This document shows positions 1 to 64,000 of a stretch of DNA of 64,000 bases, one piece after another (within the stretch, counting starts at the first letter, position 1; each line of letters begins with the position of its first letter). The translations under genes and the position numbers were made by a program. Under the pieces are notes generated by a model. The model had not been told where the DNA came from. It saw only the letters and a list, made by a program, of their open reading frames with translations, and did no database searches. This DNA is from an uncultured cyanobacterium (GTDB lineage Bacteria; Cyanobacteriota; Cyanobacteriia; Cyanobacteriales; Cyanobacteriaceae): positions 960,001 to 1,024,000 of the forward strand of contig CAVQBA010000004.1 of the NCBI GenBank assembly GCA_963710605.1, given 5' to 3'.

Positions 1-1260
1 CGCAATTAAACTGTACTGAGGATCTAAATTACGAGCGATACCATCAAGAGTTGTTAAGGCTTTGATGATAAATGTTAATTGAGCAGGTAAACGAAAAGGT
101 TGTTGCTCAAACATAATATATATTTCTGTACTAATTTCTTTAAATGCTTTGACATCAATGGGTTTGTCTAAAAAACGATTCAAAGAAAAACTAATCAAAC
201 GTTTAAGAGGTGTTAAATCCGATTGAGGCTCGATTATACCCATATAAATCAACGATTCCAAAACTTGATCAGTATCTTTACGTAACATCGCAAAAAAAGT
301 TTGTACCATTTGCTCTTGAGCCAACACTTGTACTTCTGTCATTGCCCCAAAATCGTAAAAAATGATATTTCCTCGTTTATTAACTGCCATATTACCAGGA
401 TGAGGGTCAGATTGAAAAAAACCGTCTTCTAATAATTGTTTTAAATAAGAGCAAATTCCTAATTCAATTAAAGGGCGAATTGCTATTTTTTCTTTTAATA
501 ATGTTTCTCGATCGTTTATTTTAATACCGGGTAAATATTCTAAGGTAAGAATTTTTTTAGTTGTATATTCCCAATAAACTTTAGGTACTAATATTTGGTT
601 ATCATTTTGAAAATTAAGCCGAAAACGATCGGCATTTTCTCCTTCTTGTATATAATCTATTTCTGAAAATAGAATAGTAAAAAATTCTTGATAAATCTCT
701 TTTAAATTATATTTTCTAACAGCAGGAACAAAGAAATTACTAAAATTGATTAATCTTTTCAAAACTTGAAAATCAAGATTAAATAATTCCTCTAAACCTT
801 TGCGTTGTACCTTAACAACAACAATTTCTCCTGTAAACAATTTAGCTCGATGTACTTGCCCCAAACTAGCGGCGGCGATCGGGTTTTTTTCAATTTCTTG
901 ATATATATTACCCAAATTCTTATTTAATTCACTTTCAATAAGTGCGATCGCTTCGATCGAATCAAAAGGAGGCACATTATCTTGTAACTTACTTAATTCA
1001 TTGACATATTCAACAGGAATCAAATCAGGGCGAGTAGATAAAGCTTGACCAATTTTAATGAAAGTTGGCCCTAAATAAATCAATTTAGTAACTAACCATT
1101 TAGCACGTAAAGACGATCGTAAACTATTATTTTTACGTAAAACAAAATCGCTGAATAAAAAAAAGGCAAATTGTGAAACCGTAGATGTAATCTGCCATTG
1201 ACGGAGAAATAGCGTAGATTTAGTGCGTTTCCAAGAAAGATTAGACTTAATTGCTATCAT
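1..1260 (-). CDS. ABC1/AarF/UbiB family protein kinase (3' end runs off the window)
   Basis: Not in ORF track. Translated by hand from ATG at 1260 (MIAIKSNLSWKR...): LGPTFIKIGQALSTRPDL, AAASLGQVHRAKL, VVVKVQR, FFQSDPHPGN; still in frame at base 1 (...LDPQYSLIA). Confidence 0.9.
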   Translation of the reverse strand, partial: MIAIKSNLSWKRTKSTLFLRQWQITSTVSQFAFFLFSDFVLRKNNSLRSSLRAKWLVTKLIYLGPTFIKIGQALSTRPDLIPVEYVNELSKLQDNVPPFDSIEAIALIESELNKNLGNIYQEIEKNPIAAASLGQVHRAKLFTGEIVVVKVQRKGLEELFNLDFQVLKRLINFSNFFVPAVRKYNLKEIYQEFFTILFSEIDYIQEGENADRFRLNFQNDNQILVPKVYWEYTTKKILTLEYLPGIKINDRETLLKEKIAIRPLIELGICSYLKQLLEDGFFQSDPHPGNMAVNKRGNIIFYDFGAMTEVQVLAQEQMVQTFFAMLRKDTDQVLESLIYMGIIEPQSDLTPLKRLISFSLNRFLDKPIDVKAFKEISTEIYIMFEQQPFRLPAQLTFIIKALTTLDGIARNLDPQYSLIA

Positions 1261-2581
1261 TCATTAATAAAGGAAAAGTAATAGTAAAAGTATTTAAATA
1301 ATCATCAGATTGTGCAACTAGATTACTAGAAACTTTAATTTCTCCCCGTAAATTATGTACCAAAGATTCAACTAAAGCCAATCCTAATCCCGTACCACTG
1401 TTTGTCACGTTTTCTACGTGTTTACCTTGGTAAAACGGTTGAAAAATGTTTTCAAGTTCATCAATCGGAATTGCAACACCACGATTACTAATCTTAATAA
1501 TCGTATCAGATTGTTGAGTATATATCTTCAAGATAATATCCGTTGCTGGGACAGAATGTTTAACAGCGTTAGTAATCAATTCTTGAATAATTAATTTTAA
1601 ACTATTAAAATCAGTATAAAGATATTTTTTTTGATTTTCAATAATTAGTTTTTTTTGTTGATAGTGTAACTCTTGAGAAAAAGTATTATAAAATTCATCT
1701 AATAAAGGTTTTAAATCAATTCTTTTTGGTTCGATTGTTAATTGATTAGACTGTAATTCTTGTAATTTTAAAAGATTATTAACTAAATTAATTTCCTTTT
1801 CGCATTCATCATCCAAAATATTAACATAACGAATTAATTTTTTTTCCTTATTCACTAACTTAAGCATTTTTATACCCATTTTCATGTTAGAAAGAGGAGT
1901 TTTTAAAGCATCACTCAAGCTAGCAATAAACTCATCCTTAATTCGATTAACTCTTTCTAATTCTTCTAAATAATTACGTAATTTCTGTCCTAACTTTGCT
2001 TGTACATCTAAACTCACTTGTAATTGAGCGGTACGCTCATCAACTAAAGATTGTACTTTACCGATCGTTTTTTGGTTAATAAAAGTAGAAGTAATTTGTT
2101 TCGCCATCCACCTACCCGTTTCTATCTCGCCAATGTGCCAACGTCGAGACTTGTAATTTTGCATGACTAATAAACCCAAAACTAAAGGTTTATACTGACT
2201 TTCTACTTTTTGCGTACATAAAGGAATAATTAATAAAGATTTCAAATGATCTCCATTAAAAACAGTCTGTATTTCTAAATCACTATCTAACTTATCCAGT
2301 TGTGATTTATTACTAATTTTAACTATCTGTGGTGCTTTTTTCCATCCATGTACAGTTAAACATGATTGAGATAATGAATAAGAACAAGAAATATTCGATA
2401 AATGATCGTTAGTCTCATTACTTTTGTGCCAATCATAGACAACTTCTACCGTTGCTTGAGGAATCAAAGACGAAGATATGTTACGAAAAAAAGTTTTATA
2501 TCTAAATTTTAATAATAAAAGACGATCGATTTTTAAAATTTTAGCCGTATTGGCAATATCAGAATCAAAGATGTCATCCAT
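1247..2581 (-). CDS. GAF-domain sensor histidine kinase-like protein
   Basis: GAF-like N-terminus, HisKA-like region (EFIASLSDALKTPL; the usual phospho-His is not evident), HATPase boxes (ELITNAVKH, FQPFY, GTGLGL). Confidence 0.8.
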   Translation of the reverse strand: MDDIFDSDIANTAKILKIDRLLLLKFRYKTFFRNISSSLIPQATVEVVYDWHKSNETNDHLSNISCSYSLSQSCLTVHGWKKAPQIVKISNKSQLDKLDSDLEIQTVFNGDHLKSLLIIPLCTQKVESQYKPLVLGLLVMQNYKSRRWHIGEIETGRWMAKQITSTFINQKTIGKVQSLVDERTAQLQVSLDVQAKLGQKLRNYLEELERVNRIKDEFIASLSDALKTPLSNMKMGIKMLKLVNKEKKLIRYVNILDDECEKEINLVNNLLKLQELQSNQLTIEPKRIDLKPLLDEFYNTFSQELHYQQKKLIIENQKKYLYTDFNSLKLIIQELITNAVKHSVPATDIILKIYTQQSDTIIKISNRGVAIPIDELENIFQPFYQGKHVENVTNSGTGLGLALVESLVHNLRGEIKVSSNLVAQSDDYLNTFTITFPLLMNDSN

Positions 2582-2754
2582 ATTAAAGAAGCATTGTTTG
2601 AGTCGCTTAACTATTAATTATATCTAAGTATCAAAATAGTTAACCAATCAAGAACAAATAATTATCATCAGCCATTTATTCAAGAGTAAAAAGTATTAGC
2701 TATCAATTATCGATCGAGGTCAGATGATAACCATAAAAATAAAAAACCACAGCA

Positions 2755-2788
2755 AAAAACACCCCCAGTTTAACTGAGAGTGCTTTTT
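2755..2788 (-). terminator. Rho-independent terminator of psbA
   Basis: Minus strand GCACTCTCAGT-TAA-ACTGGGGGTGT followed by a T run, ~55 nt after the psbA stop. Confidence 0.75.
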
Positions 2789-2842
2789 GAGATTGCGTTA
2801 TTTAATTGTTATTTCAATTTAAATCACAAATCATTTGATTAA

Positions 2843-3913
2843 TTAGCTGTTGATTACAGGTGCTGTAACCACATCTGCGGAGGCTAAATCTAAGGGGAAG
2901 TTGTGTGCATTACGTTCGTGCATTACTTCGATACCGATGTTAGCACGGTTTAATACGTCTGCCCATGTTCCGATTACGTGACCTTGGCTATCTAAGATTG
3001 ATTGGTTAAAGTTAAAACCGTTCAAGTTGAATGCCATGGTGCTGACTCCCATTGCTGTGAACCAAATACCAATCACTGGCCATGCTCCTAAGAAGAAGTG
3101 TAAGGCACGTGAGTTGTTAAATGACGCATATTGGAAGATTAAACGACCAAAGTAACCATGTGCGGCTACGATGTTGTAGGTTTCTTCTTCTTGACCAAAT
3201 TTGTAACCGTAGTTTTGTGATTCGGTTTCAGTTGTTTCACGAACTAATGAAGAAGTTACGAGTGAACCGTGCATTGCGGAAAATAATGATCCACCAAATA
3301 CACCTGCTACACCTAACATATGAAATGGGTGCATTAAGATGTTATGCTCTGCTTGGAATACGAACATAAAGTTGAATGTTCCGCTGATTCCTAAAGGCAT
3401 ACCATCAGAGAATGAACCTTGACCAATAGGGTAGATTAAGAATACTGCTGTTGCCGCAGATACAGGAGCAGAATATGCTACACAGATCCAAGGACGCATT
3501 CCTAAACGGTAGGATAATTCCCACTGACGACCCATATAACAGAAGATTCCGATTAAGAAATGGAATACGACTAATTGGTAAGGACCACCATTGTATAACC
3601 ATTCGTCTAATGATGCTGCTTCCCAGATTGGGTAGAAGTGAAGACCAATAGCGTTGGAACTAGGGACAACTGCACCAGAAATGATGTTGTTGCCATAAAG
3701 TAATGAACCGGCTACTGGCTCACGAATACCGTCAATATCTACAGGAGGTGCTGCGATGAAGGCGATAATGAAACAAGTGGTTGCAGTTAAAAGACAAGGG
3801 ATCATCAAAGTACCGAACCAACCGACATATAGACGGTTGTTGGTTGATGTGATCCACTGACAAAACTGTTCCCATGCAGATGACTGCTGTTGTTGTTGTA
3901 AAGTGGTTGTCAT
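2843..3913 (-). CDS. psbA: Photosystem II D1 protein (Gln130 form)
   Basis: Canonical D1 sequence ([31 protein letters not shown]). Confidence 0.99.
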
Positions 3914-4029
3914 ATTTATTATGATTGCGATTAAATTTTCAAGGTACGATCTGTTTCGGTTTGCCGAAGTTCAGATTACATCAAACGATCGAATCAGATA
4001 TTGATTGGTTTCGTTTGGCGTATATACAT

Positions 4030-4058
4030 ATAATAACAACTATATTGAGTTTTGTAAA
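4030..4058 (-). promoter_or_regulatory. psbA sigma70-type promoter
   Basis: Minus strand TTTACA-N17-TATTAT upstream of psbA. Confidence 0.7.
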
Positions 4059-4329
4059 GGATTCTCAGTTTACTCTTTGTTATCTGAGTGATAAGTTTTG
4101 CTTAATCTAAATTATAGACCTATTAATATAGATGTTTATAAAAATTGAGAAAGCATCTATATACATCTATATAGATAATTAATTTAATGGTCAAACTTTA
4201 AACATCTTAGAGAGTACAATTACAGTCAATCAATTTGTGGTTTAAGTTAAAGACTTTTGGTAAGGTCTTCTTACTGCCATTTGTGATAAAGTAATAATTA
4301 ATCAATCAAGCTCAAACAAACCAGCATTC

Positions 4330-4581
4330 ATGGATACTATCTTAAATGTAGAAAACTTAGACTTAGAAACAATAATTACAGCTGTTTTATATTTAAGTTT
4401 AAGTGGTATTTACTTATTAATAATTCCCGGTCTTGTTTATTTCTATTTGAATAAACGTTGGTATGTAGCTAGTTCATTTGAACGTGCCTTTATGTACTTT
4501 ATGGTTTTCTTCTCTTTTCCCGGAATGTTATTGCTTAGCCCTTTTCTCAACTTCCGCCCTCGTCGTCGGGAATTAAGTTAA
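4330..4581 (+). CDS. ndhL: NAD(P)H-quinone oxidoreductase subunit L
   Basis: RWYVASSFERAFMYFMVFFSFPGMLLLSPFLNFRP signature; ndhL-DUF3007-trpA order. Confidence 0.95.
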   Translation: MDTILNVENLDLETIITAVLYLSLSGIYLLIIPGLVYFYLNKRWYVASSFERAFMYFMVFFSFPGMLLLSPFLNFRPRRRELS

Positions 4582-4638
4582 GATAAGAATCTAATCAATC
4601 CACAATTAAATCAATACCAAAAATAATAATTATTAATT

Positions 4639-4932
4639 ATGAGAAGAATTGATGCAATTCTCATTGCCCTAGGGGTGTTTGTAACTGGTGGGGTAATTTA
4701 TTTTGTCCTACAACTTTTTGGTTTGTCAACTCAATCAGCAGGAATTTGGAGTCAAGTTTTTTTAGTATCTTCTGTGGTTATCGGTTGGGTTTCTACTTAT
4801 TTTTTCCGTGTATTTACCAATCAAATGACTTACCATAAGCAAGTCAAAGATTATGATGATGCTTTTTTTGCTAAACAGCTAGAAAAAATGTCCCCTGAAG
4901 AAATAGAAAAACTAATGTCCGAGACAGAATAA
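4639..4932 (+). CDS. DUF3007 family membrane protein
   Basis: MRRIDAI start, AGIWSQ, GWVSTYFFRV..MTY motifs; lies after ndhL. Confidence 0.85.
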   Translation: MRRIDAILIALGVFVTGGVIYFVLQLFGLSTQSAGIWSQVFLVSSVVIGWVSTYFFRVFTNQMTYHKQVKDYDDAFFAKQLEKMSPEEIEKLMSETE

Positions 4933-4997
4933 AATAAAATTGATAATTGATATCTTTCATTATTAATTATTCATTATTAATTATTCATTATTCAAAT

Positions 4998-5795
4998 ATG
5001 ACTTCCGTTTCTCAGCGTTTTGCTCAATTAAAACAAAAATCTGAATGTGGTTTAATTCCTTTTATCACAGCAGGAGACCCCGATTTAGATACTACAGTTG
5101 AAGCGATTAGAACTTTGGCGAAAAATGGTGCAGATATTATCGAGTTAGGTGTGCCTTATTCTGATCCTTTAGCTGATGGCCCTGTTATTCAAGCGGCGGC
5201 TACCCGTGCTTTAAATAAAGGTGTGTGTTTAGATGATGTCCTCAAAATAGTTAAAAGTATTGAAACCGAGATTGATGTACCGATCGTTTTATTTACTTAC
5301 TATAATCCAATTTATTATCGAGGTGCAGACAAGTTTCTCAAGACGATCGCAACGGCAGGAGTAAAGGGATTAGTCGTTCCTGATTTACCTTTAGAAGAAG
5401 CGGCTAGTTTTCTTGATTTAGCTCAAAAACATAGTATTGAAGTAACTTTACTTGTCGCTCCTACTAGCCCAATCGAACGGATTAAAGAAATAGCTAGTCA
5501 TTCTCAAGGTTTTATCTATTTAGTAAGCGTTACAGGTGTTACAGGAGTGAGAACACAAGTAGAAAGTAGAGTCCAAGAATTAATTCAACAATTAAAGCAA
5601 GTAACTGATAAACCTATTGGTGTTGGTTTTGGTATATCTGAGCCAGAACAAGCGATGCAGATTAAAGACTGGGGTGCAGATGCTGTAATTGTGGGTAGTG
5701 CTTTTGTCAAAAAATTAGCTCATGATAACCCAACTGATGCTTTACAGGTTGTTGGTGAATTTTGTCAGACTCTTAAACGGGCGGTTAATAATTAA
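4998..5795 (+). CDS. trpA: Tryptophan synthase alpha chain
   Basis: [32 protein letters not shown]; start set at ATG 4998 (MTSVSQRF). Confidence 0.97.
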
Positions 5796-6040
5796 TCAAT
5801 AAAGGTTATTATTACTTTTTGGGTTGCCAAATTTAGAGTAAATTGCTAATAATAATTGACTAATAACTAATTTATATTTCGGTTCAAATAATAATCGTTT
5901 ATTTTTTTGAACTGTAAAAATATTGATAACTAACAACACATTTTGTTAAATTTTATTTATTTTTGGTTAATGTCTTGTATGCTATGTAATCTATATAAAT
6001 TATCAATTTTTAAATTAGCAATTAATCAGATTTAATCCAG

Positions 6041-7148
<1,108 letters not shown>

Positions 7149-7254
7149 ATTATTTGAGTAATAAAAAAATAATAATTAAAAATAGAAAATGTATAATACA
7201 AAATAGAGAATCTAGAATAATTTTTTGACTTGTTGTTTGTGAGCAATTCTCTAT

Positions 7255-7455
7255 TATAGGAATTATCACCATTATGAAATACAAAGAAATCCCCCTAAAT
7301 CCCCATCCCCCTTGCCACGGGGCTTACAAGCACCTGAAATCAATTCAGGTGACAGCCCCTCCCCTTCGTAAGGGGGAAATTTAAGGATGCTTCGCTTTTA
7401 TTTCTTGGGACTTATTGATCATTAACTGTACCTCACAAGTCTGGGAAACGCTATA
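7255..7455. repeat. TATAG-bounded MITE-like element with nested REP-like hairpins
   Basis: Shares left (aattatcaccatta) and right (taactgtac.tcacaagt.tgggaaacgctata) ends with 18405-18513; contains CCCCCTAAATCCCCC...AAGGGGG. Confidence 0.75.
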
Positions 7456-7485
7456 TCTTTTTTTTATAACTATTATTTATCAATT

Positions 7486-7944
7486 ATGATTTTAAAAACT
7501 ATTGTTTATTCTTCTTTGTTACTTGCTAGTAGTAGCTTTTATTGGTTTTCAACAAATACCATCAATGCCCAAACTCCTCCTGCTCAAACTTATCAACCTG
7601 GATTTTGGCAACCTGTAGCCAGAGTCGATCTCGATCGTCCGATTACAATAAATTTGATTAACGAAACAGGTATTATGATCGATTACGCTATGACTAATAT
7701 TGAAAATGAACCAGTGAGGATTGAGCCTGAACAAACCACTGTTTTAGATAATGTACAACCATCTTTATATATGGTAGTTTACCCTGATAGCACAGATCCT
7801 GATAGCTCCCGCATTTATTTGAAATATGAGGTTGAAGTTACGGAAGAAAATATTGTCGAAGTGAGAATTAAAACTACAGAAGATGGTATTCAAAGTAATC
7901 GTACTTTCAATTTACAAGATACGGGAGCTATTTATCTTTATTAA
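7486..7944 (+). CDS. Secreted hypothetical protein
   Basis: Signal peptide, then YQPGFWQPVARVD; no family recognised. Confidence 0.7.
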   Translation: MILKTIVYSSLLLASSSFYWFSTNTINAQTPPAQTYQPGFWQPVARVDLDRPITINLINETGIMIDYAMTNIENEPVRIEPEQTTVLDNVQPSLYMVVYPDSTDPDSSRIYLKYEVEVTEENIVEVRIKTTEDGIQSNRTFNLQDTGAIYLY

Positions 7945-8030
7945 ATAATTCCCCCTTTCACGGCACTTGATAGCGAATAAAGAATAGTGAAAAACTAATT
8001 CTGTGACATTTAACCCCTAATCACGAATAC

Positions 8031-9017
8031 CTAATTATTTTTGTGTCGAGATTGATGCCATTGCCAAGCATGACGGATAATAGTTTCAATCTCAGCATAT
8101 TTTGGTTGCCAGCCTAAAATCCTTTGTGCTTTTTCACTACTACCGACTAACATAGGAGGATCACCAGGACGACGATCGCCATTTTTAACGGTAAAATCGA
8201 TCTCAGTCACTTTCTTCGCCGCCGCAATTACTTCTTTAACCGAAAATCCATTACCATTACCCAAATTAAAGACATCACTTTTGCCCCCTTCGAGTAAATA
8301 TTCTAAACCGAGCAAATGACCTTGAGCCAAATCTTCTACATGGATATAATCTCGAATACAAGTGCCATCAGGTGTCGGATAGTCATCGCCCAAAATAGAA
8401 ATAGCCGATCGTTTACCTAATGCTGCATATAAAATTAAAGGAATTAAATGAGGTTCAGGATCATGATCTTCACCAATCAAACCATCAGCCGATGCACCTG
8501 CTGCGTTAAAGTAACGGAAAGCGACATATTCCCAATTGTAAGCCCTCTGAAAATCAGCTAAGATATTTTCTACCACTAACTTAGTATAACCGTAAGTATT
8601 GATAGGTTTTTGTGGATGTGTCTCAGTTAAAAGATTTTGTTCAGGAACACCATAAGTTGCACAAGTGGAAGAAAAGACAATATTTTTTACCCCTGCATTT
8701 TCCATCGCTTCTAACAAGTTAAGAGTATAAACAACATTGTTACGATAATATTTAGCAGGATTACTCATCGACTCACCTACATAAGCATAAGCCGCAAAAT
8801 GAATCACAGCTTCGATATCATGTTCAGCGAATATTTGATCTAACAATTGTCGATCGCTTAAATCTCCTTGAATGAAAGGAACATTTAATTTTTTGATTAT
8901 ATCCTCATGTCCATAAACCAAATTATCAAACACTAATAGCTCATAACCTTTACTTTGTAACAACTTAACCGTATGAGAGCCGATATAACCTGCACCGCCA
9001 GTAACTAAAATACTCAT
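8031..9017 (-). CDS. galE: UDP-glucose 4-epimerase
   Basis: GGAGYIGSH, FSSTCATYG, YGYTK, FRYFNAAGA, DGTCIRDYIHV. Confidence 0.95.
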   Translation of the reverse strand: MSILVTGGAGYIGSHTVKLLQSKGYELLVFDNLVYGHEDIIKKLNVPFIQGDLSDRQLLDQIFAEHDIEAVIHFAAYAYVGESMSNPAKYYRNNVVYTLNLLEAMENAGVKNIVFSSTCATYGVPEQNLLTETHPQKPINTYGYTKLVVENILADFQRAYNWEYVAFRYFNAAGASADGLIGEDHDPEPHLIPLILYAALGKRSAISILGDDYPTPDGTCIRDYIHVEDLAQGHLLGLEYLLEGGKSDVFNLGNGNGFSVKEVIAAAKKVTEIDFTVKNGDRRPGDPPMLVGSSEKAQRILGWQPKYAEIETIIRHAWQWHQSRHKNN

Positions 9018-9544
9018 AAAAAACTTAATTTTTGTAAATAAAACTTGTCAAAAAGACTTAAATATAATACTAAAAAGCATTATAAATTATATAGGTCAAA
9101 TTATTAGTCAAATCGCTCAAGAAAATTAATTTGACGTTTTTAAAGAAGGAAAATAATTAATCATGAATATACATTGTTGTGTGGAAGTAACTATTAGATT
9201 ATCTTTTCAAAAATTAAACATCTAACAGCTATTAAGTGAGAAAGCTATCTATGATAACGATTATAAAAGATCTATAAAAAAAAATTAAGCAAGAGATTAA
9301 GAAATATCATAATTATTTATCTTGTCAAACGTACCATGCTTGTTTATGCTTAATCTAGATAGATTTAAAATATCTCAAATTAGAGCCAATTTACTAATAA
9401 AGTATAAATACTTATCAAAAATCAAAATTAAGATAAACGATTGAGATTTTGAAAAATAAAAATGAGTAATAAAAATACTTTTTGTGAAGTACTTATAATT
9501 TGCCTTTTAAGTAAATTTATTAAAAATAGCCAAGGAACAAGAAA

Positions 9545-9856
9545 ATGCCAATTGCAGTAGGTATGATCGAGACACTAGGTTTCCCCGCTGTAGTGGAAGC
9601 CGCTGATGCGATGGTGAAAGCCGCTCGTGTTACTTTAGTCGGTTACGAAAAAATCGGTAGTGGTCGTGTTACCGTAATTATTCGTGGAGACGTATCTGAA
9701 GTACAAGCATCTGTAGCAGCTGGAATTGACGCAGCGAATAGAGTAAGTGGTGGTGAAGTGTTATCAACTCATATCATTGCTCGTCCACACGAAAACCTAG
9801 AATATGTACTACCAATTCGATACACAGAAGAAGTAGAACAATTCCGAAATTACTAG
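9545..9856 (+). CDS. ccmK2: Carboxysome shell protein CcmK2
   Basis: BMC domain ([21 protein letters not shown]), 103 aa, first gene of the ccm operon. Confidence 0.93.
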
Positions 9857-10163
9857 TTAAAAAAAATTATAAATTAAACCTTGGCAATCTTAATTTGTCA
9901 ATACAGGGGCAACATAGCAATAAACAAGCTATAAATTAAAAAAATTTTGATGATAACCCTGTTTTTAACCTTCGGAACAAAGGTTTTTACCTATCTTAAA
10001 AAAAGTAACTATCCAGTAAGGTTTTATACTAGCTTGAAAGGCTTTCTGATAAGATAGGAAATATGTTCATCTATATTTATTGTCAAGAGTTTCCCAGTTC
10101 GTGAAAGCTGGAAATTGATTGACTAACTTAATACTATCCGAAACAAAATATCCCGAAACTATT

Positions 10164-10505
10164 ATGTCAATTGCAGTAGGAATGGTCGAGACTTTAGGAT
10201 TTCCCGCAGTAGTGGAAGCCGCTGATGCGATGGTGAAAGCCGCTCGTGTTACCTTAGTCGGTTATGAAAAGATCGGTTCAGGTCGTGTTACAGTCATCGT
10301 CAGAGGTGATGTATCTGAGGTACAAGCATCTGTAGCCGCAGGAATTGAAAATGTAGGCAGAGTCAAAGGTGGACAAGTGTTATCACACCATATTATTGCT
10401 CGTCCGCACGAAAACTTAGAGTATGTATTACCAATTCGTTATACCGAAGAAGTAGAACAATTCAGAGAAAGTGTTAATCCTCGTCCGATAGGAAGACGTC
10501 CATAA
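10164..10505 (+). CDS. ccmK1: Carboxysome shell protein CcmK1
   Basis: BMC paralogue with C-terminal extension ([12 protein letters not shown]); start at ATG 10164 (MSIAVG). Confidence 0.92.
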
Positions 10506-10524
10506 TCACAGAAGAAGCTAATTA

Positions 10525-10833
10525 ATGCAAATTGCCAGAGTATGTGGAACGGTTGTCAGTACCCACAAATCAAGAACTTTAACAGGAGTAAAATTACTCC
10601 TAGTCGAGTTTTTGGATGCGGATGCAAATCCTCTATCTGAATATGAGGTAGCAGGAGATATTGTTGGTGCAGGAATTAACGAATGGGTTTTAGTTACCCG
10701 TGGTAGTTCAGCTCGTAAAGAAAGCGGACAAGAAGAACGTCCTGTTGATGCTATGATTGTCGGCATTATAGATACAGTGACGACCGGCTCTCAAACGCTG
10801 TATAGCAAAAGAGATACCGAAAGATTATATTAA
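10525..10833 (+). CDS. ccmL: Carboxysome vertex protein CcmL
   Basis: MQIARVCGTVVST, VGAGINEWVLV, DAMIVGIID. Confidence 0.96.
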   Translation: MQIARVCGTVVSTHKSRTLTGVKLLLVEFLDADANPLSEYEVAGDIVGAGINEWVLVTRGSSARKESGQEERPVDAMIVGIIDTVTTGSQTLYSKRDTERLY

Positions 10834-10976
10834 ATACTTTTCGTAACTATAGTAATTTGTAATTAATAATCTCAACAAACTAAATGTTGCAGGATAAATA
10901 AGAAAATAAATAACTAATTTTTATTCTTACTTAATTTTTCAACAATCAAATGAAATAATTATAGTGGAGGTTAATA

Positions 10977-13085
10977 GTGAGCAGACCACGTATGGTTGCT
11001 CCCCCGACACCTTGGTCAAAAAATTTGGCCGAACCAGTAGTTGACGATTCAGCTTATATTCACTCTTTTTCTTATTTAATAGGAGATGTTACCGTTGGGA
11101 CTAATGTTTTAGTTGCACCTGGTACTTCTATTCGTGCTGATGAAGGCACTCCTTTTTATATAGGCGATCGAAGTAATATTCAAGATGGAGTCGTAATACA
11201 CGGCTTAGAACAAGGAAGAGTCCGTGGGGACAATGGCAAAGAATATTCAGTGTGGATAGGATCAGATAGTTGTATTACTCATCTAGCCCTGATTCATGGT
11301 CCTGCCTATGTAGGTAATAACTGTTTTATCGGTTTCCGCTCGACAATTTTTAATGCCAGAGTAGGAAACGGTTGCATCATCATGATGCACGCTTTAATTC
11401 AAGATGTCGAAATACCACCGGGAAGATACGTTCCTTCTGGAGCAGTAATCACAAATCAGCAACAAGCAGATCGCTTACCATCTGTTACATCAGAAGACAA
11501 AGAGTTCGCAGCTCATGTAGCTGATGTTAATGAAGCCTTAGTTGTAGGTTACAACTGTGCCTCTGATTCTACGATTCGAGAAGGGCATCGGTCTTCAAAC
11601 AGGCAGAATTCCCCTAATTATAATAATAGTTCTCAAACAACAACTAATATGAGTTTAAGTTCAGATATTGTTAATCAAATCAGCTCCTTACTCAGACAAG
11701 GTTATACCATCGGAATTGAACACGCTAGTAAACGTCGTTTTAAAACCAAATCTTGGTTAACTGCATCTTTAAGTTCTACTAACGATCAAAGAGCTATTTT
11801 AGCTGAGTTAGAAGGCTTACTTTTTGAGTATAAAGGAGAATATGTTCGTTTAATTGGAGTTGATCCTCAAGTTAGACGACGTGTTTTAGAAATGATTATT
11901 CAGCGTCCTGATGACCAAAATCCAGGACAACCAAAATCAATCAATACTACTAAAAATAGATTGAATGGAAACGATCGATTTTCTTCATCCTCTAACGGTA
12001 ATGGAAACCATAATAATGGTAATGCCGATTGGGCTGGCGAAGTTCGCTCTTTAATTCAAGGCGGTTATAACATTGGTATTGAACACGCTAGTAAACGTCG
12101 TTTTAAAACCAAATCTTGGTTGACTGCATCTCAGATTGATACTAGTTCTGCAAATCAAGCAGTAAGTACGATCGAAGGTTATCTTCAAGATTTTCGTGGT
12201 GAATATGTGCGTTTAATCGGTGTCGATGCTGATGCTAAACGTCGTATTTCTCAAACTATCATTCAACGTCCTGATGATGTTAATGGTGGTAGTAGTAGTA
12301 GTAATGGCAATGGTAATGGTCGTTATCAACGTTCTAATAGCTATAACAGCAACGGTAACGGTAATGGTGGCGGTAGTGGAATGTTAAGTGGTGAAGCCCT
12401 TAAACAAGTACGCTCATTGTTATCCCAAGGATATAAAATTGGTACCGAACACGCTGACAAACGTCATTTTAAAGCCAAATCTTGGAAATCTTGTAGCCCG
12501 ATCGATAGCCAAAATGAAGGTCAAGTTGTTGCCGCTTTAGAACATTGTTTATTAGAGCATAACAACGAATACGTTCGTATGATTGGTATTGATGCTGATG
12601 CTAGAAGACGTGTTTTAGAAATGATGATTCAACGTCCAGGTGATAATAACGGTAACTCAGGTAACGGTTATTCAACTGTTACTTCGACTAGCTTAAATGA
12701 CAGTCGTGGTGGACATAATAAGCACGTGAATGATGGCTTTACTACCAGTGGTTATCAAGGAAATACTACTTCTAATGGTCGTTACGGCGGTTATACCAGT
12801 ACCAGCGATACTAGTGCAGGAGCATCTTTAGATTCTAAGACAATCTCTCAAGTACGTTCGTTGTTATCCCAAGGATACAAAATCGGTACCGAACACGCTG
12901 ATAAACGTCACTTTAAAGTTAAATCTTGGAAATCTTGTCACCCTTTTAAAAATACAAGTGAAGGACAAGTTCTCACTGAATTACAAGGTTGTTTACAAGA
13001 ACATGATGGTGAATATGTTCGTTTAATTGGTATTGATACGAATGCCAAACGTCGTGTTTTAGAAACTATCATTCAAAGACCATAA
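10977..13085 (+). CDS. ccmM: Carboxysome assembly protein CcmM (gamma-CA-like domain + 4 RbcS-like repeats)
   Basis: [31 protein letters not shown]; four GYxIGxEHAxKRxFKxKSW repeats. Confidence 0.97.
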
Positions 13086-13406
13086 TCTTTAGTTAATAAT
13101 TGATAATTGCGGTCGAACTTCGGCGAGGTTTTCTCGCCTAGGAAACGCCGACTAAGACGATAATTAATAATTTGTCTTTTATCAATTATTTTTCTATGCA
13201 AATCTTTTGGTCTTAAAAAGAAAACAAAACAGGTGTTGCCAATCTAAGCAGAATTTCTAACTTAGAACTAAAAAAAGCAACATATTTATTTAATTGTTAA
13301 TTTTAATTGGCTAACTAATTTATAACAAGAATGTTTATGTTGATTGCCCATTGCTAAATTTACTTTATTTATTTGAAAATATTAATCTTATTTTTCATTA
13401 ATCGGG

Positions 13407-14612
13407 ATGTCTTTACCCATTCTCCAACCCCAATCTACAACCAACCCTCCTCAAATACGAGGTGATGTCACGATCGATCCTAATGTGATGATTGCTTCAG
13501 GAGTCATTTTGAATGCTACCCTTGGTTATCAGATAATCATCCATGCGGGTGTTTGTTTAGGTATGGGAACTATTATCACAGCCCATCAAGGTAATGTAGA
13601 AATTGAAGCTAACGCTATTCTAGGACCTGGTACTTTAATCTTAGGTAATTGTACAATAGGATCTCAAGCTTCATTGGGAACTTCAGTCACTGTCTATAAT
13701 GCTGATGTTGATGCTCTTGCCGTTATTTCTGCAGGTTCGATTATCGGTGATTCTTCTCGTCGTGTAGAGACAGTTGTCACAGAAAGTGTAGTTATTGATC
13801 AAGCAGAAGATATTATTCCTGCGGATAAAACTCGACACCAATCAATAAATAATAATAAAACTACATCGGCTCCTTCTCCAACACATAATAGCCACAATAA
13901 TATTAATACTGATAACAATCTTATTGATAAAATCAATCAATTAAATCAAAACGGTTATTCTCCTCATTCACCTGATATTTCTACTGCACAACCTGCCAAA
14001 GTCAAATCTCTTGATGAAGTAGAAGCGATGAAAGTAGGTAAAACAAAATCGATCGATCAAACCGAAGTTAGGAAACCAAGTAGAGTAGAATCGATTAATC
14101 AAACCGACAACGAAGTTAGGAATACGGGTAAGACAAAATCCCTAGAAGAAATCGAAGCGATGAAAGCTAGTAAACCAAAATCGATCGGTGAAACTGAGAC
14201 AGTCAAAAAAGGTAAGATAAAGTCGCTAGACGAAATTGAAGCGATGAAAGTGTTTAAAATAGCAGAAGAAAAAGCCAGAATACAAAACATAATAGAAACA
14301 AATAATCAACAACTATCATCACCACCTGCTCAGCAACCACGTCAGCAAATTAGTACCGAAGACGAGAAAAAGAAATATCAATCATATTTTTATCAAAATT
14401 ATCTCAACAAAGATATCCAATCATCGAATTCGCCAAGTAATAATCAATCACCACCAATAACATCAGAAGATACTCTACCTAATTCACCATCTAATTTATC
14501 TTCATCGCAATCGCAAAGTTTGGCTAAACCGCAACAAGTTGCTGGTAAAGCGTATATAAATCGTTTGCTTTATACACTTTTTCCTCATAAAAACAAGACA
14601 GATCATATATAA
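13407..14612 (+). CDS. ccmN: Carboxysome assembly protein CcmN
   Basis: N-terminal hexapeptide beta-helix, C-terminal encapsulation peptide (VAGKAYINRLLYTLFPH), follows ccmM. Confidence 0.9.
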   Translation: MSLPILQPQSTTNPPQIRGDVTIDPNVMIASGVILNATLGYQIIIHAGVCLGMGTIITAHQGNVEIEANAILGPGTLILGNCTIGSQASLGTSVTVYNADVDALAVISAGSIIGDSSRRVETVVTESVVIDQAEDIIPADKTRHQSINNNKTTSAPSPTHNSHNNINTDNNLIDKINQLNQNGYSPHSPDISTAQPAKVKSLDEVEAMKVGKTKSIDQTEVRKPSRVESINQTDNEVRNTGKTKSLEEIEAMKASKPKSIGETETVKKGKIKSLDEIEAMKVFKIAEEKARIQNIIETNNQQLSSPPAQQPRQQISTEDEKKKYQSYFYQNYLNKDIQSSNSPSNNQSPPITSEDTLPNSPSNLSSSQSQSLAKPQQVAGKAYINRLLYTLFPHKNKTDHI

Positions 14613-14665
14613 CAGAGAACAGTTAACAGTGAACAATGAACAATGAATAATTAACTCATTACTCC

Positions 14666-15727
14666 TTACTTCTCAATTATTCCCATCTTTACAGCCATTT
14701 GCTGAATAATTGGGTTGTTTGGTTCTCTTTTTAGGGCTAAGTGAGCATACTTACGACTGAGATCGTCTTTTCCAGCTTTTCTAGCTGTTCTGGCATATTG
14801 CATGGCATACATACCAGCTTGAGGAAAATCAGTTAAAACTTTTTGATAATTTTCTTCTATTTCTGTCCAAACTTCAGGACGATTATAATAAGCTTTTCTG
14901 TCAGGATAAAAAGTAGATAACCTCTCATGAGCTTGTACAAGTATTAAAGGTATTAAAGTCTTTCTAGGAGCATTTTCAACGGCTTCTCTGGCAAAGGTTA
15001 ATAACTCTACTTCACTTCCATACCAATTAGGATCAAGATACCTTGCTTTTTGACGGTAGTTGTAAGCCATATAAGAAAATTCGTTATTAGCTTGTCGAAA
15101 ATATTCTTCAAATTGCTCACGAGGCATACCTGTACTCGCACCAACAGTTAATATATGAGATAATAAGATAGGATTATTTGCATCTAGTTGTAATGCTTTT
15201 TGAGTATCTTCGATACTTAAAGATAAGTAGTAATGATATTTTTCCATTACGTTTTTAGGCGTTTCATTAGCAGAATTAGTACCTCTTATTTCCCATCCAT
15301 ATCTATAGTAAAACATTGCTCTAGTGGTATAAGCTAAAGAGCTATCAGGACTTTGTTTTATCCAACTATCAAAAGCATTAATCCAATTTTGGTCGAAATA
15401 AGGGGCGTAATCGTTAAATCCAGTTCTTAGTACGCTAATCGCATAATATGTACCTCCACGAGTAATATAAGAATTGTCAATCGCTTCATTTAAGACATTT
15501 TCAATTTCGTCATATTTACCTTCATATAAATGTTTAATCACAACTCTTGATTGTTTTTCAAAAGTAACTGGTGCTTGTTTTCTCGGCGTAAATTTAGTAT
15601 TGGTAACAGAAGTAGTAAAAGATGATGAATCAGTCGATTGTGGAGTGTTAAACTGATTGCCAGCACAATATCTTACTCCTACCGTAACCGTAATAGTTAG
15701 TAACGTAATGACTATTTTTCTATACAT
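14666..15727 (-). CDS. Exported TPR-like protein (DUF4034-like)
   Basis: N-terminal hydrophobic segment; W..QSPDS, YGWEIRG, YLDPNWYGS motifs resemble DUF4034 proteins. Confidence 0.6.
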   Translation of the reverse strand: MYRKIVITLLTITVTVGVRYCAGNQFNTPQSTDSSSFTTSVTNTKFTPRKQAPVTFEKQSRVVIKHLYEGKYDEIENVLNEAIDNSYITRGGTYYAISVLRTGFNDYAPYFDQNWINAFDSWIKQSPDSSLAYTTRAMFYYRYGWEIRGTNSANETPKNVMEKYHYYLSLSIEDTQKALQLDANNPILLSHILTVGASTGMPREQFEEYFRQANNEFSYMAYNYRQKARYLDPNWYGSEVELLTFAREAVENAPRKTLIPLILVQAHERLSTFYPDRKAYYNRPEVWTEIEENYQKVLTDFPQAGMYAMQYARTARKAGKDDLSRKYAHLALKREPNNPIIQQMAVKMGIIEK

Positions 15728-16170
15728 AGCTATATCGCTAATGATAAGTTATTCTAATTATTATTATTAACTATTTAGTTCACTTGGTAAAGAATAATGA
15801 TGATGAATTGTTGATAATATTTGAACTAAACTTATTTCAATTTGATAAATTTCGCATTAATTTTGACGCTCAAAATCTCAACTTTTCTGTTGTATTCTAT
15901 GTTAAAACTTTTTGAAGAATCGATCGTATAATTTTATTAATTGTTGATTAATTAAACAAAAATACACAAAATGTCAAAAGGGAAAAGTTCTAAGAGCAAA
16001 GACGGGATTTTAAACCCTTTATTTTTTAATGATCAAGTTTATAAATATTTAAAAAATAGCCTAAATATTTAGAGCAAAAGTTTACCTAATCAGCTCAAAT
16101 AAATAGGTAAACTGTCAAAAAGATCGTGCCGAATAATTAGAGGATTAATCTCGATCGAATTTATTCAATA

Positions 16171-16806
16171 TTACGGATAGATTTCTGCCTCGGTTATTCC
16201 TAATTCCGAAGCTAGTGCAGTTTGCAAATCAGCAGGTAGCAAAACTCTATTTACAGCATGAATAACACCATTACTAGCTTCGATATCAGCCATGATGACG
16301 TTAGCATTATTTATAATAACTCCATCATCATTTACTTCTATTGCTAATCCTCCATCAAGACTTTCTACTTCACCACTTGATATTTCACTTGATGTAACTT
16401 TATTTGGTAAGACATGATAAGAAAGCACTTTTTGTAAAACTGTTTTGTTTTCGGGCTTTAATAAGTACTCCAACGCACCATCTGGCAACTGGCTAAATGC
16501 TTCATTTGTGGGAGCAAAAACTGTATAGGATGCAGTATCATCAGATAATACTTCTACTAATTCTGCCGCTCCTACTGCTTTTACTAAAGTACTAAATGTT
16601 TCGTTTCCTACTGCTACTTCAACAATATTTCCTACTGCTGAGCTACTCGAATCACTTACCGGCATTTTTTCCATTTCCGAAGAAGATACTTTTGTACCTG
16701 AGCAATCATCAGCTAATGCAGGAAAAACAGACATTGAACTTATTCCTAAAATAGTAGCGAGGACAACTATTATCTGAGAAGTTTTTGTTAAGTTATTAAG
16801 TTTCAT
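16171..16806 (-). CDS. Fasciclin (FAS1) domain protein
   Basis: Signal peptide, YTVFAPTNEAF, LSYHV, ASNGVIHAVNRVLLP. Confidence 0.92.
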   Translation of the reverse strand: MKLNNLTKTSQIIVVLATILGISSMSVFPALADDCSGTKVSSSEMEKMPVSDSSSSAVGNIVEVAVGNETFSTLVKAVGAAELVEVLSDDTASYTVFAPTNEAFSQLPDGALEYLLKPENKTVLQKVLSYHVLPNKVTSSEISSGEVESLDGGLAIEVNDDGVIINNANVIMADIEASNGVIHAVNRVLLPADLQTALASELGITEAEIYP

Positions 16807-17205
16807 AATATTGCGAAATATAAAGTTATATAACAATAGTAATATTGATTAGATTTATCTTTATCTAACTTTAGACATAGATTAAATCATGAAAATATCA
16901 ATAATTGAAATATTAGAATAATAGTAATTAATTACTATCTTTTTTTAATAATAAAACGAGGCTTTTTCTTCTTGATCTTGATTTGTTTAATAGAGTAATA
17001 TCATCAGAAAAAATGTTTAATTTAAGCTAAAAGAGTTTTGAAGATAGCTTTGAATATATTACACATTGCATACACATAATTCAATAAAACTAGCGAATAC
17101 TTTTTAATTATTTAGAATTAGAATAATAGTTCAGCCTTTATTTGTGTCTTCAGTAACTGGTATATTTGTAATGGATAGTGTTGTTGATTAGGGAATTGTT
17201 GACTA

Positions 17206-18402
17206 ATGAAATTTTCTGCTTTAGATTCTTTAAAAGAAAACTTCCGTAAAACCTTCGATTTATTTCGGGTAGATGAAGCTCAAATCGCTGAAATATTAGA
17301 GTCAGTTCGATCGCAATTACCGACAACATCAGCACTTTTGATTGGTAAACCACAAGCAGGAAAAAGTTCGATCGTACGTGGTTTAACTCAAGTAGGAAGC
17401 GATATTGTCGGTCAAGGTTTTCGCCCTCATACTCAAAACACTGAACGTTATGCTTACCCATCCGATGATTTACCGTTACTCATTTTTACTGATACGGTTG
17501 GCTTAGGAGATGGCTTACAAAATGTCGAAGAAATTATCACTGAATTAAATCAAGAGTTAGAAAGCAAAAAAAATCAAGCTACAATTTTGATTGTTACAGT
17601 TAAGATTAATGATTTTGCCACTGATAGCTTAAAAGAAATTATCACTGAACTTAAAGAAAAACATCCTCAAATACCTTGTTTATTAGTCGTTACTTGTGTT
17701 CATGAACTTTACCCGAACATTGATACACCTCACCCTAATTATCCGCCTCTTTTACTCTCAGTTAATCAAGCATTTGACACCATTAAAGATAATTTTAAGG
17801 ATTTATTCGATCGAGCGATTTTAATTGATTTTACCCTTGAAGAAGATGGTTATGATCCTGTTTTTTATGGTTTAGAGACTCTAATTGATTCTTTAGCTGA
17901 ATTATTACCTTCAGCCGAAGCACAGACAATACATCAACTTTTAGATGAAACGGCTGATTCTCAGTTAGGTGATTTATACAGAGAAGTAGCCAGACGCTAT
18001 ATTTTGGCTTTTTCGGTGATGGCGGCAACACTTTCGGCAGTCCCTCTCCCTTTTGCGACTATGCCTGTTCTAACAGCGTTAGAAGTGACAATGGTGGGTG
18101 TTTTAGGTAAACTTTACGGTCAAAAAATAAGTATTACTCAAGCTGGAGGAATCTTAAGTGCGATCGCAGGAGGATTTATAGCCAAAGCGATCGGTCGAGA
18201 ATTACTTAAATTTGTGCCGGGTTTAGGTTCAGTTGTTGCCGCTTCTTGGGCAGGTGCTTATACATGGGCTTTAGGAGAAGGTGCTTGTAGTTATTTTGGT
18301 GATATGGCAGGAGGTAAAAACCCCGACCCCCAAAAGATTCAAGAAGTTATGAGAACGGCATTTGCTGATGCCCAAAAACGTTTTAAAGATAACAAAAAGT
18401 AA
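17206..18402 (+). CDS. GTPase + DUF697 (YcjF-like) protein
   Basis: GKPQAGKSS, DTVGLG, C-terminal LLKFVPGLGS hydrophobic domain. Confidence 0.8.
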   Translation: MKFSALDSLKENFRKTFDLFRVDEAQIAEILESVRSQLPTTSALLIGKPQAGKSSIVRGLTQVGSDIVGQGFRPHTQNTERYAYPSDDLPLLIFTDTVGLGDGLQNVEEIITELNQELESKKNQATILIVTVKINDFATDSLKEIITELKEKHPQIPCLLVVTCVHELYPNIDTPHPNYPPLLLSVNQAFDTIKDNFKDLFDRAILIDFTLEEDGYDPVFYGLETLIDSLAELLPSAEAQTIHQLLDETADSQLGDLYREVARRYILAFSVMAATLSAVPLPFATMPVLTALEVTMVGVLGKLYGQKISITQAGGILSAIAGGFIAKAIGRELLKFVPGLGSVVAASWAGAYTWALGEGACSYFGDMAGGKNPDPQKIQEVMRTAFADAQKRFKDNKK

Positions 18403-18404
18403 AA

Positions 18405-18513
18405 TATAGCAATTATCACCATTACGAGGTACATATCGATCCCCCTAAATCCCCCTTGTTAAGGGGGACTTGTCGATCGCTAACTGTACTTCACAAGTAT
18501 GGGAAACGCTATA
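18405..18513. repeat. TATAG-bounded MITE-like element
   Basis: TATAGC...GCTATA ends; internal CCCCCTTGTTAAGGGGG hairpin; shorter homologue of 7255-7455. Confidence 0.75.
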
Positions 18514-19474
18514 TCAGTAGGGAATTAAATTAAGATCTTGAAATATAAGCTGTAATGAAACAAGAAAGACGAGCATGGGCTAAATCCATCGAAAAACCAG
18601 GTGTTGAATTTCCTCTAACTCAATTAAAAGTAATTTCTGGCAAAATACCACCAATAACAGGTAGTCTTTATCAAAATGGGGCAGGGCGTTTAGAACGAGG
18701 CGGACAAAAAGTCGGGCATTGGTTTGATGGAGATGGTGCTGTTTTAGCAGTACATTTTGAACAAGAGCGAGCAACTGCTGTTTATCGATATGTTCAGACA
18801 AAAGGATACCTAGAAGAAACATCAGCTAATAAATTACTATACGGTAATTACGGTATGACCGCTCCTGGAGCAATTTGGAATAGATGGTTAAAACCCGTCA
18901 AAAATAGTGCAAATACTTCTGTTTTAGCTTTAAGCGATCGTTTATTAACACTATGGGAAGGCGGTCAACCTCATGCTTTAGATTTAAAAGATTTAACGAC
19001 TTTAGGTTTAGATTGTTTAGATCAATTAGAATCAGGATTGAATTATTCGGCACATCCAAAACGAGATCCTCTTACTGATAGAATTTATAACTTTGGGGTT
19101 AATATCGATGGTTTTGATGCTAAATTAAATCTTTACGAAAGTAACCCTGAAGGAAAAATAACTAAAAAATCAGCTTTTTCGTTAAAAGGTATTCCTTTAG
19201 TACATGATTTTGTCATGGCTGGCTCTTATCTTATTTTTCTGATTCCACCTGTGAGACTTGATTTTTTCTCAATAATTAGTGGTTTTTCTAGTTATAGCGA
19301 TGCTTTGAAATGGCATCCGGAGTTAGGAACTCAAATTTTGGTTTTTGACCGAGACAACCTACAATTAGTAAGTCAAGGACAAACAGATTCTTGGTTTCAA
19401 TGGCATTTTGGCAACGGTTATCAAGATACATTGGGTAACGTTACGCTAGATTTTGTCCGCTATGAAGATTTTAA

Positions 19475-20871
19475 CAAAATGGAGAAAGAAGTCCCACACT
19501 CTATTTTTCGATTAACATACCCATAAAATGAGTGATGGGATGAATTTCAACCAACAAAGCAAAGTCTGATTAAGACATTAGTTCCAAAATTACAATCTTG
19601 TGGTAAGATTATTTTCTCATGATTTATAGTAAATGATAAATGCACAGAGCTATCAAAATCAGATTGTATCCAACTAGTACTCAAGCCCAAAAACTGACTC
19701 AAGTAATGGGTTGCAGTCGTTGGTGGTATAATTATGCACTGGATTTATGTAATAAAACTTATAAAGAAACAGGTAAGGGGCTCAATCGTTCAGCTATAAA
19801 TGCCTATTTGCCCAAACTAAAAAGCGATGAACAGACAGCTTGGTTAAAAGAATGCTACTCTCAAGTCTTACAGTCAGCAACTCTTAATCTCACTAAAGCA
19901 TTTAAAAACTTCTTTGAGAAACGAGCAAAATACCCACGGTTTAAAAGTTACCATGGTAAACAGTCTTGTCAGTATCCACAAAGTGTTTTGATCATTGATG
20001 GATGTTTGAAAATACCACAATTAGGTTTAGTTAAAGCCTCTATTCATCGTATCTTTGAGGGTAAGATTAAAACGGTTACTGTAAGTAAAACACCAACAGG
20101 TAAATACTTTGCGAGTCTTCTATTTGAGACAGAAGAGGAACTCCCAAAGGTTATTGTGACAGGTAAGATAGCTGGTATTGATTTAGGGATTAAACATTTT
20201 GCTATCGTCAATGATGGTACTAAAACAAGCAAGTATTCTAATCCTAGACAGATTAAAAAACATGAAAGGAACTTACGGCGAAAACAGCAAAAACTGGCTC
20301 GTAAGCAAAAAGGTTCTAAACAAAGAGAAAAAGCACGACTGTTAGTAGCTAAAGTACACGAACATACAAGCAATGCCCGTCACGATTTCGTGCACAAACT
20401 TTCGAGAAAGATTGTTGATAATAATCAAGTAATCTGCGTCGAAAAACTAAATATCAAGGGTATGGTTCGTAATCACTGTTTAGCCAAAGCAATATCTGAT
20501 GTTGGATGGGGAACTTTGATCAATTTCTTGGACTATAAACTCAAACTTAAAGGTGGGTTATTAGTTGAAGTTGACAGATGGTTTCCGAGTTCAAAAACTT
20601 GTTCCAACTGCTTAGAGCAAATGTCTGAAATGCCTTTAGACGTAAGAGAGTGGACTTGTCCTAGTTGTGGTACTATCCATGACAGGGATGAAAATGCTTC
20701 AAAAAATATAAGAGCCGAAGGAATAAGAATAATACAAACGGATGGAACAGCCGTTTCTGCATCTGGAGAATCAGTAAGACCAAAAGGTGGGCGTAAGTCT
20801 GTCTTGAGGCATGAATCTGTGAAGGATGAAGCCTACACTATAAATTTTTAATTTTAGTGTGGGTAGTTCAC
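19475..20871 (+). mobile_element. IS200/IS605-family (IS1341-type, tnpB-only) insertion sequence
   Basis: Boundaries deduced from host-gene frame restoration; no target duplication; subterminal hairpins at both ends; right end ...GGGTAGTTCAC. Confidence 0.88.
19640..20851 (+). CDS. tnpB: RNA-guided endonuclease TnpB
   Basis: KIRLYP HTH, GIDLG, CVEKL, SSKTCSNC..WTCPSC zinc finger, HDRDENA. Confidence 0.96.
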   Translation: MHRAIKIRLYPTSTQAQKLTQVMGCSRWWYNYALDLCNKTYKETGKGLNRSAINAYLPKLKSDEQTAWLKECYSQVLQSATLNLTKAFKNFFEKRAKYPRFKSYHGKQSCQYPQSVLIIDGCLKIPQLGLVKASIHRIFEGKIKTVTVSKTPTGKYFASLLFETEEELPKVIVTGKIAGIDLGIKHFAIVNDGTKTSKYSNPRQIKKHERNLRRKQQKLARKQKGSKQREKARLLVAKVHEHTSNARHDFVHKLSRKIVDNNQVICVEKLNIKGMVRNHCLAKAISDVGWGTLINFLDYKLKLKGGLLVEVDRWFPSSKTCSNCLEQMSEMPLDVREWTCPSCGTIHDRDENASKNIRAEGIRIIQTDGTAVSASGESVRPKGGRKSVLRHESVKDEAYTINF

Positions 20872-21469
20872 CCAAACTAATCAACATTTGAAAGAAGTAC
20901 CATTAGGGCAAACTTCAACTTTTACACTAGGTACTTTATGGAAAATGTGTCTTAATCCACACACAGCAGAAGTTTTACTTTTAGAACAAGTTACCCAACG
21001 AGCGGTTGATTTTCCGATGGTTAGTTCGACTCAAGTAGGACAAAAATGGTCATCTACTTATTTAAATATTCATCGTCAAGGAATTGATCCAATTCAAGAG
21101 CGTTATAATACGATCGCTCGTTTTGATTACGAAAATAATACTTTAACTGAAGCTGACTTAGGAGAAAATTGTTATCCTTCGGAAGTAACTATAGTACCTT
21201 CAACTGAAGAGCCGGCAAAGGATTGGATTTTAACTGTAGTTTATGATGGAAACTCTCATTGCTCTCAACTTTATATTTTTGATAGTGAAAGACTAACTGA
21301 TGAACCTGTTTGTATTTTAGCATTACCGACAGTTATTCCTTTACCATTTCATAGCACTTGGAATAGTGCTGAGTGAGTTAATCAATAAACGTCTAATTTG
21401 AATTTGAAGTTAAAGACAAAAGTATAAATCATCAAAGCTATATTATATTTCTCGATCGTAAGTGGTAAC

Positions 21470-21585
21470 TATAGTCGAATGAATTTGTGATTACTTATAC
21501 TTTCGCCAACCCCTCACTCATCTCCCCTTCAAAGAGGAGACTTTCATCAACACAAAAAGTGCAGTTATAAATTCATTTAGCTATA
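21470..21585. repeat. MITE-like element with terminal inverted repeats
   Basis: TATAGTCGAATGAATTT ... AAATTCATTTAGCTATA imperfect TIRs; internal TCTCCCCTTCAAAGAGGAGA hairpin. Confidence 0.65.
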
Positions 21586-21828
21586 TAACTAACTAGAGCG
21601 TGTAATACAGTTTGTGTTTGGCTGATGTAACTTGTCAAATTTTAATCTGATTTAGATTAGATGTATTTAAGTATTATTAAGAAAATTAAAAAAACTAATC
21701 TTAGTGACTGGGTTAATCTTATGATGATTAATTAATAATCGATTGAGAAATTAGATCATTTTTCAGCATTATCGATCGATTTATAGACAATTGTTAATTG
21801 TTAATTGTTAATTATTCATTGTTAAAAT

Positions 21829-22656
21829 ATGTCTTTATCACTAACTCATTCTCGTGCAGAAGTTTTAGCTATTGTTCAAGAAAATAAAAGTCTTGAAGGG
21901 GCAAATTTACAAAATATGGATTTGTCAGAAGTAGATTTATCTTCAGCTAATTTAGAAAACGCTAATTTGATTGGTGTCGATTTATCTTCAGCTAATTTAG
22001 AAAATGCTAATTTAAAAGGTGCTGATTTGAGAGGCGTATCTTTTCAAGGTGCTAATTTAAAAGGTGCTAATTTAAGTGATAGTTTGTTACAACGATCGCA
22101 ATTACAAGGTGTTAATTTAAGCAATGCCAACTTAGAATCTGCCAAACTAGATTTAGCATATTACGATAGTCATACCCAATGGCCAGATAACTATCAATAT
22201 ACCAAATCAGGAGCAGTTGGACCAAAAGCTTCATTGAGCTGTGCTTTTTTGAATACAGCTAATTTACGCAACATTGACTTAAGTGGAGCAAATTTACGTG
22301 GTGCATATCTTAGTGGTGCGGATTTAACAGGAGCGAATTTAGCAGGGGCGGCACTTAGCGGTGCTAATTTAAAGTATGCTTTTTTGACAGGTGCAAATTT
22401 GGCAGGGGCGATATTTGTTTCGGCTGAATTAGAAGGTGCAGATATGCGAGCAACTAATTTAACGGATGCTAATTTTGATAATTTGCAAAGTATTGCTGGT
22501 GCTGATTTTAGTTTAGCTTGTGGTTTGAATGAGCGTACTAGAGCAATTTTTCATAGTTTTTCTTCTCAAGATTTAAATACATGGAATACTTTTACTCGTA
22601 ATAATACCAAAAACAGTTTAGAAGGTTTACGCTCAGACGATTTGATTGCTAACTAA
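21829..22656 (+). CDS. Pentapeptide repeat protein
   Basis: Two blocks of A(N/D)LxX repeats. Confidence 0.92.
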   Translation: MSLSLTHSRAEVLAIVQENKSLEGANLQNMDLSEVDLSSANLENANLIGVDLSSANLENANLKGADLRGVSFQGANLKGANLSDSLLQRSQLQGVNLSNANLESAKLDLAYYDSHTQWPDNYQYTKSGAVGPKASLSCAFLNTANLRNIDLSGANLRGAYLSGADLTGANLAGAALSGANLKYAFLTGANLAGAIFVSAELEGADMRATNLTDANFDNLQSIAGADFSLACGLNERTRAIFHSFSSQDLNTWNTFTRNNTKNSLEGLRSDDLIAN

Positions 22657-22698
22657 ACTACAGTTAACTTGATTACTAATAAAATTAATTTTCTCCTG

Positions 22699-23610
22699 AT
22701 GAATCAAAATAATATCGCTTACAAAGCTAATTCTATTCAAATATCTCCTGAAGAAACCGATCGATTATTAATTCAAGTAGAAGAAAAATTATTCGTACAA
22801 AAAAATTTCGATTTTAATGATCATAAAACGATCGCACTTATGGTTGAAAGTATGGGCGATTCACGGGGAATGATGCGATTAAAATTCGCTGAAAGATTAG
22901 GTATAGTTGGTAAACCAGCAACTCCTTTTTTACTCGAAGCCTTAGCCAATCACTCTAATCCTGTCGTCAGACGTGCTAGTGCTAAAACCCTAACCTTAAT
23001 TGCTGATCCTGAAAACGTACCACATTTGATTTATTCTTTACTTCACGACGAAGACTTAGTGGTCAAAAACTCTTGTATAGGTGCTTTAGCCCGTACAGGT
23101 AAAGCCTCTGTACCAGAATTATTAAAAATTATCGCTAATGAATCAGACGAAGCCTTAAAAGGTCACGCCGCTTGGGCTTTAGCTTTTATTGGTAGTAAAG
23201 CAGAAGAGTATCTTTATCAAGCCCTAAATTCTGATTCAATTGATGTTCGTTGTGCGGTGATTAATGCCCTAGGTAGTTTAGTACAAGAGCGAGATGATGA
23301 AAATGCTTTAAAAATTTTAGTTGATTCTCTTCAGGATTCTGAACCAATTATTCGTAGTGAGGCGGCCGCTATTTTAAGTAAAATAAATCGTCCTGAAGTC
23401 GTTGATAATTTACTCGCTTCGATCGATGATTCTTCTGCTGAAGTACGTAAAGCGATCGCCTTAGCATTAATGAAAATAGGTAATATAGAAACGATTAAGC
23501 CCTTAGAGCAAGCATTACAAAACGAAACCGAAGATCGTATTAAACCAATTTTTACATTGGCTATTAATCAAATTAAACGTAATGCCGATTTAACTGATGA
23601 TGATTGGTAA
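22699..23610 (+). CDS. HEAT-repeat phycobiliprotein lyase (CpeF/MpeU-like)
   Basis: MVESMGDSRGMMRL, LLEALANHSNPVVRRASAKTLTLIADP resemble E/F-clan phycoerythrin lyases (from memory). Confidence 0.7.
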   Translation: MNQNNIAYKANSIQISPEETDRLLIQVEEKLFVQKNFDFNDHKTIALMVESMGDSRGMMRLKFAERLGIVGKPATPFLLEALANHSNPVVRRASAKTLTLIADPENVPHLIYSLLHDEDLVVKNSCIGALARTGKASVPELLKIIANESDEALKGHAAWALAFIGSKAEEYLYQALNSDSIDVRCAVINALGSLVQERDDENALKILVDSLQDSEPIIRSEAAAILSKINRPEVVDNLLASIDDSSAEVRKAIALALMKIGNIETIKPLEQALQNETEDRIKPIFTLAINQIKRNADLTDDDW

Positions 23611-24020
23611 TTAGTGGATATGGGGTAATCTTTGTTTAGTTTTTACTTAAAATATCGGTACAAAGCAAATCCTTGACCATCAATTAGAAAAATTAGTTGT
23701 CTTAGCAAAGGGAGAATCAATTGAAGGCAATTATTTTTATTTATAATCTAAAATATATAACTTAATAAGACAGTTACGATTAACAGCTTAGATAGCAATT
23801 TATATATGTTTGAGGACGATCGTTTAATAGTATTAAGCCAAATTAAAATGTAAATTATCTAAAAATAATGTCAAAATTAATTTTAATGATCATCAAATTA
23901 CTGCCATTGTTAAAATGAAGATACTCAACATACAAATATTACTTTATGTTAACAATAATCTTGATCTAACATTAATCTGAGCAATTTAATCTTCATTTCC
24001 AGTCGCTAATTATTAATTAT

Positions 24021-27000
24021 ATGTCTAATTTATGGTTGTTTTTATTATTAGTCTGTTTTGCTTCTCTCAGTTTTTATCTTTTTATTCGTAATAATAAATT
24101 ATTAGCCAAGCAACAGAAATTATTATATCAGCTGAATTTTACTAAACAAAATATTAGAACGCAACAAGATAGACTAGAATTATTCAGAGAAAAAATTAGC
24201 TATTCACAGAAATTAGAAGTAATCCAGAAAATAACTAATGAACATACTGATGTAGCACTTATTTACGAATTAGTAATTGATGTTTTAGTTGATTTTTTGA
24301 AGTTGGAAATGGTTTATATTATCGTTATTGATTCAGCAAAAAAAATAATTAAAATTAAAAATTTTAAAACCAAATTAAATGACTTAAAAGAGAATAAACT
24401 GCCACTAATTAATCAGCAATTAGACATTACCTTTAAAGATGATCAATTAAATTATCTTGTTGATGACGAGTTAGATATACTTCAGCAATTAATAGATATT
24501 CCCTCAGATAGTAACATCAATACAGGAATCAACTTTAGTATCTTTGAAGCAAACCAAAACACAAAACGAGAAATAATCGGTTTGTATGCTGAGTATGATG
24601 ATATTTGTAGCCCGAAAACGATCGATTTTATTAGTAAAGTTATTACTCAATTAGAAACTGTCAAACAAAAAAATCAGCAACAAGAAAAGTATTATCTTTT
24701 AGAAAGGGCAATTAACTCTAGTACAAATGGTATTGTAATTGTCTCTGTAGAAGACGATAATGGCATAATTTATGTTAACGAAGGTTTTGAAAAAATAACA
24801 GGTTATAAGTTACAAAATATAATTGGTCAAAACTGTCGATTCTTACACGGCGAAGATAGACAACAACCAGGAATAGATGAAATTAGACAAGCAATCATCA
24901 ATCAACAACCAACAACAGTAACTATCCGTAATTATCGCCAAAATGAAGAATTATTTTGGAATGAAATTTATTTTTCTCCTGTTTACAATCAGCAAGGGCA
25001 AGTAACTAATTTTATCGGGATTCAAACTGATGTAACACAAAAATATCAAACCGAAAAAAAATTAGAGAGAAAAACTAAAGAATTAGAAATTTCTAATCAA
25101 CAGTTAAATATAACTAACGAAATTAATTTAAATATAGACAGCGATCTAAATCAATTACTAAACTTATATTTAGAAAAAGTTAATTCGATTGTTGATATTG
25201 ATATTATCTTAATCTCTGAATCAGTAGCGAATAAACATCCGATCGTAGCATTATATGATTCTTTATCTCAATCAGAAGTTTATACTAACGAAAATAATTT
25301 AATTAGTTATTTTGCTGAGCAAGTATTAGTTAATAAAAATATTTATTTTTACAATCAAGCTAATCCAGACAATAGTAACATCGATAAGTCGTTGTTAGAA
25401 AATATCAGTTTTGGTTTTTATATCGGTGTACCTATTTATTTAGAGCAGAATATTTATGGTGTTTTGCACTTATTAAATCTATCTGAAGATGAATCTAAAT
25501 TTAATGAAAGTAAAAATCTGATTAAGGCAATTTCTCAAAGAATAAGTAGGATAATTAAAACTCAAGAAATAACGTTAGAAAAAGAACAAATTAATATCGC
25601 TTTACAAGAAAGTCAAGAAAGATTATCTACTACTATTTCCTCACTAGAAGATGTTGTTTGGTCAATTCATCCTGATACATTTCAATTAATTTATATTAAT
25701 CAAGCTGCTGAAAATTTATTTAATATTCCCTTAGCTAAATTATTTAAAACCAAATTATATTGGCTAGATTTAATTGATTCTCAGCAAAGAGCGGCAATTG
25801 AAGAGCAATACAGTAGCTTATTAAATATTTCTTTATTAAATAATCAGAATCATTATCATGACTTAGAATATCGTGTTTTGTTAGAAGATGGTAGCGAAAA
25901 ATACTTCAGAGATAGAGCTCATGTTATTTATGATGACGGAGGAAGCAAAATAAGTGTAAATGGTATTTTAACAGATATAACTAATACAGTAAAAGCACAA
26001 AAAGCCTTAACTAAAAGTGAACAAGAATTTAGACTAATGTTCGAGTTAGCACCGATTGGAATGATGATTACTAATAAAGAAGGTAAAATCATACAGGTTA
26101 ATAATTCTTTTTGCGAACTTTTAAAAACAACTCCTAATCAATTAATTAATATCAATGAAAAGTCTTTAATTCATCCTGATAGTATTCAAAGTTTTATCGA
26201 TTTTAAAATAAAAATTCTGACTGAATTACTTGAATATGATCAAGAAGAAATATGTTTACTAGCGAGTAATGGTTCGTTAGTTTATACGATATTCAATATT
26301 ACTGTTTTACGAGATGATAAAGGGGAAGTTAAGCAATTTATTCAGCAAATTATTGATGTTTCAGAATTAAAAATTATCAGAGAGGAAATGTTTTATGAGA
26401 CATTTTATGATAACTTAACCAGTTTACCTAATAGATTTCTTTTTATCGATCGAATTAAGCAATATTTAAAACTTCAAAACAAAAATAGTTGCTATGCCGT
26501 TTTATTAATAGATATAGATAATTTTAAAAAAATCAACGACAGTTGGGGACATCAAATTGGCGACGAATTACTAGTTTTAATCTCTGTAAAAATGGCTAAC
26601 TGTCTTGGTAGTAAAGATGTTTTAGCAAGAATTAGTGGTGATGAATTTGTCATTTTCTTACCTGATGTTGAGTCGATTACAGAAGTAGAAGATATTGTCC
26701 AAAAAATTATGGTTTCTTGTCGGATTAATACTACATTACAAGATAAAACAGTTATTTGTTCGGTAAGTATTGGTATTGCCTTTGGTAAAACTAAAACAGA
26801 TGAACCAGAAGAAATGATTAGAGATGCAGATTTAGCAATGTATTCGGCTAAGGAAAAGGGTAAAAATAATTATCAAATATTCGCTAATTCGATGCGTTTA
26901 GGATTAGTTAAAAAAATTAATCTAGAATCTTCGCTTTCTCAAGCCGTAGAAAAACAAGAATTAAAATTGTATTATCAACCTATTATCTGTCTGCAAACGG

Positions 27001-27683
27001 GAAAAATAGCAGGATTTGAAGCTCTAATTCGTTGGTTTAGCCCCATTCATGGCTTAGTTTCTCCTATAGAGTTTATTCCTCTTGCTGAAGAAACAGGATT
27101 AATTATTTCTTTAGGAGAATGGATTTTGTTATCAGCGACTCAGCAAATCAAACAATGGCAAAATAAATATCGTGATTTGAATTTATTTGTGGCGGTTAAT
27201 ATTTCTAGTAAACAGTTATTACATCCTGATTTCTTAATTTTAGTAGATCAAGTGTTGCGAAAGACTCAAATAAATTCTTCCTTACTAAAAATTGAAATAA
27301 CAGAGACTATATTGATGGAAAAATATGAATATGCTCGACAAGTACTCGAAAACCTTAAATCTCGTGGTTTAAAAATTAGCTTGGATGATTTTGGTACAGG
27401 TTATTCATCTTTAAGCTATCTTAATCGTTTACCGTTTGATAATTTGAAAATTGATCAGTCTTTTATCAAGTCTTTGATAACACCCCAACAGCCCACACCT
27501 ATTGTTGAGGCAATTGTCAATTTAGCAGATAGCCTTTGTTTGAGTGTAGTTGCCGAAGGAATTGAAACACAGGTACAAGAAAAAATACTCAAAAATATCA
27601 ATTGTCGATACGGGCAAGGATACTTGTATGCTAAACCCCTTAGTGTTTTAGAAGCTGAAGATTTTATTGACAAAAATAGCTAA
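24021..27683 (+). CDS. PAS/GAF-GGDEF-EAL protein
   Basis: N-terminal TM, PAS with GQNCRFLHG, SGDEF, FEALIRW, LDDFGTGYSS. Confidence 0.92.
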   Translation: MSNLWLFLLLVCFASLSFYLFIRNNKLLAKQQKLLYQLNFTKQNIRTQQDRLELFREKISYSQKLEVIQKITNEHTDVALIYELVIDVLVDFLKLEMVYIIVIDSAKKIIKIKNFKTKLNDLKENKLPLINQQLDITFKDDQLNYLVDDELDILQQLIDIPSDSNINTGINFSIFEANQNTKREIIGLYAEYDDICSPKTIDFISKVITQLETVKQKNQQQEKYYLLERAINSSTNGIVIVSVEDDNGIIYVNEGFEKITGYKLQNIIGQNCRFLHGEDRQQPGIDEIRQAIINQQPTTVTIRNYRQNEELFWNEIYFSPVYNQQGQVTNFIGIQTDVTQKYQTEKKLERKTKELEISNQQLNITNEINLNIDSDLNQLLNLYLEKVNSIVDIDIILISESVANKHPIVALYDSLSQSEVYTNENNLISYFAEQVLVNKNIYFYNQANPDNSNIDKSLLENISFGFYIGVPIYLEQNIYGVLHLLNLSEDESKFNESKNLIKAISQRISRIIKTQEITLEKEQINIALQESQERLSTTISSLEDVVWSIHPDTFQLIYINQAAENLFNIPLAKLFKTKLYWLDLIDSQQRAAIEEQYSSLLNISLLNNQNHYHDLEYRVLLEDGSEKYFRDRAHVIYDDGGSKISVNGILTDITNTVKAQKALTKSEQEFRLMFELAPIGMMITNKEGKIIQVNNSFCELLKTTPNQLININEKSLIHPDSIQSFIDFKIKILTELLEYDQEEICLLASNGSLVYTIFNITVLRDDKGEVKQFIQQIIDVSELKIIREEMFYETFYDNLTSLPNRFLFIDRIKQYLKLQNKNSCYAVLLIDIDNFKKINDSWGHQIGDELLVLISVKMANCLGSKDVLARISGDEFVIFLPDVESITEVEDIVQKIMVSCRINTTLQDKTVICSVSIGIAFGKTKTDEPEEMIRDADLAMYSAKEKGKNNYQIFANSMRLGLVKKINLESSLSQAVEKQELKLYYQPIICLQTGKIAGFEALIRWFSPIHGLVSPIEFIPLAEETGLIISLGEWILLSATQQIKQWQNKYRDLNLFVAVNISSKQLLHPDFLILVDQVLRKTQINSSLLKIEITETILMEKYEYARQVLENLKSRGLKISLDDFGTGYSSLSYLNRLPFDNLKIDQSFIKSLITPQQPTPIVEAIVNLADSLCLSVVAEGIETQVQEKILKNINCRYGQGYLYAKPLSVLEAEDFIDKNS

Positions 27684-27804
27684 TTTTAAAGTAAAAAAAT
27701 CAAATAAATATTATCTAGTCACGATCAAACTCAACCAATAAATAAAAATATCTCGTTTTTGTAAACATTGTTTTAATTAGTTGAGATAATCGTTGATTAA
27801 TTAT

Positions 27805-29842
27805 TTAATCCACAGTTTCATAATCTCCTGTGATAGTTAAATCCTGACTTTCATCAAAATCATCATCAAATTCATCTTCTAGTTCACTTAAACCAGTCAA
27901 AATTTCGTCTTCTATACTTTTGAAGTCGTCATCATCATTATTATCATCATCATCGATACTTTCAAAAAGTGTACCAATACCTTCTACTTCACTTTTAGAA
28001 TTATTAAAGTTATCTCCTGAAGTATTTTGATTTGACTCATAAGCTTTAGCACCCAAATTAACAATTAAATCACGGAAATCATTAACTAAATTTTCTACCT
28101 GCGATACAGAAATAGACGGGCTATTAATTGCTTCTTCGATCGCTTTATAGTCAGACTGAATTTGAGTTTTAAGATTTTCATTGACCAAATCAGGACTTTT
28201 TTCTAACATCAAACGATAGCTATACATCAAACTATCTACTTGTTTTTTAATTTCGACTAATTCAATTCGACGGCGATCTTGATTAGCAAATTTTTCAGCT
28301 TGCGATCGCATCTGTTCAATCTCAGCCGAACTTAATGCACCTGTATTCGTAATTAAGATACTGTTTTCTTGCCCAGTGCCTTTATCTGTTGCCGAAACTT
28401 TAAGAATACCATCAACATCAATATCAAAAGATACTTCAATCTGAGGTAATCCTCTTGGGGCTGGCGGAATACCTGTGAGTAAAAATTTACCTAAACTTTT
28501 GTTATCCTTCGCCATTGGGCGTTCACCCTGTAACACGTGTACTTCTACAGAATTTTGTCCATCTACGGCGGTAGAAAATACTTGAGTCCGACTTGTCGGG
28601 ATTGTTGTATTACGTTCGATTATCTTAGTAAAGACTTCTCCTAATGTCTCTAAACCTAAAGATAAAGGAGTGACATCTAATAAAAGTAAATCACGAACTT
28701 CTCCCCCTAAAACACCTCCTTGCACTGCCGCACCTAATGCCACTGCTTCATCAGGATTAATCGATTGAATCGATTACCATTTCTTTGCCAAAATGAGATT
28801 GGATTTTATTAGCAATTGCAGGAGTACGTGTTGAGCCACCAACTAAAACAATTCGATTAATTTCGTCTTTACTTAATCCCGAATCATTAATTGCTTGCTC
28901 CATCGGTGAAATAATTTGTTCAACTAAAGGAGAGATTAAATCCTCTAATTGAGAACGAGATAATTCTAATTCCAAATGTAATGGGCCATTATCATCAGCA
29001 GTAATAAAAGGTAAATTGATTGAAGTTTGGTTGAGATTAGATAACTCAATTTTTGCTTTTTCAGCGGCTTCTCGTAATCTTTGTAAAGCCATTTTATCGT
29101 TTCTTAGATCAATACCTTCTTGCTGATCAAATGTATCAATTAACCATCGAACAATAACCGCATCAAAATCATCTCCACCTAACTGATTATTTCCTGAAGT
29201 TGAAACTACTTCAAAAATACCATTCCCCAATTGCAAAATAGAAACATCAAAAGTTCCGCCACCCAAATCAAAAACCAAAACGAATTGTTCTTGATCTTGT
29301 TTGTCTAAGCCATAGGCTAAAGCCGCCGCTGTCGGTTCGTTAATAATTCGCATTACCTCCAAACCAGCAATTACGCCTGCATCTTTAGTCGCTTGTCTTT
29401 GAGCATCCGTAAAATAAGCAGGAACTGTAATAACGGCTTTAGAAACGTCTTCTCCTAAAAATGTCTCCGCATCAGTTTTAAGCTTTTGTAAAACCATCGC
29501 CGAGATTTCTTGAGGAGTAAATTCTTCATTCTGAACATTAATATTGACTGTATTGTCTTTTCCTGTAACACAATTGTAAGTTACACGATCTCGATCTTCT
29601 TCGGTTTCTTGCCAGCGACGACCAATAAAACGTTTGATACTATAAACAGTGTTTTGAGCATTAGTGACACCTTGTCTTTTAGCTAACTGCCCAACCAAAC
29701 GCTGATCATTTTTACCAAAACCAACAATACTTGGTGTAGTACGAGAACCTTCTTGATTCGTGATTACAAGAGGCTTACCTCCTTCTAATACAGCTACACA
29801 ACTGTTTGTCGTTCCTAAGTCGATTCCGATTACCTTTCCCAT
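27805..29842 (-). CDS. dnaK: Chaperone DnaK (grpE-linked paralogue), one frameshift
   Basis: [28 protein letters not shown]; removing one base at ~28768 restores [12 protein letters not shown]. Confidence 0.93.
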
Positions 29843-29988
29843 GATTTATGATGATGGCGGAGTATTTTGATTTTAAAGTAAAAATTTTAATTAATTAGTT
29901 TAGGCTATCGCAATTATAGTCAAGAAGCAATAAGCATACTAGTTAGTTTTTCATTGTTTGTCCAACTAACTTATGGTTATTTTGACGA

Positions 29989-30762
29989 TTAACTAACAGT
30001 TTCTTCTTCTGCTTCAGTTGCTACTTTAACCATTGCATGACGTAATACTTGATCTTGAAGTAAGTAACCTCTAACTAATTCTTCAATTACTGTACCCTCA
30101 GGATACTCATTAGTTGGCTCTCTTAACATTGCTTCATGATAGTTAGGATCAAATATTTCTCCTTCAGGACGCATTGCTGATACACCTACTTTCTTTAAAC
30201 AATCAACAAAGGTTTTGTAAACTCCTTGATAGCTTTTATGAATAGCCTTCTCACCATCATTTGAGGGTTTAATTTGACTTCTAGCTCTTTCAAAATTATC
30301 AACAACTGATAACAATTCGGTCAAAGTTCTTTTTTTGATTTGTTGTTCTAATTCTTCTTTTTCTTTAGCTGTACGACGACGGAAATTTTCAAAATCGGCG
30401 TTTAGTCTTGTGTGTTGATTGTGAGTGTTTTGTGCTTCTAAGGTTTGAGCTTCTAATTGATTCTGAAGACTCGTAATTTGAGCTTCTAAATTAGCAATGG
30501 TTGTTTGTGTGTCTTCTTCTGTAACTATTTGTTCTGGTGTATCATCACTTATTGATTGTTGTTCTTCTACTACTAATACTTCCTGAGTATCTGGTTGAGC
30601 AGAAACTGTTTCTTCTGTTATTGGGTTATTTAACTGATTATCAATAATATTCACTTCGACGTTTTGTGTCGATAAATCATTTTCTAACACGGTAGCTTTT
30701 TCTTCTGGGATAGGCTCTAAATTATCGAGGGTATTATCTGTATATTTTTCTGTTTCACTCAT
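29989..30762 (-). CDS. grpE: Nucleotide exchange factor GrpE
   Basis: [34 protein letters not shown]. Confidence 0.96.
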
Positions 30763-31190
30763 AATAATGATGACAATTAATTTTTTAGCTTAGTTTGAAC
30801 AACTTAAATAGTTTTTGAATAAACTTTGATTATTTTCTAGATTAACAAAATCTCGATCGAATCAGGATTTGTTTACCGAACAATAATTCTTGCTTAGATA
30901 AAAATCTCTATGACATTATACAAGTTCACCAACAAAGTTTTTATCTACCAAAATGAACGTTTATGCTCATTTTTGTTTTTTGGTAAATTAACACCACTTC
31001 ATTTTAATTTATTCAGTACCCAAATTTAAGTAAATATTAATCAGTGCGACAACAATTAAATCTTGATATTTTCAGTCTCCGATTTTGATTAAGCTGATTT
31101 TTAAGTTCTACCTCCAAATAATATAATAATAAAGAGTTAAAATTTTAAAGTTGATCCTGCTCTACAAGTTTATGTCACTCAACATTTTTC

Positions 31191-32378
31191 ATGAAAATAA
31201 ATAAAAATAATTGTTTGCTCGACAAAATCATCACTAAAATTCAAACATCATCATCAGAAAAAATAACTTTTGCTGAATATATGGATTTATGTCTTTATGA
31301 TCAACAATATGGTTATTACAACTTACCTAATTTAGAAATTGGTACTAAGGGAGATTTTTTTACTTCCACTACTATTTCCGCTGATTTTGCTCAATTATTA
31401 GCTATTCAACTAAAACAGTTTTGGGAGGTGTTAGGTAAACCAAAACCTTTTTATTTAATTGAAATGGGTGCAGGTAATGGTAATCTTGCTTTTGATATTC
31501 TTCAATTTTTAGTTGAGATATCTCCTGAATTTGTTTCTAATTTAAAATACATAATTATTGAAAAATCGCTGAGTTTAAGACAAAAGCAACAAGAGTATTT
31601 ACAAGAAAAATTACAGTTAGAAAAATTTGATCTTAGTTGGTGTAGTTTAGATGATTTGTCCTCAGAGTCGATCGTTGGTTGTTTTTTTAGTAATGAATTA
31701 ATTGATGCTATGCCTGTACATTTAATTACATGGCAAAACCAAAAGATAAAAGAAATTTACCTAACTTATCAAGACGGTAAAATCCAAGAACAAGTAGGCG
31801 ATTTATCTACTTCTAATCTGCTTGATTATCTATCTTTAACTGAAATTACATTTTCCGATATTTATCCCCAAGATTATCGTACCGAAATTAATCTACAAGC
31901 TTTAGATTGGCTTAAAACAGTCGCCAATAAACTAAAACAGGGCTATATACTAACGATCGACTACGGATATATTGCGAACAAATATTATCATCCTCAACGT
32001 AATCAAGGTACATTAACTTGTTATTTTAAACACCGATATCACGACAACTTTTATGTCAATATAGGTAATCAAGATTTAAGTGCCCATGTTAATTTTACAG
32101 CTTTACAAAACTATGGAAAATCCCTGAATTTATTAAATGTTGGCTATATTCAACAAGCATTGTTTTTGATGAATTTAGGATTAGGCGATCGTCTTAACCA
32201 ATTATCCCATAATGATATACCCCTGACAGAAATTTTATTTAAGCGAAATCAATTACATAGTTTAATTAATCCGCAAGGATTGGGTAACTTTAAAATATTA
32301 TTACAAAGTAAAAATATTGATTATCAACCACAATCGCCGATTTTACAAGGATTTAAAAACAATACTGATTACATTTAA
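31191..32378 (+). CDS. SAM-dependent methyltransferase (MidA/NDUFAF7 family)
   Basis: ITFAEYMDLCLY, GDFFTS, EMGAGNG, SNELIDAMP, IDYG, QDLSAHVNF. Confidence 0.9.
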   Translation: MKINKNNCLLDKIITKIQTSSSEKITFAEYMDLCLYDQQYGYYNLPNLEIGTKGDFFTSTTISADFAQLLAIQLKQFWEVLGKPKPFYLIEMGAGNGNLAFDILQFLVEISPEFVSNLKYIIIEKSLSLRQKQQEYLQEKLQLEKFDLSWCSLDDLSSESIVGCFFSNELIDAMPVHLITWQNQKIKEIYLTYQDGKIQEQVGDLSTSNLLDYLSLTEITFSDIYPQDYRTEINLQALDWLKTVANKLKQGYILTIDYGYIANKYYHPQRNQGTLTCYFKHRYHDNFYVNIGNQDLSAHVNFTALQNYGKSLNLLNVGYIQQALFLMNLGLGDRLNQLSHNDIPLTEILFKRNQLHSLINPQGLGNFKILLQSKNIDYQPQSPILQGFKNNTDYI

Positions 32379-32528
32379 TTTAGACAAGTCGGTCAAATTT
32401 AACAAGTTAAATAATTTATGTGTATAGTAGATCTTATTTTTCCTCGTAAACTTATAAAAAGTGTGAGTAATTATTGATGATCAATATCTTTTTTATTAAT
32501 AAAAATTTAAGTATTGAGGCAAATATTA

Positions 32529-35045
32529 ATGAGCGATAAGAAAAATATTAGTCATTGTTTACAAATTAAATATAACAATATTAATCAGCAAGTAATTCTC
32601 ACTAATGATATTTATTCTATCGGTCGTCATTCGAGTAATAAAATTGTGATCAACAGTGAAATTATTTCTCGTTTTCATTGCACTATTTTACCGGTTAAAT
32701 ATCAAGGTCAAAATAATCAAAATCTTTTCTGGATTATTGACGGAGATTTACAAGGGAATAGAAGCTCTAATGGTATATTTGTCAATAATGACAAATGCTT
32801 ATCTCATGAGTTAAAAACAGGGGATGTGATTAAATTTGGGTCTGGTACTGTCGAAATTTCTTACCAAGAAGTTGTTAACGATTTTAATATTGAACAAAAT
32901 GAAATTATTTCCTCCGATATCAATATAAATCAAAATGGCTATTTAATTCAAAACGATCTTGATTTGATAGCCGATAATATTTTAGAAACAGGTCTAAAAA
33001 CAACTTTAATCGAAAGTAATAAAGAAGAAGAAGACATTTTTATTCAAGAACTATTATTTTTGCTGAAACACCAGAAACAACAAGATCAAATTCCGGCAAT
33101 TAAAGTAGATTTGTCAGGGGTAGTTATAGATAAAAATAAGCAATTTTCCCACATATTTTCTAATCTAGGAACTAATTTATTTGTTGATCAATTAATAGAA
33201 AAGTTCGATAAGAGTACTAAAGATTTTTTAGTTAGAGAAGTCAGTATCGAAGAGATTAAATATACTCAATACGCTCATTTATACAAAGAAAGTGGATATA
33301 TAGAAAGTTATATTTTTTCTCTGGAAGAGAGAATGGAAGTAGAACAAAAATTAAGAGAAAGCGAAGAAAAATATCGAGCAATTGTTAGACAAATTTCAGA
33401 AGGAATTATTTTAGTAGATCCAACTAGTCGAAAAATTATTGAAGCCAATAATGCTTATTGTAGTTTAGTCGGATACTCTAGTCCTGAAATTACTTCTTTA
33501 CGTATTCATGACCTCATCGCCACCGATCCTGAAATTAATGATAGTATTATTTACAAGGTAAAAGCACAAGGACTAAATATCACTCAAGAGTCGATCCATA
33601 TTCATCGTGACCACTCACTGATTCATGTAGAAGTCAATATCAGTAATGTTTTTTACGGTGCTAAAGAGTTTATTTGTTATGCAGTCAGAGATATAACCGA
33701 AAGAAAAGTAGCTGAAGATATGCTACGTTATCAAGCGTGTCATGATTCTCTAACAAAGTTGGCTAATCGAAGTTTTTTTAATGAGAAATTAACCTTTGTT
33801 ATTAATAGTATCAATAAAAGTCAAGCTAAATTAGCTGTTATTTTCATCGATTTAGACCGTTTTAAAAACATTAATGATACTTTAGGGCATAATATCGGTG
33901 ATTTGTTTTTACAACAAGTAGCTTCAAAAATAAAAAGTTGTTTAGAAGAAAAAGATTTACTTGCTCGTTGGGGAGGAGATGAATTTACGGTTTTATTACC
34001 TCAAGTGAACGATCGAACAGACGTTGATTTAGTTGCTCATCGTATTTTAGATATATTTAAACAACCGCTAAAAATCTTAGATTATCAACTTTATTGCCAT
34101 TTGAGTATGGGTATCGCAATTTATCCCGATGATGGTATTAAAGCAGAAGTATTGGTTAAAAATGCGGATACGGCTTTATATCAAAGTAAAGATCAAGGAG
34201 GTAACTATTATAGATACTATACTTCTTCGATGAACGAAAAACGCCAAGAATTATTAGAACTAGAAAGCTATCTTTACGACGCAATCAAATATAATCAGTT
34301 TCAATTATATTACCAACCCCAAATTAACTTTCAAACAAAGAAAATTGTAGGAATGGAAGCACTAATTCGTTGGCAACACCCACAATTAGGAACAGTTTCT
34401 CCGAATCAATTTATACCTTTAGCTGAACAAACAGGATTTATTAATGCGATTGGTAAATGGGCATTACATACAGCTTGTACTCAAAACAAACGATGGCAAG
34501 ATTTAGGATTACCTCATTTTAAAGTATCGGTTAATTTATCTCCTCGTCAGTGCCAACCAGAATTACCATCATTACTAACTCAAGTATTACAACAAACTAA
34601 ATTAGCACCTCAGTATTTAGAATTAGAAATTACGGAAAATAGTATTATGATACACCCAGAGTTAACTAAAAATATTTTAGAACAGTTAACGAGAATAGGT
34701 GTTTCTGTGTCTATGGATGACTTTGGTACAGGTTATTCATCTCTTGGTTATCTCAAAAAATTTCCTTTTCACACCATTAAAATCGACCAATCATTTGTTC
34801 AAGAATTGAAAAGTGAGCCTCAAGATTTGGCGATTATTTCGGCGGTGGTTACTTTAGGTAAAGGTTTCAATTTACAAGTAATAGCAGAAGGAGTAGAAAC
34901 TTTAGAACAATTAAAACTGTTAACTGATTTGAAATGTGATATTGTTCAGGGTTATTTATTTAGTCGCCCCCTTCCTGTTGATGAAGCAACTAATTTTATC
35001 AATTCTTTTACTAAAAATGGTCTTGAGTGTTTTTTAATGGTTTAA
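32529..35045 (+). CDS. FHA-PAS-GGDEF-EAL protein
   Basis: FHA (IGRH, SRFH, SSNG), PAS, GGDEF, MEALIRW, DDFGTGYSS. Confidence 0.92.
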   Translation: MSDKKNISHCLQIKYNNINQQVILTNDIYSIGRHSSNKIVINSEIISRFHCTILPVKYQGQNNQNLFWIIDGDLQGNRSSNGIFVNNDKCLSHELKTGDVIKFGSGTVEISYQEVVNDFNIEQNEIISSDININQNGYLIQNDLDLIADNILETGLKTTLIESNKEEEDIFIQELLFLLKHQKQQDQIPAIKVDLSGVVIDKNKQFSHIFSNLGTNLFVDQLIEKFDKSTKDFLVREVSIEEIKYTQYAHLYKESGYIESYIFSLEERMEVEQKLRESEEKYRAIVRQISEGIILVDPTSRKIIEANNAYCSLVGYSSPEITSLRIHDLIATDPEINDSIIYKVKAQGLNITQESIHIHRDHSLIHVEVNISNVFYGAKEFICYAVRDITERKVAEDMLRYQACHDSLTKLANRSFFNEKLTFVINSINKSQAKLAVIFIDLDRFKNINDTLGHNIGDLFLQQVASKIKSCLEEKDLLARWGGDEFTVLLPQVNDRTDVDLVAHRILDIFKQPLKILDYQLYCHLSMGIAIYPDDGIKAEVLVKNADTALYQSKDQGGNYYRYYTSSMNEKRQELLELESYLYDAIKYNQFQLYYQPQINFQTKKIVGMEALIRWQHPQLGTVSPNQFIPLAEQTGFINAIGKWALHTACTQNKRWQDLGLPHFKVSVNLSPRQCQPELPSLLTQVLQQTKLAPQYLELEITENSIMIHPELTKNILEQLTRIGVSVSMDDFGTGYSSLGYLKKFPFHTIKIDQSFVQELKSEPQDLAIISAVVTLGKGFNLQVIAEGVETLEQLKLLTDLKCDIVQGYLFSRPLPVDEATNFINSFTKNGLECFLMV

Positions 35046-35071
35046 CAAAGATGCTTTTTTTTGTCTAGGTA

Positions 35072-35685
35072 ATGAAACGATCGTTTTATAAACCAGTTAC
35101 TCAAAAACGAGGTGATTTTATTACTAGTAAGTTTGATCAGTTTAAACGTAATATAATACCTTATTGTGCTGTAGTAGAAGCATTTAAAACACTAGTTAGT
35201 TCTAATCTTTGTTTTCAATACGGAGTCGTTTGTGAATCAGCTATGTCTTACAGTTATTACGCCACAATTTTAATCGCTACGGCGGGTGATTATCAATCCG
35301 CCTATGAATTGGGTTTGGTGGCAACGATTTATACGGACATCAAGCAGGAGATGAATGTTTAATCAAAATAGCTCAAACAATGAAAAAAGTTATCAAACGC
35401 TCTGGTGATTTACCTGCTCGTTATGGTGGCGAAGAATTTGCGATTGTTGTCTCTAAGGTTGATATTCAAGGTGCAATTACAATTGCTAACCGACTTTTAG
35501 AGGAAATACGATCGTTACAAATTCCTCATCTCGACTCACAAGTTGCCTCTTTTGTCACCGTTAGTATTGATATTAGCAGTCAAATACCTGAGATAAAAAC
35601 AAATTTTGAAACCCTTATTGCCAATGCCGATAAAGCTTTGTATCAAGCCAAAAAAGAAGGTAGAAATCGATACAGCATCTATTAA
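35072..35685 (+). pseudogene. Remnant of a multidomain diguanylate cyclase (two fragments)
   Basis: 35380-35685 is only the C-terminal half of a GGDEF domain (ARYGGEEF, ADKALYQAKKEGRNR); 35072-35362 resembles an internal helical segment of large kinase/ATPase sensor proteins. Confidence 0.6.
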
Positions 35686-35750
35686 CTTAATTAAAATGAG
35701 TAACGATTTTTTATCCTTTAAAGTTATTACCGACAATATTTTGATCACAA

Positions 35751-36542
35751 TTATCCATTACTAATCATTGAATATTGCTCGAGATGATTATGATTATAGG
35801 TTGCGGTATTAGGAAGTTGTGTTAAATCACCTTCTGTTTCTGCAGGGTAGCTAATTTGTTGTAAACCTTCTAAATTAAAACGATAACCAACATTTCTGAC
35901 AGTCTGAATCAAATTAGGTTGACGAGGATCTTTTTCGATTTTCTTTCTTAATGATAATACATGGGTATCGATCGTTCTTTGATTTTCGATCGCTTCTGGC
36001 CAAGCTTTTTTCAATAGCTCATTACGACTTAAAGGTGTACCTTGAGCTTGAGTAAGTACATATAACAAGCTAAATTCTTGTGGTGTGAGATCAATTATCT
36101 CATTACGAAATTCAACTCTTCTTTGTACTAAGTCAATTTTTAATGAACCAAAATCCAAACTTAAAGGTGCATTATTCAAACGAAAACGACGCACTAATGA
36201 TTCAATCCGAGCGAGAAATTCTTGCATCCCAAAGGGTTTTTTGAGGTAATCATCTGCTCCTGCTTTTAATCCTTTGACAACATCTATTTCAGTTACTTTA
36301 TTAGAAAGAATCAAAATGAGTGGTTGATGAGATTTATATAACCATTCACAAAATTCTAATCCATCACCATCAGGTAGTTCAGAATCTAAAATTACCAAAC
36401 TGGGAATATTGTTATTGGCTAAACCATTTTTTGCTTGCTTGATACTACCATACTGATGAGTCAGATATCCCATCTGTTGTAGATGCCAACCTAGTAGCGA
36501 TCGCAAATGAGAGTTACCTTCAATTATAGAGATGCAAATCAC
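35751..36542 (-). CDS. nrrA: OmpR-family nitrogen response regulator NrrA
   Basis: IEGNSHLRSLLGWHLQQ and KPFGMQEFLAR match NrrA; GTG start after AGGA; NtcA-type promoter upstream. Confidence 0.85.
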   Translation of the reverse strand: MICISIIEGNSHLRSLLGWHLQQMGYLTHQYGSIKQAKNGLANNNIPSLVILDSELPDGDGLEFCEWLYKSHQPLILILSNKVTEIDVVKGLKAGADDYLKKPFGMQEFLARIESLVRRFRLNNAPLSLDFGSLKIDLVQRRVEFRNEIIDLTPQEFSLLYVLTQAQGTPLSRNELLKKAWPEAIENQRTIDTHVLSLRKKIEKDPRQPNLIQTVRNVGYRFNLEGLQQISYPAETEGDLTQLPNTATYNHNHLEQYSMISNG

Positions 36543-36579
36543 TTTGTTTTTCCTGAAATTCCATATATTTTGATAACTA

Positions 36580-36621
36580 AGCATAACCCAGCAATTATCA
36601 AGATACTGTCACATTGAATAC
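36580..36621 (-). promoter_or_regulatory. NtcA-activated (class II) promoter of nrrA
   Basis: Minus strand GTA-TTCAATGT-GAC, 22 nt, then TATGCT (consensus GTA-N8-TAC-N22-TA-N3-T, one mismatch). Confidence 0.75.
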
Positions 36622-36807
36622 CTTGTCTCTACTGATTGATTTTTTAGGTTGACTGACTCGAAAATCAATTATCTATCATATTTGGGGTTAAAGTATTATA
36701 ATCAAGCAAAAATAGACAAAAATGGTTTTTAAAGCATTTATCTCTCTTGTTTTTAAATACAGGTTGTCAATATTGAGTGTTTTTTATCTAAACCTTATGT
36801 TTACTAT

Positions 36808-38339
36808 CTAAAAACGAAAAATTTCTTGACCCTCATTTAGCACAATTAATTTAATTTGTAATGGTCCTGAGGTATAACTTTCATTACCAGCAACAGTCCG
36901 AATCTCATCGATCGGTTGATCTGACAATTGTAACTTTTGAATAAAATTAATTAAAGAAGTAATATTACCATCACCTACAGAAATTCGACCAAGAACACCT
37001 TCTCTTCTAGCACGAAACTGACTGACAGAAACCAAAAAATCAAGTTTTTCTTGTAGTTCATTATTTTTTAAATCATCTGCTTCTAACAATATAGAGGCGA
37101 TCGTTTGATTAGCGGCATAAACTTTTTGATTAGGAGTAACATCAGCAAAAATCCTGATTTGCTCTTCACCTTGAACATAATTACCCGCTGACAAAATTCT
37201 GACTAAATATTGCCCCGGTTTATCTAGCTGTTGTTTAATCTGTTCAACTTGCCCTTTACTAATTCTGACAAATCGATCGGGTGTGGTTTGTTTACCATAT
37301 CCTAAAATTAGCATAACGCCTCGGTTAGCTTCACTTAAAACACCATCGATTAATTCAGCAACATCGGTATTGTTTTGTGTTTGAACAAGAGTAACAGTCA
37401 AAACTTGCCCTTTAACAATTGCGATCGGTCTTTCTCTTAAATCTTGATAAGTTTGATAATATTGTTCTAAAGTTTCCGCTTCTTTGCGAAAAAATTCTAG
37501 TTGTTGCTCAAGAGTAATTAATTCGTTTTCTTTTTGTTTAAGAATTTGGTTACTTTCAGAGATACGATTATCTAATTCTGAAATTTGTTGATCACGAGAT
37601 TGTATTTCTGATTCTAATTCACCTTGTTTATTTTGTAGCTCTTGTAAGCTTTGTTGCTGTTGTTGCAGTATTGTTTCTTGTTGATTAATTTGACTTTCTT
37701 TATTATTTAACTCAGTATTTTTAATATTTAATTCTTGATCTTTAGTACTTAATTCTTGATCTTTACTACTTAATTTTTGATCTTGAATACTTAATTCTCG
37801 ATCTTTACTTGCAATTGACTTTTCAAGAATTTGAGTTTGTTTTTGAATACGGCTTTTTTCTTCTAATAGGTTATTTTTTTCGGTAATAATTCGATCAACT
37901 TCTTCTGTTAATGCCTGAGTTTTAGTTTCAATCTTTCTAACTTGTCTTTGAGTTATATTTAATTCTTCAATATTTAACTCTAACTGATTTTCAACCCGAT
38001 TTTGTCTTTTTTGAGCTTGATCTAATTCATTTTCGATCCTTTTTTTTCTTTTTCAACAGTTCTTAATTGAGCGGTAATTTCTCTTCTTTTTCGTAATATT
38101 TCATCTAGTTCAAAGATACCTTGTCGTAGAGATTCACTCAAAGTAAACAAAATTAGTAGCGTTGATGAAGAAATCAAAATACCCGTAGTGATCGTAATCA
38201 CCACCGCAGTTTGTTTCGGTCGTAACTTAAACAGTCTTAATCTTGCTTTACCTACCTTACTCCCAATTCGATCGCCTAATGCAGCAATTAACCCTCCCAA
38301 AAGTAATATGGCGATAATTAAAATATAGGCACTAGTCAT
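36808..38339 (-). CDS. DUF3084 coiled-coil protein, frameshift in an A run
   Basis: GGLIAALGDRIGSKVGKARL..FKLRPKQTA; adding one A at ~38040 joins the two ORFs through a long coiled coil; typical position after ntcA. Confidence 0.85.
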
Positions 38340-38528
38340 TTTTTAATTAATTAATAATGAATAATTGATAATGAATAATTAAGCTGTGTCAATATTATCG
38401 ATTTATATAACTAGTAATTTTTTTGATTTCTCTTATCTATTTATTTTTACACACCTCAAACTAAAGACTATTAGATTAATAGTGTAATAGTTGAGATATA
38501 TCAATCAACTCAGTCAATCAAATCGAAC

Positions 38529-39221
38529 TTAGGCAAATTGTTGACTTAAAGAAACAGGATCTAGTACAGTAATTTTTTTCTTGGTAATGGTAATTAAACC
38601 TGATTGTCTTAATTCTCCTAACAAACGAGTTACCGTAACACGAGTTGAACCGATCGCTTCAGCTATTGCTTGATGAGATAATTTAAGATCAATGGTAATA
38701 CCGCTAGCAGGTGCGTTTAAAGAATTAGGTTGCCCAAAATCACGACATAAAATTAATAAAAAGCTAACCAAACGAGAAGCCATATCACGATGGGCTAAAG
38801 TTTCAATCATCATCTCAGTTTGTAAAATACGAGAAGATAATCCCTGTAACATCAAACGAGATAATTCAGGATTATCTTGTAACGATCGTTGAAATTGCTC
38901 AATCGGTGCTGAAAGTAACTCCACACCCGTAAAGGCAACTGAATGATAAAAACGATCGCTTTTTTGCCCCGTAATTAAAGACAATACACCAAAAATACTA
39001 TTTTCTCTTAATAAAGCCACAGTTATTTCCTCTCCTGCTTCATAAACACGAGACAACTTAACTGCACCTTTCATTAAAAAATAAACTCTTTCTGCGGGGT
39101 CACCGGGAAAAAAGATAGTTTTACCACGCTCATATTTTTCCACCACAGGATTATACATACCTGCACCAATTTGACTAAAAACGGAAGCTAGAGAATTTTC
39201 AGAGTTAGGGATTGATTGCAT
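38529..39221 (-). CDS. ntcA: Global nitrogen regulator NtcA
   Basis: [34 protein letters not shown]. Confidence 0.98.
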
Positions 39222-39390
39222 AGGGAATAATAATTAATTAATGATCAAAAATAAAGATCGTGTTTTGTAAATGACACTTTCTATAAGAGAATAAGAAGCA
39301 AATGTAAATTATGATGACTATCTATAACTTAAACAGTTTAACGAATAATTATCCTTAATTTACACCGAAATTCGATTACAAATCAAGAAG

Positions 39391-40176
39391 ATGTTAGATT
39401 TAACACAGAAAAAAGCCCTCGTAACAGGAATTGCCAATAACAAATCGATCGCTTGGGGTATTGCCCAACAATTACATCAAGCAGGTGCCGAGATTGGTGT
39501 TACCTATCTTCCCGACGAAAAAGGACGTTATGCTAAAAAAGTCGGCGATTTAGCCCAATCACTGAATCCGAGTATTTTTCTCCCCTGCAATGTCCAAGAT
39601 GATGCTCAAATCGATGAAACTTTCGCTCAAATAAAAGAACAATGGGGGCAAATTGATATCTTAATTCACTGTCTAGCTTTTGCGAACCGAGACGATTTAT
39701 CAGGGGAATTTAGTAACACCTCTCGTGATGGTTTTGCTACAGCTTTGGATATTAGTGCTTACTCTCTTACTCGTTTAGCTAAAGCCGCCAAACCCTTATT
39801 GGCTGATGGTGCTAGCATTGTTACCCTAAGTTATTTAGGAGGTGTGAAAGTAATTCCTAATTATAACGTTATGGGTGTTGCTAAATCTGCTTTAGAAATG
39901 AGTGTCCGTTATTTAGCCGCCGAATTAGGTCAAAATAACGTTCGAGTTAATGGTATTTCAGCAGGCCCTATTCGTACTCTAGCTTCTTCTGCCGTAGGAG
40001 GTATATTAGATATGATTCATCACGTCGAAGCTGTTGCCCCTTTACGCCGTACAGTCACCCAAACCGAAGTAGGTAACACAGCCGCCTTTTTGTGTAGTGA
40101 TTTAGCTAGTGGTATCACAGGACAAATTATTTATGTTGATTCTGGATACGAAATTATGGGAATGGGAACAACATAG
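39391..40176 (+). CDS. fabI: Enoyl-ACP reductase
   Basis: GIANNKSIAWGIA, YNVMGVAK, AGPIRTLA; divergent from ntcA. Confidence 0.97.
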   Translation: MLDLTQKKALVTGIANNKSIAWGIAQQLHQAGAEIGVTYLPDEKGRYAKKVGDLAQSLNPSIFLPCNVQDDAQIDETFAQIKEQWGQIDILIHCLAFANRDDLSGEFSNTSRDGFATALDISAYSLTRLAKAAKPLLADGASIVTLSYLGGVKVIPNYNVMGVAKSALEMSVRYLAAELGQNNVRVNGISAGPIRTLASSAVGGILDMIHHVEAVAPLRRTVTQTEVGNTAAFLCSDLASGITGQIIYVDSGYEIMGMGTT

Positions 40177-40215
40177 TTAAGAGTTAAGAGTTAAGAGTTA
40201 AGAGTTAAGAGTTAA
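40176..40215 (+). repeat. Heptamer tandem repeat (GTTAAGA)n
   Basis: Five full copies plus a partial one between convergent fabI and purU; STRR-like. Confidence 0.9.
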
Positions 40216-40238
40216 AGGATGAAGTATCAATTAAAATC

Positions 40239-41096
40239 TTAGCCAAAAACAACGGTACGGTTTCCATATACTAATACTCTTTGCTGTAAGTGTAACCGTA
40301 CACCTCTAGCTAGAACTACTCTTTCTAAATCTTTACCTTTAGTAATCAAATCGTCAACAGTATCCCGATGACTAATTCTGGCTACTTGCTGGTCAATAAT
40401 CGGTCCTGCATCTAAGTCTTGGGTAACGTAATGAGATGTTGCCCCAATGATTTTGACTCCTCGACGATAGGCTTGGTGATATGGTTTTGCACCGATAAAT
40501 GCGGGTAAAAAGGAATGATGAATATTGATAATATTAGGAAAATTTTTGACAAAATCTGAACTCAATATCTGCATATATTTAGCCAAGATAACTAAATCTA
40601 TATTTGCTTTTTTGACTATTTCTAATTGTTTTTGTTCTTGCTCTATTTTGTTTTCTTTATTAATTGGTAAATAATGATATTCAATGCCAAATTGCTCAGC
40701 AACAGAGGCAAGTTTGTCGTGATTACTGATAATTAAACCTACTTCAGCTTTTAATTCTTGTGATTGGATACGCCAGAGCAAATCGTATAAGCAATGGCTT
40801 TGCTTTCCTACCCAGATAGCAAGTTTTGGCGTATCAGTTGAAAAATGTAGTTTGTATGTTGCCATTAATGGTTCGGCGATCGCATTAAAAGCAGGAGCGA
40901 TCAATTCTTTAGGTAAGTTAAAACCCTGTAACTGCCATTCTATACGAGATAAAAATAAATTAGCTTCTAAATCTGTGTGGTGATCAGCATGAATAATATT
41001 TCCACCATTAGCGTAAATAAAATTAGCAATTTTAGCAACTAAACCTTTTTGATCAGGACAAGATAATAAAATCGTTGCTGTTTGCTTAACCGCCAT
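40239..41096 (-). CDS. purU: Formyltetrahydrofolate deformylase
   Basis: ACT domain (CPDQKGLVA), INIHHSFLPAF, GVKIIGATSH. Confidence 0.96.
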   Translation of the reverse strand: MAVKQTATILLSCPDQKGLVAKIANFIYANGGNIIHADHHTDLEANLFLSRIEWQLQGFNLPKELIAPAFNAIAEPLMATYKLHFSTDTPKLAIWVGKQSHCLYDLLWRIQSQELKAEVGLIISNHDKLASVAEQFGIEYHYLPINKENKIEQEQKQLEIVKKANIDLVILAKYMQILSSDFVKNFPNIINIHHSFLPAFIGAKPYHQAYRRGVKIIGATSHYVTQDLDAGPIIDQQVARISHRDTVDDLITKGKDLERVVLARGVRLHLQQRVLVYGNRTVVFG

Positions 41097-41550
41097 AATA
41101 TTTTTTTTTCATCTGACTTCCAAAACTATATTGATTTATTGTTACCTACTCACGAAACAATGTAAAGGGTTATCTATAGCAGTTAGAGTCTTTTGTGTTT
41201 AAGTAGTAACATTTGTTTATTAGTCTCACCAAAAAAGCGTTTACTAAATGTAGTAAACAAAGAAAGGTAAAACAGATGTTAAGAGTGAGCAAGAAGTTAG
41301 GAGGCACACAGTTAAACCAAACTATCTAAAATATATCTGAAAAGTTGGGAGAAAAGTCGCTATAGACTAAATAAATCATTTACAATTCGCCACCTTGGTA
41401 TAAACTGAATATTATTCATTATTTCTAAAATATTTAAGTATAATCTTTAAATGAGATTTAATATTCTTTTAATATTTACTATTTGAATTATGTTAAGCTA
41501 GTTTGATTGCCATAGAAGCGATCGCCGCCTTAAAATGTAAGGTATCATTT

Positions 41551-42722
41551 ATGAGTGAATCTAAAAAAGAATCCGAATTTTTTTCGATTCGACCATCAAT
41601 AAATAACAACACACTACAGCTACTTTTATTTGTAGATAACCGTCATAGTTCGCAAAAAAATATCAATCAGATCAGATCTTATTTAGATAACCTTAGTAAA
41701 GATTACAGTTTTGAATTACAAGTTTTAGAAATTTGTCATTATCCTCATTTAGTTGAACATTTTAAACTAGTTGCTACTCCTGCGTTAGTTAAATTTAGTC
41801 CTTCTCCTCAACAAACCCTAGCAGGTACTGATTTAACTGCTAAATTACAAAAATATTGGTATAAGTGGCAAACTAGCTTAGAAGAAAACGATGATGTTTT
41901 TCAAGACTCTCTTGAAGAAGATACTTTCATTAACACCTGTTTACCTTCCTCAGAATTAATTCGTCTTAGAGATGAAATTTTTCGTCTTAAAAATGAAGTT
42001 GATCAATTAAAACAAACGATCGAATTTAAAGAGCAAATGTTTGCAATGCTCGCTCACGATTTAAGAAGCCCCCTTACTGCCGCCTCTATAGCAGTAGAAA
42101 CGATCGAAATCACACATAATAATAGAATGAAGAAACATCACCTAAGGAAGAACTTTATCAAAAATTATTCAAACACGCACGAACTCAACTTGTAGGAATG
42201 AATAAAATGATTAACGACTTACTACAAGTATCTCAAGAAATAAACTATCAACTTAACATTACCCCCACAGAAGTAGATTTATTTGCCCTATGTAAAGATA
42301 TTGTCCTGAAATTACCTTCTAAACTTAAAAAACAAGAACCGATAATCATTAAAGATATTCCCCAAAATCTACCTTCTGTTTATGCTGACTCTCAATTGAT
42401 AAGACAAGTTATTGTCAATTTATTAGAAAACGCCATCAAATACAGTCCATCCTCCACACCAATTACTATTTCTATCATTCATAAAACTACACAAAAAATA
42501 CAGGTTAGTATTATTGATGAAGGTTCGGGTATCCCAGATGCTAATAAAAAATCAATTTTTCAAGAACATTTTCGTTTACCGAGAGACTCTAAAGCTGATG
42601 GTTACGGGATAGGATTGGCTTTATGCCAAGAAATAATTAATGCTCATTACGGTCAAATTTGGGTTGATGATAACGCAAATCAAGGTAGTTGTTTTCGCTT
42701 TACCCTACCTGTTTATCGTTAG
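41551..42722 (+). CDS. sasA: Clock-associated histidine kinase SasA, one frameshift
   Basis: KaiB-like domain (PHLVEHFKLVATPALVK), AHDLRSPLTA, NLLENAIKY, GYGIGL; frame changes near 42128. Confidence 0.9.
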
Positions 42723-42784
42723 CTCGTTGACGAATATAGGTTAAAATGTAGATAGGTGAAACGAAAGAAAGAGGAAAACCTGTT

Positions 42785-43222
42785 ATGAAAAAATATTTAA
42801 TTGCTACGATCGCTGTCTTAAGTACTATTGTTGCTAATCCTAGCCAAGCAAGTAATCCAGCTCACGTTCAACAGTTGTTAGAAACAAATAAATGTATGGG
42901 ATGTGATTTAGAGGGTGCCGATTTAGCCGACGCATTTTTAATTGGTGCTGATTTAAGAAACGCCGACTTACGCAACGCAAATTTAGAAGGTGCAAATTTA
43001 GAAGGTGCTGATTTAGACGGAGCGAACTTACAAGGTGCTGATTTAGCTGATTCCTTTTTAACCAATGCAACTATGAATTATGCTAATCTTAATAATGCAG
43101 ATTTGACTTACGCTGTAATTTATGACGCTCAAGTAAAAGGTGCTAGCATGAATAACTTAAATATTGAAAATGCTTCTATAGTCGAAACAAACATCGGTGT
43201 AGGTGGTCAATACATAGATTAA
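42785..43222 (+). CDS. Secreted pentapeptide repeat protein
   Basis: Signal peptide, QLLETNKCMGCDL, ADL/ANL repeats. Confidence 0.9.
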   Translation: MKKYLIATIAVLSTIVANPSQASNPAHVQQLLETNKCMGCDLEGADLADAFLIGADLRNADLRNANLEGANLEGADLDGANLQGADLADSFLTNATMNYANLNNADLTYAVIYDAQVKGASMNNLNIENASIVETNIGVGGQYID

Positions 43223-44125
43223 GAGAAGTACTCAATTTAGATAGAAAAACAATTAATTGATAAATTTTATCAATAGTCGAGTGGCTTAACTTGTAAAAAT
43301 AAAATCACAGTAATACATGAATTATTAATTCATTGACTCTTCAAATAAATAAATAGACAAAAATAATCATGGTTAAGTTGATTTAAGTAAATATTCAAAA
43401 CTAATTATTTCCACTTTAGATACAGTCAATTATGCTTTTTTTAGTTTCACCTGATTAAAAAACATTAATTGATAACTTCAAAGCTGATTAATTACCTCAG
43501 GTAGTTATCAGCTACTTTTTTTGCGATAAATTTAGGCAAAATATATTAGTTAATCTCTATAGAATTTATCTTATCAAAAATTCTCTTTTTTTTACAAAGG
43601 AGGAAAAGTGATTAAAATGTTTAATCTTAATCTATAGCAGAGAACGAGTTGATTAGGACATGGTATGAGACCGAAAGCTATACCCTATGAGCATTTTACC
43701 TTTGCCCTTTGCTATAAAAGGCTTTTATTTGTACAACGTCATAAATAATTTGCTGATGATTGATTATTCGTTTTAATGCAATTTGATTAAACACCGAAGC
43801 ATTGTGTTGCAGGCACTAGGTAATAATTAATGATATGGAGTTAAGTTTTACCGCTAATAAGCTTGGATAGACCCAACAATATGTGGTTAACTACTGTCAT
43901 AAGCTCGAACTGTAAATAACCCTACTCACCTACTTGTAATTTTTGAAGAAGTATTGATCGGATTCGCTTCTTTTTTTACTTTTCACTTAATAGTTTTTTC
44001 TCGAAGTACAGACTTGCCCCGATCGAATTTTTCGGTTAGAAACAGATTTTAACTGTCTCAAACAACTGAACCTTAAAACCTTAAAAGAGCAGAAAAGCTA
44101 TTCTATGTAAGGAGTATAGATGTAA

Positions 44126-44308
44126 TGTACATTCAATAATTAAACGTCGCTAATTAACACATTGTTGTCGTAAATATTGCTAGACTATAAAACAGTTTAA
44201 GTTATAACACTACAAAGCTTTAAGCTGTTTTTTCTTCAATGATAACGATTACGTTTTGTTTAAAACATTATATGTCGCTCTTGTATGTTTTTAATAAATT
44301 GGTTGTCG
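44126..44308 (+). repeat. tnsB-proximal transposon end with four putative TnsB-binding sites
   Basis: TGTACA then TCAATAATTAAACGTCG, TAACACATTGTTGTCG, and later TAAAACATTATATGTCG, TAATAAATTGGTTGTCG. Confidence 0.8.
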
Positions 44309-44360
44309 TTTGTTTGAGGTAATGTTATGCTAATAATCACAATAGTAGTAGATTAGTTTT

Positions 44361-46053
44361 ATGGCAAAATTGTCATCTAATAAACCAAGGGTGTATAGAC
44401 TTTCTTCTGATGAACAGATCACTGATGAAGTAAAGCTGAGAATAGAAGTCATTCAAACTCTTATAGAGCCATGCGATCGTCAACTATACCGACAACGAAA
44501 GCAAGAAGCAGCTCAAAAGTTGGGTGTGTCCATTCGATCGATTCGAAAGATTGATGAAAAAGTATCGAGAAGAGGGTTTAGTTGGTATTAGTAAAAGTAG
44601 ATCTGATAAAGGAAAAGTTCGTATTGATCGAGATTGGTATGACTTTATTTTGGATACTTATAAAAAAGGTAATCAAAGAGGCAAAAGAATTACTCGGCAT
44701 CAAGTGTTCTTGAAAGTTAAAGGACGTGCTAAGCAATTAAGACTAGAGAAAAAAGATTATCCTAGCCATCAAACAGTTTATCGAATTATCGATTTATATA
44801 TAGAAGAACAAGATAAGAAACGTAAAGCAAGGAGTCCTGGTTATTCAGGTTCTCGCTTGACTCACATGACTCGTGATGGTAGAGAAATCGAAGTGGAAGC
44901 AAGTAATGATGTTTGGCAATGCGATCATACTCGTCTTGATGTCAGATTAATTGACGAATTTGGAATTTTAGATCGTCCTTGGTTGACTATTATTATCGAT
45001 TCGTATTCTCGTTGTTTGATGGGTTTTTACTTGGGTTTTGAAAGTCCTAGTTCTCAAGTTGATGCTTTAGCTTTGCGTCAGGCAATTTTACCGAAATCTT
45101 ATAGTTCGGATTATGGTTTACGTAACGAATGGACTGCTTATGGTACACCGACTTACTTTTATACTGATGGAGGTAAAGATTTTCGCTCAATTCATTTGAC
45201 AGAACAAGTCGCTGTACAGTTAGGTTTTAGTTGTTCTTTAAGAAGACGACCTTCTGATGGAGGTATTGTCGAACGTTTTTTTCGTACTCTCAACGATAGT
45301 GTTTTAAGAGAACTACCTGGATATACAGGAGCAAATGTTCAACAACGTCCCAAAAATGTCGATCTCAATGCTTCTCTTACTCTCAAAGATTTAGAGCTAA
45401 TTTTAGTTCGTTATATTATTGACGAATATAATCAAAAAGCCGATGCCAGAAGAAAGGATGCTACTCGGATGCAATTGTGGGAAAGCGGCTTAATTGTCGA
45501 ACCCGAACCCTACAATGAAAGAGAACTTGATATTTGTTTGATGAAACAAACAAGAAGAACGATTCAGAAGTTTGGCACGTTGCAATTTGAGAATGTAACC
45601 TATAAAAGTAATCATCTTCGAGGCATGGCTGGTGAAGTTGTCGTAATTTGTTACGATCCCGAAGATATTACTACAATATTAGTATATGAGCGTTTGAATG
45701 ATGATACAGAGCAATTTTTAGATTATGCTATAGCTCAGGGATTGGAAGCGGAAAAACTATCACTACGAGAATTAAAAGCTATTAATAAAAAATTGAATCA
45801 AGAGCAGGAAAAAATTAATAATGATGCTGTACTTGATGCCATTTTAGAACGAGAAGTTTTAGTGGAGGAGTTGAGTAAAAAGAATCGTCAAGAACGTCGT
45901 CAAGTAGCTCACCAAGAAGTTAATACCGTTAGAACAGTAGCAGAAAAGTTAAATATTGCTGAGCCTGAAGTTGTGGAAGAGGAAGAAAATGAAGAGGAAG
46001 AGTTACCTTCCTATCAAGTCCAGTATATGGATGACCTTTTTGATGATGATTAA
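44361..46053 (+). CDS. tnsB: DDE transposase TnsB, one frameshift near the 5' end
   Basis: WQCDHT, IDSYSRC, YTDGGKDF, GGIVERFF; removing one base at ~44542 joins the HTH (AAQKLGVSIRSIERL). Confidence 0.93.
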
Positions 46054-46076
46054 TTATTAGTGGAGATTAATAGTAA

Positions 46077-46934
46077 ATGACGAATGCGGAAGTAATTGCG
46101 AATCAGTTTGGTAGTTTGCCTACTATCACTCCTGAAATTCAAGCCCAAATCGATCGATTAAATAAATATCCCTATATTGAGTTCAAGCAAGTGAAAGAAT
46201 GTCATGATTGGATGTATGAATTAGTACTTTCTCGCATGACGGGTTTACTGGTGGGAAAATCTAGTTGTGGTAAAACGGTCACTTGCAAATCTTTTATGGC
46301 AAGATACAATAAATCAAAGCAAGGAAACAAACAGAGAATTAAGCCCGTAGTTTATATTCAAGTTCCTGAAAAATGTGGTTCGAGAGATTTTTTTATCAAA
46401 ATACTTAAGGTGTTGAATAAACCAACTAAGGGAACAATTTCAGATTTGAGGGAAAGAACGCTTGACGGTTTGGCGATTCATTGTTGTGAAATGTTAATCA
46501 TTGATGAAGCTAACCACCTCAAACAAGAAACCTTTGCTGATGTTAGACATGTTTATGATGAGGATGATTTAAATATCTCGGTTTTATTGGTTGGTACAAC
46601 AAATCGTTTAGAAACAGTTGTTAGAAGAGATGAACAGGTAGCTAATCGCTTTTTGGAAGAATACGAACTCGATAGATTAGATGATAAGGAGTTTAAAACT
46701 ATTGTGAGAGTTTGGGAAAGAGATATTTTGAGATTACCCGAACCTTCTAATTTAGCAACAGCCGAAAATATTAGACTGTTGAAAAGCTCTACTCGTAAAT
46801 TACTCGGACGTTTAGAGAAAATTTTACGTAAAGCAGCGATTCGTTCTTTATGCAGGGGAGAAAAACATATTACGCCTGAAATTTTGAAGCAAGTAATTAG
46901 TTCTACTAAATGGTCTGATGAAAGAAGAAAATGA
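46077..46934 (+). CDS. tnsC: AAA+ ATPase TnsC
   Basis: Walker A GKSSCGKT, Walker B MLIIDEA, LVGT, RDEQVANRF. Confidence 0.93.
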   Translation: MTNAEVIANQFGSLPTITPEIQAQIDRLNKYPYIEFKQVKECHDWMYELVLSRMTGLLVGKSSCGKTVTCKSFMARYNKSKQGNKQRIKPVVYIQVPEKCGSRDFFIKILKVLNKPTKGTISDLRERTLDGLAIHCCEMLIIDEANHLKQETFADVRHVYDEDDLNISVLLVGTTNRLETVVRRDEQVANRFLEEYELDRLDDKEFKTIVRVWERDILRLPEPSNLATAENIRLLKSSTRKLLGRLEKILRKAAIRSLCRGEKHITPEILKQVISSTKWSDERRK

Positions 46935-47430
46935 GTTATGGTTAACAAAAATTGAACCATTCGCAGGGGAAAGTATCAGTCATTTTTTAGGTCGCTTTCG
47001 TCGTGCGAGAGGAAATCGTTTTTCTGCTCCTAGTGGTTTAGGAGAAGTGACAGGATTAGGTTCGGCTATATCTCGATGGGAAAAGTTTTATTTTTCACCT
47101 TTCCCCACACAAGAAGAGTTAGAAAAATTAGCAATAGTTGTGATGTTAGATGTCGATCGTCTTACACAGATGTTTCCTGATGAAGGTATGGTAACGCAAC
47201 CAAAACCAATTATGCTTTGTGCAATGTGTTATCAAGAATCTCCTTATCATCGAATAGAGTGGCAAGATAAGAAGAATAAAAGAGGGTGTAGAGTCCATAA
47301 TCTAAAACTACTTTCTAAATGTACTAATTGTGGAACTCCTTTTGCTATTCCTTCGATGTGGGTTGAAGGAAAATGTAGTCATTGTCATCTACCGTTCATG
47401 AAAATGAGTAAAAAACAAAAATCTTTGTAA
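46918..47430 (+). CDS. tniQ: TniQ
   Basis: PFAGESISHFLGRFRR, RWEKF, zinc-finger Cys pairs; short V-K type. Confidence 0.93.
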   Translation: MKEENELWLTKIEPFAGESISHFLGRFRRARGNRFSAPSGLGEVTGLGSAISRWEKFYFSPFPTQEELEKLAIVVMLDVDRLTQMFPDEGMVTQPKPIMLCAMCYQESPYHRIEWQDKKNKRGCRVHNLKLLSKCTNCGTPFAIPSMWVEGKCSHCHLPFMKMSKKQKSL

Positions 47431-47542
47431 ACTCTTATTTGGTTAGGATGATTAGTAACTATATATTTTACCCACAATTAAATAAACCCTGACCAATTCG
47501 ATATTAAGTCTGAAGCAATTTCAAAGTGAGTACAGTTGAAAT

Positions 47543-50500
47543 ATGAATCGAAATGCTTTAGTTATTGGAATAAATAACTATCCTTTTTTGAAAAAAACCA
47601 ATGGACAAACAAACAATTTGACTACTCCAGCAACAGATGCTGAAGCGATCGCATCCTTATTAGAAAATCATGGTAACTTTAAAGTTAAACGATTACCAGA
47701 AGCTAGTATTGACGGCAAGCTACAGGTAGATCCGAATGGAACAGTTAACGCTAAAGAATTACAAAAAGAAATAAAAAATTTATTTTTACCAGAAAGTCAA
47801 CAAATTCCTGATACTGCCTTATTATTTTTTACTGGACATGGTTTGAGAAAAAAACAAGCAAAAAGATATAAAGGCTTTTTAGCAACGAGTGATTGTAATT
47901 TTAGTCAAGATAGATACGGTTTTTCACTACAAGTTTTAAGAGAAATATTAGAAAATAGTGATATTCTTCAACAAATAATCTGGTTAGATTGTTGTTATGC
48001 AGGAGAATTACTTAATTTTGAGGAAGCAAATCCAGAAGAAAAAGGAAGAGCGAGAGATCGTTTTTTTGTAAGTGCATCTGCTGATTTTGAAGAGGCGTAT
48101 CAGCTTTTAAATAAAAAATCAGGAGCTTTAAGTAGTGTCTTATTAAGAGGACTCAATCCTCGACAAAAAAAGCAACAACAATGGATTAATAATTTTTTCG
48201 TAGCTGATTTTATTTGTGAAGAATTTCAAACAAATCCTCAACTCAAAAATTTACCTCAAAGACCTGTTTGTCATAACTATGGAGGAATAATTCAACTTAT
48301 TCAAGGAGAAAAAATAGACGAAGAAATAAAAATTGATACATTAATTTCATCATCTCAAAAAACACAACAAAAATTGACTGTTGAGTTGATGTATAAGCAT
48401 TTTGAAAGAGTCAAAGCTATTGCTGGAACACGCTATACTCCCGAAATTAATGTTGATTTGCCAGAAGCTAGAATCTTTGAAGCTTTAGGTACAACAGATG
48501 TTTTCTTCAACAAAATTAACAATTTATATTCTCAGCTATATCATAAGTGGAAAAAGATTAAGATATTACCACAATCATTACAACAATTTATTTATATAAT
48601 CAATTTAAGAAATAATCTAGAAAATGATATCAAACCATTAATCAATATTTTGAAAAAAATACCAGAAAGAGATACGTTAATTATAGATTTTGACTCTATG
48701 GTTTCTTATTCAAAGAAAATTTCTGAGTATGATATTTTTGATTTAATTTATCCAGATAATATTAACCAAATAAAAAAATCAAAAGATAACAATAATGATG
48801 ATTTAAATAGAGCTTTAAATTATATTTATAATGATGTTTCCAAGCTCAAAACATTAGTAACCGAAATTTATCAACTTGTCATAAATGAAGTAGCGGCTTG
48901 TCATAACAGAAAACTTCTACTTATTGGAGAAGCGGGTACAGGTAAAACTCATCTCTTGTGTGATATTGCTAAACATCGTCTTGATAAATCACTCCCAACA
49001 ATAATTTTATTAGGACAACATTTTACTCAAGGTAATCCTTGGACTCAGATTATCAACCGATTCAATCTTTCGTTTCAAAATCAAGATGAATTCTTAGAAG
49101 CATTGGAAACTAGTGCAAAAAGTTGTGGTAGTCGAGCAATGATTTTGATTGATGCTCTTAATGAAACTACTGATAAAGGTTTATGGAAAAATGAATTAGC
49201 GGGGATGTTAACAGATTTAGATAACTATCCAAATATTTGTATTGCTGTCAGTTGTCGAACTTCATACGAGAAAGCAACAATTCCCGAAGAACTTGTTCCA
49301 GAAAAATTAGTTAAAGTTAAACATCATGGGTTTGAAAATCACGAATATATTGCAACAAAAACCTTTTTTAATCATTATGGAATTGAGCTTCCCAATGTAC
49401 CTTTACTAGTTCCAGAGTTTTCTAACCCACTTTTTTTGAAAACACTTTGTCAAGGTCTTAACAAGAAAAAATTAACCCGAATACCCAAAGGTTGTAAAGG
49501 AATTACTGCTATTTTAAATTTGTTTATAGATTCAGTTCATAATACTTTATCTGAACGACTTAATTATGACGAAAAAGATAATTTAGTGAAAAAAGCGTTA
49601 CAAGCTCTAGCTTTAACTATGGCAGACAATGGAGAAACTTGGATAGAAAGAAAAAAAGCACGAACTATTGTTAATTCGTTTTTACCGATAAGCAATAGTA
49701 ATTTTTCACAGAGTTTATTTAGTAATCTAATCGCTGAAGGATTATTATCAGAAGATTTACATTATTCTTCTTCAGAAGATATATACGAAGATGAGCAAGA
49801 AATTCATATTATTAGATTTCCTTACGAAAAATTTAGCGATCATTTAATTGTTCGTTATTTACTGCAAAAATACTTTGATAAAAATAATCCTGAGAAATCA
49901 CTAGAAAAAAATAACTCATTAGGAAAACTAATACAAAATAAATGGAACATATTTAACAAAGCTGGTTTATTTGAAGCTTTGTGCGTTCAAATACCCGAAT
50001 TAATTGGCAAAGAATTAATGGAATTAACATCATGGAATGTATTGTATTTTGAACGTCCATTTCTACAAAGTATTATTTGGCGTAATCCAAAGACAATCAC
50101 TCAAAAAACCAAAGATTATCTTAATGAAATATTTAAGGAAGAGGGAACAGAAGAAAAAGTTTATGAGCTTTTACTTACAGTTGCAACTGAACCAAACCAT
50201 CCTCTAAATGCCAAGTATCTGCATAAACATCTTCTCAACATGAATATGTCAGATAGAGATGCTATTTGGTCTGTTTATCTCTATTATCAATATGGAGAAA
50301 AAACGATTGTCGATCGTTTAGTTGAATGGGCATGGGATGCAGAAAAAGCTCATATTTGCGATGAGTCGATCGAACTTTATGCGATCGCTTTAACATGGTT
50401 TTTGACAACATCCGATCGTTTTCTTCGCGATCGAGCTACCAAAGCTTTAGTTTCAATGCTACATCCTAGACCTCTTGTTTTAGTGAAAGTGATTGAACAA

Positions 50501-52559
50501 TTTTTAGAAGTTAACGATCTTTATGTTTTAGAGCGTTTATATGCTGTTGCTTATGGCGTAGCGATGCTAAGTGAAAATTATCAAGAAGTAGGAGATCTAG
50601 CTCATAAAGTATATGAGTGGGTATTTAAAGATGAAAAACCACCAACACATATTCTTTTACGTGATTATGCTAGTGGAGTCATTGAAGTAGCAAATAATCT
50701 TGGGGCTTTATCAACCAATATAGATATGGAGAAAACCTCACCTCCTTATCAAAGTGATTGGGAACTAGATATTCCGACACAAGAGGAGCTAGAGCTATAT
50801 ATTAAACTAATTAAGCTTTGTTTTGATAATAGTATAACAAAACTAATATTACTATCCCTTCTTCAATCGTGGGATCTTAATTGCTTAATGATTTATTGGT
50901 TAAATTTTTGGTTGATAATCACTTTAAGAACAACTGATAGTGAATATCATCAACATCCTAAATATGCTTTAGACTTAGTCCAAAGATCTGTTCTTAATGA
51001 TGACCCTGTAATGGGAGGTGACTTTTCTATATATGTGATAGATTATTGTACCAATAATTGGTTTTCTCGCAGAATAAATCAACCCAAGGAATTAACTAAA
51101 AAAGAAAAATATGAGCAGTTTATTGACTCTCTTACTGATAAACAAAAACAAGCATGGAAAAAATATACGATAGCACGAGAAAACGTGAACTACTATGAAA
51201 CATTAGATCGAGAAGGTCGTATAGAATGCTTTGGAGAAGAATATTCAGATGAAAAATTAGTAGAGGCATTAGAATTTAAGAAATCATTATTTTTAAAGAC
51301 AATTGGTAAAAAGAAAACAGACATTTTTCTAAGTTATGTTCTGGATTATTTAGAAAATTCACGAGAAGAAAATATAGATATTTTTGATTCTTCCTTCGCA
51401 AAACGATGGATTCTTAAGCGGGTATTCGAATTAGGCTGGACGATCGAACAATTTGGCTTTTTCGATCGACACTGTTCCAGTCAAATGTCGTATTGCTAAT
51501 AAACCAGAGCGTATAGGTAAAAAATATCAATGGATTGCTTTTCATGAGTTTTTAGCACATATGGCGGATAATTTAGAGTTTAGAGAATCTTATTTATCCG
51601 ATAAAGTATCTGTTTATCAAGGTACTTGGCAAATTAGTGTAAGAGATATCGACCCATCTTTTTTATTGAAAAAAATTCCAGAATCTTCAATAAACCAAGT
51701 TAGATGGTTGACACCTGTTCACCACGAATTTAAGCATTGTATTAATGAAAAAGAACAAATAGATTGGATAACCAAAAAAAATGATTACCCCGATCCTTTA
51801 CAATTGATTGAATTAAATAATCCTGACGATAATAAACACTGGTTAACGTTAGAAGGTTTTTACCGATGGATGGAAAAAGAACCTTTAGAAGAAAAAATTT
51901 ATGAGAATCCTCGCAGAGAAATTTGGTATCAAATCAAAAGCTATATTGTTCGTAGTGAAAATGTAGATGAATTAGTTGAATGGTTAAAAGATAAAAATTT
52001 TGAAGGTAGATGGATGCCAGAATCACATCATATATCTAATGTTTCTGATGCTTTTTTGGGTGAATTTCCTTGGTCTGTATCTTGTCAAGAAGTAAATCAA
52101 ATCAATGATTGGACTCAATACACTAGTTCTCAAGAAGAATTACCACACCCAGTTTTAGTAACAACAACAGAATATATGAGTGAGGAAGGTGGATTTGATT
52201 GTTCGATTGATGAGACAATATCAGCTTTGATACCATCTAGTTGGCTAATAAAGAATATGGGATTAAAATGCTCCAGGAAAAAATTTGATTTTGTCGATTC
52301 AGATAACGAATTAACTGCTTTTACTCCATTAGGTGAACGACTTCCTAAAAATTGTCTGATCTCTAAAGAAAAATTGGCTCGTTTTCTGTTAGAAAATAAT
52401 TTAGAGATTATCTGGACATTATTGGGTGAGCGTCAACTTATTGGTGGCGAATTTGGTAAATGGAAAGGACGTATGGAAATTTCAGGAGTATATCAACTAA
52501 AAAATGGTTCAGTAACTCAAATAAAACTGAATAATTGGCATAACAAACCAAAAGAATAA
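47543..52559 (+). CDS. Caspase (peptidase C14) fused to an Avs2-like STAND NTPase, one frameshift
   Basis: ALVIGINNY, FTGHG, WLDCCYAG; RYTPEINV, GEAGTGKTHLLCD, LIDALNE, LRDRATKAL; ERIGKKYQWIA lies in the second ORF after a frameshift at ~51483. Confidence 0.8.
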
Positions 52560-52601
52560 AAGATTGGAGAATTGCAACGAATTAATTTTAAACGATCGAT
52601 T

Positions 52602-54287
52602 TTAACTTGCTTCACTCTCCTCAGGATTATTTTCACTCTGTAACTTTCTTAATCCTTGATTGGCAATATCCGCACTCAATCCCCATAAAAATAAACCTAA
52701 ATAATCATATAATCCATTAACTCCAAAAGTTGCTCCTGCGTTTACATATAAAGTTTGTAATCCTAATAATACTAAAAGAATCAAGAAAACTAACCATAAA
52801 AGAGGACGAATTAACCAATAACGCACTTCTGCATTGAGAGTTTGAATACCAGATAATGCCGCTAAAAGTTTTGCCAACCAATTCCAACGATGACCGCCAG
52901 GAAGTCTAGGTTTTGGTAAAGCTTGAAAAGCCTCAATTAACTGATTACTATTTTCACGAAAGCTATCTAATAAAGGTTGAATAATATCATCACCTATTCC
53001 CATTGAACCATCTGCTTGTGCTTCTCTTAATTTGTCCTCAACTTCATTACTTAATTGTTGTGCTTGTTCGAGATTACCATTGATTAATGACTCTCTAGCT
53101 TCGTTGATTTTAGGATTTAATAATGCTTTGAGTGCATCTAATTCATTTAATTTAGTTTCTAAAGCTTCTAAGTTACTTGAAAAACTAACGATGATATCAA
53201 GCTTCTTCAATTCTTGTTCTACTATTTCTTCTGTTTCTTCTCCTCGATCGATTTTCTGTTTTAATGCTTGAAATTGTGGCTCTAAATAATTCAAAACATC
53301 TTCATTATTAATACTGACTGCTTTACCACGCAATTGAGCGTAACGAGGATAAAGGTTAACCTGTTTTTGTGCTTTAGGACTTTCCATATCCTGTGATAGT
53401 CTTCCTACCAGAATACCCAAAATAATCACAATTAAAGCCCAAATAGGTGCATCACGTACTGCTATAGTTGTATTAACCTTGAGGGGTTCATCAGCATTTT
53501 CTAACTTAAATCTTAAAGTACCCTGATAAAAGTCTGCGGAAAGTTGATTGCGATTAATTATTAACTCAATATCTCCAATATCTTGAGTTTCCAAAGTTGG
53601 ATTAAGAACAGTTAGAGATATTTCACTACTATTTACTGAATTACCTGTTTTTTCCCCTTGCATGACTACCTTCGCATCAGTAATTTGAACAGGAATTAAA
53701 GTTTCATTATCTAGCTGTACTATCCATTGATTCTTTGTCACGCTATCTGGTAATAACAAAGTGGCTAATCCACAACTAATAGGGTTATGACAACGAACTA
53801 CTTGAAAGTTTAAGTTGTCAGTAACAGGAGCAACATTAGGTTCGGCATCAATATCTAATTGCAAAGGGATTTCTAAAGGTTCAACATCCGTTTGTCCTGA
53901 AACTATAAACTGAATATTACCTTGATATTTACCTGGATGAATAATATTATTTATAGTAACTCGTACATCACGAGGTTGTCCTTTACTTAAACTTGTTCCT
54001 GTTGGAATGTTGATTTGGCTACGATCGATCTTGATACTGTCATCATTTACTTTAGTAAGATCAGAGGGGAGTATTTGCAAATCCTTAACTTCACCATCAG
54101 TTAATGTCAGCCTTACGTTACCACTAAAAGAAGTCGTTTCCTGATCTAATGTTCCTTTTATAATTAAAGGATTATCTTGCTTATCAACTATCAAACTAGG
54201 TAATTCCTGAGCTAAAACTTGAGATGAACTAAATATAATGACAACAAAGCTAATAACTAAAGTAAAACGCAACAATAACTTTCCCAT
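52602..54287 (-). CDS. Secreted/membrane protein of unknown function
   Basis: Signal peptide (..QVLA), two beta-rich repeats (PGKYQGNIQF / ADFYQGTLRF), TM, coiled coil, two C-terminal hydrophobic segments. Confidence 0.75.
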   Translation of the reverse strand: MGKLLLRFTLVISFVVIIFSSSQVLAQELPSLIVDKQDNPLIIKGTLDQETTSFSGNVRLTLTDGEVKDLQILPSDLTKVNDDSIKIDRSQINIPTGTSLSKGQPRDVRVTINNIIHPGKYQGNIQFIVSGQTDVEPLEIPLQLDIDAEPNVAPVTDNLNFQVVRCHNPISCGLATLLLPDSVTKNQWIVQLDNETLIPVQITDAKVVMQGEKTGNSVNSSEISLTVLNPTLETQDIGDIELIINRNQLSADFYQGTLRFKLENADEPLKVNTTIAVRDAPIWALIVIILGILVGRLSQDMESPKAQKQVNLYPRYAQLRGKAVSINNEDVLNYLEPQFQALKQKIDRGEETEEIVEQELKKLDIIVSFSSNLEALETKLNELDALKALLNPKINEARESLINGNLEQAQQLSNEVEDKLREAQADGSMGIGDDIIQPLLDSFRENSNQLIEAFQALPKPRLPGGHRWNWLAKLLAALSGIQTLNAEVRYWLIRPLLWLVFLILLVLLGLQTLYVNAGATFGVNGLYDYLGLFLWGLSADIANQGLRKLQSENNPEESEAS

Positions 54288-54417
54288 AGGAGATCGAGTT
54301 ATATTAATTTGTCCAATAGAATCATAGCAATTCTAGCAATCAGATGAAAAAACTTTTTCTTGTTCTACAAGTTCTTTGAATAAAAATGCCTAAGAAGTAG
54401 GATTTTCTATTTTTGAG

Positions 54418-57400
54418 TTAACCACACACAGGTTGAGCTAATTTTACATCAGCAGAAGCAAATAAGCTGTAAGCTAATCCTCTGGGGTCTAAATGTTCTC
54501 GTAATAAGCTGTGACGAGATTTAAATAAGGCTTCTCCTGCGGGATTTTGCTGTAAGAAGGATTGGAAAAAGTTAACCATAAAAGCATTCGCTAACATTTC
54601 TTTTACTTCACATTGCGTACCAATCACTCCAGCCGCACCTCAATCGCAGAAAAATTGTAGTAAATTCTCAAAATTATCAGGGGTATAATCAGCAGTGTCA
54701 CAAGCATTGAGAACAATTAAAGGTTGATGCTGGTCAAATTTCATATCCCATGCATCTAAATCTATTAACTGTATTTTATCACCATTACCAATAGTCAAAA
54801 AAGGACTATCATCAAATTCATCTATGCCTCCATGAGTATAAAAGTATAAAATATCTGCTGGAGTAGTACCATAATTTTTAATCATTTGTTTGAAGCTATC
54901 ACGGCTATCAATTCGCAGAAATTCTAGTTGTTTTGCTGAGGCTAATTTTCCTAATTCTTCCCAATGATGAGCTAATCGTTTAAAGTTGTTAAAGACAGTT
55001 GCATTAACTAATAACGGTAAATTATTACGAATAAATAAGGGTAAGGAATTTTTTGGTAAAGGTTTATGGGGTTCAAGTTTACAAGGTAATTGCTCGATAA
55101 TATAACGATAGCCCCAAAAACTATGAGGACAAACGGTTATTTCTTCCTCATCTGTACCATAACTAGGACAATCTTCAGGATTGGCACCATGTTGATGCCA
55201 ATTAGGACAAAGTTTAGTAACTCCCTCTTGATAAGACTCTATTTTTCGTTCATAAAGTAATTCCCAAGGTACACCTAAAGCACTAGATAAAGGAGCAACT
55301 TGAATTACTGTTTCGGGTTTTAAATCTACATTTAATCTTTGTCTGTCATCATGAATATCTTCTTGATAATCTAATCCCGGTAGTAAAGCTAAATAGAATT
55401 TTCTACCAATAACTGCTAATTCTCCTAAATGTTTAGTTAAAACTGCTTCTGTACTGCCTAATGTTCCTGAATAGGCGTTCATCGTTTGACATAATTGTTT
55501 ACGTATTACTGTTAAGGCTTTGGTTAATTTAGCGTCGGTTAAGGTTGATTGTTGAAAGCCTAAATCTGTTCCTTCTGTATCATAAAAGCGAAGTCCAATG
55601 CGATTATAGTCTATATCTCTTTCAGCGACAATCGTTAATTTACGAGGTTTATCTTGAAGAGGTTTTAAATCTTCAGTGCTTAAAGAGACAGCACGAGTCC
55701 AAGTTACATAAGCATCTTGCACAGGAAATGCTGATTCTGGTGGTTCATCTTCTGCATTTTCTACCACATCAATTTCTATTCTTTTTGATTGTAATAAATG
55801 CCCTTGTAAAAGTAGGTCTATATCAATACTATGTCTTCCTGTACGAGTAAAGGTTAAATCAAAAAAGATATATTCACTATCTCCTTTGGGAGGAAGTTTT
55901 AGTTTTTGAATTGGTGAATCTATTTCTACATCAAAAGAATTAACAACTACATCTAAATCTAAATATTCTTTATCTTCAAATAAGGTTTTTATTGATTCAT
56001 CTGGAAAGGTAACGTTAGGGTTTCCTATTCCCCAAAATTTACCAATATTAATTTTTAGATAATACTTTTTGGTATTTAGTTTCAATGGTTGATGAGTTGA
56101 GATATTTTTTTTCTCATTCAGTAAACAAAAACCACAATTTAGATAACGTTTTTCAAAAGAAAACGATTTATCTTTATTTGATAATTGTTGCTTAATTGCG
56201 TTATTAAGAATTCTATTTTCAGAAATATCATTTTCAGTAATGTGACCTGAATCTAAACAATTGGAAATAGCATTACTAACCTCATCCTTAAATGAATATC
56301 TTTGCACAATTCGCACATAAGACACTGCTTTACAACCCTTGGACCAAGACATGACTAAAGTATCGAAAATATCTTTAGCTTTTAAGGCTCTTTCTTCTTC
56401 GTATTTAAAATAAACTCCTTGGTTAAGGTTAAAGAGTAATTCCATCGAAATCCCCGTATCAATCCATTGTTGAATTGTGGCGATCGCTTTTACTACTTCA
56501 TCTTGATGCAAATTTTTATTTTCTTGATAAAACCAATATTTATCACTAATATAAGGAGGTGCGATCGCTACTGTTCCTGTTGCCCACTTATCATAGAAAA
56601 ATCTACTATATACAGGTAAGACACTTGCTGTACATCCTTGAACCAAAGAAGAAGATGTATTAGGTGCGATCGCAGTTATATGTGAGTTACGTATTCCGTG
56701 TTGTTGAATATCTAATGATAATTGTTGCCAACGAGATGTATTGTAAGCGTTTTGCTCGAACCATTCCACAGGCTTACAACCAATTAATAAACCTTTACTC
56801 CAATCGCTATTTTCAAAGGCAGGATAAGCACCTCTTTCTTGAGATAGCTTCATAGAAGCATGAGTACAATAATAACCAATATCTTCAAATAAGTTACTAA
56901 TTTGATTGAGGTTGTTGTATCTTAATTGACGTTTGGCTAACCAATCGGCTAACCCCATCGCACCAACACCAATGGTACGATAACGATCGTTATGAGATGC
57001 GGCATCTTCAAAAGGAGGTTGAGTAATTTCGATCGTATTATCTAAAATTCTCACGGCTAAATTACAGACAGATTCAATTATTTGATCATCCACATTAGCT
57101 AAATTGAGCGATACTAAATTACAACAATGAGCATATTTACCAGGGGTAACATTAGAAAAAGATTCGGTACATAAATTGACACCAGGAATATAACCATCAT
57201 GTTTATTTGGATTAGCTCGATTAATGGCATCTTTAAAAGCTAAGTAAGGCATTCCTGTCTCTACTTGTGCTTTCATTATTTCTTTGAATAATTCTCTAGC
57301 ACTTACTTTTTTGTAGAGTTTGATTCTGGTATCTATACTTGCTTCAATTACAGAGTAAGCCTCTTCAAATTCTTTACCCCATAAAGGTGCTAAATCGATA

Positions 57401-58567
57401 CCTAAGTTCTGTTGTACTTCATAAGGATCGATTAAAGTCCATTCTTGCCTATTTTGTACCCGACGCATAAATTCATCGGCGATAACTAGTTGAGGAAAGA
57501 CATCGTAGGCTTTACGACGTTGGTCGCCATTTTCGGTTTGCATTTCCAAAAATTCGGGTACATCTAAATGCCAAATATCTAAACCGACGGTAACTGCCCC
57601 TGCTCGTCTTCCTCCTTGATTAACAGCAATAGCTGTATCGTTGAGTAATTTAATCCAAGGTATTACACCACCTGAAGCGTTGTTTTTACCCATTACAGCA
57701 CTGCCTGTGGCACGTATTCTGGATACATTAACTCCTACTCCACCACCATTTTTAGAAATACGAGCGGTGTTAGTTATTTCTCGGAAAATACTTTCTAAGT
57801 TGTCGTCAATACTCACAATAAAACAACTTGTCAATGAGCCATTTGGTACTCTTAAGTTCGCCAAAATCGGTGTAGCTAAAGAAATACGACGAGATGCGAT
57901 CGCTTCGTAAAATTGACGAGCATAATGTAATCTCTCTTCAGGTGCCTCTACCATCGCTAATAATAAAGCACAAGTTAAAAACGCTTCTTGAGGTAACTCA
58001 TCATCAAGTAAATAACGATTAGTTAGTAAAACTGCCCCTGCGTAGTCATAATCTAAATCCCAGTCAGAATTAATCCAACTACCCGCTTCTTCTAATTCTG
58101 CGGTTGAATAAGTTAAAATACGATCGTCATATTTACCTTGAGCAACAAAGTCACTTACTGTTTGTACATAATTACCGTAGTTATAACCCCGACTAACTAA
58201 AATTTCTTTCCACAAACTCCAAATATATAAACGCCCAGCTACATAACGCCAATCTGGTTGCTCCAGAATCACATAATTCTAAAGCACAGTTGATTAAATT
58301 ATCTTGAATTTCTCTAGTCGTAATTCCATGACGTAAACGAGTTTTCAAACCCGATTCTAAAGCAATTGAATTAACTTCTTTGGGGTAACAAGCCCAATCA
58401 ACAACTTTTCTGATTTTACTAATGTCTAAAGGAGCAAATTGACCACTTCTTTTGATTACTTGAATTTGCTTAGGTAATTTTTCGTATCGTAACTTATCTA
58501 GATTATGCTTTACATTATCATCTATAAAAGTTTTTTTTTCTTGAACTTGATTTTTAGATGAACTCAT
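54418..58567 (-). CDS. ATP cone-ribonucleotide reductase alpha (class I)-CHAT protease fusion (one frameshift, one in-frame stop)
   Basis: ATP cone VIKRSG..ITTREIQ; RNR motifs LTSCF, NQGGRRAGA, NLCTE, CCNLVS, APNTSSS; CHAT motifs VPWELLY, YFYTHGG, LNACDT, VIGTQ. RNR and CHAT lie in one uninterrupted 1210-aa ORF. Confidence 0.88.
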
Positions 58568-58657
58568 GAAATTGATACATAAATAATTGTAATAAAATAA
58601 ATGCTTAAAATTTAGTTATAACAGTACATACTATAAAAAATCAGAATATTTATATTT

Positions 58658-60928
58658 TTACTTAACTAATTCTTGAGCTAACTTAACATCAGCAGAAGCA
58701 AATAAACTATAAACTAAACCTCTAGGATCTAACTGATTTAATAGTATTTTACGAGCCTGAAATAACGCTTCCCCTGCACAAGTTTTTTGAAAGAAAGACT
58801 TAAAGAAATGAATCATTAACTCATTAGCTAACATCTCCTTTACTTCACATTGTGTACCGATTACTCCCGCCGCACCTTTATCATGAAAAAACTGTAACAA
58901 ATTTTCAAAACTTTCAGGACTATAGCCAGCAGAATCACAAGCATTTAATACAATTAAAGGTTGATGTAGATTAAAATTAATATTCCAAGCATCTAAATCA
59001 TTTTTCTTAATTTGTTCTCCATCTCCCACTTCAAGATATGGTCTTCTAAAAATATCACTTCCTCCATGAGTATAAAAATACAAAATATCAGCAGAATTAT
59101 CAATATCGAATAAAGCAGATTCTACCTTATCTAAACTATCAAGTTTTAATAATTCCAGTATTTCTTTAGATGCTAAATTACGTAAGTTTTGCCAATGTTC
59201 ATCTAATAGATTTAATTCATTAGAAACGATCGCCTTAAACTGTAAAGGTGACTGATTACGAATTAATAAAGGTAAAGAATGCTCAGGGGTAGAAGCATGA
59301 GGCATAACTTTACAAGGTAATTGCTCAATAATATAGCGATAACCCCAAAAACTATGGGGACAAACTGTTTTGGCTTCTTCTTTTGTGCCATAACTAGGGC
59401 AATCTTCAGGATTCGCACCGTGCTGTTTCCATGTGGGACAAAGTTTAATTTTTCCTTCACGATAACTTTCTATTTTACGCTCATAAAGTAACTCCCAAGG
59501 CACACCTAATTGACTCGATAAAGGTGCTACTTGAATGATAGTTTTTGGTTGTAAATCAACTCTTAAATTTTCTCCCCTATCTATCTTATTTTTTTGCCCA
59601 GATAACTTGGGTAATAATTCTGTATAAAATGATCTGCCAATATCGGCTAATTTACCTAAATGCTTAGTTAAAACTTCTTCTGTACTCCCAATACTGCCTC
59701 CATAACCTTTTACCATTGTTTCACATAATTGAGTCCGTATTGCAGCTAAAACTTGAGTTAAATTATCATTAGTTAGTTGAGAATGTTGGCAACCTAAATC
59801 TTTTCCTGTGTTATCGTAAAATCTTAAGCCGATACGATTATAATCAATATCCCTTTCCGTTACTATGGTTAACCTACGAGGATTCTTCTTTAAAAAAGTT
59901 AATTCATCTGGATTTAAAGTAGCACTACGAGTCCAAGTAATATAAGCATCTTGTACTGGAAAAGCAGATTCTGGGGCAATATCTCCTGATTTTTCCACCA
60001 CATAAACTTCAACTCGTTTTGACTGTAATAAATACCCATGAAACATTAAATCAATATCAATACTTTGTCTTTGAGTGCGAGTAAAAGTCACAGGAAAATC
60101 AATAAATTCACTATCACCTATTTTGGAGAGTTTTAATCGTTGTTGACTAGATATGATTTCAACGTCAAAAGAATGAAGTATTACATCCATTTCTAAAGTA
60201 TCTTTATCTTCAAAAAAAGGCTCTAATAATTCTTCTGGTAAAGCAGTATCGGGAGAACCAATTCCCCAAAATTTCCCAACATTAACTTTTAAAATATACT
60301 CGGCGATTTCTAAAGCTAAAGGCTGTTGGGTATCGACAAATCGATAATGATTTAATGAATAATGATCTAATTGATAAAATCCTGTATTTATATAACGAGG
60401 CTGTATTTTATCTATACCTTTGTCTATATCTTCTCTTATAACTCCCTCATCGGAATTACTTACATCGGTAGCTGAATTAAAATAATACTCAAATTTTTCA
60501 TCTATATTGGAATTGGTAATTAACTGCTTAGGATTATCCGATTTGAAAATCTGGCTAGCGGCAACAATAATGGGTACAGAATTATTTTCATCTATACCAA
60601 AAGTAATCGGTTTATTTTCTTCTAAGTTTAATTTTTCTATATCCTGCCAAGTAGGTAATATCTGTTCGACTGATTCTTTCCCGAAGGTACTTTCAATTAA
60701 ATTCAATTTAAAGTAATTTGCTTGATATATCCTCTTTAATTCTTCATCGTTTTCAATAATTGTCATTAACGCTGGTTCAATTTCTTCTTCCCAGTCTTCA
60801 GGTGCCATTTCCAGCATATTCCCAATATTTCTTAATGACTCTAACCTTTCTGGAGGTAGAGTTGCATTGAATTCTCTTAAAGTTGGTAAAACAATAGAAA
60901 GTGTTCTATTAATATCTAAATTTGCCAT
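58658..60928 (-). CDS. CHAT-domain (caspase-clan) protease with uncharacterised N-terminal domain
   Basis: VPWELLY, FWGYRYIIEQ, YFYTHGG, LNACDS, GAAGVIGTQ; start set at ATG 60928 (MANLDINR). Confidence 0.88.
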   Translation of the reverse strand: MANLDINRTLSIVLPTLREFNATLPPERLESLRNIGNMLEMAPEDWEEEIEPALMTIIENDEELKRIYQANYFKLNLIESTFGKESVEQILPTWQDIEKLNLEENKPITFGIDENNSVPIIVAASQIFKSDNPKQLITNSNIDEKFEYYFNSATDVSNSDEGVIREDIDKGIDKIQPRYINTGFYQLDHYSLNHYRFVDTQQPLALEIAEYILKVNVGKFWGIGSPDTALPEELLEPFFEDKDTLEMDVILHSFDVEIISSQQRLKLSKIGDSEFIDFPVTFTRTQRQSIDIDLMFHGYLLQSKRVEVYVVEKSGDIAPESAFPVQDAYITWTRSATLNPDELTFLKKNPRRLTIVTERDIDYNRIGLRFYDNTGKDLGCQHSQLTNDNLTQVLAAIRTQLCETMVKGYGGSIGSTEEVLTKHLGKLADIGRSFYTELLPKLSGQKNKIDRGENLRVDLQPKTIIQVAPLSSQLGVPWELLYERKIESYREGKIKLCPTWKQHGANPEDCPSYGTKEEAKTVCPHSFWGYRYIIEQLPCKVMPHASTPEHSLPLLIRNQSPLQFKAIVSNELNLLDEHWQNLRNLASKEILELLKLDSLDKVESALFDIDNSADILYFYTHGGSDIFRRPYLEVGDGEQIKKNDLDAWNINFNLHQPLIVLNACDSAGYSPESFENLLQFFHDKGAAGVIGTQCEVKEMLANELMIHFFKSFFQKTCAGEALFQARKILLNQLDPRGLVYSLFASADVKLAQELVK

Positions 60929-60976
60929 TTTTTTAAGTACATTGACAATAACTAATAAATAACAAAATAAATCCAA

Positions 60977-61153
60977 CTAATCCATTAATTTTTTTTGTGA
61001 AGATGGAATCTTGCCCTCATTTTCAGCATCTTCAATCGCTCTTTCCACCAAATAAGCCGCTAAATTAGCCACAGGACGACCTTGATTATTAGCCCATCTT
61101 TCCAAAGTTTCAAATACCTTATCTGGCAAAGTTAAATATACTCTCTTTGTCAT
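60977..61153 (-). CDS. Ribbon-helix-helix (CopG/Arc-like) repressor, 58 aa
   Basis: Not in ORF track. Translated by hand: MTKRVYLTLPDKVFETLERWANNQGRPVANLAAYLVERAIEDAENEGKIPSSQKKLMD; divergent from cas12k. Confidence 0.88.
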   Translation of the reverse strand: MTKRVYLTLPDKVFETLERWANNQGRPVANLAAYLVERAIEDAENEGKIPSSQKKLMD

Positions 61154-61250
61154 TTTATAATTCGATTATTGCAACCCCTACTATCCTATAACGAAAATAA
61201 AATATAATCTTATTTACACCATTAAAGCCACTAATTAGTAACTAATATTA

Positions 61251-61259
61251 TGCTATAAT
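61251..61259 (+). promoter_or_regulatory. Extended -10 element upstream of cas12k
   Basis: TGCTATAAT ending 32 nt before the ATG. Confidence 0.55.
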
Positions 61260-61291
61260 TAATTGACATTCTTTTCATCAAATGAAATACA

Positions 61292-63163
61292 ATGAGTATC
61301 AAAACGATCGAATGTCGTCTTTATGCTTCTTCAGAAACTAAACGTTATCTTTGGCAGTTAATGGCAGATAGAAACACTCCTCTAATAAATGAGTTACTAT
61401 TTCAAGTCAGTCAACATCAAGACTTTGAAACTTGGTTTCAGACTAAAAAAATTGCTCAAAAACCCATCAAGGATATTTGTTTACCATTAAGACAACTTCC
61501 TCAATATCAAGAACAACCAGGAAGATTTTTCACGAGTGCGATTGCTTTGACTCATTACATATATAAATCATGGTTCGCAGTTCAACAGAGGCTTCAGCGA
61601 CGAATTGAAGGTAAACGTAGATGGTTTAATATTCTCAAAAGCGATTTAGAATTACAACAATTATCGGGTAACTCTATTGAAAAAATTATTACTCAAGCAG
61701 AAAAAATACTTGAGGACACTGAAACTCAGTTAAAACAAACAAAAAAAGATAGGAATAAAAAGAAAGATTCTAATTTATTCAACCACTTGATCGACGAATA
61801 CCAATCAAAAACTAATACTTTAGAACGGTGTGCGATTGCTTACTTACTCAAAAATCAATGCCAAATACCAGATGAAATAGAAGATATAGCTAAATTTGAG
61901 CAATATAGAAGAAAAAAAGAAATCGAAATCGAAAGACTTCAACAGCAACTAGAGAATCGTCTGCCGAAGGGTAGAGATTTAACTAGTAGAGAATGGTTTG
62001 ATACTTTGGCGATTGCATCAGAAAAAGTACCTGAAACTGAAAATGAAGCATCCGCTTGGCAAAGTAGCTTGTTAAGAAAATCACCGATTATTCCTTACCC
62101 AGTTAGTTATGAAACTAACACCGATTTAAGTTGGTCAAAAGATCGGCGAGGACATCTATTAGTCAAATTTAATGGTATTAGTAAACATCAGTTTGAAATA
62201 AGATGCGATAGAAGACATTTACATTGGTTTCAACGCTTTTGGGAAGATAGACAAATTTACAAACAAGATCCAACTAAATATAGCAGTGCCTTATTCACAC
62301 TTCGTTCTGCTCGTTTATTATGGCGTGAAAATAAAGGAAAAGGTAATCCTTGGGATATTCATACACTCTACTTACAATGTTCGCTAGATACTCGTTTTTG
62401 GACAGTAGAAGGTACACAAGAAATTGCTCAAACTAAAATTACTCAAACAAAAGAAAAATTAGAAAAAATTCAAGCTAAACCAGTTCTTAATTCTAATCAA
62501 GAAGCAGATCGACAACGAAAGCAATCTAGCTTAGAGAGAATCCAGAATCCTTTTCCACGACCACATAAACAACATTATAGAGGTAATCCCAATCTTATCT
62601 TAGGAGTTAGTTTTGGATTACGAAAACCTGCCACTGTTGCTGTAGTTAACGTTTTGACTCAAAAAGCGATCGTTTATCGTAGCATCAAACAATTATTGAA
62701 TGAAAACTATAAATTACTGAATCGTCAACGTCAACAGAAAATAGAATTGTCAAAACAAAGACACAAAGCCCAAAAACACGAAGGATTTAATCAAATAGGA
62801 GAGTCTAATTTAGGTGAATATGTCGATCGATTGATTGCCAAAGCGATCGTTGATATTGCCAAATCTTATCGAGTAGGTAGTATTTTTTTACCAGAACTGA
62901 AAAATATTCGTGAAATTTTACATAGTGAAGTTCAAGCTAAAGCAGAAATTAAAATTACTGGTTATAAAGAAGCTCAGAAAAAATATATGAAAGAATACCG
63001 TAAAAATTTACATCAATGGAGTTATAGCAGACTAATAGAATCAATTAGTCAACTAGCCAATCAAGAAAGAATATCCGTTGAATTTATCAAACAAAGTAAT
63101 GATGGTACACAGCAGGAAAAAGCTAAAAGGATAGCGATCGATGGTTACAATTCTCGCTCTTGA
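61292..63163 (+). CDS. cas12k: Type V-K effector Cas12k
   Basis: MSIKTIECRL, LWQLMA..NTPLINELL, QPGRFF, GVSFGL (RuvC-I Asp replaced), HQWSYSRL; 623 aa. Confidence 0.96.
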   Translation: MSIKTIECRLYASSETKRYLWQLMADRNTPLINELLFQVSQHQDFETWFQTKKIAQKPIKDICLPLRQLPQYQEQPGRFFTSAIALTHYIYKSWFAVQQRLQRRIEGKRRWFNILKSDLELQQLSGNSIEKIITQAEKILEDTETQLKQTKKDRNKKKDSNLFNHLIDEYQSKTNTLERCAIAYLLKNQCQIPDEIEDIAKFEQYRRKKEIEIERLQQQLENRLPKGRDLTSREWFDTLAIASEKVPETENEASAWQSSLLRKSPIIPYPVSYETNTDLSWSKDRRGHLLVKFNGISKHQFEIRCDRRHLHWFQRFWEDRQIYKQDPTKYSSALFTLRSARLLWRENKGKGNPWDIHTLYLQCSLDTRFWTVEGTQEIAQTKITQTKEKLEKIQAKPVLNSNQEADRQRKQSSLERIQNPFPRPHKQHYRGNPNLILGVSFGLRKPATVAVVNVLTQKAIVYRSIKQLLNENYKLLNRQRQQKIELSKQRHKAQKHEGFNQIGESNLGEYVDRLIAKAIVDIAKSYRVGSIFLPELKNIREILHSEVQAKAEIKITGYKEAQKKYMKEYRKNLHQWSYSRLIESISQLANQERISVEFIKQSNDGTQQEKAKRIAIDGYNSRS

Positions 63164-63192
63164 AAAATCAGCCTAATTTTTTAACTTAGACC

Positions 63193-63222
63193 TTGACAAA
63201 ATCAGTATATAAGTATTACTAT
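63193..63222 (+). promoter_or_regulatory. tracrRNA promoter
   Basis: TTGACA-N18-TACTAT just before the tracrRNA-like sequence. Confidence 0.7.
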
Positions 63223-63227
63223 AATTA

Positions 63228-63545
63228 ATAGCGTCGCAGTCCATGTTTAAACCATAAACCCCTGCACTGTGCAAAAAATGGGTTAGTTTGACTATTAAAT
63301 AATATTCATTCTTTCTGACCCTAGTAACTGCCCGCTTCTGAGGCTGCTATCTCTAGACCTTGCAAAGAGACAGGAAAAATTGATAGAAGACGATCTTGCT
63401 ATCTTTATTCTATCGGTTAGGTACGCTCCCAGCAATAAGAAGTAAAGCAAAGAATAAGGTAATCTTCTTGGCTTAATCCTCGAGATGTGGATGTGGATGA
63501 CTACAGTGACGGTTACTAAATCACCTTCTTCACCGAAGGAATCTC
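63228..63545 (+). ncRNA. V-K tracrRNA (ends approximate)
   Basis: Blocks typical of V-K tracrRNAs: ATAGCGTCGCAG, GGTTAGTTTGAC, CTTTCTGACCCT.GTA.CTGC, CGCTCCCAGCAATAAG, TACTAAATCACC. Confidence 0.85.
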
Positions 63546-63751
63546 ACTCACATTAATTAATTTTGACCAATCTATAGTGAGGTTCAAATCCTTAGAAGGT
63601 TTGTCAAAAACGCCAAAGTGATACATAGTAATATTTATCTCTATGTTACCTAAAAATACTTAAGTCAATCAAGCTGATTTTGTCCAGAATTTAAGAGGTT
63701 TGTCAAAATTGGGTTGGAGAAATCTTCAGTGACTTGGTTTGGGCGTATAGA

Positions 63752-64000
63752 GTTTCAACGCTCTGATTAGTGTTTCGTAGATTGAAAGAAAAAAAGAGGC
63801 AATAAAGATTTAAAAATTGCTGGGTTTCAACGCTCTGATTAGTGTTTCGTAGATTGAAAGCATCAAGTAAAAGATATATTGCTATTTTCTACTCTGTTTC
63901 AACGCTCTGATTAGTGTTTCGTAGATTGAAAGGATCTTTCTGAAATTCAGAAAATTCCCGATTATCTGTTTCAACGCTCTGATTAGTGTTTCGTAGATTG
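63752..64000 (+). CRISPR. CRISPR array (truncated by the window end)
   Basis: 37-nt repeat GTTTCAACGCTCTGATTAGTGTTTCGTAGATTGAAAG at 63752, 63824, 63896 and 63968 (partial); three 35-nt spacers. Confidence 0.98.

Follow-up and report, generated by a model that had tools for sequence, protein, structure and literature searches.

The DNA analysed, a window of 64,000 nucleotides from an uncultured cyanobacterium, carries on its minus strand, at 54418–58567, a gene coding for an ATP cone, a class Ia ribonucleotide reductase (RNR) alpha core, a 42-aa linker and a CHAT protease module of about 580 aa. The gene lies within the cargo of a type V-K CAST and adjoins Avs2. The CAST setting described in an earlier note on this DNA was borne out by tnsB, tnsC and a putative tniQ on the plus strand at 44524–47430 (Mu-transpos_C/rve and TniB matches; tniQ was assigned from position alone, without a family match) and by cas12k (NF038191, 6.9e-263) with the start of a CRISPR array at the other cargo end (61292–64000, plus strand), the array having 36-nt repeats, one per 72 nt, from 63749 onward. 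Avs2, with a caspase-like domain and a STAND NTPase, was identified by PADLOC at 47543–52559 on the plus strand as two overlapping ORFs, one covering positions 4–971 of NF041813 and the other positions 973–1316. The fusion gene as assembled contains two interruptions, and the adjacent Avs2 is likewise broken. Downstream of the fusion gene on the same strand is the gene for a 561-aa membrane protein (52602–54287). Upstream, also on the minus strand, is a paralogue encoding a 772-aa CHAT-module protein (58658–60976; PF12770, 54.5 bits, 1.5e-14) with its own N-terminal domain of about 190 aa, of a type common to Okeania and Trichodesmium homologues. No nrdB was found in the cargo, as had been noted earlier; the single PF00268 match of the genome sits on another contig.

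A single ORF of 1210 aa (54640–58272, minus strand) spans the all-alpha and barrel domains of the RNR and continues into the CHAT domain, and the full read-through product, with two interruptions, comes to about 1381 aa. Profile searches showed matches to PF03477 (2.8e-11), PF00317 (1.5e-15) and PF02867 (4.4e-132). The ATP cone proposed in the earlier note was located upstream of the core in an ORF at 58193–58567, which includes a new N-terminus of about 33 aa, is in frame to about 58268 and, owing to one extra base, is in a different frame from the core (56281–58272; PF02867 and PF00317), itself a paralogue of the host nrdA. The class Ia NrdA domain set is complete, with ATP cone, all-alpha domain and ten-stranded barrel domain. 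The linker (DEVSNAISNCLDSG...SFSFEK; 56155–56280, minus strand) has no detectable nrdA homology: its local alignment with the host nrdA 3′ flank or 5′ region scored 23, compared with a shuffle mean of 23.5, and its AF2 model consists of helices of low confidence. The CHAT protease module (54421–56154, minus strand) is 60% identical to residues 192–699 of the upstream paralogue and is made up, in order, of the RYLNCGF start, beta-sandwich domains, a helical hairpin, a Cys-rich segment and the caspase-like CHAT domain.

DNA homology between the RNR part and the housekeeping nrdA, the sole other nrdA copy in the genome, extends from host codon ~35 to ~764, ending six codons before the host stop, with 88.4% identity. 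At the protein level, 618 of 662 residues of the core (93%) are identical to the organism's own NrdA, which is the nearest of 2069 homologues (the next is at 88%). In a tree with five nrdA genes of the family, the fusion core groups as sister of the own nrdA with 100% bootstrap. By these comparisons, the RNR part arose by duplication of the host nrdA within the lineage. A search of 19 family genomes with the junction as query, in which the sole same-genus genome is 67% complete, revealed no second nrdA in relatives.

Pairwise comparison of the fusion core with the own nrdA gave a dS of 0.60, a dN of 0.035 and an omega of 0.059. When changes were polarised, the fusion branch had 80 synonymous and 32 non-synonymous changes (43 minus 11 that fall in six non-homologous end codons) and the own nrdA branch had 82 and 18, respectively; combined with the pairwise site counts, these correspond to an omega of about 0.11 on the fusion branch and about 0.06 on the own branch. 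These values show that the RNR moiety has been under purifying selection, with an omega of about 0.1, and that its nucleotide-binding and active-site residues have been preserved for about half of the divergence time of the genus. Gene conversion was considered as a cause of this conservation and rejected, because dS is even along the RNR part (0.36–1.06). This prolonged selection may have acted on a second nrdA that still stood alone, before the fusion arose.

The RNR motifs listed in the earlier note (TSCF, GGRRAG, NLCTE, CCNL and APNTSSS) are all present in the fusion, and the active-site Cys, Asn and Glu residues, loop 2 and the allosteric regions are intact. An alignment of 118 NrdA sequences showed that the ATP cone retains 25 of 25 invariant columns and 16 of 17 columns conserved in at least 90% of the sequences. 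Among 319 invariant columns, the fusion differs at seven, all of them at own-positions 665–770 (K665T, P669A, Y751S, D759Y, C765, C768 and N770), and all 270 invariant columns upstream of residue 665 are unchanged. By a Fisher test, in which the boundary at residue 665 was picked after the data were seen, 4 of 46 invariant columns are changed in the C-terminal 100 residues versus 0 of 270 upstream.

Two of the losses concern catalysis. In the radical-transfer YY pair (Y730/Y731 of Escherichia coli), the fusion has Ser in place of the first Tyr (KAVSYVR, compared with KAVYYVR in 118 of 118 NrdA sequences); this Ser is residue 651 of the ORF and is aligned to the first Y in the NrdE chains 1pem and 9l6o. 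The C-terminal redox Cys pair (EECTACAN at the end of the host protein; present in 118 of 118 NrdA sequences) is missing, as homology stops earlier and the linker begins. Both the YY pair and the C-terminal Cys pair are needed for turnover in E. coli NrdA. Since the first Tyr is replaced and the redox pair is cut off at the fusion point, the RNR moiety is, as far as its residues indicate, no longer able to run class I radical chemistry. It is accordingly hard to credit that the gene encodes an active second ribonucleotide reductase merely with a C-terminal extension; the intact active-site motifs and allosteric regions would fit such an enzyme, but the Ser at the YY site and the absent Cys pair, each at a position invariant in NrdA, speak strongly against it.

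The CHAT module belongs to a family of 104 proteins that occurs in cyanobacteria, Chloroflexota and Acidobacteriota. The His/Cys dyad, reported earlier as intact, was found at invariant columns of the family alignment: the His (in YTHGG; codon 54832–54834, minus strand) and the Cys (in NACD; codon 54700–54702, minus strand) correspond to H493 and C537 in alignment numbering, invariant in 52 sequences. The fusion retains 41 of 41 invariant family columns and 63 of 63 columns conserved in at least 90% of members (104 of 104 together), and the invariant Cys cluster of the family is present. PF12770 matched the two CHAT fragments of the fusion with 23.2 and 22.5 bits, the cut-off being 24. An AF2 model of the module (pLDDT 85.7, pTM 0.84) gave as best Foldseek matches, at probability 1.00, Csx29/TPR-CHAT (7zoq_A, 1.9e-11), separase and SAVED-CHAT (the activated filament 8tl0_A, 3.2e-07), indicating from the predicted structure that the module has the CHAT/separase/Csx29 fold. 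PADLOC also gave a weak match of the catalytic region (residues 1124–1196; 6.2e-05, 20 bits) to Borvo (BovA), a single-gene CHAT defence system; the match spans only about 70 residues, and the rest of the architecture is unrelated.

In all relatives the conserved module begins at RY(L/I)NxGF, and the part before this motif differs. Among the 104 relatives the N-terminal slot holds TCAD7 in six, EAD2 in one, and caspase, astacin, GroEL-like, HEAT-like and other domains, and it is this variable slot that the RNR moiety occupies in the fusion. The closest relative, P0411, is 81–93% identical from residue ~880 onward and has a 365-aa helical-repeat region as its N-terminus. Another member, P0033, has a GroEL-derived N-terminus, a hint that housekeeping proteins exploited by phages may more widely have been built into this protease as decoys. 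A Pfam search of nine further long relatives found only CHAT, save weak RhoGAP and DUF496 matches in one of them. Taken together, the purifying selection, the loss of the YY Tyr and the Cys pair, and the position in the variable slot speak, as read from the sequence, for the RNR moiety having an input role that is not catalytic.

In 43 of 78 loci, the gene immediately following that of the CHAT protein encodes a homologue of the membrane protein; the two, a CHAT protease with a variable N-terminal domain and a membrane protein of about 560 aa, form a conserved, widespread two-gene cassette. The 561-aa protein showed no match in Pfam, NCBIfam or PADLOC, and only unnamed clusters in the ESM Atlas; visual inspection points to a signal peptide, a beta-rich outer domain, a TM helix, a coiled coil and, at the C-terminus, TM helices. 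With the Calothrix plasmid neighbour it shares 54% identity, and identities across Calothrix, Okeania and Trichodesmium are 54–70%. A predicted complex of the CHAT module of the intact paralogue with the C-terminal half of the membrane protein scored 0.26, against a mark of 0.32.

The earlier note had raised the possibility that the RNR–CHAT junction is a misassembly. This is contradicted by a second assembly record, in which a 108-aa ORF (P0329) crosses the identical junction, Y-to-S change included. Furthermore, DNA identity between the RNR part and the genome's one other nrdA is just 88.4%, so the RNR part has its own locus and the junction does not stem from a join to the housekeeping gene, and 1210 codons are open through the junction. 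On the other side, the assembly is error-prone, and two Logan contigs with flanking genes gave only the last 59 codons of the fusion as an ORF. Overall, it is very improbable that the junction is an assembly chimera not present in the organism.

The fusion has been seen in one genome and in the second, very noisy assembly record, which may come from the same population. None of 19 other family genomes and none of 78 CHAT-module loci had it, and it was absent among the listed database proteins, including the 104 CHAT relatives and the 2069 NrdA homologues, a negative that is weakened because a long protein may be masked in a cluster whose representative is short or different. Indeed, the fusion is filed under an NrdA cluster, and P0411 under a 175-aa fragment. 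A query with the linker region found no relative in metagenome or genome contigs, and a literature search found no publication on an RNR–CHAT fusion. The earlier statement that no such fusion had been described holds across the databases, family genomes, CHAT loci and literature searched.

Both interruptions of the reading frame were located. At the first (58263–58270, minus strand), a gapped blastn alignment showed one extra base (GATTCTGG versus GATA-TAG in the host nrdA), which shifts the frame between ATP cone and core at a site that is not a homopolymer of at least four. The second is an in-frame TGA (54640–54642, minus strand; TGCGAT|TGA|GG) at a position where the closest relatives have Arg (FFCDRGAAG), and the remaining 73 CHAT codons continue in the same frame after it. 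Of the two lesions for which the earlier note proposed single-base fixes, the 5′ one is an extra base before the core, and the 3′ one is, as a correction to that note, a stop codon and no frameshift. In the second assembly the TGA site reads Arg (FFCERGAA, P0365). The TGA fits a genome-wide CGATCGA-to-CGATTGA pattern: among stops that end frames of at least 200 codons, 10 of 23 at CGAT|TGA are followed by at least 60 open codons, compared with 54 of 2131 other stops, and the same R-to-stop change occurs in one conserved gene, at TTCGATTGACC.

Among 75 conserved genes of the assembly, seven (about 9%) are frameshifted. A long homopolymer is present at five of the eight frameshift sites in conserved genes and absent at the site in the fusion. 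As a check on whether T is systematically inserted in GATC motifs by error, the context GAttC was seen to join long frames at 11.5 per 10,000 sites versus 5.4 for all TT sites, in a test that is not site-specific. With 2 lesions in 4.15 kb, the fusion lies somewhat above the background in conserved coding sequence (roughly 10 in 114 kb). An assembly artefact or a very recent event very probably accounts for the TGA; of the two lesions, the TGA is most likely a systematic consensus error and the frameshift an error or very recent mutation. Given the TGA pattern, the Arg in the second assembly and the frameshifts in about 9% of conserved genes, the lesions do not show a dead gene, and neither in-frame CGATTGA stops nor frameshifts should be taken as marks of pseudogenes in this assembly.

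These data bear on the possibility that a second, once functional nrdA was joined to a CHAT gene when decaying transposon cargo was recently rearranged, giving a chimera that never functioned and whose lesions are real. The fusion is a singleton in the data searched, it has two lesions next to an Avs2 that is split as well, its lesion load is slightly over the conserved-gene background, and its frameshift lies outside the typical homopolymer context, all of which would fit such an origin. However, the join is in frame at the family's own domain boundary, with the whole module from RYLNCGF retained; there is no decay in the CHAT module (104 of 104 columns) or in the ATP cone (25 of 25); the TGA matches the genome-wide pattern and reads Arg in the second assembly; and the invariant NrdA columns that are changed all lie within the last 100 residues (4 of 46 versus 0 of 270), which argues against neutral decay, since decay would scatter changes evenly. 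Of the earlier suggestion that a fusion both unique and doubly damaged would be a one-off dead chimera, the uniqueness stands in the searched data; the damage is doubtful, the TGA being very probably artefactual or very recent and the frameshift within the background. A dead chimera is thus an unlikely account, albeit one that deserves serious weight.

The reading that we prefer, with a probability of roughly 0.45, is that the RNR–CHAT gene is a real, lineage-specific fusion in which a retired RNR alpha serves as the input domain of a CHAT protease. A duplicate of the host nrdA (ATP cone and core, codons ~35–764) would have taken the place of the N-terminal domain of the protease. The RNR large subunit is the cell's most elaborate dNTP-sensing protein. 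As the input domain, the retired RNR alpha might sense a phage-caused rise or imbalance of dNTPs or dATP through its ATP cone and specificity site, or else might act as a decoy for phage NrdB or for a phage protein that binds RNR. The oligomeric state of the RNR would change as a result, bringing the CHAT domains together and switching on proteolysis, and the targets might be the conserved membrane protein or other cell proteins, leading to abortive infection. Sensing of dNTPs or capture of phage NrdA, NrdB or an inhibitor is plausible, though we only infer it. The complete proposal, namely an immune protease whose CHAT domain is activated by dATP/dNTP- or phage-protein-driven oligomerisation of a retired RNR large subunit, is tentative.

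Alternatively, the NrdA moiety might pair with housekeeping NrdA, in the homotypic manner of effector-associated domains, or with NrdB and dock the protease on the RNR holoenzyme, so that the fired protease would cleave the host RNR and stop dNTP synthesis. The 93% identity to host NrdA with every upstream invariant residue retained, and the homotypic adaptor domains (EAD2, TCAD7) that relatives have in the same slot, are consistent with docking, and dNTP depletion by its dGTPase is given as a defence outcome in the account of Clover (PMC12265719). Yet pairing of a catalytically dead alpha with the housekeeping one could carry a cost, and the conserved downstream membrane protein suggests a different output, making this targeting role rather improbable.

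The preferred reading, an RNR alpha as protease input, can be compared with known systems. CHAT effectors with EAD or TCAD adaptors belong to the NTP-dependent conflict systems of multicellular bacteria, as outlined by Kaur, Burroughs, Iyer and Aravind, who describe homotypic contacts of the effector-associated domains (EAD) (PMC8195603). The C-terminal ~580 aa of the fusion are of the same protein family, the same constant effector logic applies, in which the N-terminal domain can be exchanged, and the habitat is the same. In contrast to these effectors, the N-terminus of the fusion is an ~800-aa paralogue of a housekeeping enzyme and no small adaptor, no neighbouring NTPase shares it, and the conserved partner is a membrane protein; Pfam detected no EAD or TCAD in the fusion or the upstream paralogue and no domain of this type common to Avs2 and the fusion. 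With SAVED-CHAT and Csx29/TPR-CHAT (Craspase) the fusion has in common the CHAT fold and, in concept, a ligand-binding input domain that governs a caspase-like protease through assembly. Sequence identity is only 11–15%, however, and the fusion is without TPR, SAVED or Cas7-11: neither a TPR domain nor Cas7-11/gRAMP was found at the locus, where the CRISPR gene present is Cas12k, a transposon guide and no type III effector, and the proposed input is RNR alpha. The likeness to Csx29 drawn earlier extends to the fold and nothing beyond it.

Plant NLR integrated decoys, as presented for RRS1-WRKY (PMC11702601), are likewise copies of host proteins, needed or targeted by pathogens, that are built into an immune protein, and in the fusion the phylogeny places the origin of the domain in the host's own gene, with its own catalytic function apparently lost; unlike those receptors, the candidate immune protein here is a protease and no NLR, and the pathogen ligand is hypothetical. 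The decoy idea for bacterial bNACHT11 is comparable in the same respects. A signal like the one proposed here, phage NrdAB or altered dNTP pools, appears in the accounts of Clover (PMC12265719) and of DRT2, DRT4 and DRT9 (10.64898/2026.10.27.754916), which are triggered by a phage NrdAB-driven dNTP rise; in contrast to the fusion, sensing is there attributed to a dGTPase or a polymerase active site, and the systems as outlined in these sources have no RNR domain and no protease.

The analysis defines a widespread, uncharacterised and directly testable cassette of a CHAT protease with an exchangeable N-terminus and a membrane protein. If the RNR moiety is a switch, it would be the first allosteric metabolic enzyme that a bacterial cell-death protease has taken over in its entirety as a sensor. 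If true, the fusion would also give bacteria a counterpart to the plant integrated decoy, with the donor gene still identifiable in the same genome, and would tie in with the recent finding of phage-driven dNTP changes as a general infection signal.

The fusion gene consists of three ORFs arranged head to tail on the minus strand, and Pfam searches assigned an ATP cone to the first (58193-58567, 124 aa), the RNR all-alpha and barrel domains together with a sub-threshold CHAT match to the second (54640-58272, 1210 aa), and the end of the CHAT domain to the third (54418-54627, 69 aa). The second ORF is the continuous RNR-to-CHAT frame described in the earlier note. The first break between the ORFs is one extra base compared to the host nrdA gene, at 58263-58270; the second, at 54640-54642, is a TGA in frame, so the 3' lesion is not the single-base frameshift that had been proposed. 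The read-through product of about 1381 aa begins with a new N-terminus of 33 aa, followed by the ATP cone and the RNR core; a 42-aa linker then leads into a CHAT module of about 580 aa.

If the two parts had been joined by misassembly, the junction would be absent from the organism. The RNR part differs by 12% in DNA from the only other nrdA of the genome, the reading frame is open across the join, and P0329, a 108-aa ORF on a 19-kb contig from a different assembly record whose read source is possibly not independent, contains the identical junction peptide including a Y-to-S change. These results make a misassembly hardly credible, although two Logan contigs with flanking genes 99.8-100% identical in amino acid sequence yielded only the last 59 codons of the fusion.

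The frameshift background was estimated from 400 kb of a complete genome belonging to the same family; of 134 ORFs of at least 300 aa taken there, 75 matched the present genome at 55% identity or more. The results showed that 63 of these conserved genes aligned in one piece, 5 were partial and 7 were split between frames, with five of eight break sites at homopolymers. The frameshift of the fusion is within this background rate and lies outside long homopolymers; it may be an error or a real change. A test of T insertion in GATC motifs, which is not specific to the site, counted 11.5 joins of long frames per 10,000 GAttC contexts, compared to 5.4 for all TT sites. Mid-gene TGA stops were found in two conserved genes, in one case at an Arg position reading TTCGATTGACC, where the context (CGAT/TGA) is the same as in the fusion. 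Genome-wide, 10 of the 23 CGAT/TGA stops closing frames of at least 200 codons, that of the fusion included, were followed by at least 60 open codons in the same frame, compared to 54 of 2131 other stops; the interrupted ORFs include pairs of 765 and 875, 456 and 449, and 469 and 470 codons (examples at C4, C5, C6 and C7). CGATCG, which is probably methylated, occurs 8449 times in the genome, and CGATTG, with 2003 copies, outnumbers CGATAG (914) and TGATCG (990) about twofold; in a relative's genome without a CGATTG excess, the counts were 82, 87 and 78. The genome-wide pattern resembles what a systematic error of the consensus, or a mutation hot spot, would produce at CGATCG. At the TGA site of the fusion, the closest relatives have Arg (FFCDRGAAG) and the second assembly record of the locus, a very noisy one, reads FFCERGAA (P0365). 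From these comparisons, the most likely origin of the TGA is either a systematic miscall of a CGATCG motif in the consensus or a hot-spot mutation that happened very recently. The completeness of the genome (7 contigs) was estimated at 84.9%, a low value that fits a noisy assembly.

No other RNR-CHAT fusion was found in protein and genome searches, in which long members can hide behind cluster representatives, and no publication pairing 'ribonucleotide reductase' with 'CHAT domain' was found in the literature searched, outside the supplementary architecture tables of Kaur et al., which agrees with the view that no such fusion had been described. As to independent occurrences of the architecture, these searches returned none, and the junction peptide recurs in the second assembly record (P0329). 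The fusion is thus a singleton in what was searched, carrying two lesions, and it might be read as a dead chimera; given the probable nature of the TGA and the conservation of both parts described below, this was considered somewhat unlikely.

The genome contains one housekeeping nrdA (770 aa, on another contig) and one nrdB. The RNR segment of the fusion aligns to codons ~35-764 of this nrdA with 88.4% DNA identity and two indels (an insertion of 1 base and a deletion of 3), and 618 of 662 core residues are identical in the proteins. The host NrdA was the closest among 2069 NrdA homologues (93%, the next being 88%), and in a tree with nrdA genes from five family genomes, including one of the same genus, the fusion core was sister to the host nrdA with 100% bootstrap support, indicating that the fusion RNR is a duplicate that arose within this lineage. 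A phage or foreign origin was ruled out by the same results.

The pairwise comparison of the fusion core with the host nrdA gave a dS of 0.60, a dN of 0.035 and an omega of 0.059. As dS between the two species of the genus is 1.26, the duplicate is old. Polarisation of the changes with outgroup sequences placed 80 synonymous and 43 non-synonymous changes (32 without six non-homologous end codons) on the fusion branch and 82 and 18, respectively, on the housekeeping branch, corresponding to branch omegas of ~0.11 and ~0.06 from pairwise site counts. The conservation of the RNR part is not explained by gene conversion, as dS was even along it (eight windows, 0.36-1.06). Compared to 118 cyanobacterial NrdA sequences with 319 invariant columns, the fusion differs at seven, all within positions 665-770 of the host NrdA: K665T, P669A, Y751S and D759Y, plus C765, C768 and N770 in the replaced tail. 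In the homologous part, 4 of 46 invariant columns are altered from 665 on versus 0 of 270 upstream (Fisher's test, p = 4e-4, with the boundary picked after the data were seen), and all 25 invariant columns of the ATP cone are kept. Y751 is the first Tyr of a conserved YY pair, and the Ser of the fusion aligns there in solved NrdE chains. We read this distribution as suggesting that the fusion relinquished the parts required for radical transfer with beta and for re-reduction, retaining all else.

Residues 707-1284 of the fusion share 60% identity with residues 192-772 of the paralogue, a 772-aa CHAT protein encoded directly upstream (58658-60976, minus strand). A search of 5.8 billion protein clusters yielded 104 relatives of the module, with no RNR domain annotation among them. 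The conserved part starts at RY(L/I)NxGF in all relatives, and the region before it is variable, carrying TCAD7 (6 proteins), EAD2 (1 protein), caspase plus zinc ribbon, astacin, HEAT-like repeats, unassigned helical domains or, in P0033 (932 aa, from a Logan contig), a segment matching the GroEL equatorial domain (PDB GroEL chains, ~1e-26 to 8e-32). With P0033, the variable N-terminal slot is thus seen for a second time to hold a housekeeping-derived domain. In comparison with 51 relatives, none of the 41 invariant columns and none of the 63 columns conserved at 90% or more is altered in the fusion, the His and Cys of the dyad being among those kept. The AlphaFold model of linker and module, which is confident (pLDDT 85.7, pTM 0.84), predicted beta-sandwich domains, a helical hairpin and a caspase-like domain, and its best structural matches were Csx29/TPR-CHAT (1.9e-11), separase, the activated SAVED-CHAT filament and the anti-sigma factor DdvA. 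P0411 (946 aa), the closest relative found, has a 365-aa helical-repeat N-terminus; its identity to the fusion is 81-93% from residue ~880 onward versus 40-67% before, and this jump suggests a mosaic produced by recombination among paralogues of the CHAT family. The 81-93% match covers the C-terminal ~405 aa of the fusion (54421-55630), the N-terminal half of P0411 being quite different; over its initial ~175 aa, the module is nearer to the Calothrix plasmid protein than to P0411.

The location in the cargo of a CRISPR-associated transposon, as claimed earlier, is borne out by the type V-K genes around the fusion, among them tnsB, tnsC and Cas12k (family match 6.9e-263), and by a CRISPR array (63749-64000, plus strand; 36-nt repeats, 72-nt spacing) that extends past the window end; a small ORF at the tniQ position has no family match. 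The cargo also carries an Avs2 gene (caspase-like N-terminus and STAND NTPase; 47543-52559, plus strand) broken into two overlapping ORFs. The split, at 51453-51499 beside a T5 run and two CGATCG motifs, is probably an assembly lesion of the kind considered above. Downstream of the fusion lies a gene for a 561-aa membrane protein (52602-54287, minus strand), for which family, defence-system and structure-atlas searches gave no family assignment; by eye, it combines a signal peptide with a beta-rich outer domain, a TM helix, a coiled coil and TM helices at the C-terminus. A plasmid of Calothrix encodes the closest full-length relative of the module, followed by a homologue 54% identical to the membrane protein. 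Among 78 CHAT-module loci from species-representative genomes, 43 have such a homologue directly downstream on the same strand, and none has an NrdA-like sequence within 4.5 kb of the module. The module and the ~560-aa membrane protein form an unnamed two-gene cassette that spans Cyanobacteriota, Chloroflexota, Acidobacteriota and Syntrophorhabdus/Smithella (L047-L095); within cyanobacteria the module is uncommon, having been found in 6 of 401 genomes sampled, the present one counted. In the plasmid of Calothrix sp. PCC 7716 (locus L046), the module gene is preceded at 4894-8373 by that of a 1159-aa CHAT protein (CHAT, 2.4e-34) with a sub-threshold TPR-like match (19.1 bits, cut-off 27), so a tandem CHAT arrangement upstream of the membrane-protein gene recurs. 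No terminator-like site was found on the minus strand between the genes of the paralogue, the fusion and the membrane protein, which weakly suggests one operon. A complex prediction for the paralogue's intact CHAT module and the membrane protein's C-terminal half reached no verdict; the output of the fusion may involve the membrane protein.

At the level of sequence, the fusion carries a host-derived RNR alpha subunit without radical relay and redox tail, with conserved nucleotide-binding and active-site residues; this subunit occupies the slot for variable domains in a conserved CHAT protease, within a defence island. We infer that the RNR moiety would serve as the input domain of the protease. 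In class Ia RNR, the ATP cone and the specificity site drive changes of oligomeric state. The main option is that the fusion senses dATP/dNTP levels through these sites and that RNR assembly would bring the CHAT domains together, an activation by assembly like that of caspase-like proteases and the SAVED-CHAT filament. In recent work, dNTP rises driven by phage NrdAB trigger Clover (PMC12265719) and DRT systems (10.64898/2026.10.27.754916). As a second option, the RNR part might be a decoy for phage NrdB or an RNR-binding phage protein, modelled on the integrated-decoy idea cited for bNACHT11 (PMC11702601). That the RNR part is a targeting adaptor instead of a sensor was judged distinctly unlikely. 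CHAT effectors whose N-terminal domain is exchangeable are known; what we rate as new is that an entire retired housekeeping enzyme occupies this slot.

Follow-up and report, generated by a model that had tools for sequence, protein, structure and literature searches.

What is a ribonucleotide reductase (RNR) alpha subunit doing in front of a CHAT protease on a mobile element, and can it still work as an enzyme? The gene in question lies on the minus strand of a 64,000-nucleotide stretch of DNA from an uncultured cyanobacterium, analysed here as a whole and called the window (Table 1). The original prediction regarded its RNR part as a pseudo-enzyme selected for ligand or partner binding, repurposed rather than joined by chance.

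The RNR part is a copy of the host nrdA gene specific to this lineage. It shares 673 of 728 residues (92%) with host NrdA and is sister to host nrdA in the tree with 100% support, and its Pfam domains are the ATP-cone (PF03477, 44.2 bits), PF00317 (57.4 bits) and PF02867 (441.8 bits). Like the class Ia NrdA of E. coli and of the host, the fused copy has the ATP-cone, the all-alpha N domain, the ten-stranded barrel, the catalytic residues, Y731 and loop 2. Unlike them, it has Ser at Y730, lacks the CxxC tail and the N-extension (MLLDTQ) that is conserved in NrdA, both of which are replaced, continues for about 720 further residues that end in a CHAT protease, and sits on a transposon rather than at the nrdA locus. 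As the copy has neither the nrdA start, the N-extension nor the stop and is in frame at both ends, it was cut within the nrdA coding sequence on either side. Downstream of 56282 there is no resemblance to the host nrdA 3' flank, and the CHAT-family core begins at RYLNCGF. The copy occupies the site of the variable N-terminal module of the CHAT family.

Table 1. Features of the fused gene and its surroundings in the window
Feature	Position	Strand	Basis
Type V-K CRISPR-associated transposon frame	44524-63163	.	Pfam, PADLOC, Cas12k match; known here from genes
TnsB-like	44524-46053		Pfam Mu-transposase/rve match
TnsC/TniB	46077-46934		Pfam TniB match
Candidate TniQ (TniQ-sized ORF)	46918-47430		Size and position only
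Avs2, cargo	47543-52559		PADLOC
561-aa membrane protein, conserved partner gene of the CHAT family	52602-54287	-	54% identity to gene downstream of P0002
Last 73 CHAT-domain codons, in frame past the TGA, fully conserved; true stop TAA 54418-54420	54421-54639	-	Alignment
In-frame TGA, context GCGATTGAGG	54640-54642	-	ORF reading
Conserved core and CHAT protease domain	54643-56148	-	Pfam CHAT; His in YFYTHGG (54826-54846), Cys in LNACDTA (54691-54711)
Junction and 44-residue linker (VSNAIS...SFSFEK), in place of NrdA tail CTACAN	56149-56281	-	nrdA homology ends at 56282
Host-nrdA-homologous stretch, host codons 36-763, ATP-cone to last barrel strand	56282-58467	-	88.6% nucleotide identity
Ser-Tyr (TCT TAT) at the Tyr-Tyr radical relay dyad site (E. 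coli Y730-Y731)	56317-56322	-	Alignment
HCCNL motif, Cys = E. coli C462 equivalent	57115-57129	-	Alignment
NLCTE motif = N437, C439, E441 equivalents	57163-57177	-	Alignment
TSCF motif, Cys = E. coli C225 equivalent	57820-57831	-	Alignment
ORF with unique 34-residue N-terminus and ATP-cone	58193-58567	-	Pfam ATP-cone; as assembled, out of frame after residue 100
Extra base vs host nrdA: GATTCTGGAG, where GATCTGGAG would hold frame; apparent +1 frameshift	58268	-	DNA alignment with host nrdA
Paralogous CHAT-family gene P0010, common MANL-type N-terminal module	58658-60976	-	Pfam CHAT 54.5 bits
Cas12k	61292-63163		E 7.8e-186 against PDB 7n3o

Across 56240-56345, the minus-strand translation reads ...SWSKGCKAVSYVRIVQRYSFKDEVSNAISNCLDSG... 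The original prediction deduced the loss of the tyrosine dyad from the residues GCKAVSYVR, and alignment with E. coli K-12 NrdA and host NrdA bears this out: the Ser codon at 56320-56322 (S651 of P0001) falls on the position of E. coli Y730, and the following Tyr on Y731. Where the fused protein reads A-V-S-Y-V-R, host NrdA reads CKAVYYVRIVQRDSFKEECTACAN, and one A-to-C difference (TAT to TCT) accounts for the replacement of Tyr by Ser. Both the S-Y and the junction recur in a protein of 108 aa from the same locus in a second assembly (P0025). In ordinary cyanobacterial NrdAs the dyad is not SY, since YY is present, as is the terminal CxxC[AT]N, in 30/30 such proteins (the host's own and 29 from relatives; 10 further matches with no locus, or with genes split by inteins or contig ends, were left out). 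Both losses are thus unique to the fused copy in the comparison with host and ordinary NrdA that had been proposed. Of the ways in which the prediction might have been undone, SY in ordinary NrdA is contradicted by these 30 proteins, and the second assembly speaks against a read error in the Ser codon.

The C-terminal CxxC tail is also absent, as NrdA homology ends one codon before CTACAN. The statement that no CxxC pair follows holds for the NrdA tail and needs correcting beyond it, since the sequence CGFC occurs 61 residues beyond the Tyr (residues 713-716 of P0001). This motif is also carried by P0002 and P0003 and is therefore assigned to the CHAT lineage. The motifs that were said to remain do remain: alignment with E. 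coli NrdA shows no change at the equivalents of C225, N437, C439, E441 and C462, Y731 is kept, loop 2 (NQGGRRAGAVT) is identical in the fused copy and host NrdA, and the K-R and T..I residues of the ATP-cone, read off the alignment, match host NrdA. Mutagenesis by Ekberg and others reportedly showed that Y730 is required in the relay. The relay order is given as Y356(beta)-Y731-Y730-C439 in PMC9231603, where Y730 is described as a required step and Y730F is modelled as a pathway block. With the first relay tyrosine replaced by Ser, a radical from NrdB, of which the genome has one gene, would not be able to reach C439. The residues at the dyad together with the missing re-reduction tail support an RNR module that is disabled for class I chemistry.

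The second half of the protein matches Pfam CHAT (PF12770) with 65 bits when the TGA is read as X (cut-off 24) and with 23.2 bits for the ORF as assembled. YFYTHGG and LNACDTA match H621 and C664, residues that 23 family members share without exception (alignment A2). The paralogue P0010 is 61% identical to the fused protein over residues 705-1210. Its predicted model (pLDDT 77.8) resembles Csx29, SAVED-CHAT, separase and caspases in fold, with Foldseek E values from 1.2e-08 (7zoq, Csx29) to 2.2e-05 (8tl0, SAVED-CHAT). At about 60% identity, the caspase-like fold predicted for P0010 can be carried over to the fused copy. The N-terminal parts of the CHAT family differ in kind and length, and in 10 long members searched with Pfam, the only N-terminal match was a sub-threshold one to RhoGAP. 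In 11 of 12 loci (core identity at least 36%), the gene immediately after the CHAT-core gene encodes a homologue of the membrane protein, of about 560 aa. The gene downstream of P0002 on a Calothrix PCC 7716 plasmid is 54% identical to the one in the window. No PADLOC family covers the membrane protein. The pair of CHAT gene and membrane-protein gene occurs in cyanobacteria, Chloroflexota, Clostridia, Acidobacteriota and Smithella.

The assembled gene is broken twice, by an apparent +1 frameshift and by an in-frame TGA, both of which went unmentioned in the original prediction. In the second assembly, P0180 (19,093-bp contig) is continuous over the frameshift site (...ELCDLEQPDW...) and on into the RNR body; its first 100 residues are identical to the window ORF with the unique N-terminus and are followed by LEQPDWRY, and Leu occurs at the frameshift position in 11 of 30 orthologues. 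P0180 itself reads CGATTG for CGATCG, which turns Arg into Cys, at a site that is intact in the window. At the TGA position, 15 homologues have Arg (7/15) or Lys (8/15), with FFCDRGAAG in five, among them P0175 (88% identity). In the window's assembly, 12 of 99 conserved orthologues look broken and four of the six independent stops in conserved genes are CGATTGA, a context shared with the TGA discussed here. The GCGATCGC repeat varies at position 6 in 106 per 708 copies, vs 2 per 215 in the relative G004. Across the genome, CGATCG with an inserted T (CGATTCG) shows no enrichment (245 per 8449 CGATCG here vs 9 per 380 in G004), so that the frameshift belongs to no defined error class, and the GATTC context was seen in 0/7 frameshifts of conserved genes. 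At the lesion rate of conserved genes, about 0.12 per kb, a 3.9-kb gene would be expected to have about 0.5 lesions, and two are thus no excess. Among the shorter proteins searched, no identical piece spans the TGA, only homologues with Arg or Lys, and the protein collection holds no exact match of the 1210-aa ORF. A 59-aa protein identical to the tail end comes from a third (Logan) contig, which fits an upstream break there too. Because the second assembly spans the frameshift and the TGA has the CGATCG-to-CGATTG error signature, the gene is probably intact and both breaks are probably assembly errors. A practical lesson is that the motif-linked consensus errors of this assembly mimic pseudogenes.

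No other RNR-CHAT fusion was found: there is none in 60 relatives and none in 26 GTDB loci, which leaves it known from one organism, and searches of protein libraries returned no other junction-spanning protein. Judging by the match rows, a second full-length free-standing NrdA is present in 0 of the 60 relatives searched. A full-text literature search for 'ribonucleotide reductase' plus 'CHAT domain' returned no paper.

The proposed dN/dS check on the RNR part gave a pairwise dN/dS of 0.068 and a branch pN/pS of 0.12. In counts, the fused branch has 85.5 synonymous and 38.5 nonsynonymous changes (pN/pS 0.119) and the host nrdA branch 88.5 and 19.5 (pN/pS 0.058), so the fused copy has double the ratio of host nrdA (Fisher P about 0.02-0.03); in the core of the RNR part (host codons 103-664) it is 0.092. 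Changes on its own branch hit 4 of 318 family-invariant columns in the fused copy (K665T, P669A, Y751S, D759Y) and none in the host copy. The four are confined to the last 100 residues (P = 0.0095 for so small a span). The CHAT part, counted with the tail behind the TGA, has changes at 5 of 209 family-invariant columns, all of them conservative, where 12 intact members range from 0 to 12; it is as conserved as in intact family members. Neither sign of relaxed selection was found, as pN/pS is far from 1 and invariant residues are mostly kept. These substitution patterns show that the RNR copy evolved under strong purifying selection.

Whether that selection acted on the fusion is the point on which a recent chance event has to be weighed, in which a free-standing second nrdA was an enzyme for most of its time and was then joined to a CHAT gene, the four changes being early decay. 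The selection signal would then predate the fusion and be silent on repurposing. Such a history would explain why C225, N437, C439, E441, C462 and Y731 are kept and so few invariant positions of the RNR part have changed; if all nine invariant-site changes of both halves were neutral, the neutral phase would make up about 3% of the branch, and the fusion is known from one organism. It fits poorly, however, with a copy whose two ends both fall within the coding sequence and keep the frame, with changes clustered rather than spread, with a CHAT half free of decay and with 60 searched relatives that show no second free-standing nrdA, and we consider it unlikely, if still to be reckoned with. The predicted repurposing stands in so far as the class I chemistry appears dead, selection was purifying, the changes cluster and the CHAT part is conserved, and is weakened by the possibility that the selection signal is older than the fusion. 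That the locus is a dead chimeric pseudogene, with a real frameshift and TGA, no protein made and residue losses that reflect decay, would agree with both breaks being present in the window's assembly, with the split in the adjoining Avs2, with the separate 59-aa tail protein from the Logan contig and with the twofold rise in pN/pS over the host copy. We nevertheless regard it as improbable, as the frameshift is absent from the second assembly, the TGA has an assembly-wide signature at a kind of site where the two assemblies disagree, two lesions are no excess, the 73 codons past the TGA are in frame and conserved, and pN/pS is nowhere near 1.

The kept active-site residues and Y731, the CGFC motif and the single nrdB of the genome could also be taken to mean that the protein is still an active reductase, in which Ser at Y730 is tolerated or another radical route is used and CGFC replaces the CxxC tail. 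This is very unlikely, given that Y730 is described as a required relay step (PMC9231603), that Ser is unable to carry a radical, that CGFC is inherited from the CHAT lineage (P0002, P0003) and that all 30 working NrdAs keep YY and the tail. A consensus error at the Ser codon, with Tyr-Tyr in the true protein, might be suspected in so noisy an assembly, where 12 of 99 conserved genes look broken, but it is hardly credible: the context GTG TCT TAT GTG lacks the lesion motifs (CGATCG and, by our own reading, GGCC or GGWCC), the change is an A-to-C transversion, and the second assembly, which differs at error-prone sites, agrees on Ser. The tail loss, being structural, cannot be a base error.

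A copy that is unable to receive the radical, was retained under selection and is joined to a caspase-like protease is probably a sensor rather than an enzyme. We put the chances at about even that the RNR copy, swapped into the N-terminal module site of the CHAT family, radical-dead and kept by selection, works as a sensor that drives the protease. If both breaks are assembly errors, the locus would encode one protein of about 1,380 residues, in which a near-complete class Ia NrdA has replaced the variable N-terminal module of a CHAT protease, with the substrate site, specificity loop and ATP-cone retained under purifying selection. The anatomy of the gene, its lost residues and their uniqueness, the signal of selection and the neighbouring genes come from direct observation; from sensing through protease activation to a role in defence, the working of this protein is what we infer. 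The RNR module may sense nucleotides, with dATP or ATP bound at the cone, dNTPs as effectors and NDPs as substrates, or it may bind a partner of NrdA, be it the NrdB of host or phage, host NrdA itself or a factor from the phage. A conformational or oligomeric change in the module would then switch on the CHAT protease, whose target is likely the neighbouring membrane protein, in the presumed setting of a defence island on a CRISPR-associated transposon. Were the sensor reading true, it would provide a natural, testable case of a host enzyme built into a bacterial immune protein as its sensor or bait, and a first functional handle on the widespread, unnamed pair of CHAT protein and membrane protein.

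More tentatively, the fused NrdA might serve an immune protease as its built-in bait or nucleotide sensor, with CHAT cutting the membrane partner and aborting infection; we find this possible, though rather doubtful. Since it mimics the host RNR alpha subunit, the fused copy could report infection. A surge of dNTP or dATP caused by phage NrdAB might oligomerise the ATP-cones and bring the CHAT domains together, or the copy, perhaps paired with host NrdA in a heterodimer, might capture an RNR-aimed phage protein (phage NrdB, an RNR inhibitor). If so, the loss of Y730 and of the redox tail would be adaptive, with no radical drained from NrdB and no unregulated dNTPs made. We know of no system in which the reductase scaffold itself is the detector. 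Accounts of the defence systems DRT4, DRT2 and Clover report that they respond to dNTP changes caused by phage NrdAB.

Known systems resemble parts of this architecture. SAVED-CHAT is ligand-sensing and is switched on by ligand-driven filament formation. Like SAVED-CHAT (8tl0) and TPR-CHAT/Csx29 of the type III-E Craspase (7zoq, 8eex), the fused protein has a C-terminal caspase-like CHAT domain with a His/Cys dyad behind a putative signal-receiving module; unlike in these, the receiver is an RNR alpha subunit instead of SAVED or TPR, it has a membrane protein as partner, and no CRISPR type III or cyclic-oligonucleotide genes turned up next to the fused gene. Borvo (BovA), a single-gene CHAT defence system in PADLOC, is similar in being a CHAT protease in a defence-island setting. 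It differs in architecture from the present protein, which has an obligate membrane partner, and its profile matches weakly and partially (E 2.1e-05, positions 532-604, or 73 of 711, rather than full length).

Enzymatically inactive alpha scaffolds are described in betaherpesviruses, where the RNR homologues HCMV UL45, MCMV M45 and HHV-6B RNR are kept for immune or cell-death signalling (PMC5469499, PMC11772975). As described there, these homologues likewise retain the RNR alpha scaffold without enzyme activity for protein-protein roles, a role which for the cyanobacterial copy is our inference. They are viral, infect eukaryotes and block host signalling, whereas the copy described here is bacterial, young (92% identical), fused to a protease and has kept its catalytic residues. 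It is a young, and hence readable, example of an essential enzyme that was copied, deprived of exactly its radical inlet and redox tail, retained under selection, and joined to a caspase-like protease on a mobile defence island.

To judge from its genes, the whole set rides as cargo on a type V-K CRISPR-associated transposon. This cargo consists of Avs2, the membrane-protein gene, the fused gene and the paralogue P0010. The Avs2 gene adjoining this group is also split.

The minus-strand stretch at 56240-56345 translates to ...SWSKGCKAVSYVRIVQRYSFKDEVSNAISNCLDSG... and lies within P0001, the main open frame of an NrdA (class Ia RNR alpha) copy joined to a CHAT protease. Pfam places an RNR all-alpha domain and an RNR barrel (441.8 bits) in residues 1-653 of P0001, and the CHAT match at its end is sub-threshold as assembled.

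Features of the window around the fused gene
Feature	Position	Strand	Remarks
TnsB-like, TnsC/TniB and TniQ-sized genes	44524-47430		left side
Caspase-domain Avs2 (STAND NTPase) gene	47543-52559	+	left of the fused gene; two overlapping ORFs, 47543-51499 and 51453-52559
561-aa membrane protein gene	52602-54287		downstream of the fused gene
P0001, 1210-codon open frame	54640-58272	-	translation
124-codon ORF with ATP-cone	58193-58567	-	just upstream of P0001; Pfam
Cas12k	61292-63163		right side; E 7.8e-186 vs 7n3o

The fused protein was aligned with E. coli K-12 NrdA and with the second RNR large subunit of the same genome (G000), hereafter host NrdA. As the original prediction had it, one relay tyrosine is replaced: the Y730 position is Ser (window 56320-56322), and the Y731 position is Tyr. 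The host protein ends in ...CKAVYYVRIVQRDSFKEECTACAN, and homology to nrdA in the fused copy ends a single codon short of the first Cys in CTACAN, so that the predicted loss of the C-terminal CxxC is also upheld. C225, N437, C439, E441, and C462 are conserved and loop 2 is identical to that of the host, in agreement with the expected retention of active-site Cys/Asn/Glu and loop 2. Tyr-Tyr and a terminal CxxC[AT]N occur in all 30 NrdAs counted (the host copy and genes of 29 relatives; the count leaves out 10 further matches that lack a locus or whose gene is split by inteins or contig ends). Ordinary cyanobacterial NrdA therefore does not read Ser-Tyr, and the residue losses are unique to the fused copy. 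A CGFC motif 61 residues past the relay Tyr was ruled out as a relocated RNR tail, because P0002 and P0003 of the CHAT family carry it too.

The RNR part shares 88.6% DNA identity and 92.4% protein identity (673/728) with host nrdA, and the homologous stretch spans window 58467-56282 (host codons 36-763). In place of the N-extension MLLDTQ..TISS that is conserved in the orthologues shown, the fused copy has 34 unrelated residues, and the flanks of the two copies show no resemblance on either side. A maximum-likelihood tree built from 725 gap-free codons of 31 sequences placed the fused copy as sister to host nrdA with 100% support, and a same-genus relative branched next. G000 has one nrdB gene. 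In many relatives (G002, G029, G030, G041, G042, and G047), nrdA is interrupted by in-frame insertions, presumably inteins, which result either in 1100-1190-aa open frames or in fragmented matches; database matches contain LAGLIDADG endonuclease domains (P0182, P0194, and P0213).

Pairwise comparison of the two copies gave dS 0.58, dN 0.039, and dN/dS 0.068. With changes assigned to branches by parsimony using eleven outgroups (ten ambiguous codons excluded), the fused-copy branch carries 85.5 synonymous and 38.5 nonsynonymous changes (pN/pS 0.119) and the host branch 88.5 and 19.5 (pN/pS 0.058; Fisher P about 0.02-0.03 for the difference). The RNR part thus evolved under purifying selection, and to that extent the view of a selected pseudo-enzyme stands; we infer that ligand or partner binding may be what is selected. 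Only 5 of the 318 columns invariant among 29 other NrdAs differ in the fused copy. One difference (G588N) is common to the host copy, which has no private changes at these columns, and the four private ones (K665T, P669A, Y751S, and D759Y) fall within 95 C-terminal residues (P = 0.0095 for a span that small, by sampling). On the fused branch, pN/pS is 0.30 in the ATP-cone (8 nonsynonymous and 7 synonymous changes), 0.092 in codons 103-664, and 0.14 in codons 665-763. The low pN/pS and the few changes at invariant columns argue that the fused copy has been held under NrdA-like constraint through nearly all its history, the apparent exceptions lying mostly around the radical's point of entry and the tail's point of exit. 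At host codon 669, the Pro-to-Ala change and a synonymous ATT-to-ATC produce a perfect GCGATCGC repeat (GTA GCG ATC GCA; window 56374-56385, minus strand).

From RYLNCGF on (window 56148), the fused protein is a member of a CHAT-protease family with a conserved core of ~580 residues and variable N-terminal parts, which include MANL, MIQFY, and longer unknown types; one member has an added sulfatase-modifying domain. Pfam gives the fused copy 65 bits for CHAT when the TGA near its end is read as X. It retains YFYTHGG (His) and LNACDTA (Cys), the counterparts of H621 and C664, which are invariant in the family alignment, and differs, always conservatively, at 5 of the 209 columns invariant in 12 intact members, which themselves differ at 0-12 such columns. 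The predicted model of the neighbouring paralogue P0010 (pLDDT 77.8) matches Csx29, DdvA, separase, SAVED-CHAT, and caspases. In 11 of 12 loci (core identity at least 36%, several phyla), the gene directly 3' of the CHAT core encodes a homologue of the membrane protein. This conserved, unnamed pair (window 52602-56148; GTDB loci L056-L066) was seen in cyanobacteria, Smithella, Clostridia, Chloroflexota, and Acidobacteriota and is absent from PADLOC v2; by sequence reading, the ~560-aa membrane protein combines a signal peptide and a beta-rich outer part with a coiled coil and C-terminal membrane helices. Pairs of a MANL-type and a variable-type CHAT gene may be a recurring arrangement, since another organism also has two CHAT-family paralogues (P0007 and P0011) on one 13,134-bp contig, one of them with an unknown N-terminal part 790 residues long and, at its C-terminus, a sulfatase-modifying-enzyme domain.

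The RNR-CHAT fusion is known from one organism so far. It was not found in 60 relatives or in any of the 26 GTDB loci, and the junction region, used as query in a word-indexed search of 5.8 billion proteins, matched 23, every one a CHAT protein or NrdA. In a HMMER scan of 1.84 billion representatives, only P0025, from a second assembly of the same locus, spans both sides among the best 150 of 197 matches. A literature search found no paper with both "ribonucleotide reductase" and "CHAT domain". P0010 and Cas12k lie to the right of the fused gene, and ~14 kb of defence cargo separates the TniQ-sized gene from Cas12k. With Tns genes on the left and Cas12k on the right, the membrane protein, fused, and paralogue genes thus appear to be cargo of a type V-K CRISPR-associated transposon.

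The NrdA copy stands where other members of the family carry their variable N-terminal part. Having lost radical acceptance and re-reduction, it would still bind NrdA ligands or partners and would serve as the input domain of the CHAT protease, responding either to nucleotides or to a partner of NrdA, with cleavage of the conserved membrane partner as the probable output. The ATP-cone and specificity site drive oligomer changes in class I RNR, and SAVED-CHAT and caspases are switched on by oligomerisation. A nucleotide signal is biologically plausible by analogy, because DRT2, DRT4, DRT9, and Clover are reported to respond to changes in nucleotides that are linked to phage NrdAB. Betaherpesviruses likewise keep inactive RNR large subunits for signalling roles (PMC5469499 and PMC11772975), the likeness being an RNR scaffold without an enzyme role that is used in signalling. 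Sensor-CHAT proteases and RNR pseudoenzymes are both already known, and the fused protein would be a variant of each.

A second, once functional nrdA that recently fused by chance with a CHAT gene is still conceivable, since every catalytic residue survives, but the cut points are internal to nrdA, the four private changes are clustered, and the CHAT half is intact. That the copy is still an active enzyme is unlikely; the relay runs Y356(beta)-Y731-Y730-C439, with Y730F modelled as blocking it (PMC9231603). A miscalled Ser codon is also unlikely, and P0025 has both the junction and S-Y, followed by its own frameshift. It is possible that the gene is a true pseudogene whose lesions are real in the DNA. 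As assembled, one extra base near 58268 parts the ATP-cone from the RNR body, and beyond a TGA at 54640-54642 the frame stays open and conserved for another 73 codons. The inserted T fits no defined error class of G000 in motif counts and the broken-orthologue survey, and a 59-aa protein identical to the tail end, recorded from a Logan contig, fits an upstream break there too. Three results nevertheless argue against a pseudogene, namely the error signature, the second assembly, and the lesion rate.

The G000 assembly looks error-prone. When open frames from 400 kb of a relative (G004) were compared with it (orthologues at 65% identity or more), 12 of 99 conserved orthologues looked broken; the 110 kb compared contain 7 frameshifts and 7 stops. 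Among six independent stops, four are TGAs in CGATTGA, aligned with Arg in three orthologues and with Lys in a fourth, and several frameshifts occur, in our reading of the contexts, at GGCC or GGWCC. The fused-gene TGA sits in GCGATTGAGG, at a position where homologues have Arg (7/15) or Lys (8/15); FFCDRGAAG is common to five, P0175 (88% identity) among them. Position 6 of the GCGATCGC repeat is variant in 106 per 708 copies in G000 vs 2 per 215 in G004, and the variants include C-to-G and C-to-A, which cytosine deamination would not give. The G000 lesions resemble consensus errors made where a CGATCG site is modified (CGATTGA for expected CGATCGA). The second assembly, a 19,093-bp contig, has no frameshift at the 58268 site: its protein P0180 matches the window's ATP-cone ORF exactly for 100 residues and runs on as LEQPDWRY... 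into the RNR body without a break. At one GAT-CGT codon pair within a CGATCG site, P0180 has Cys in place of the window's Arg, and it carries its own frameshift farther on. The two assemblies are broken at different places and therefore point to consensus errors. Two lesions are no excess, because the rate in conserved genes (~0.12 per kb) predicts ~0.5 for the 3.9-kb fused gene by our arithmetic. Judged from these sequence comparisons, the fused gene is probably intact in the organism.

Such motif-linked error may also explain the 84.9% completeness of the 7-contig genome. Variants at positions 3 and 6 of GCGATCGC are far commoner in G000 than in G004, and examples of lesions are window 54640-54642 and G000:C4:1230508, C1:63199, C5:67049, and C4:643374. 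The apparent Avs2 frameshift sits in a TTTTT run between two CGATCG sites. A KaiB-domain histidine kinase (SasA-like; window 41503-42722, plus strand) is split at 42195/42198 into two ORFs in different frames, a probable assembly frameshift in a conserved gene.
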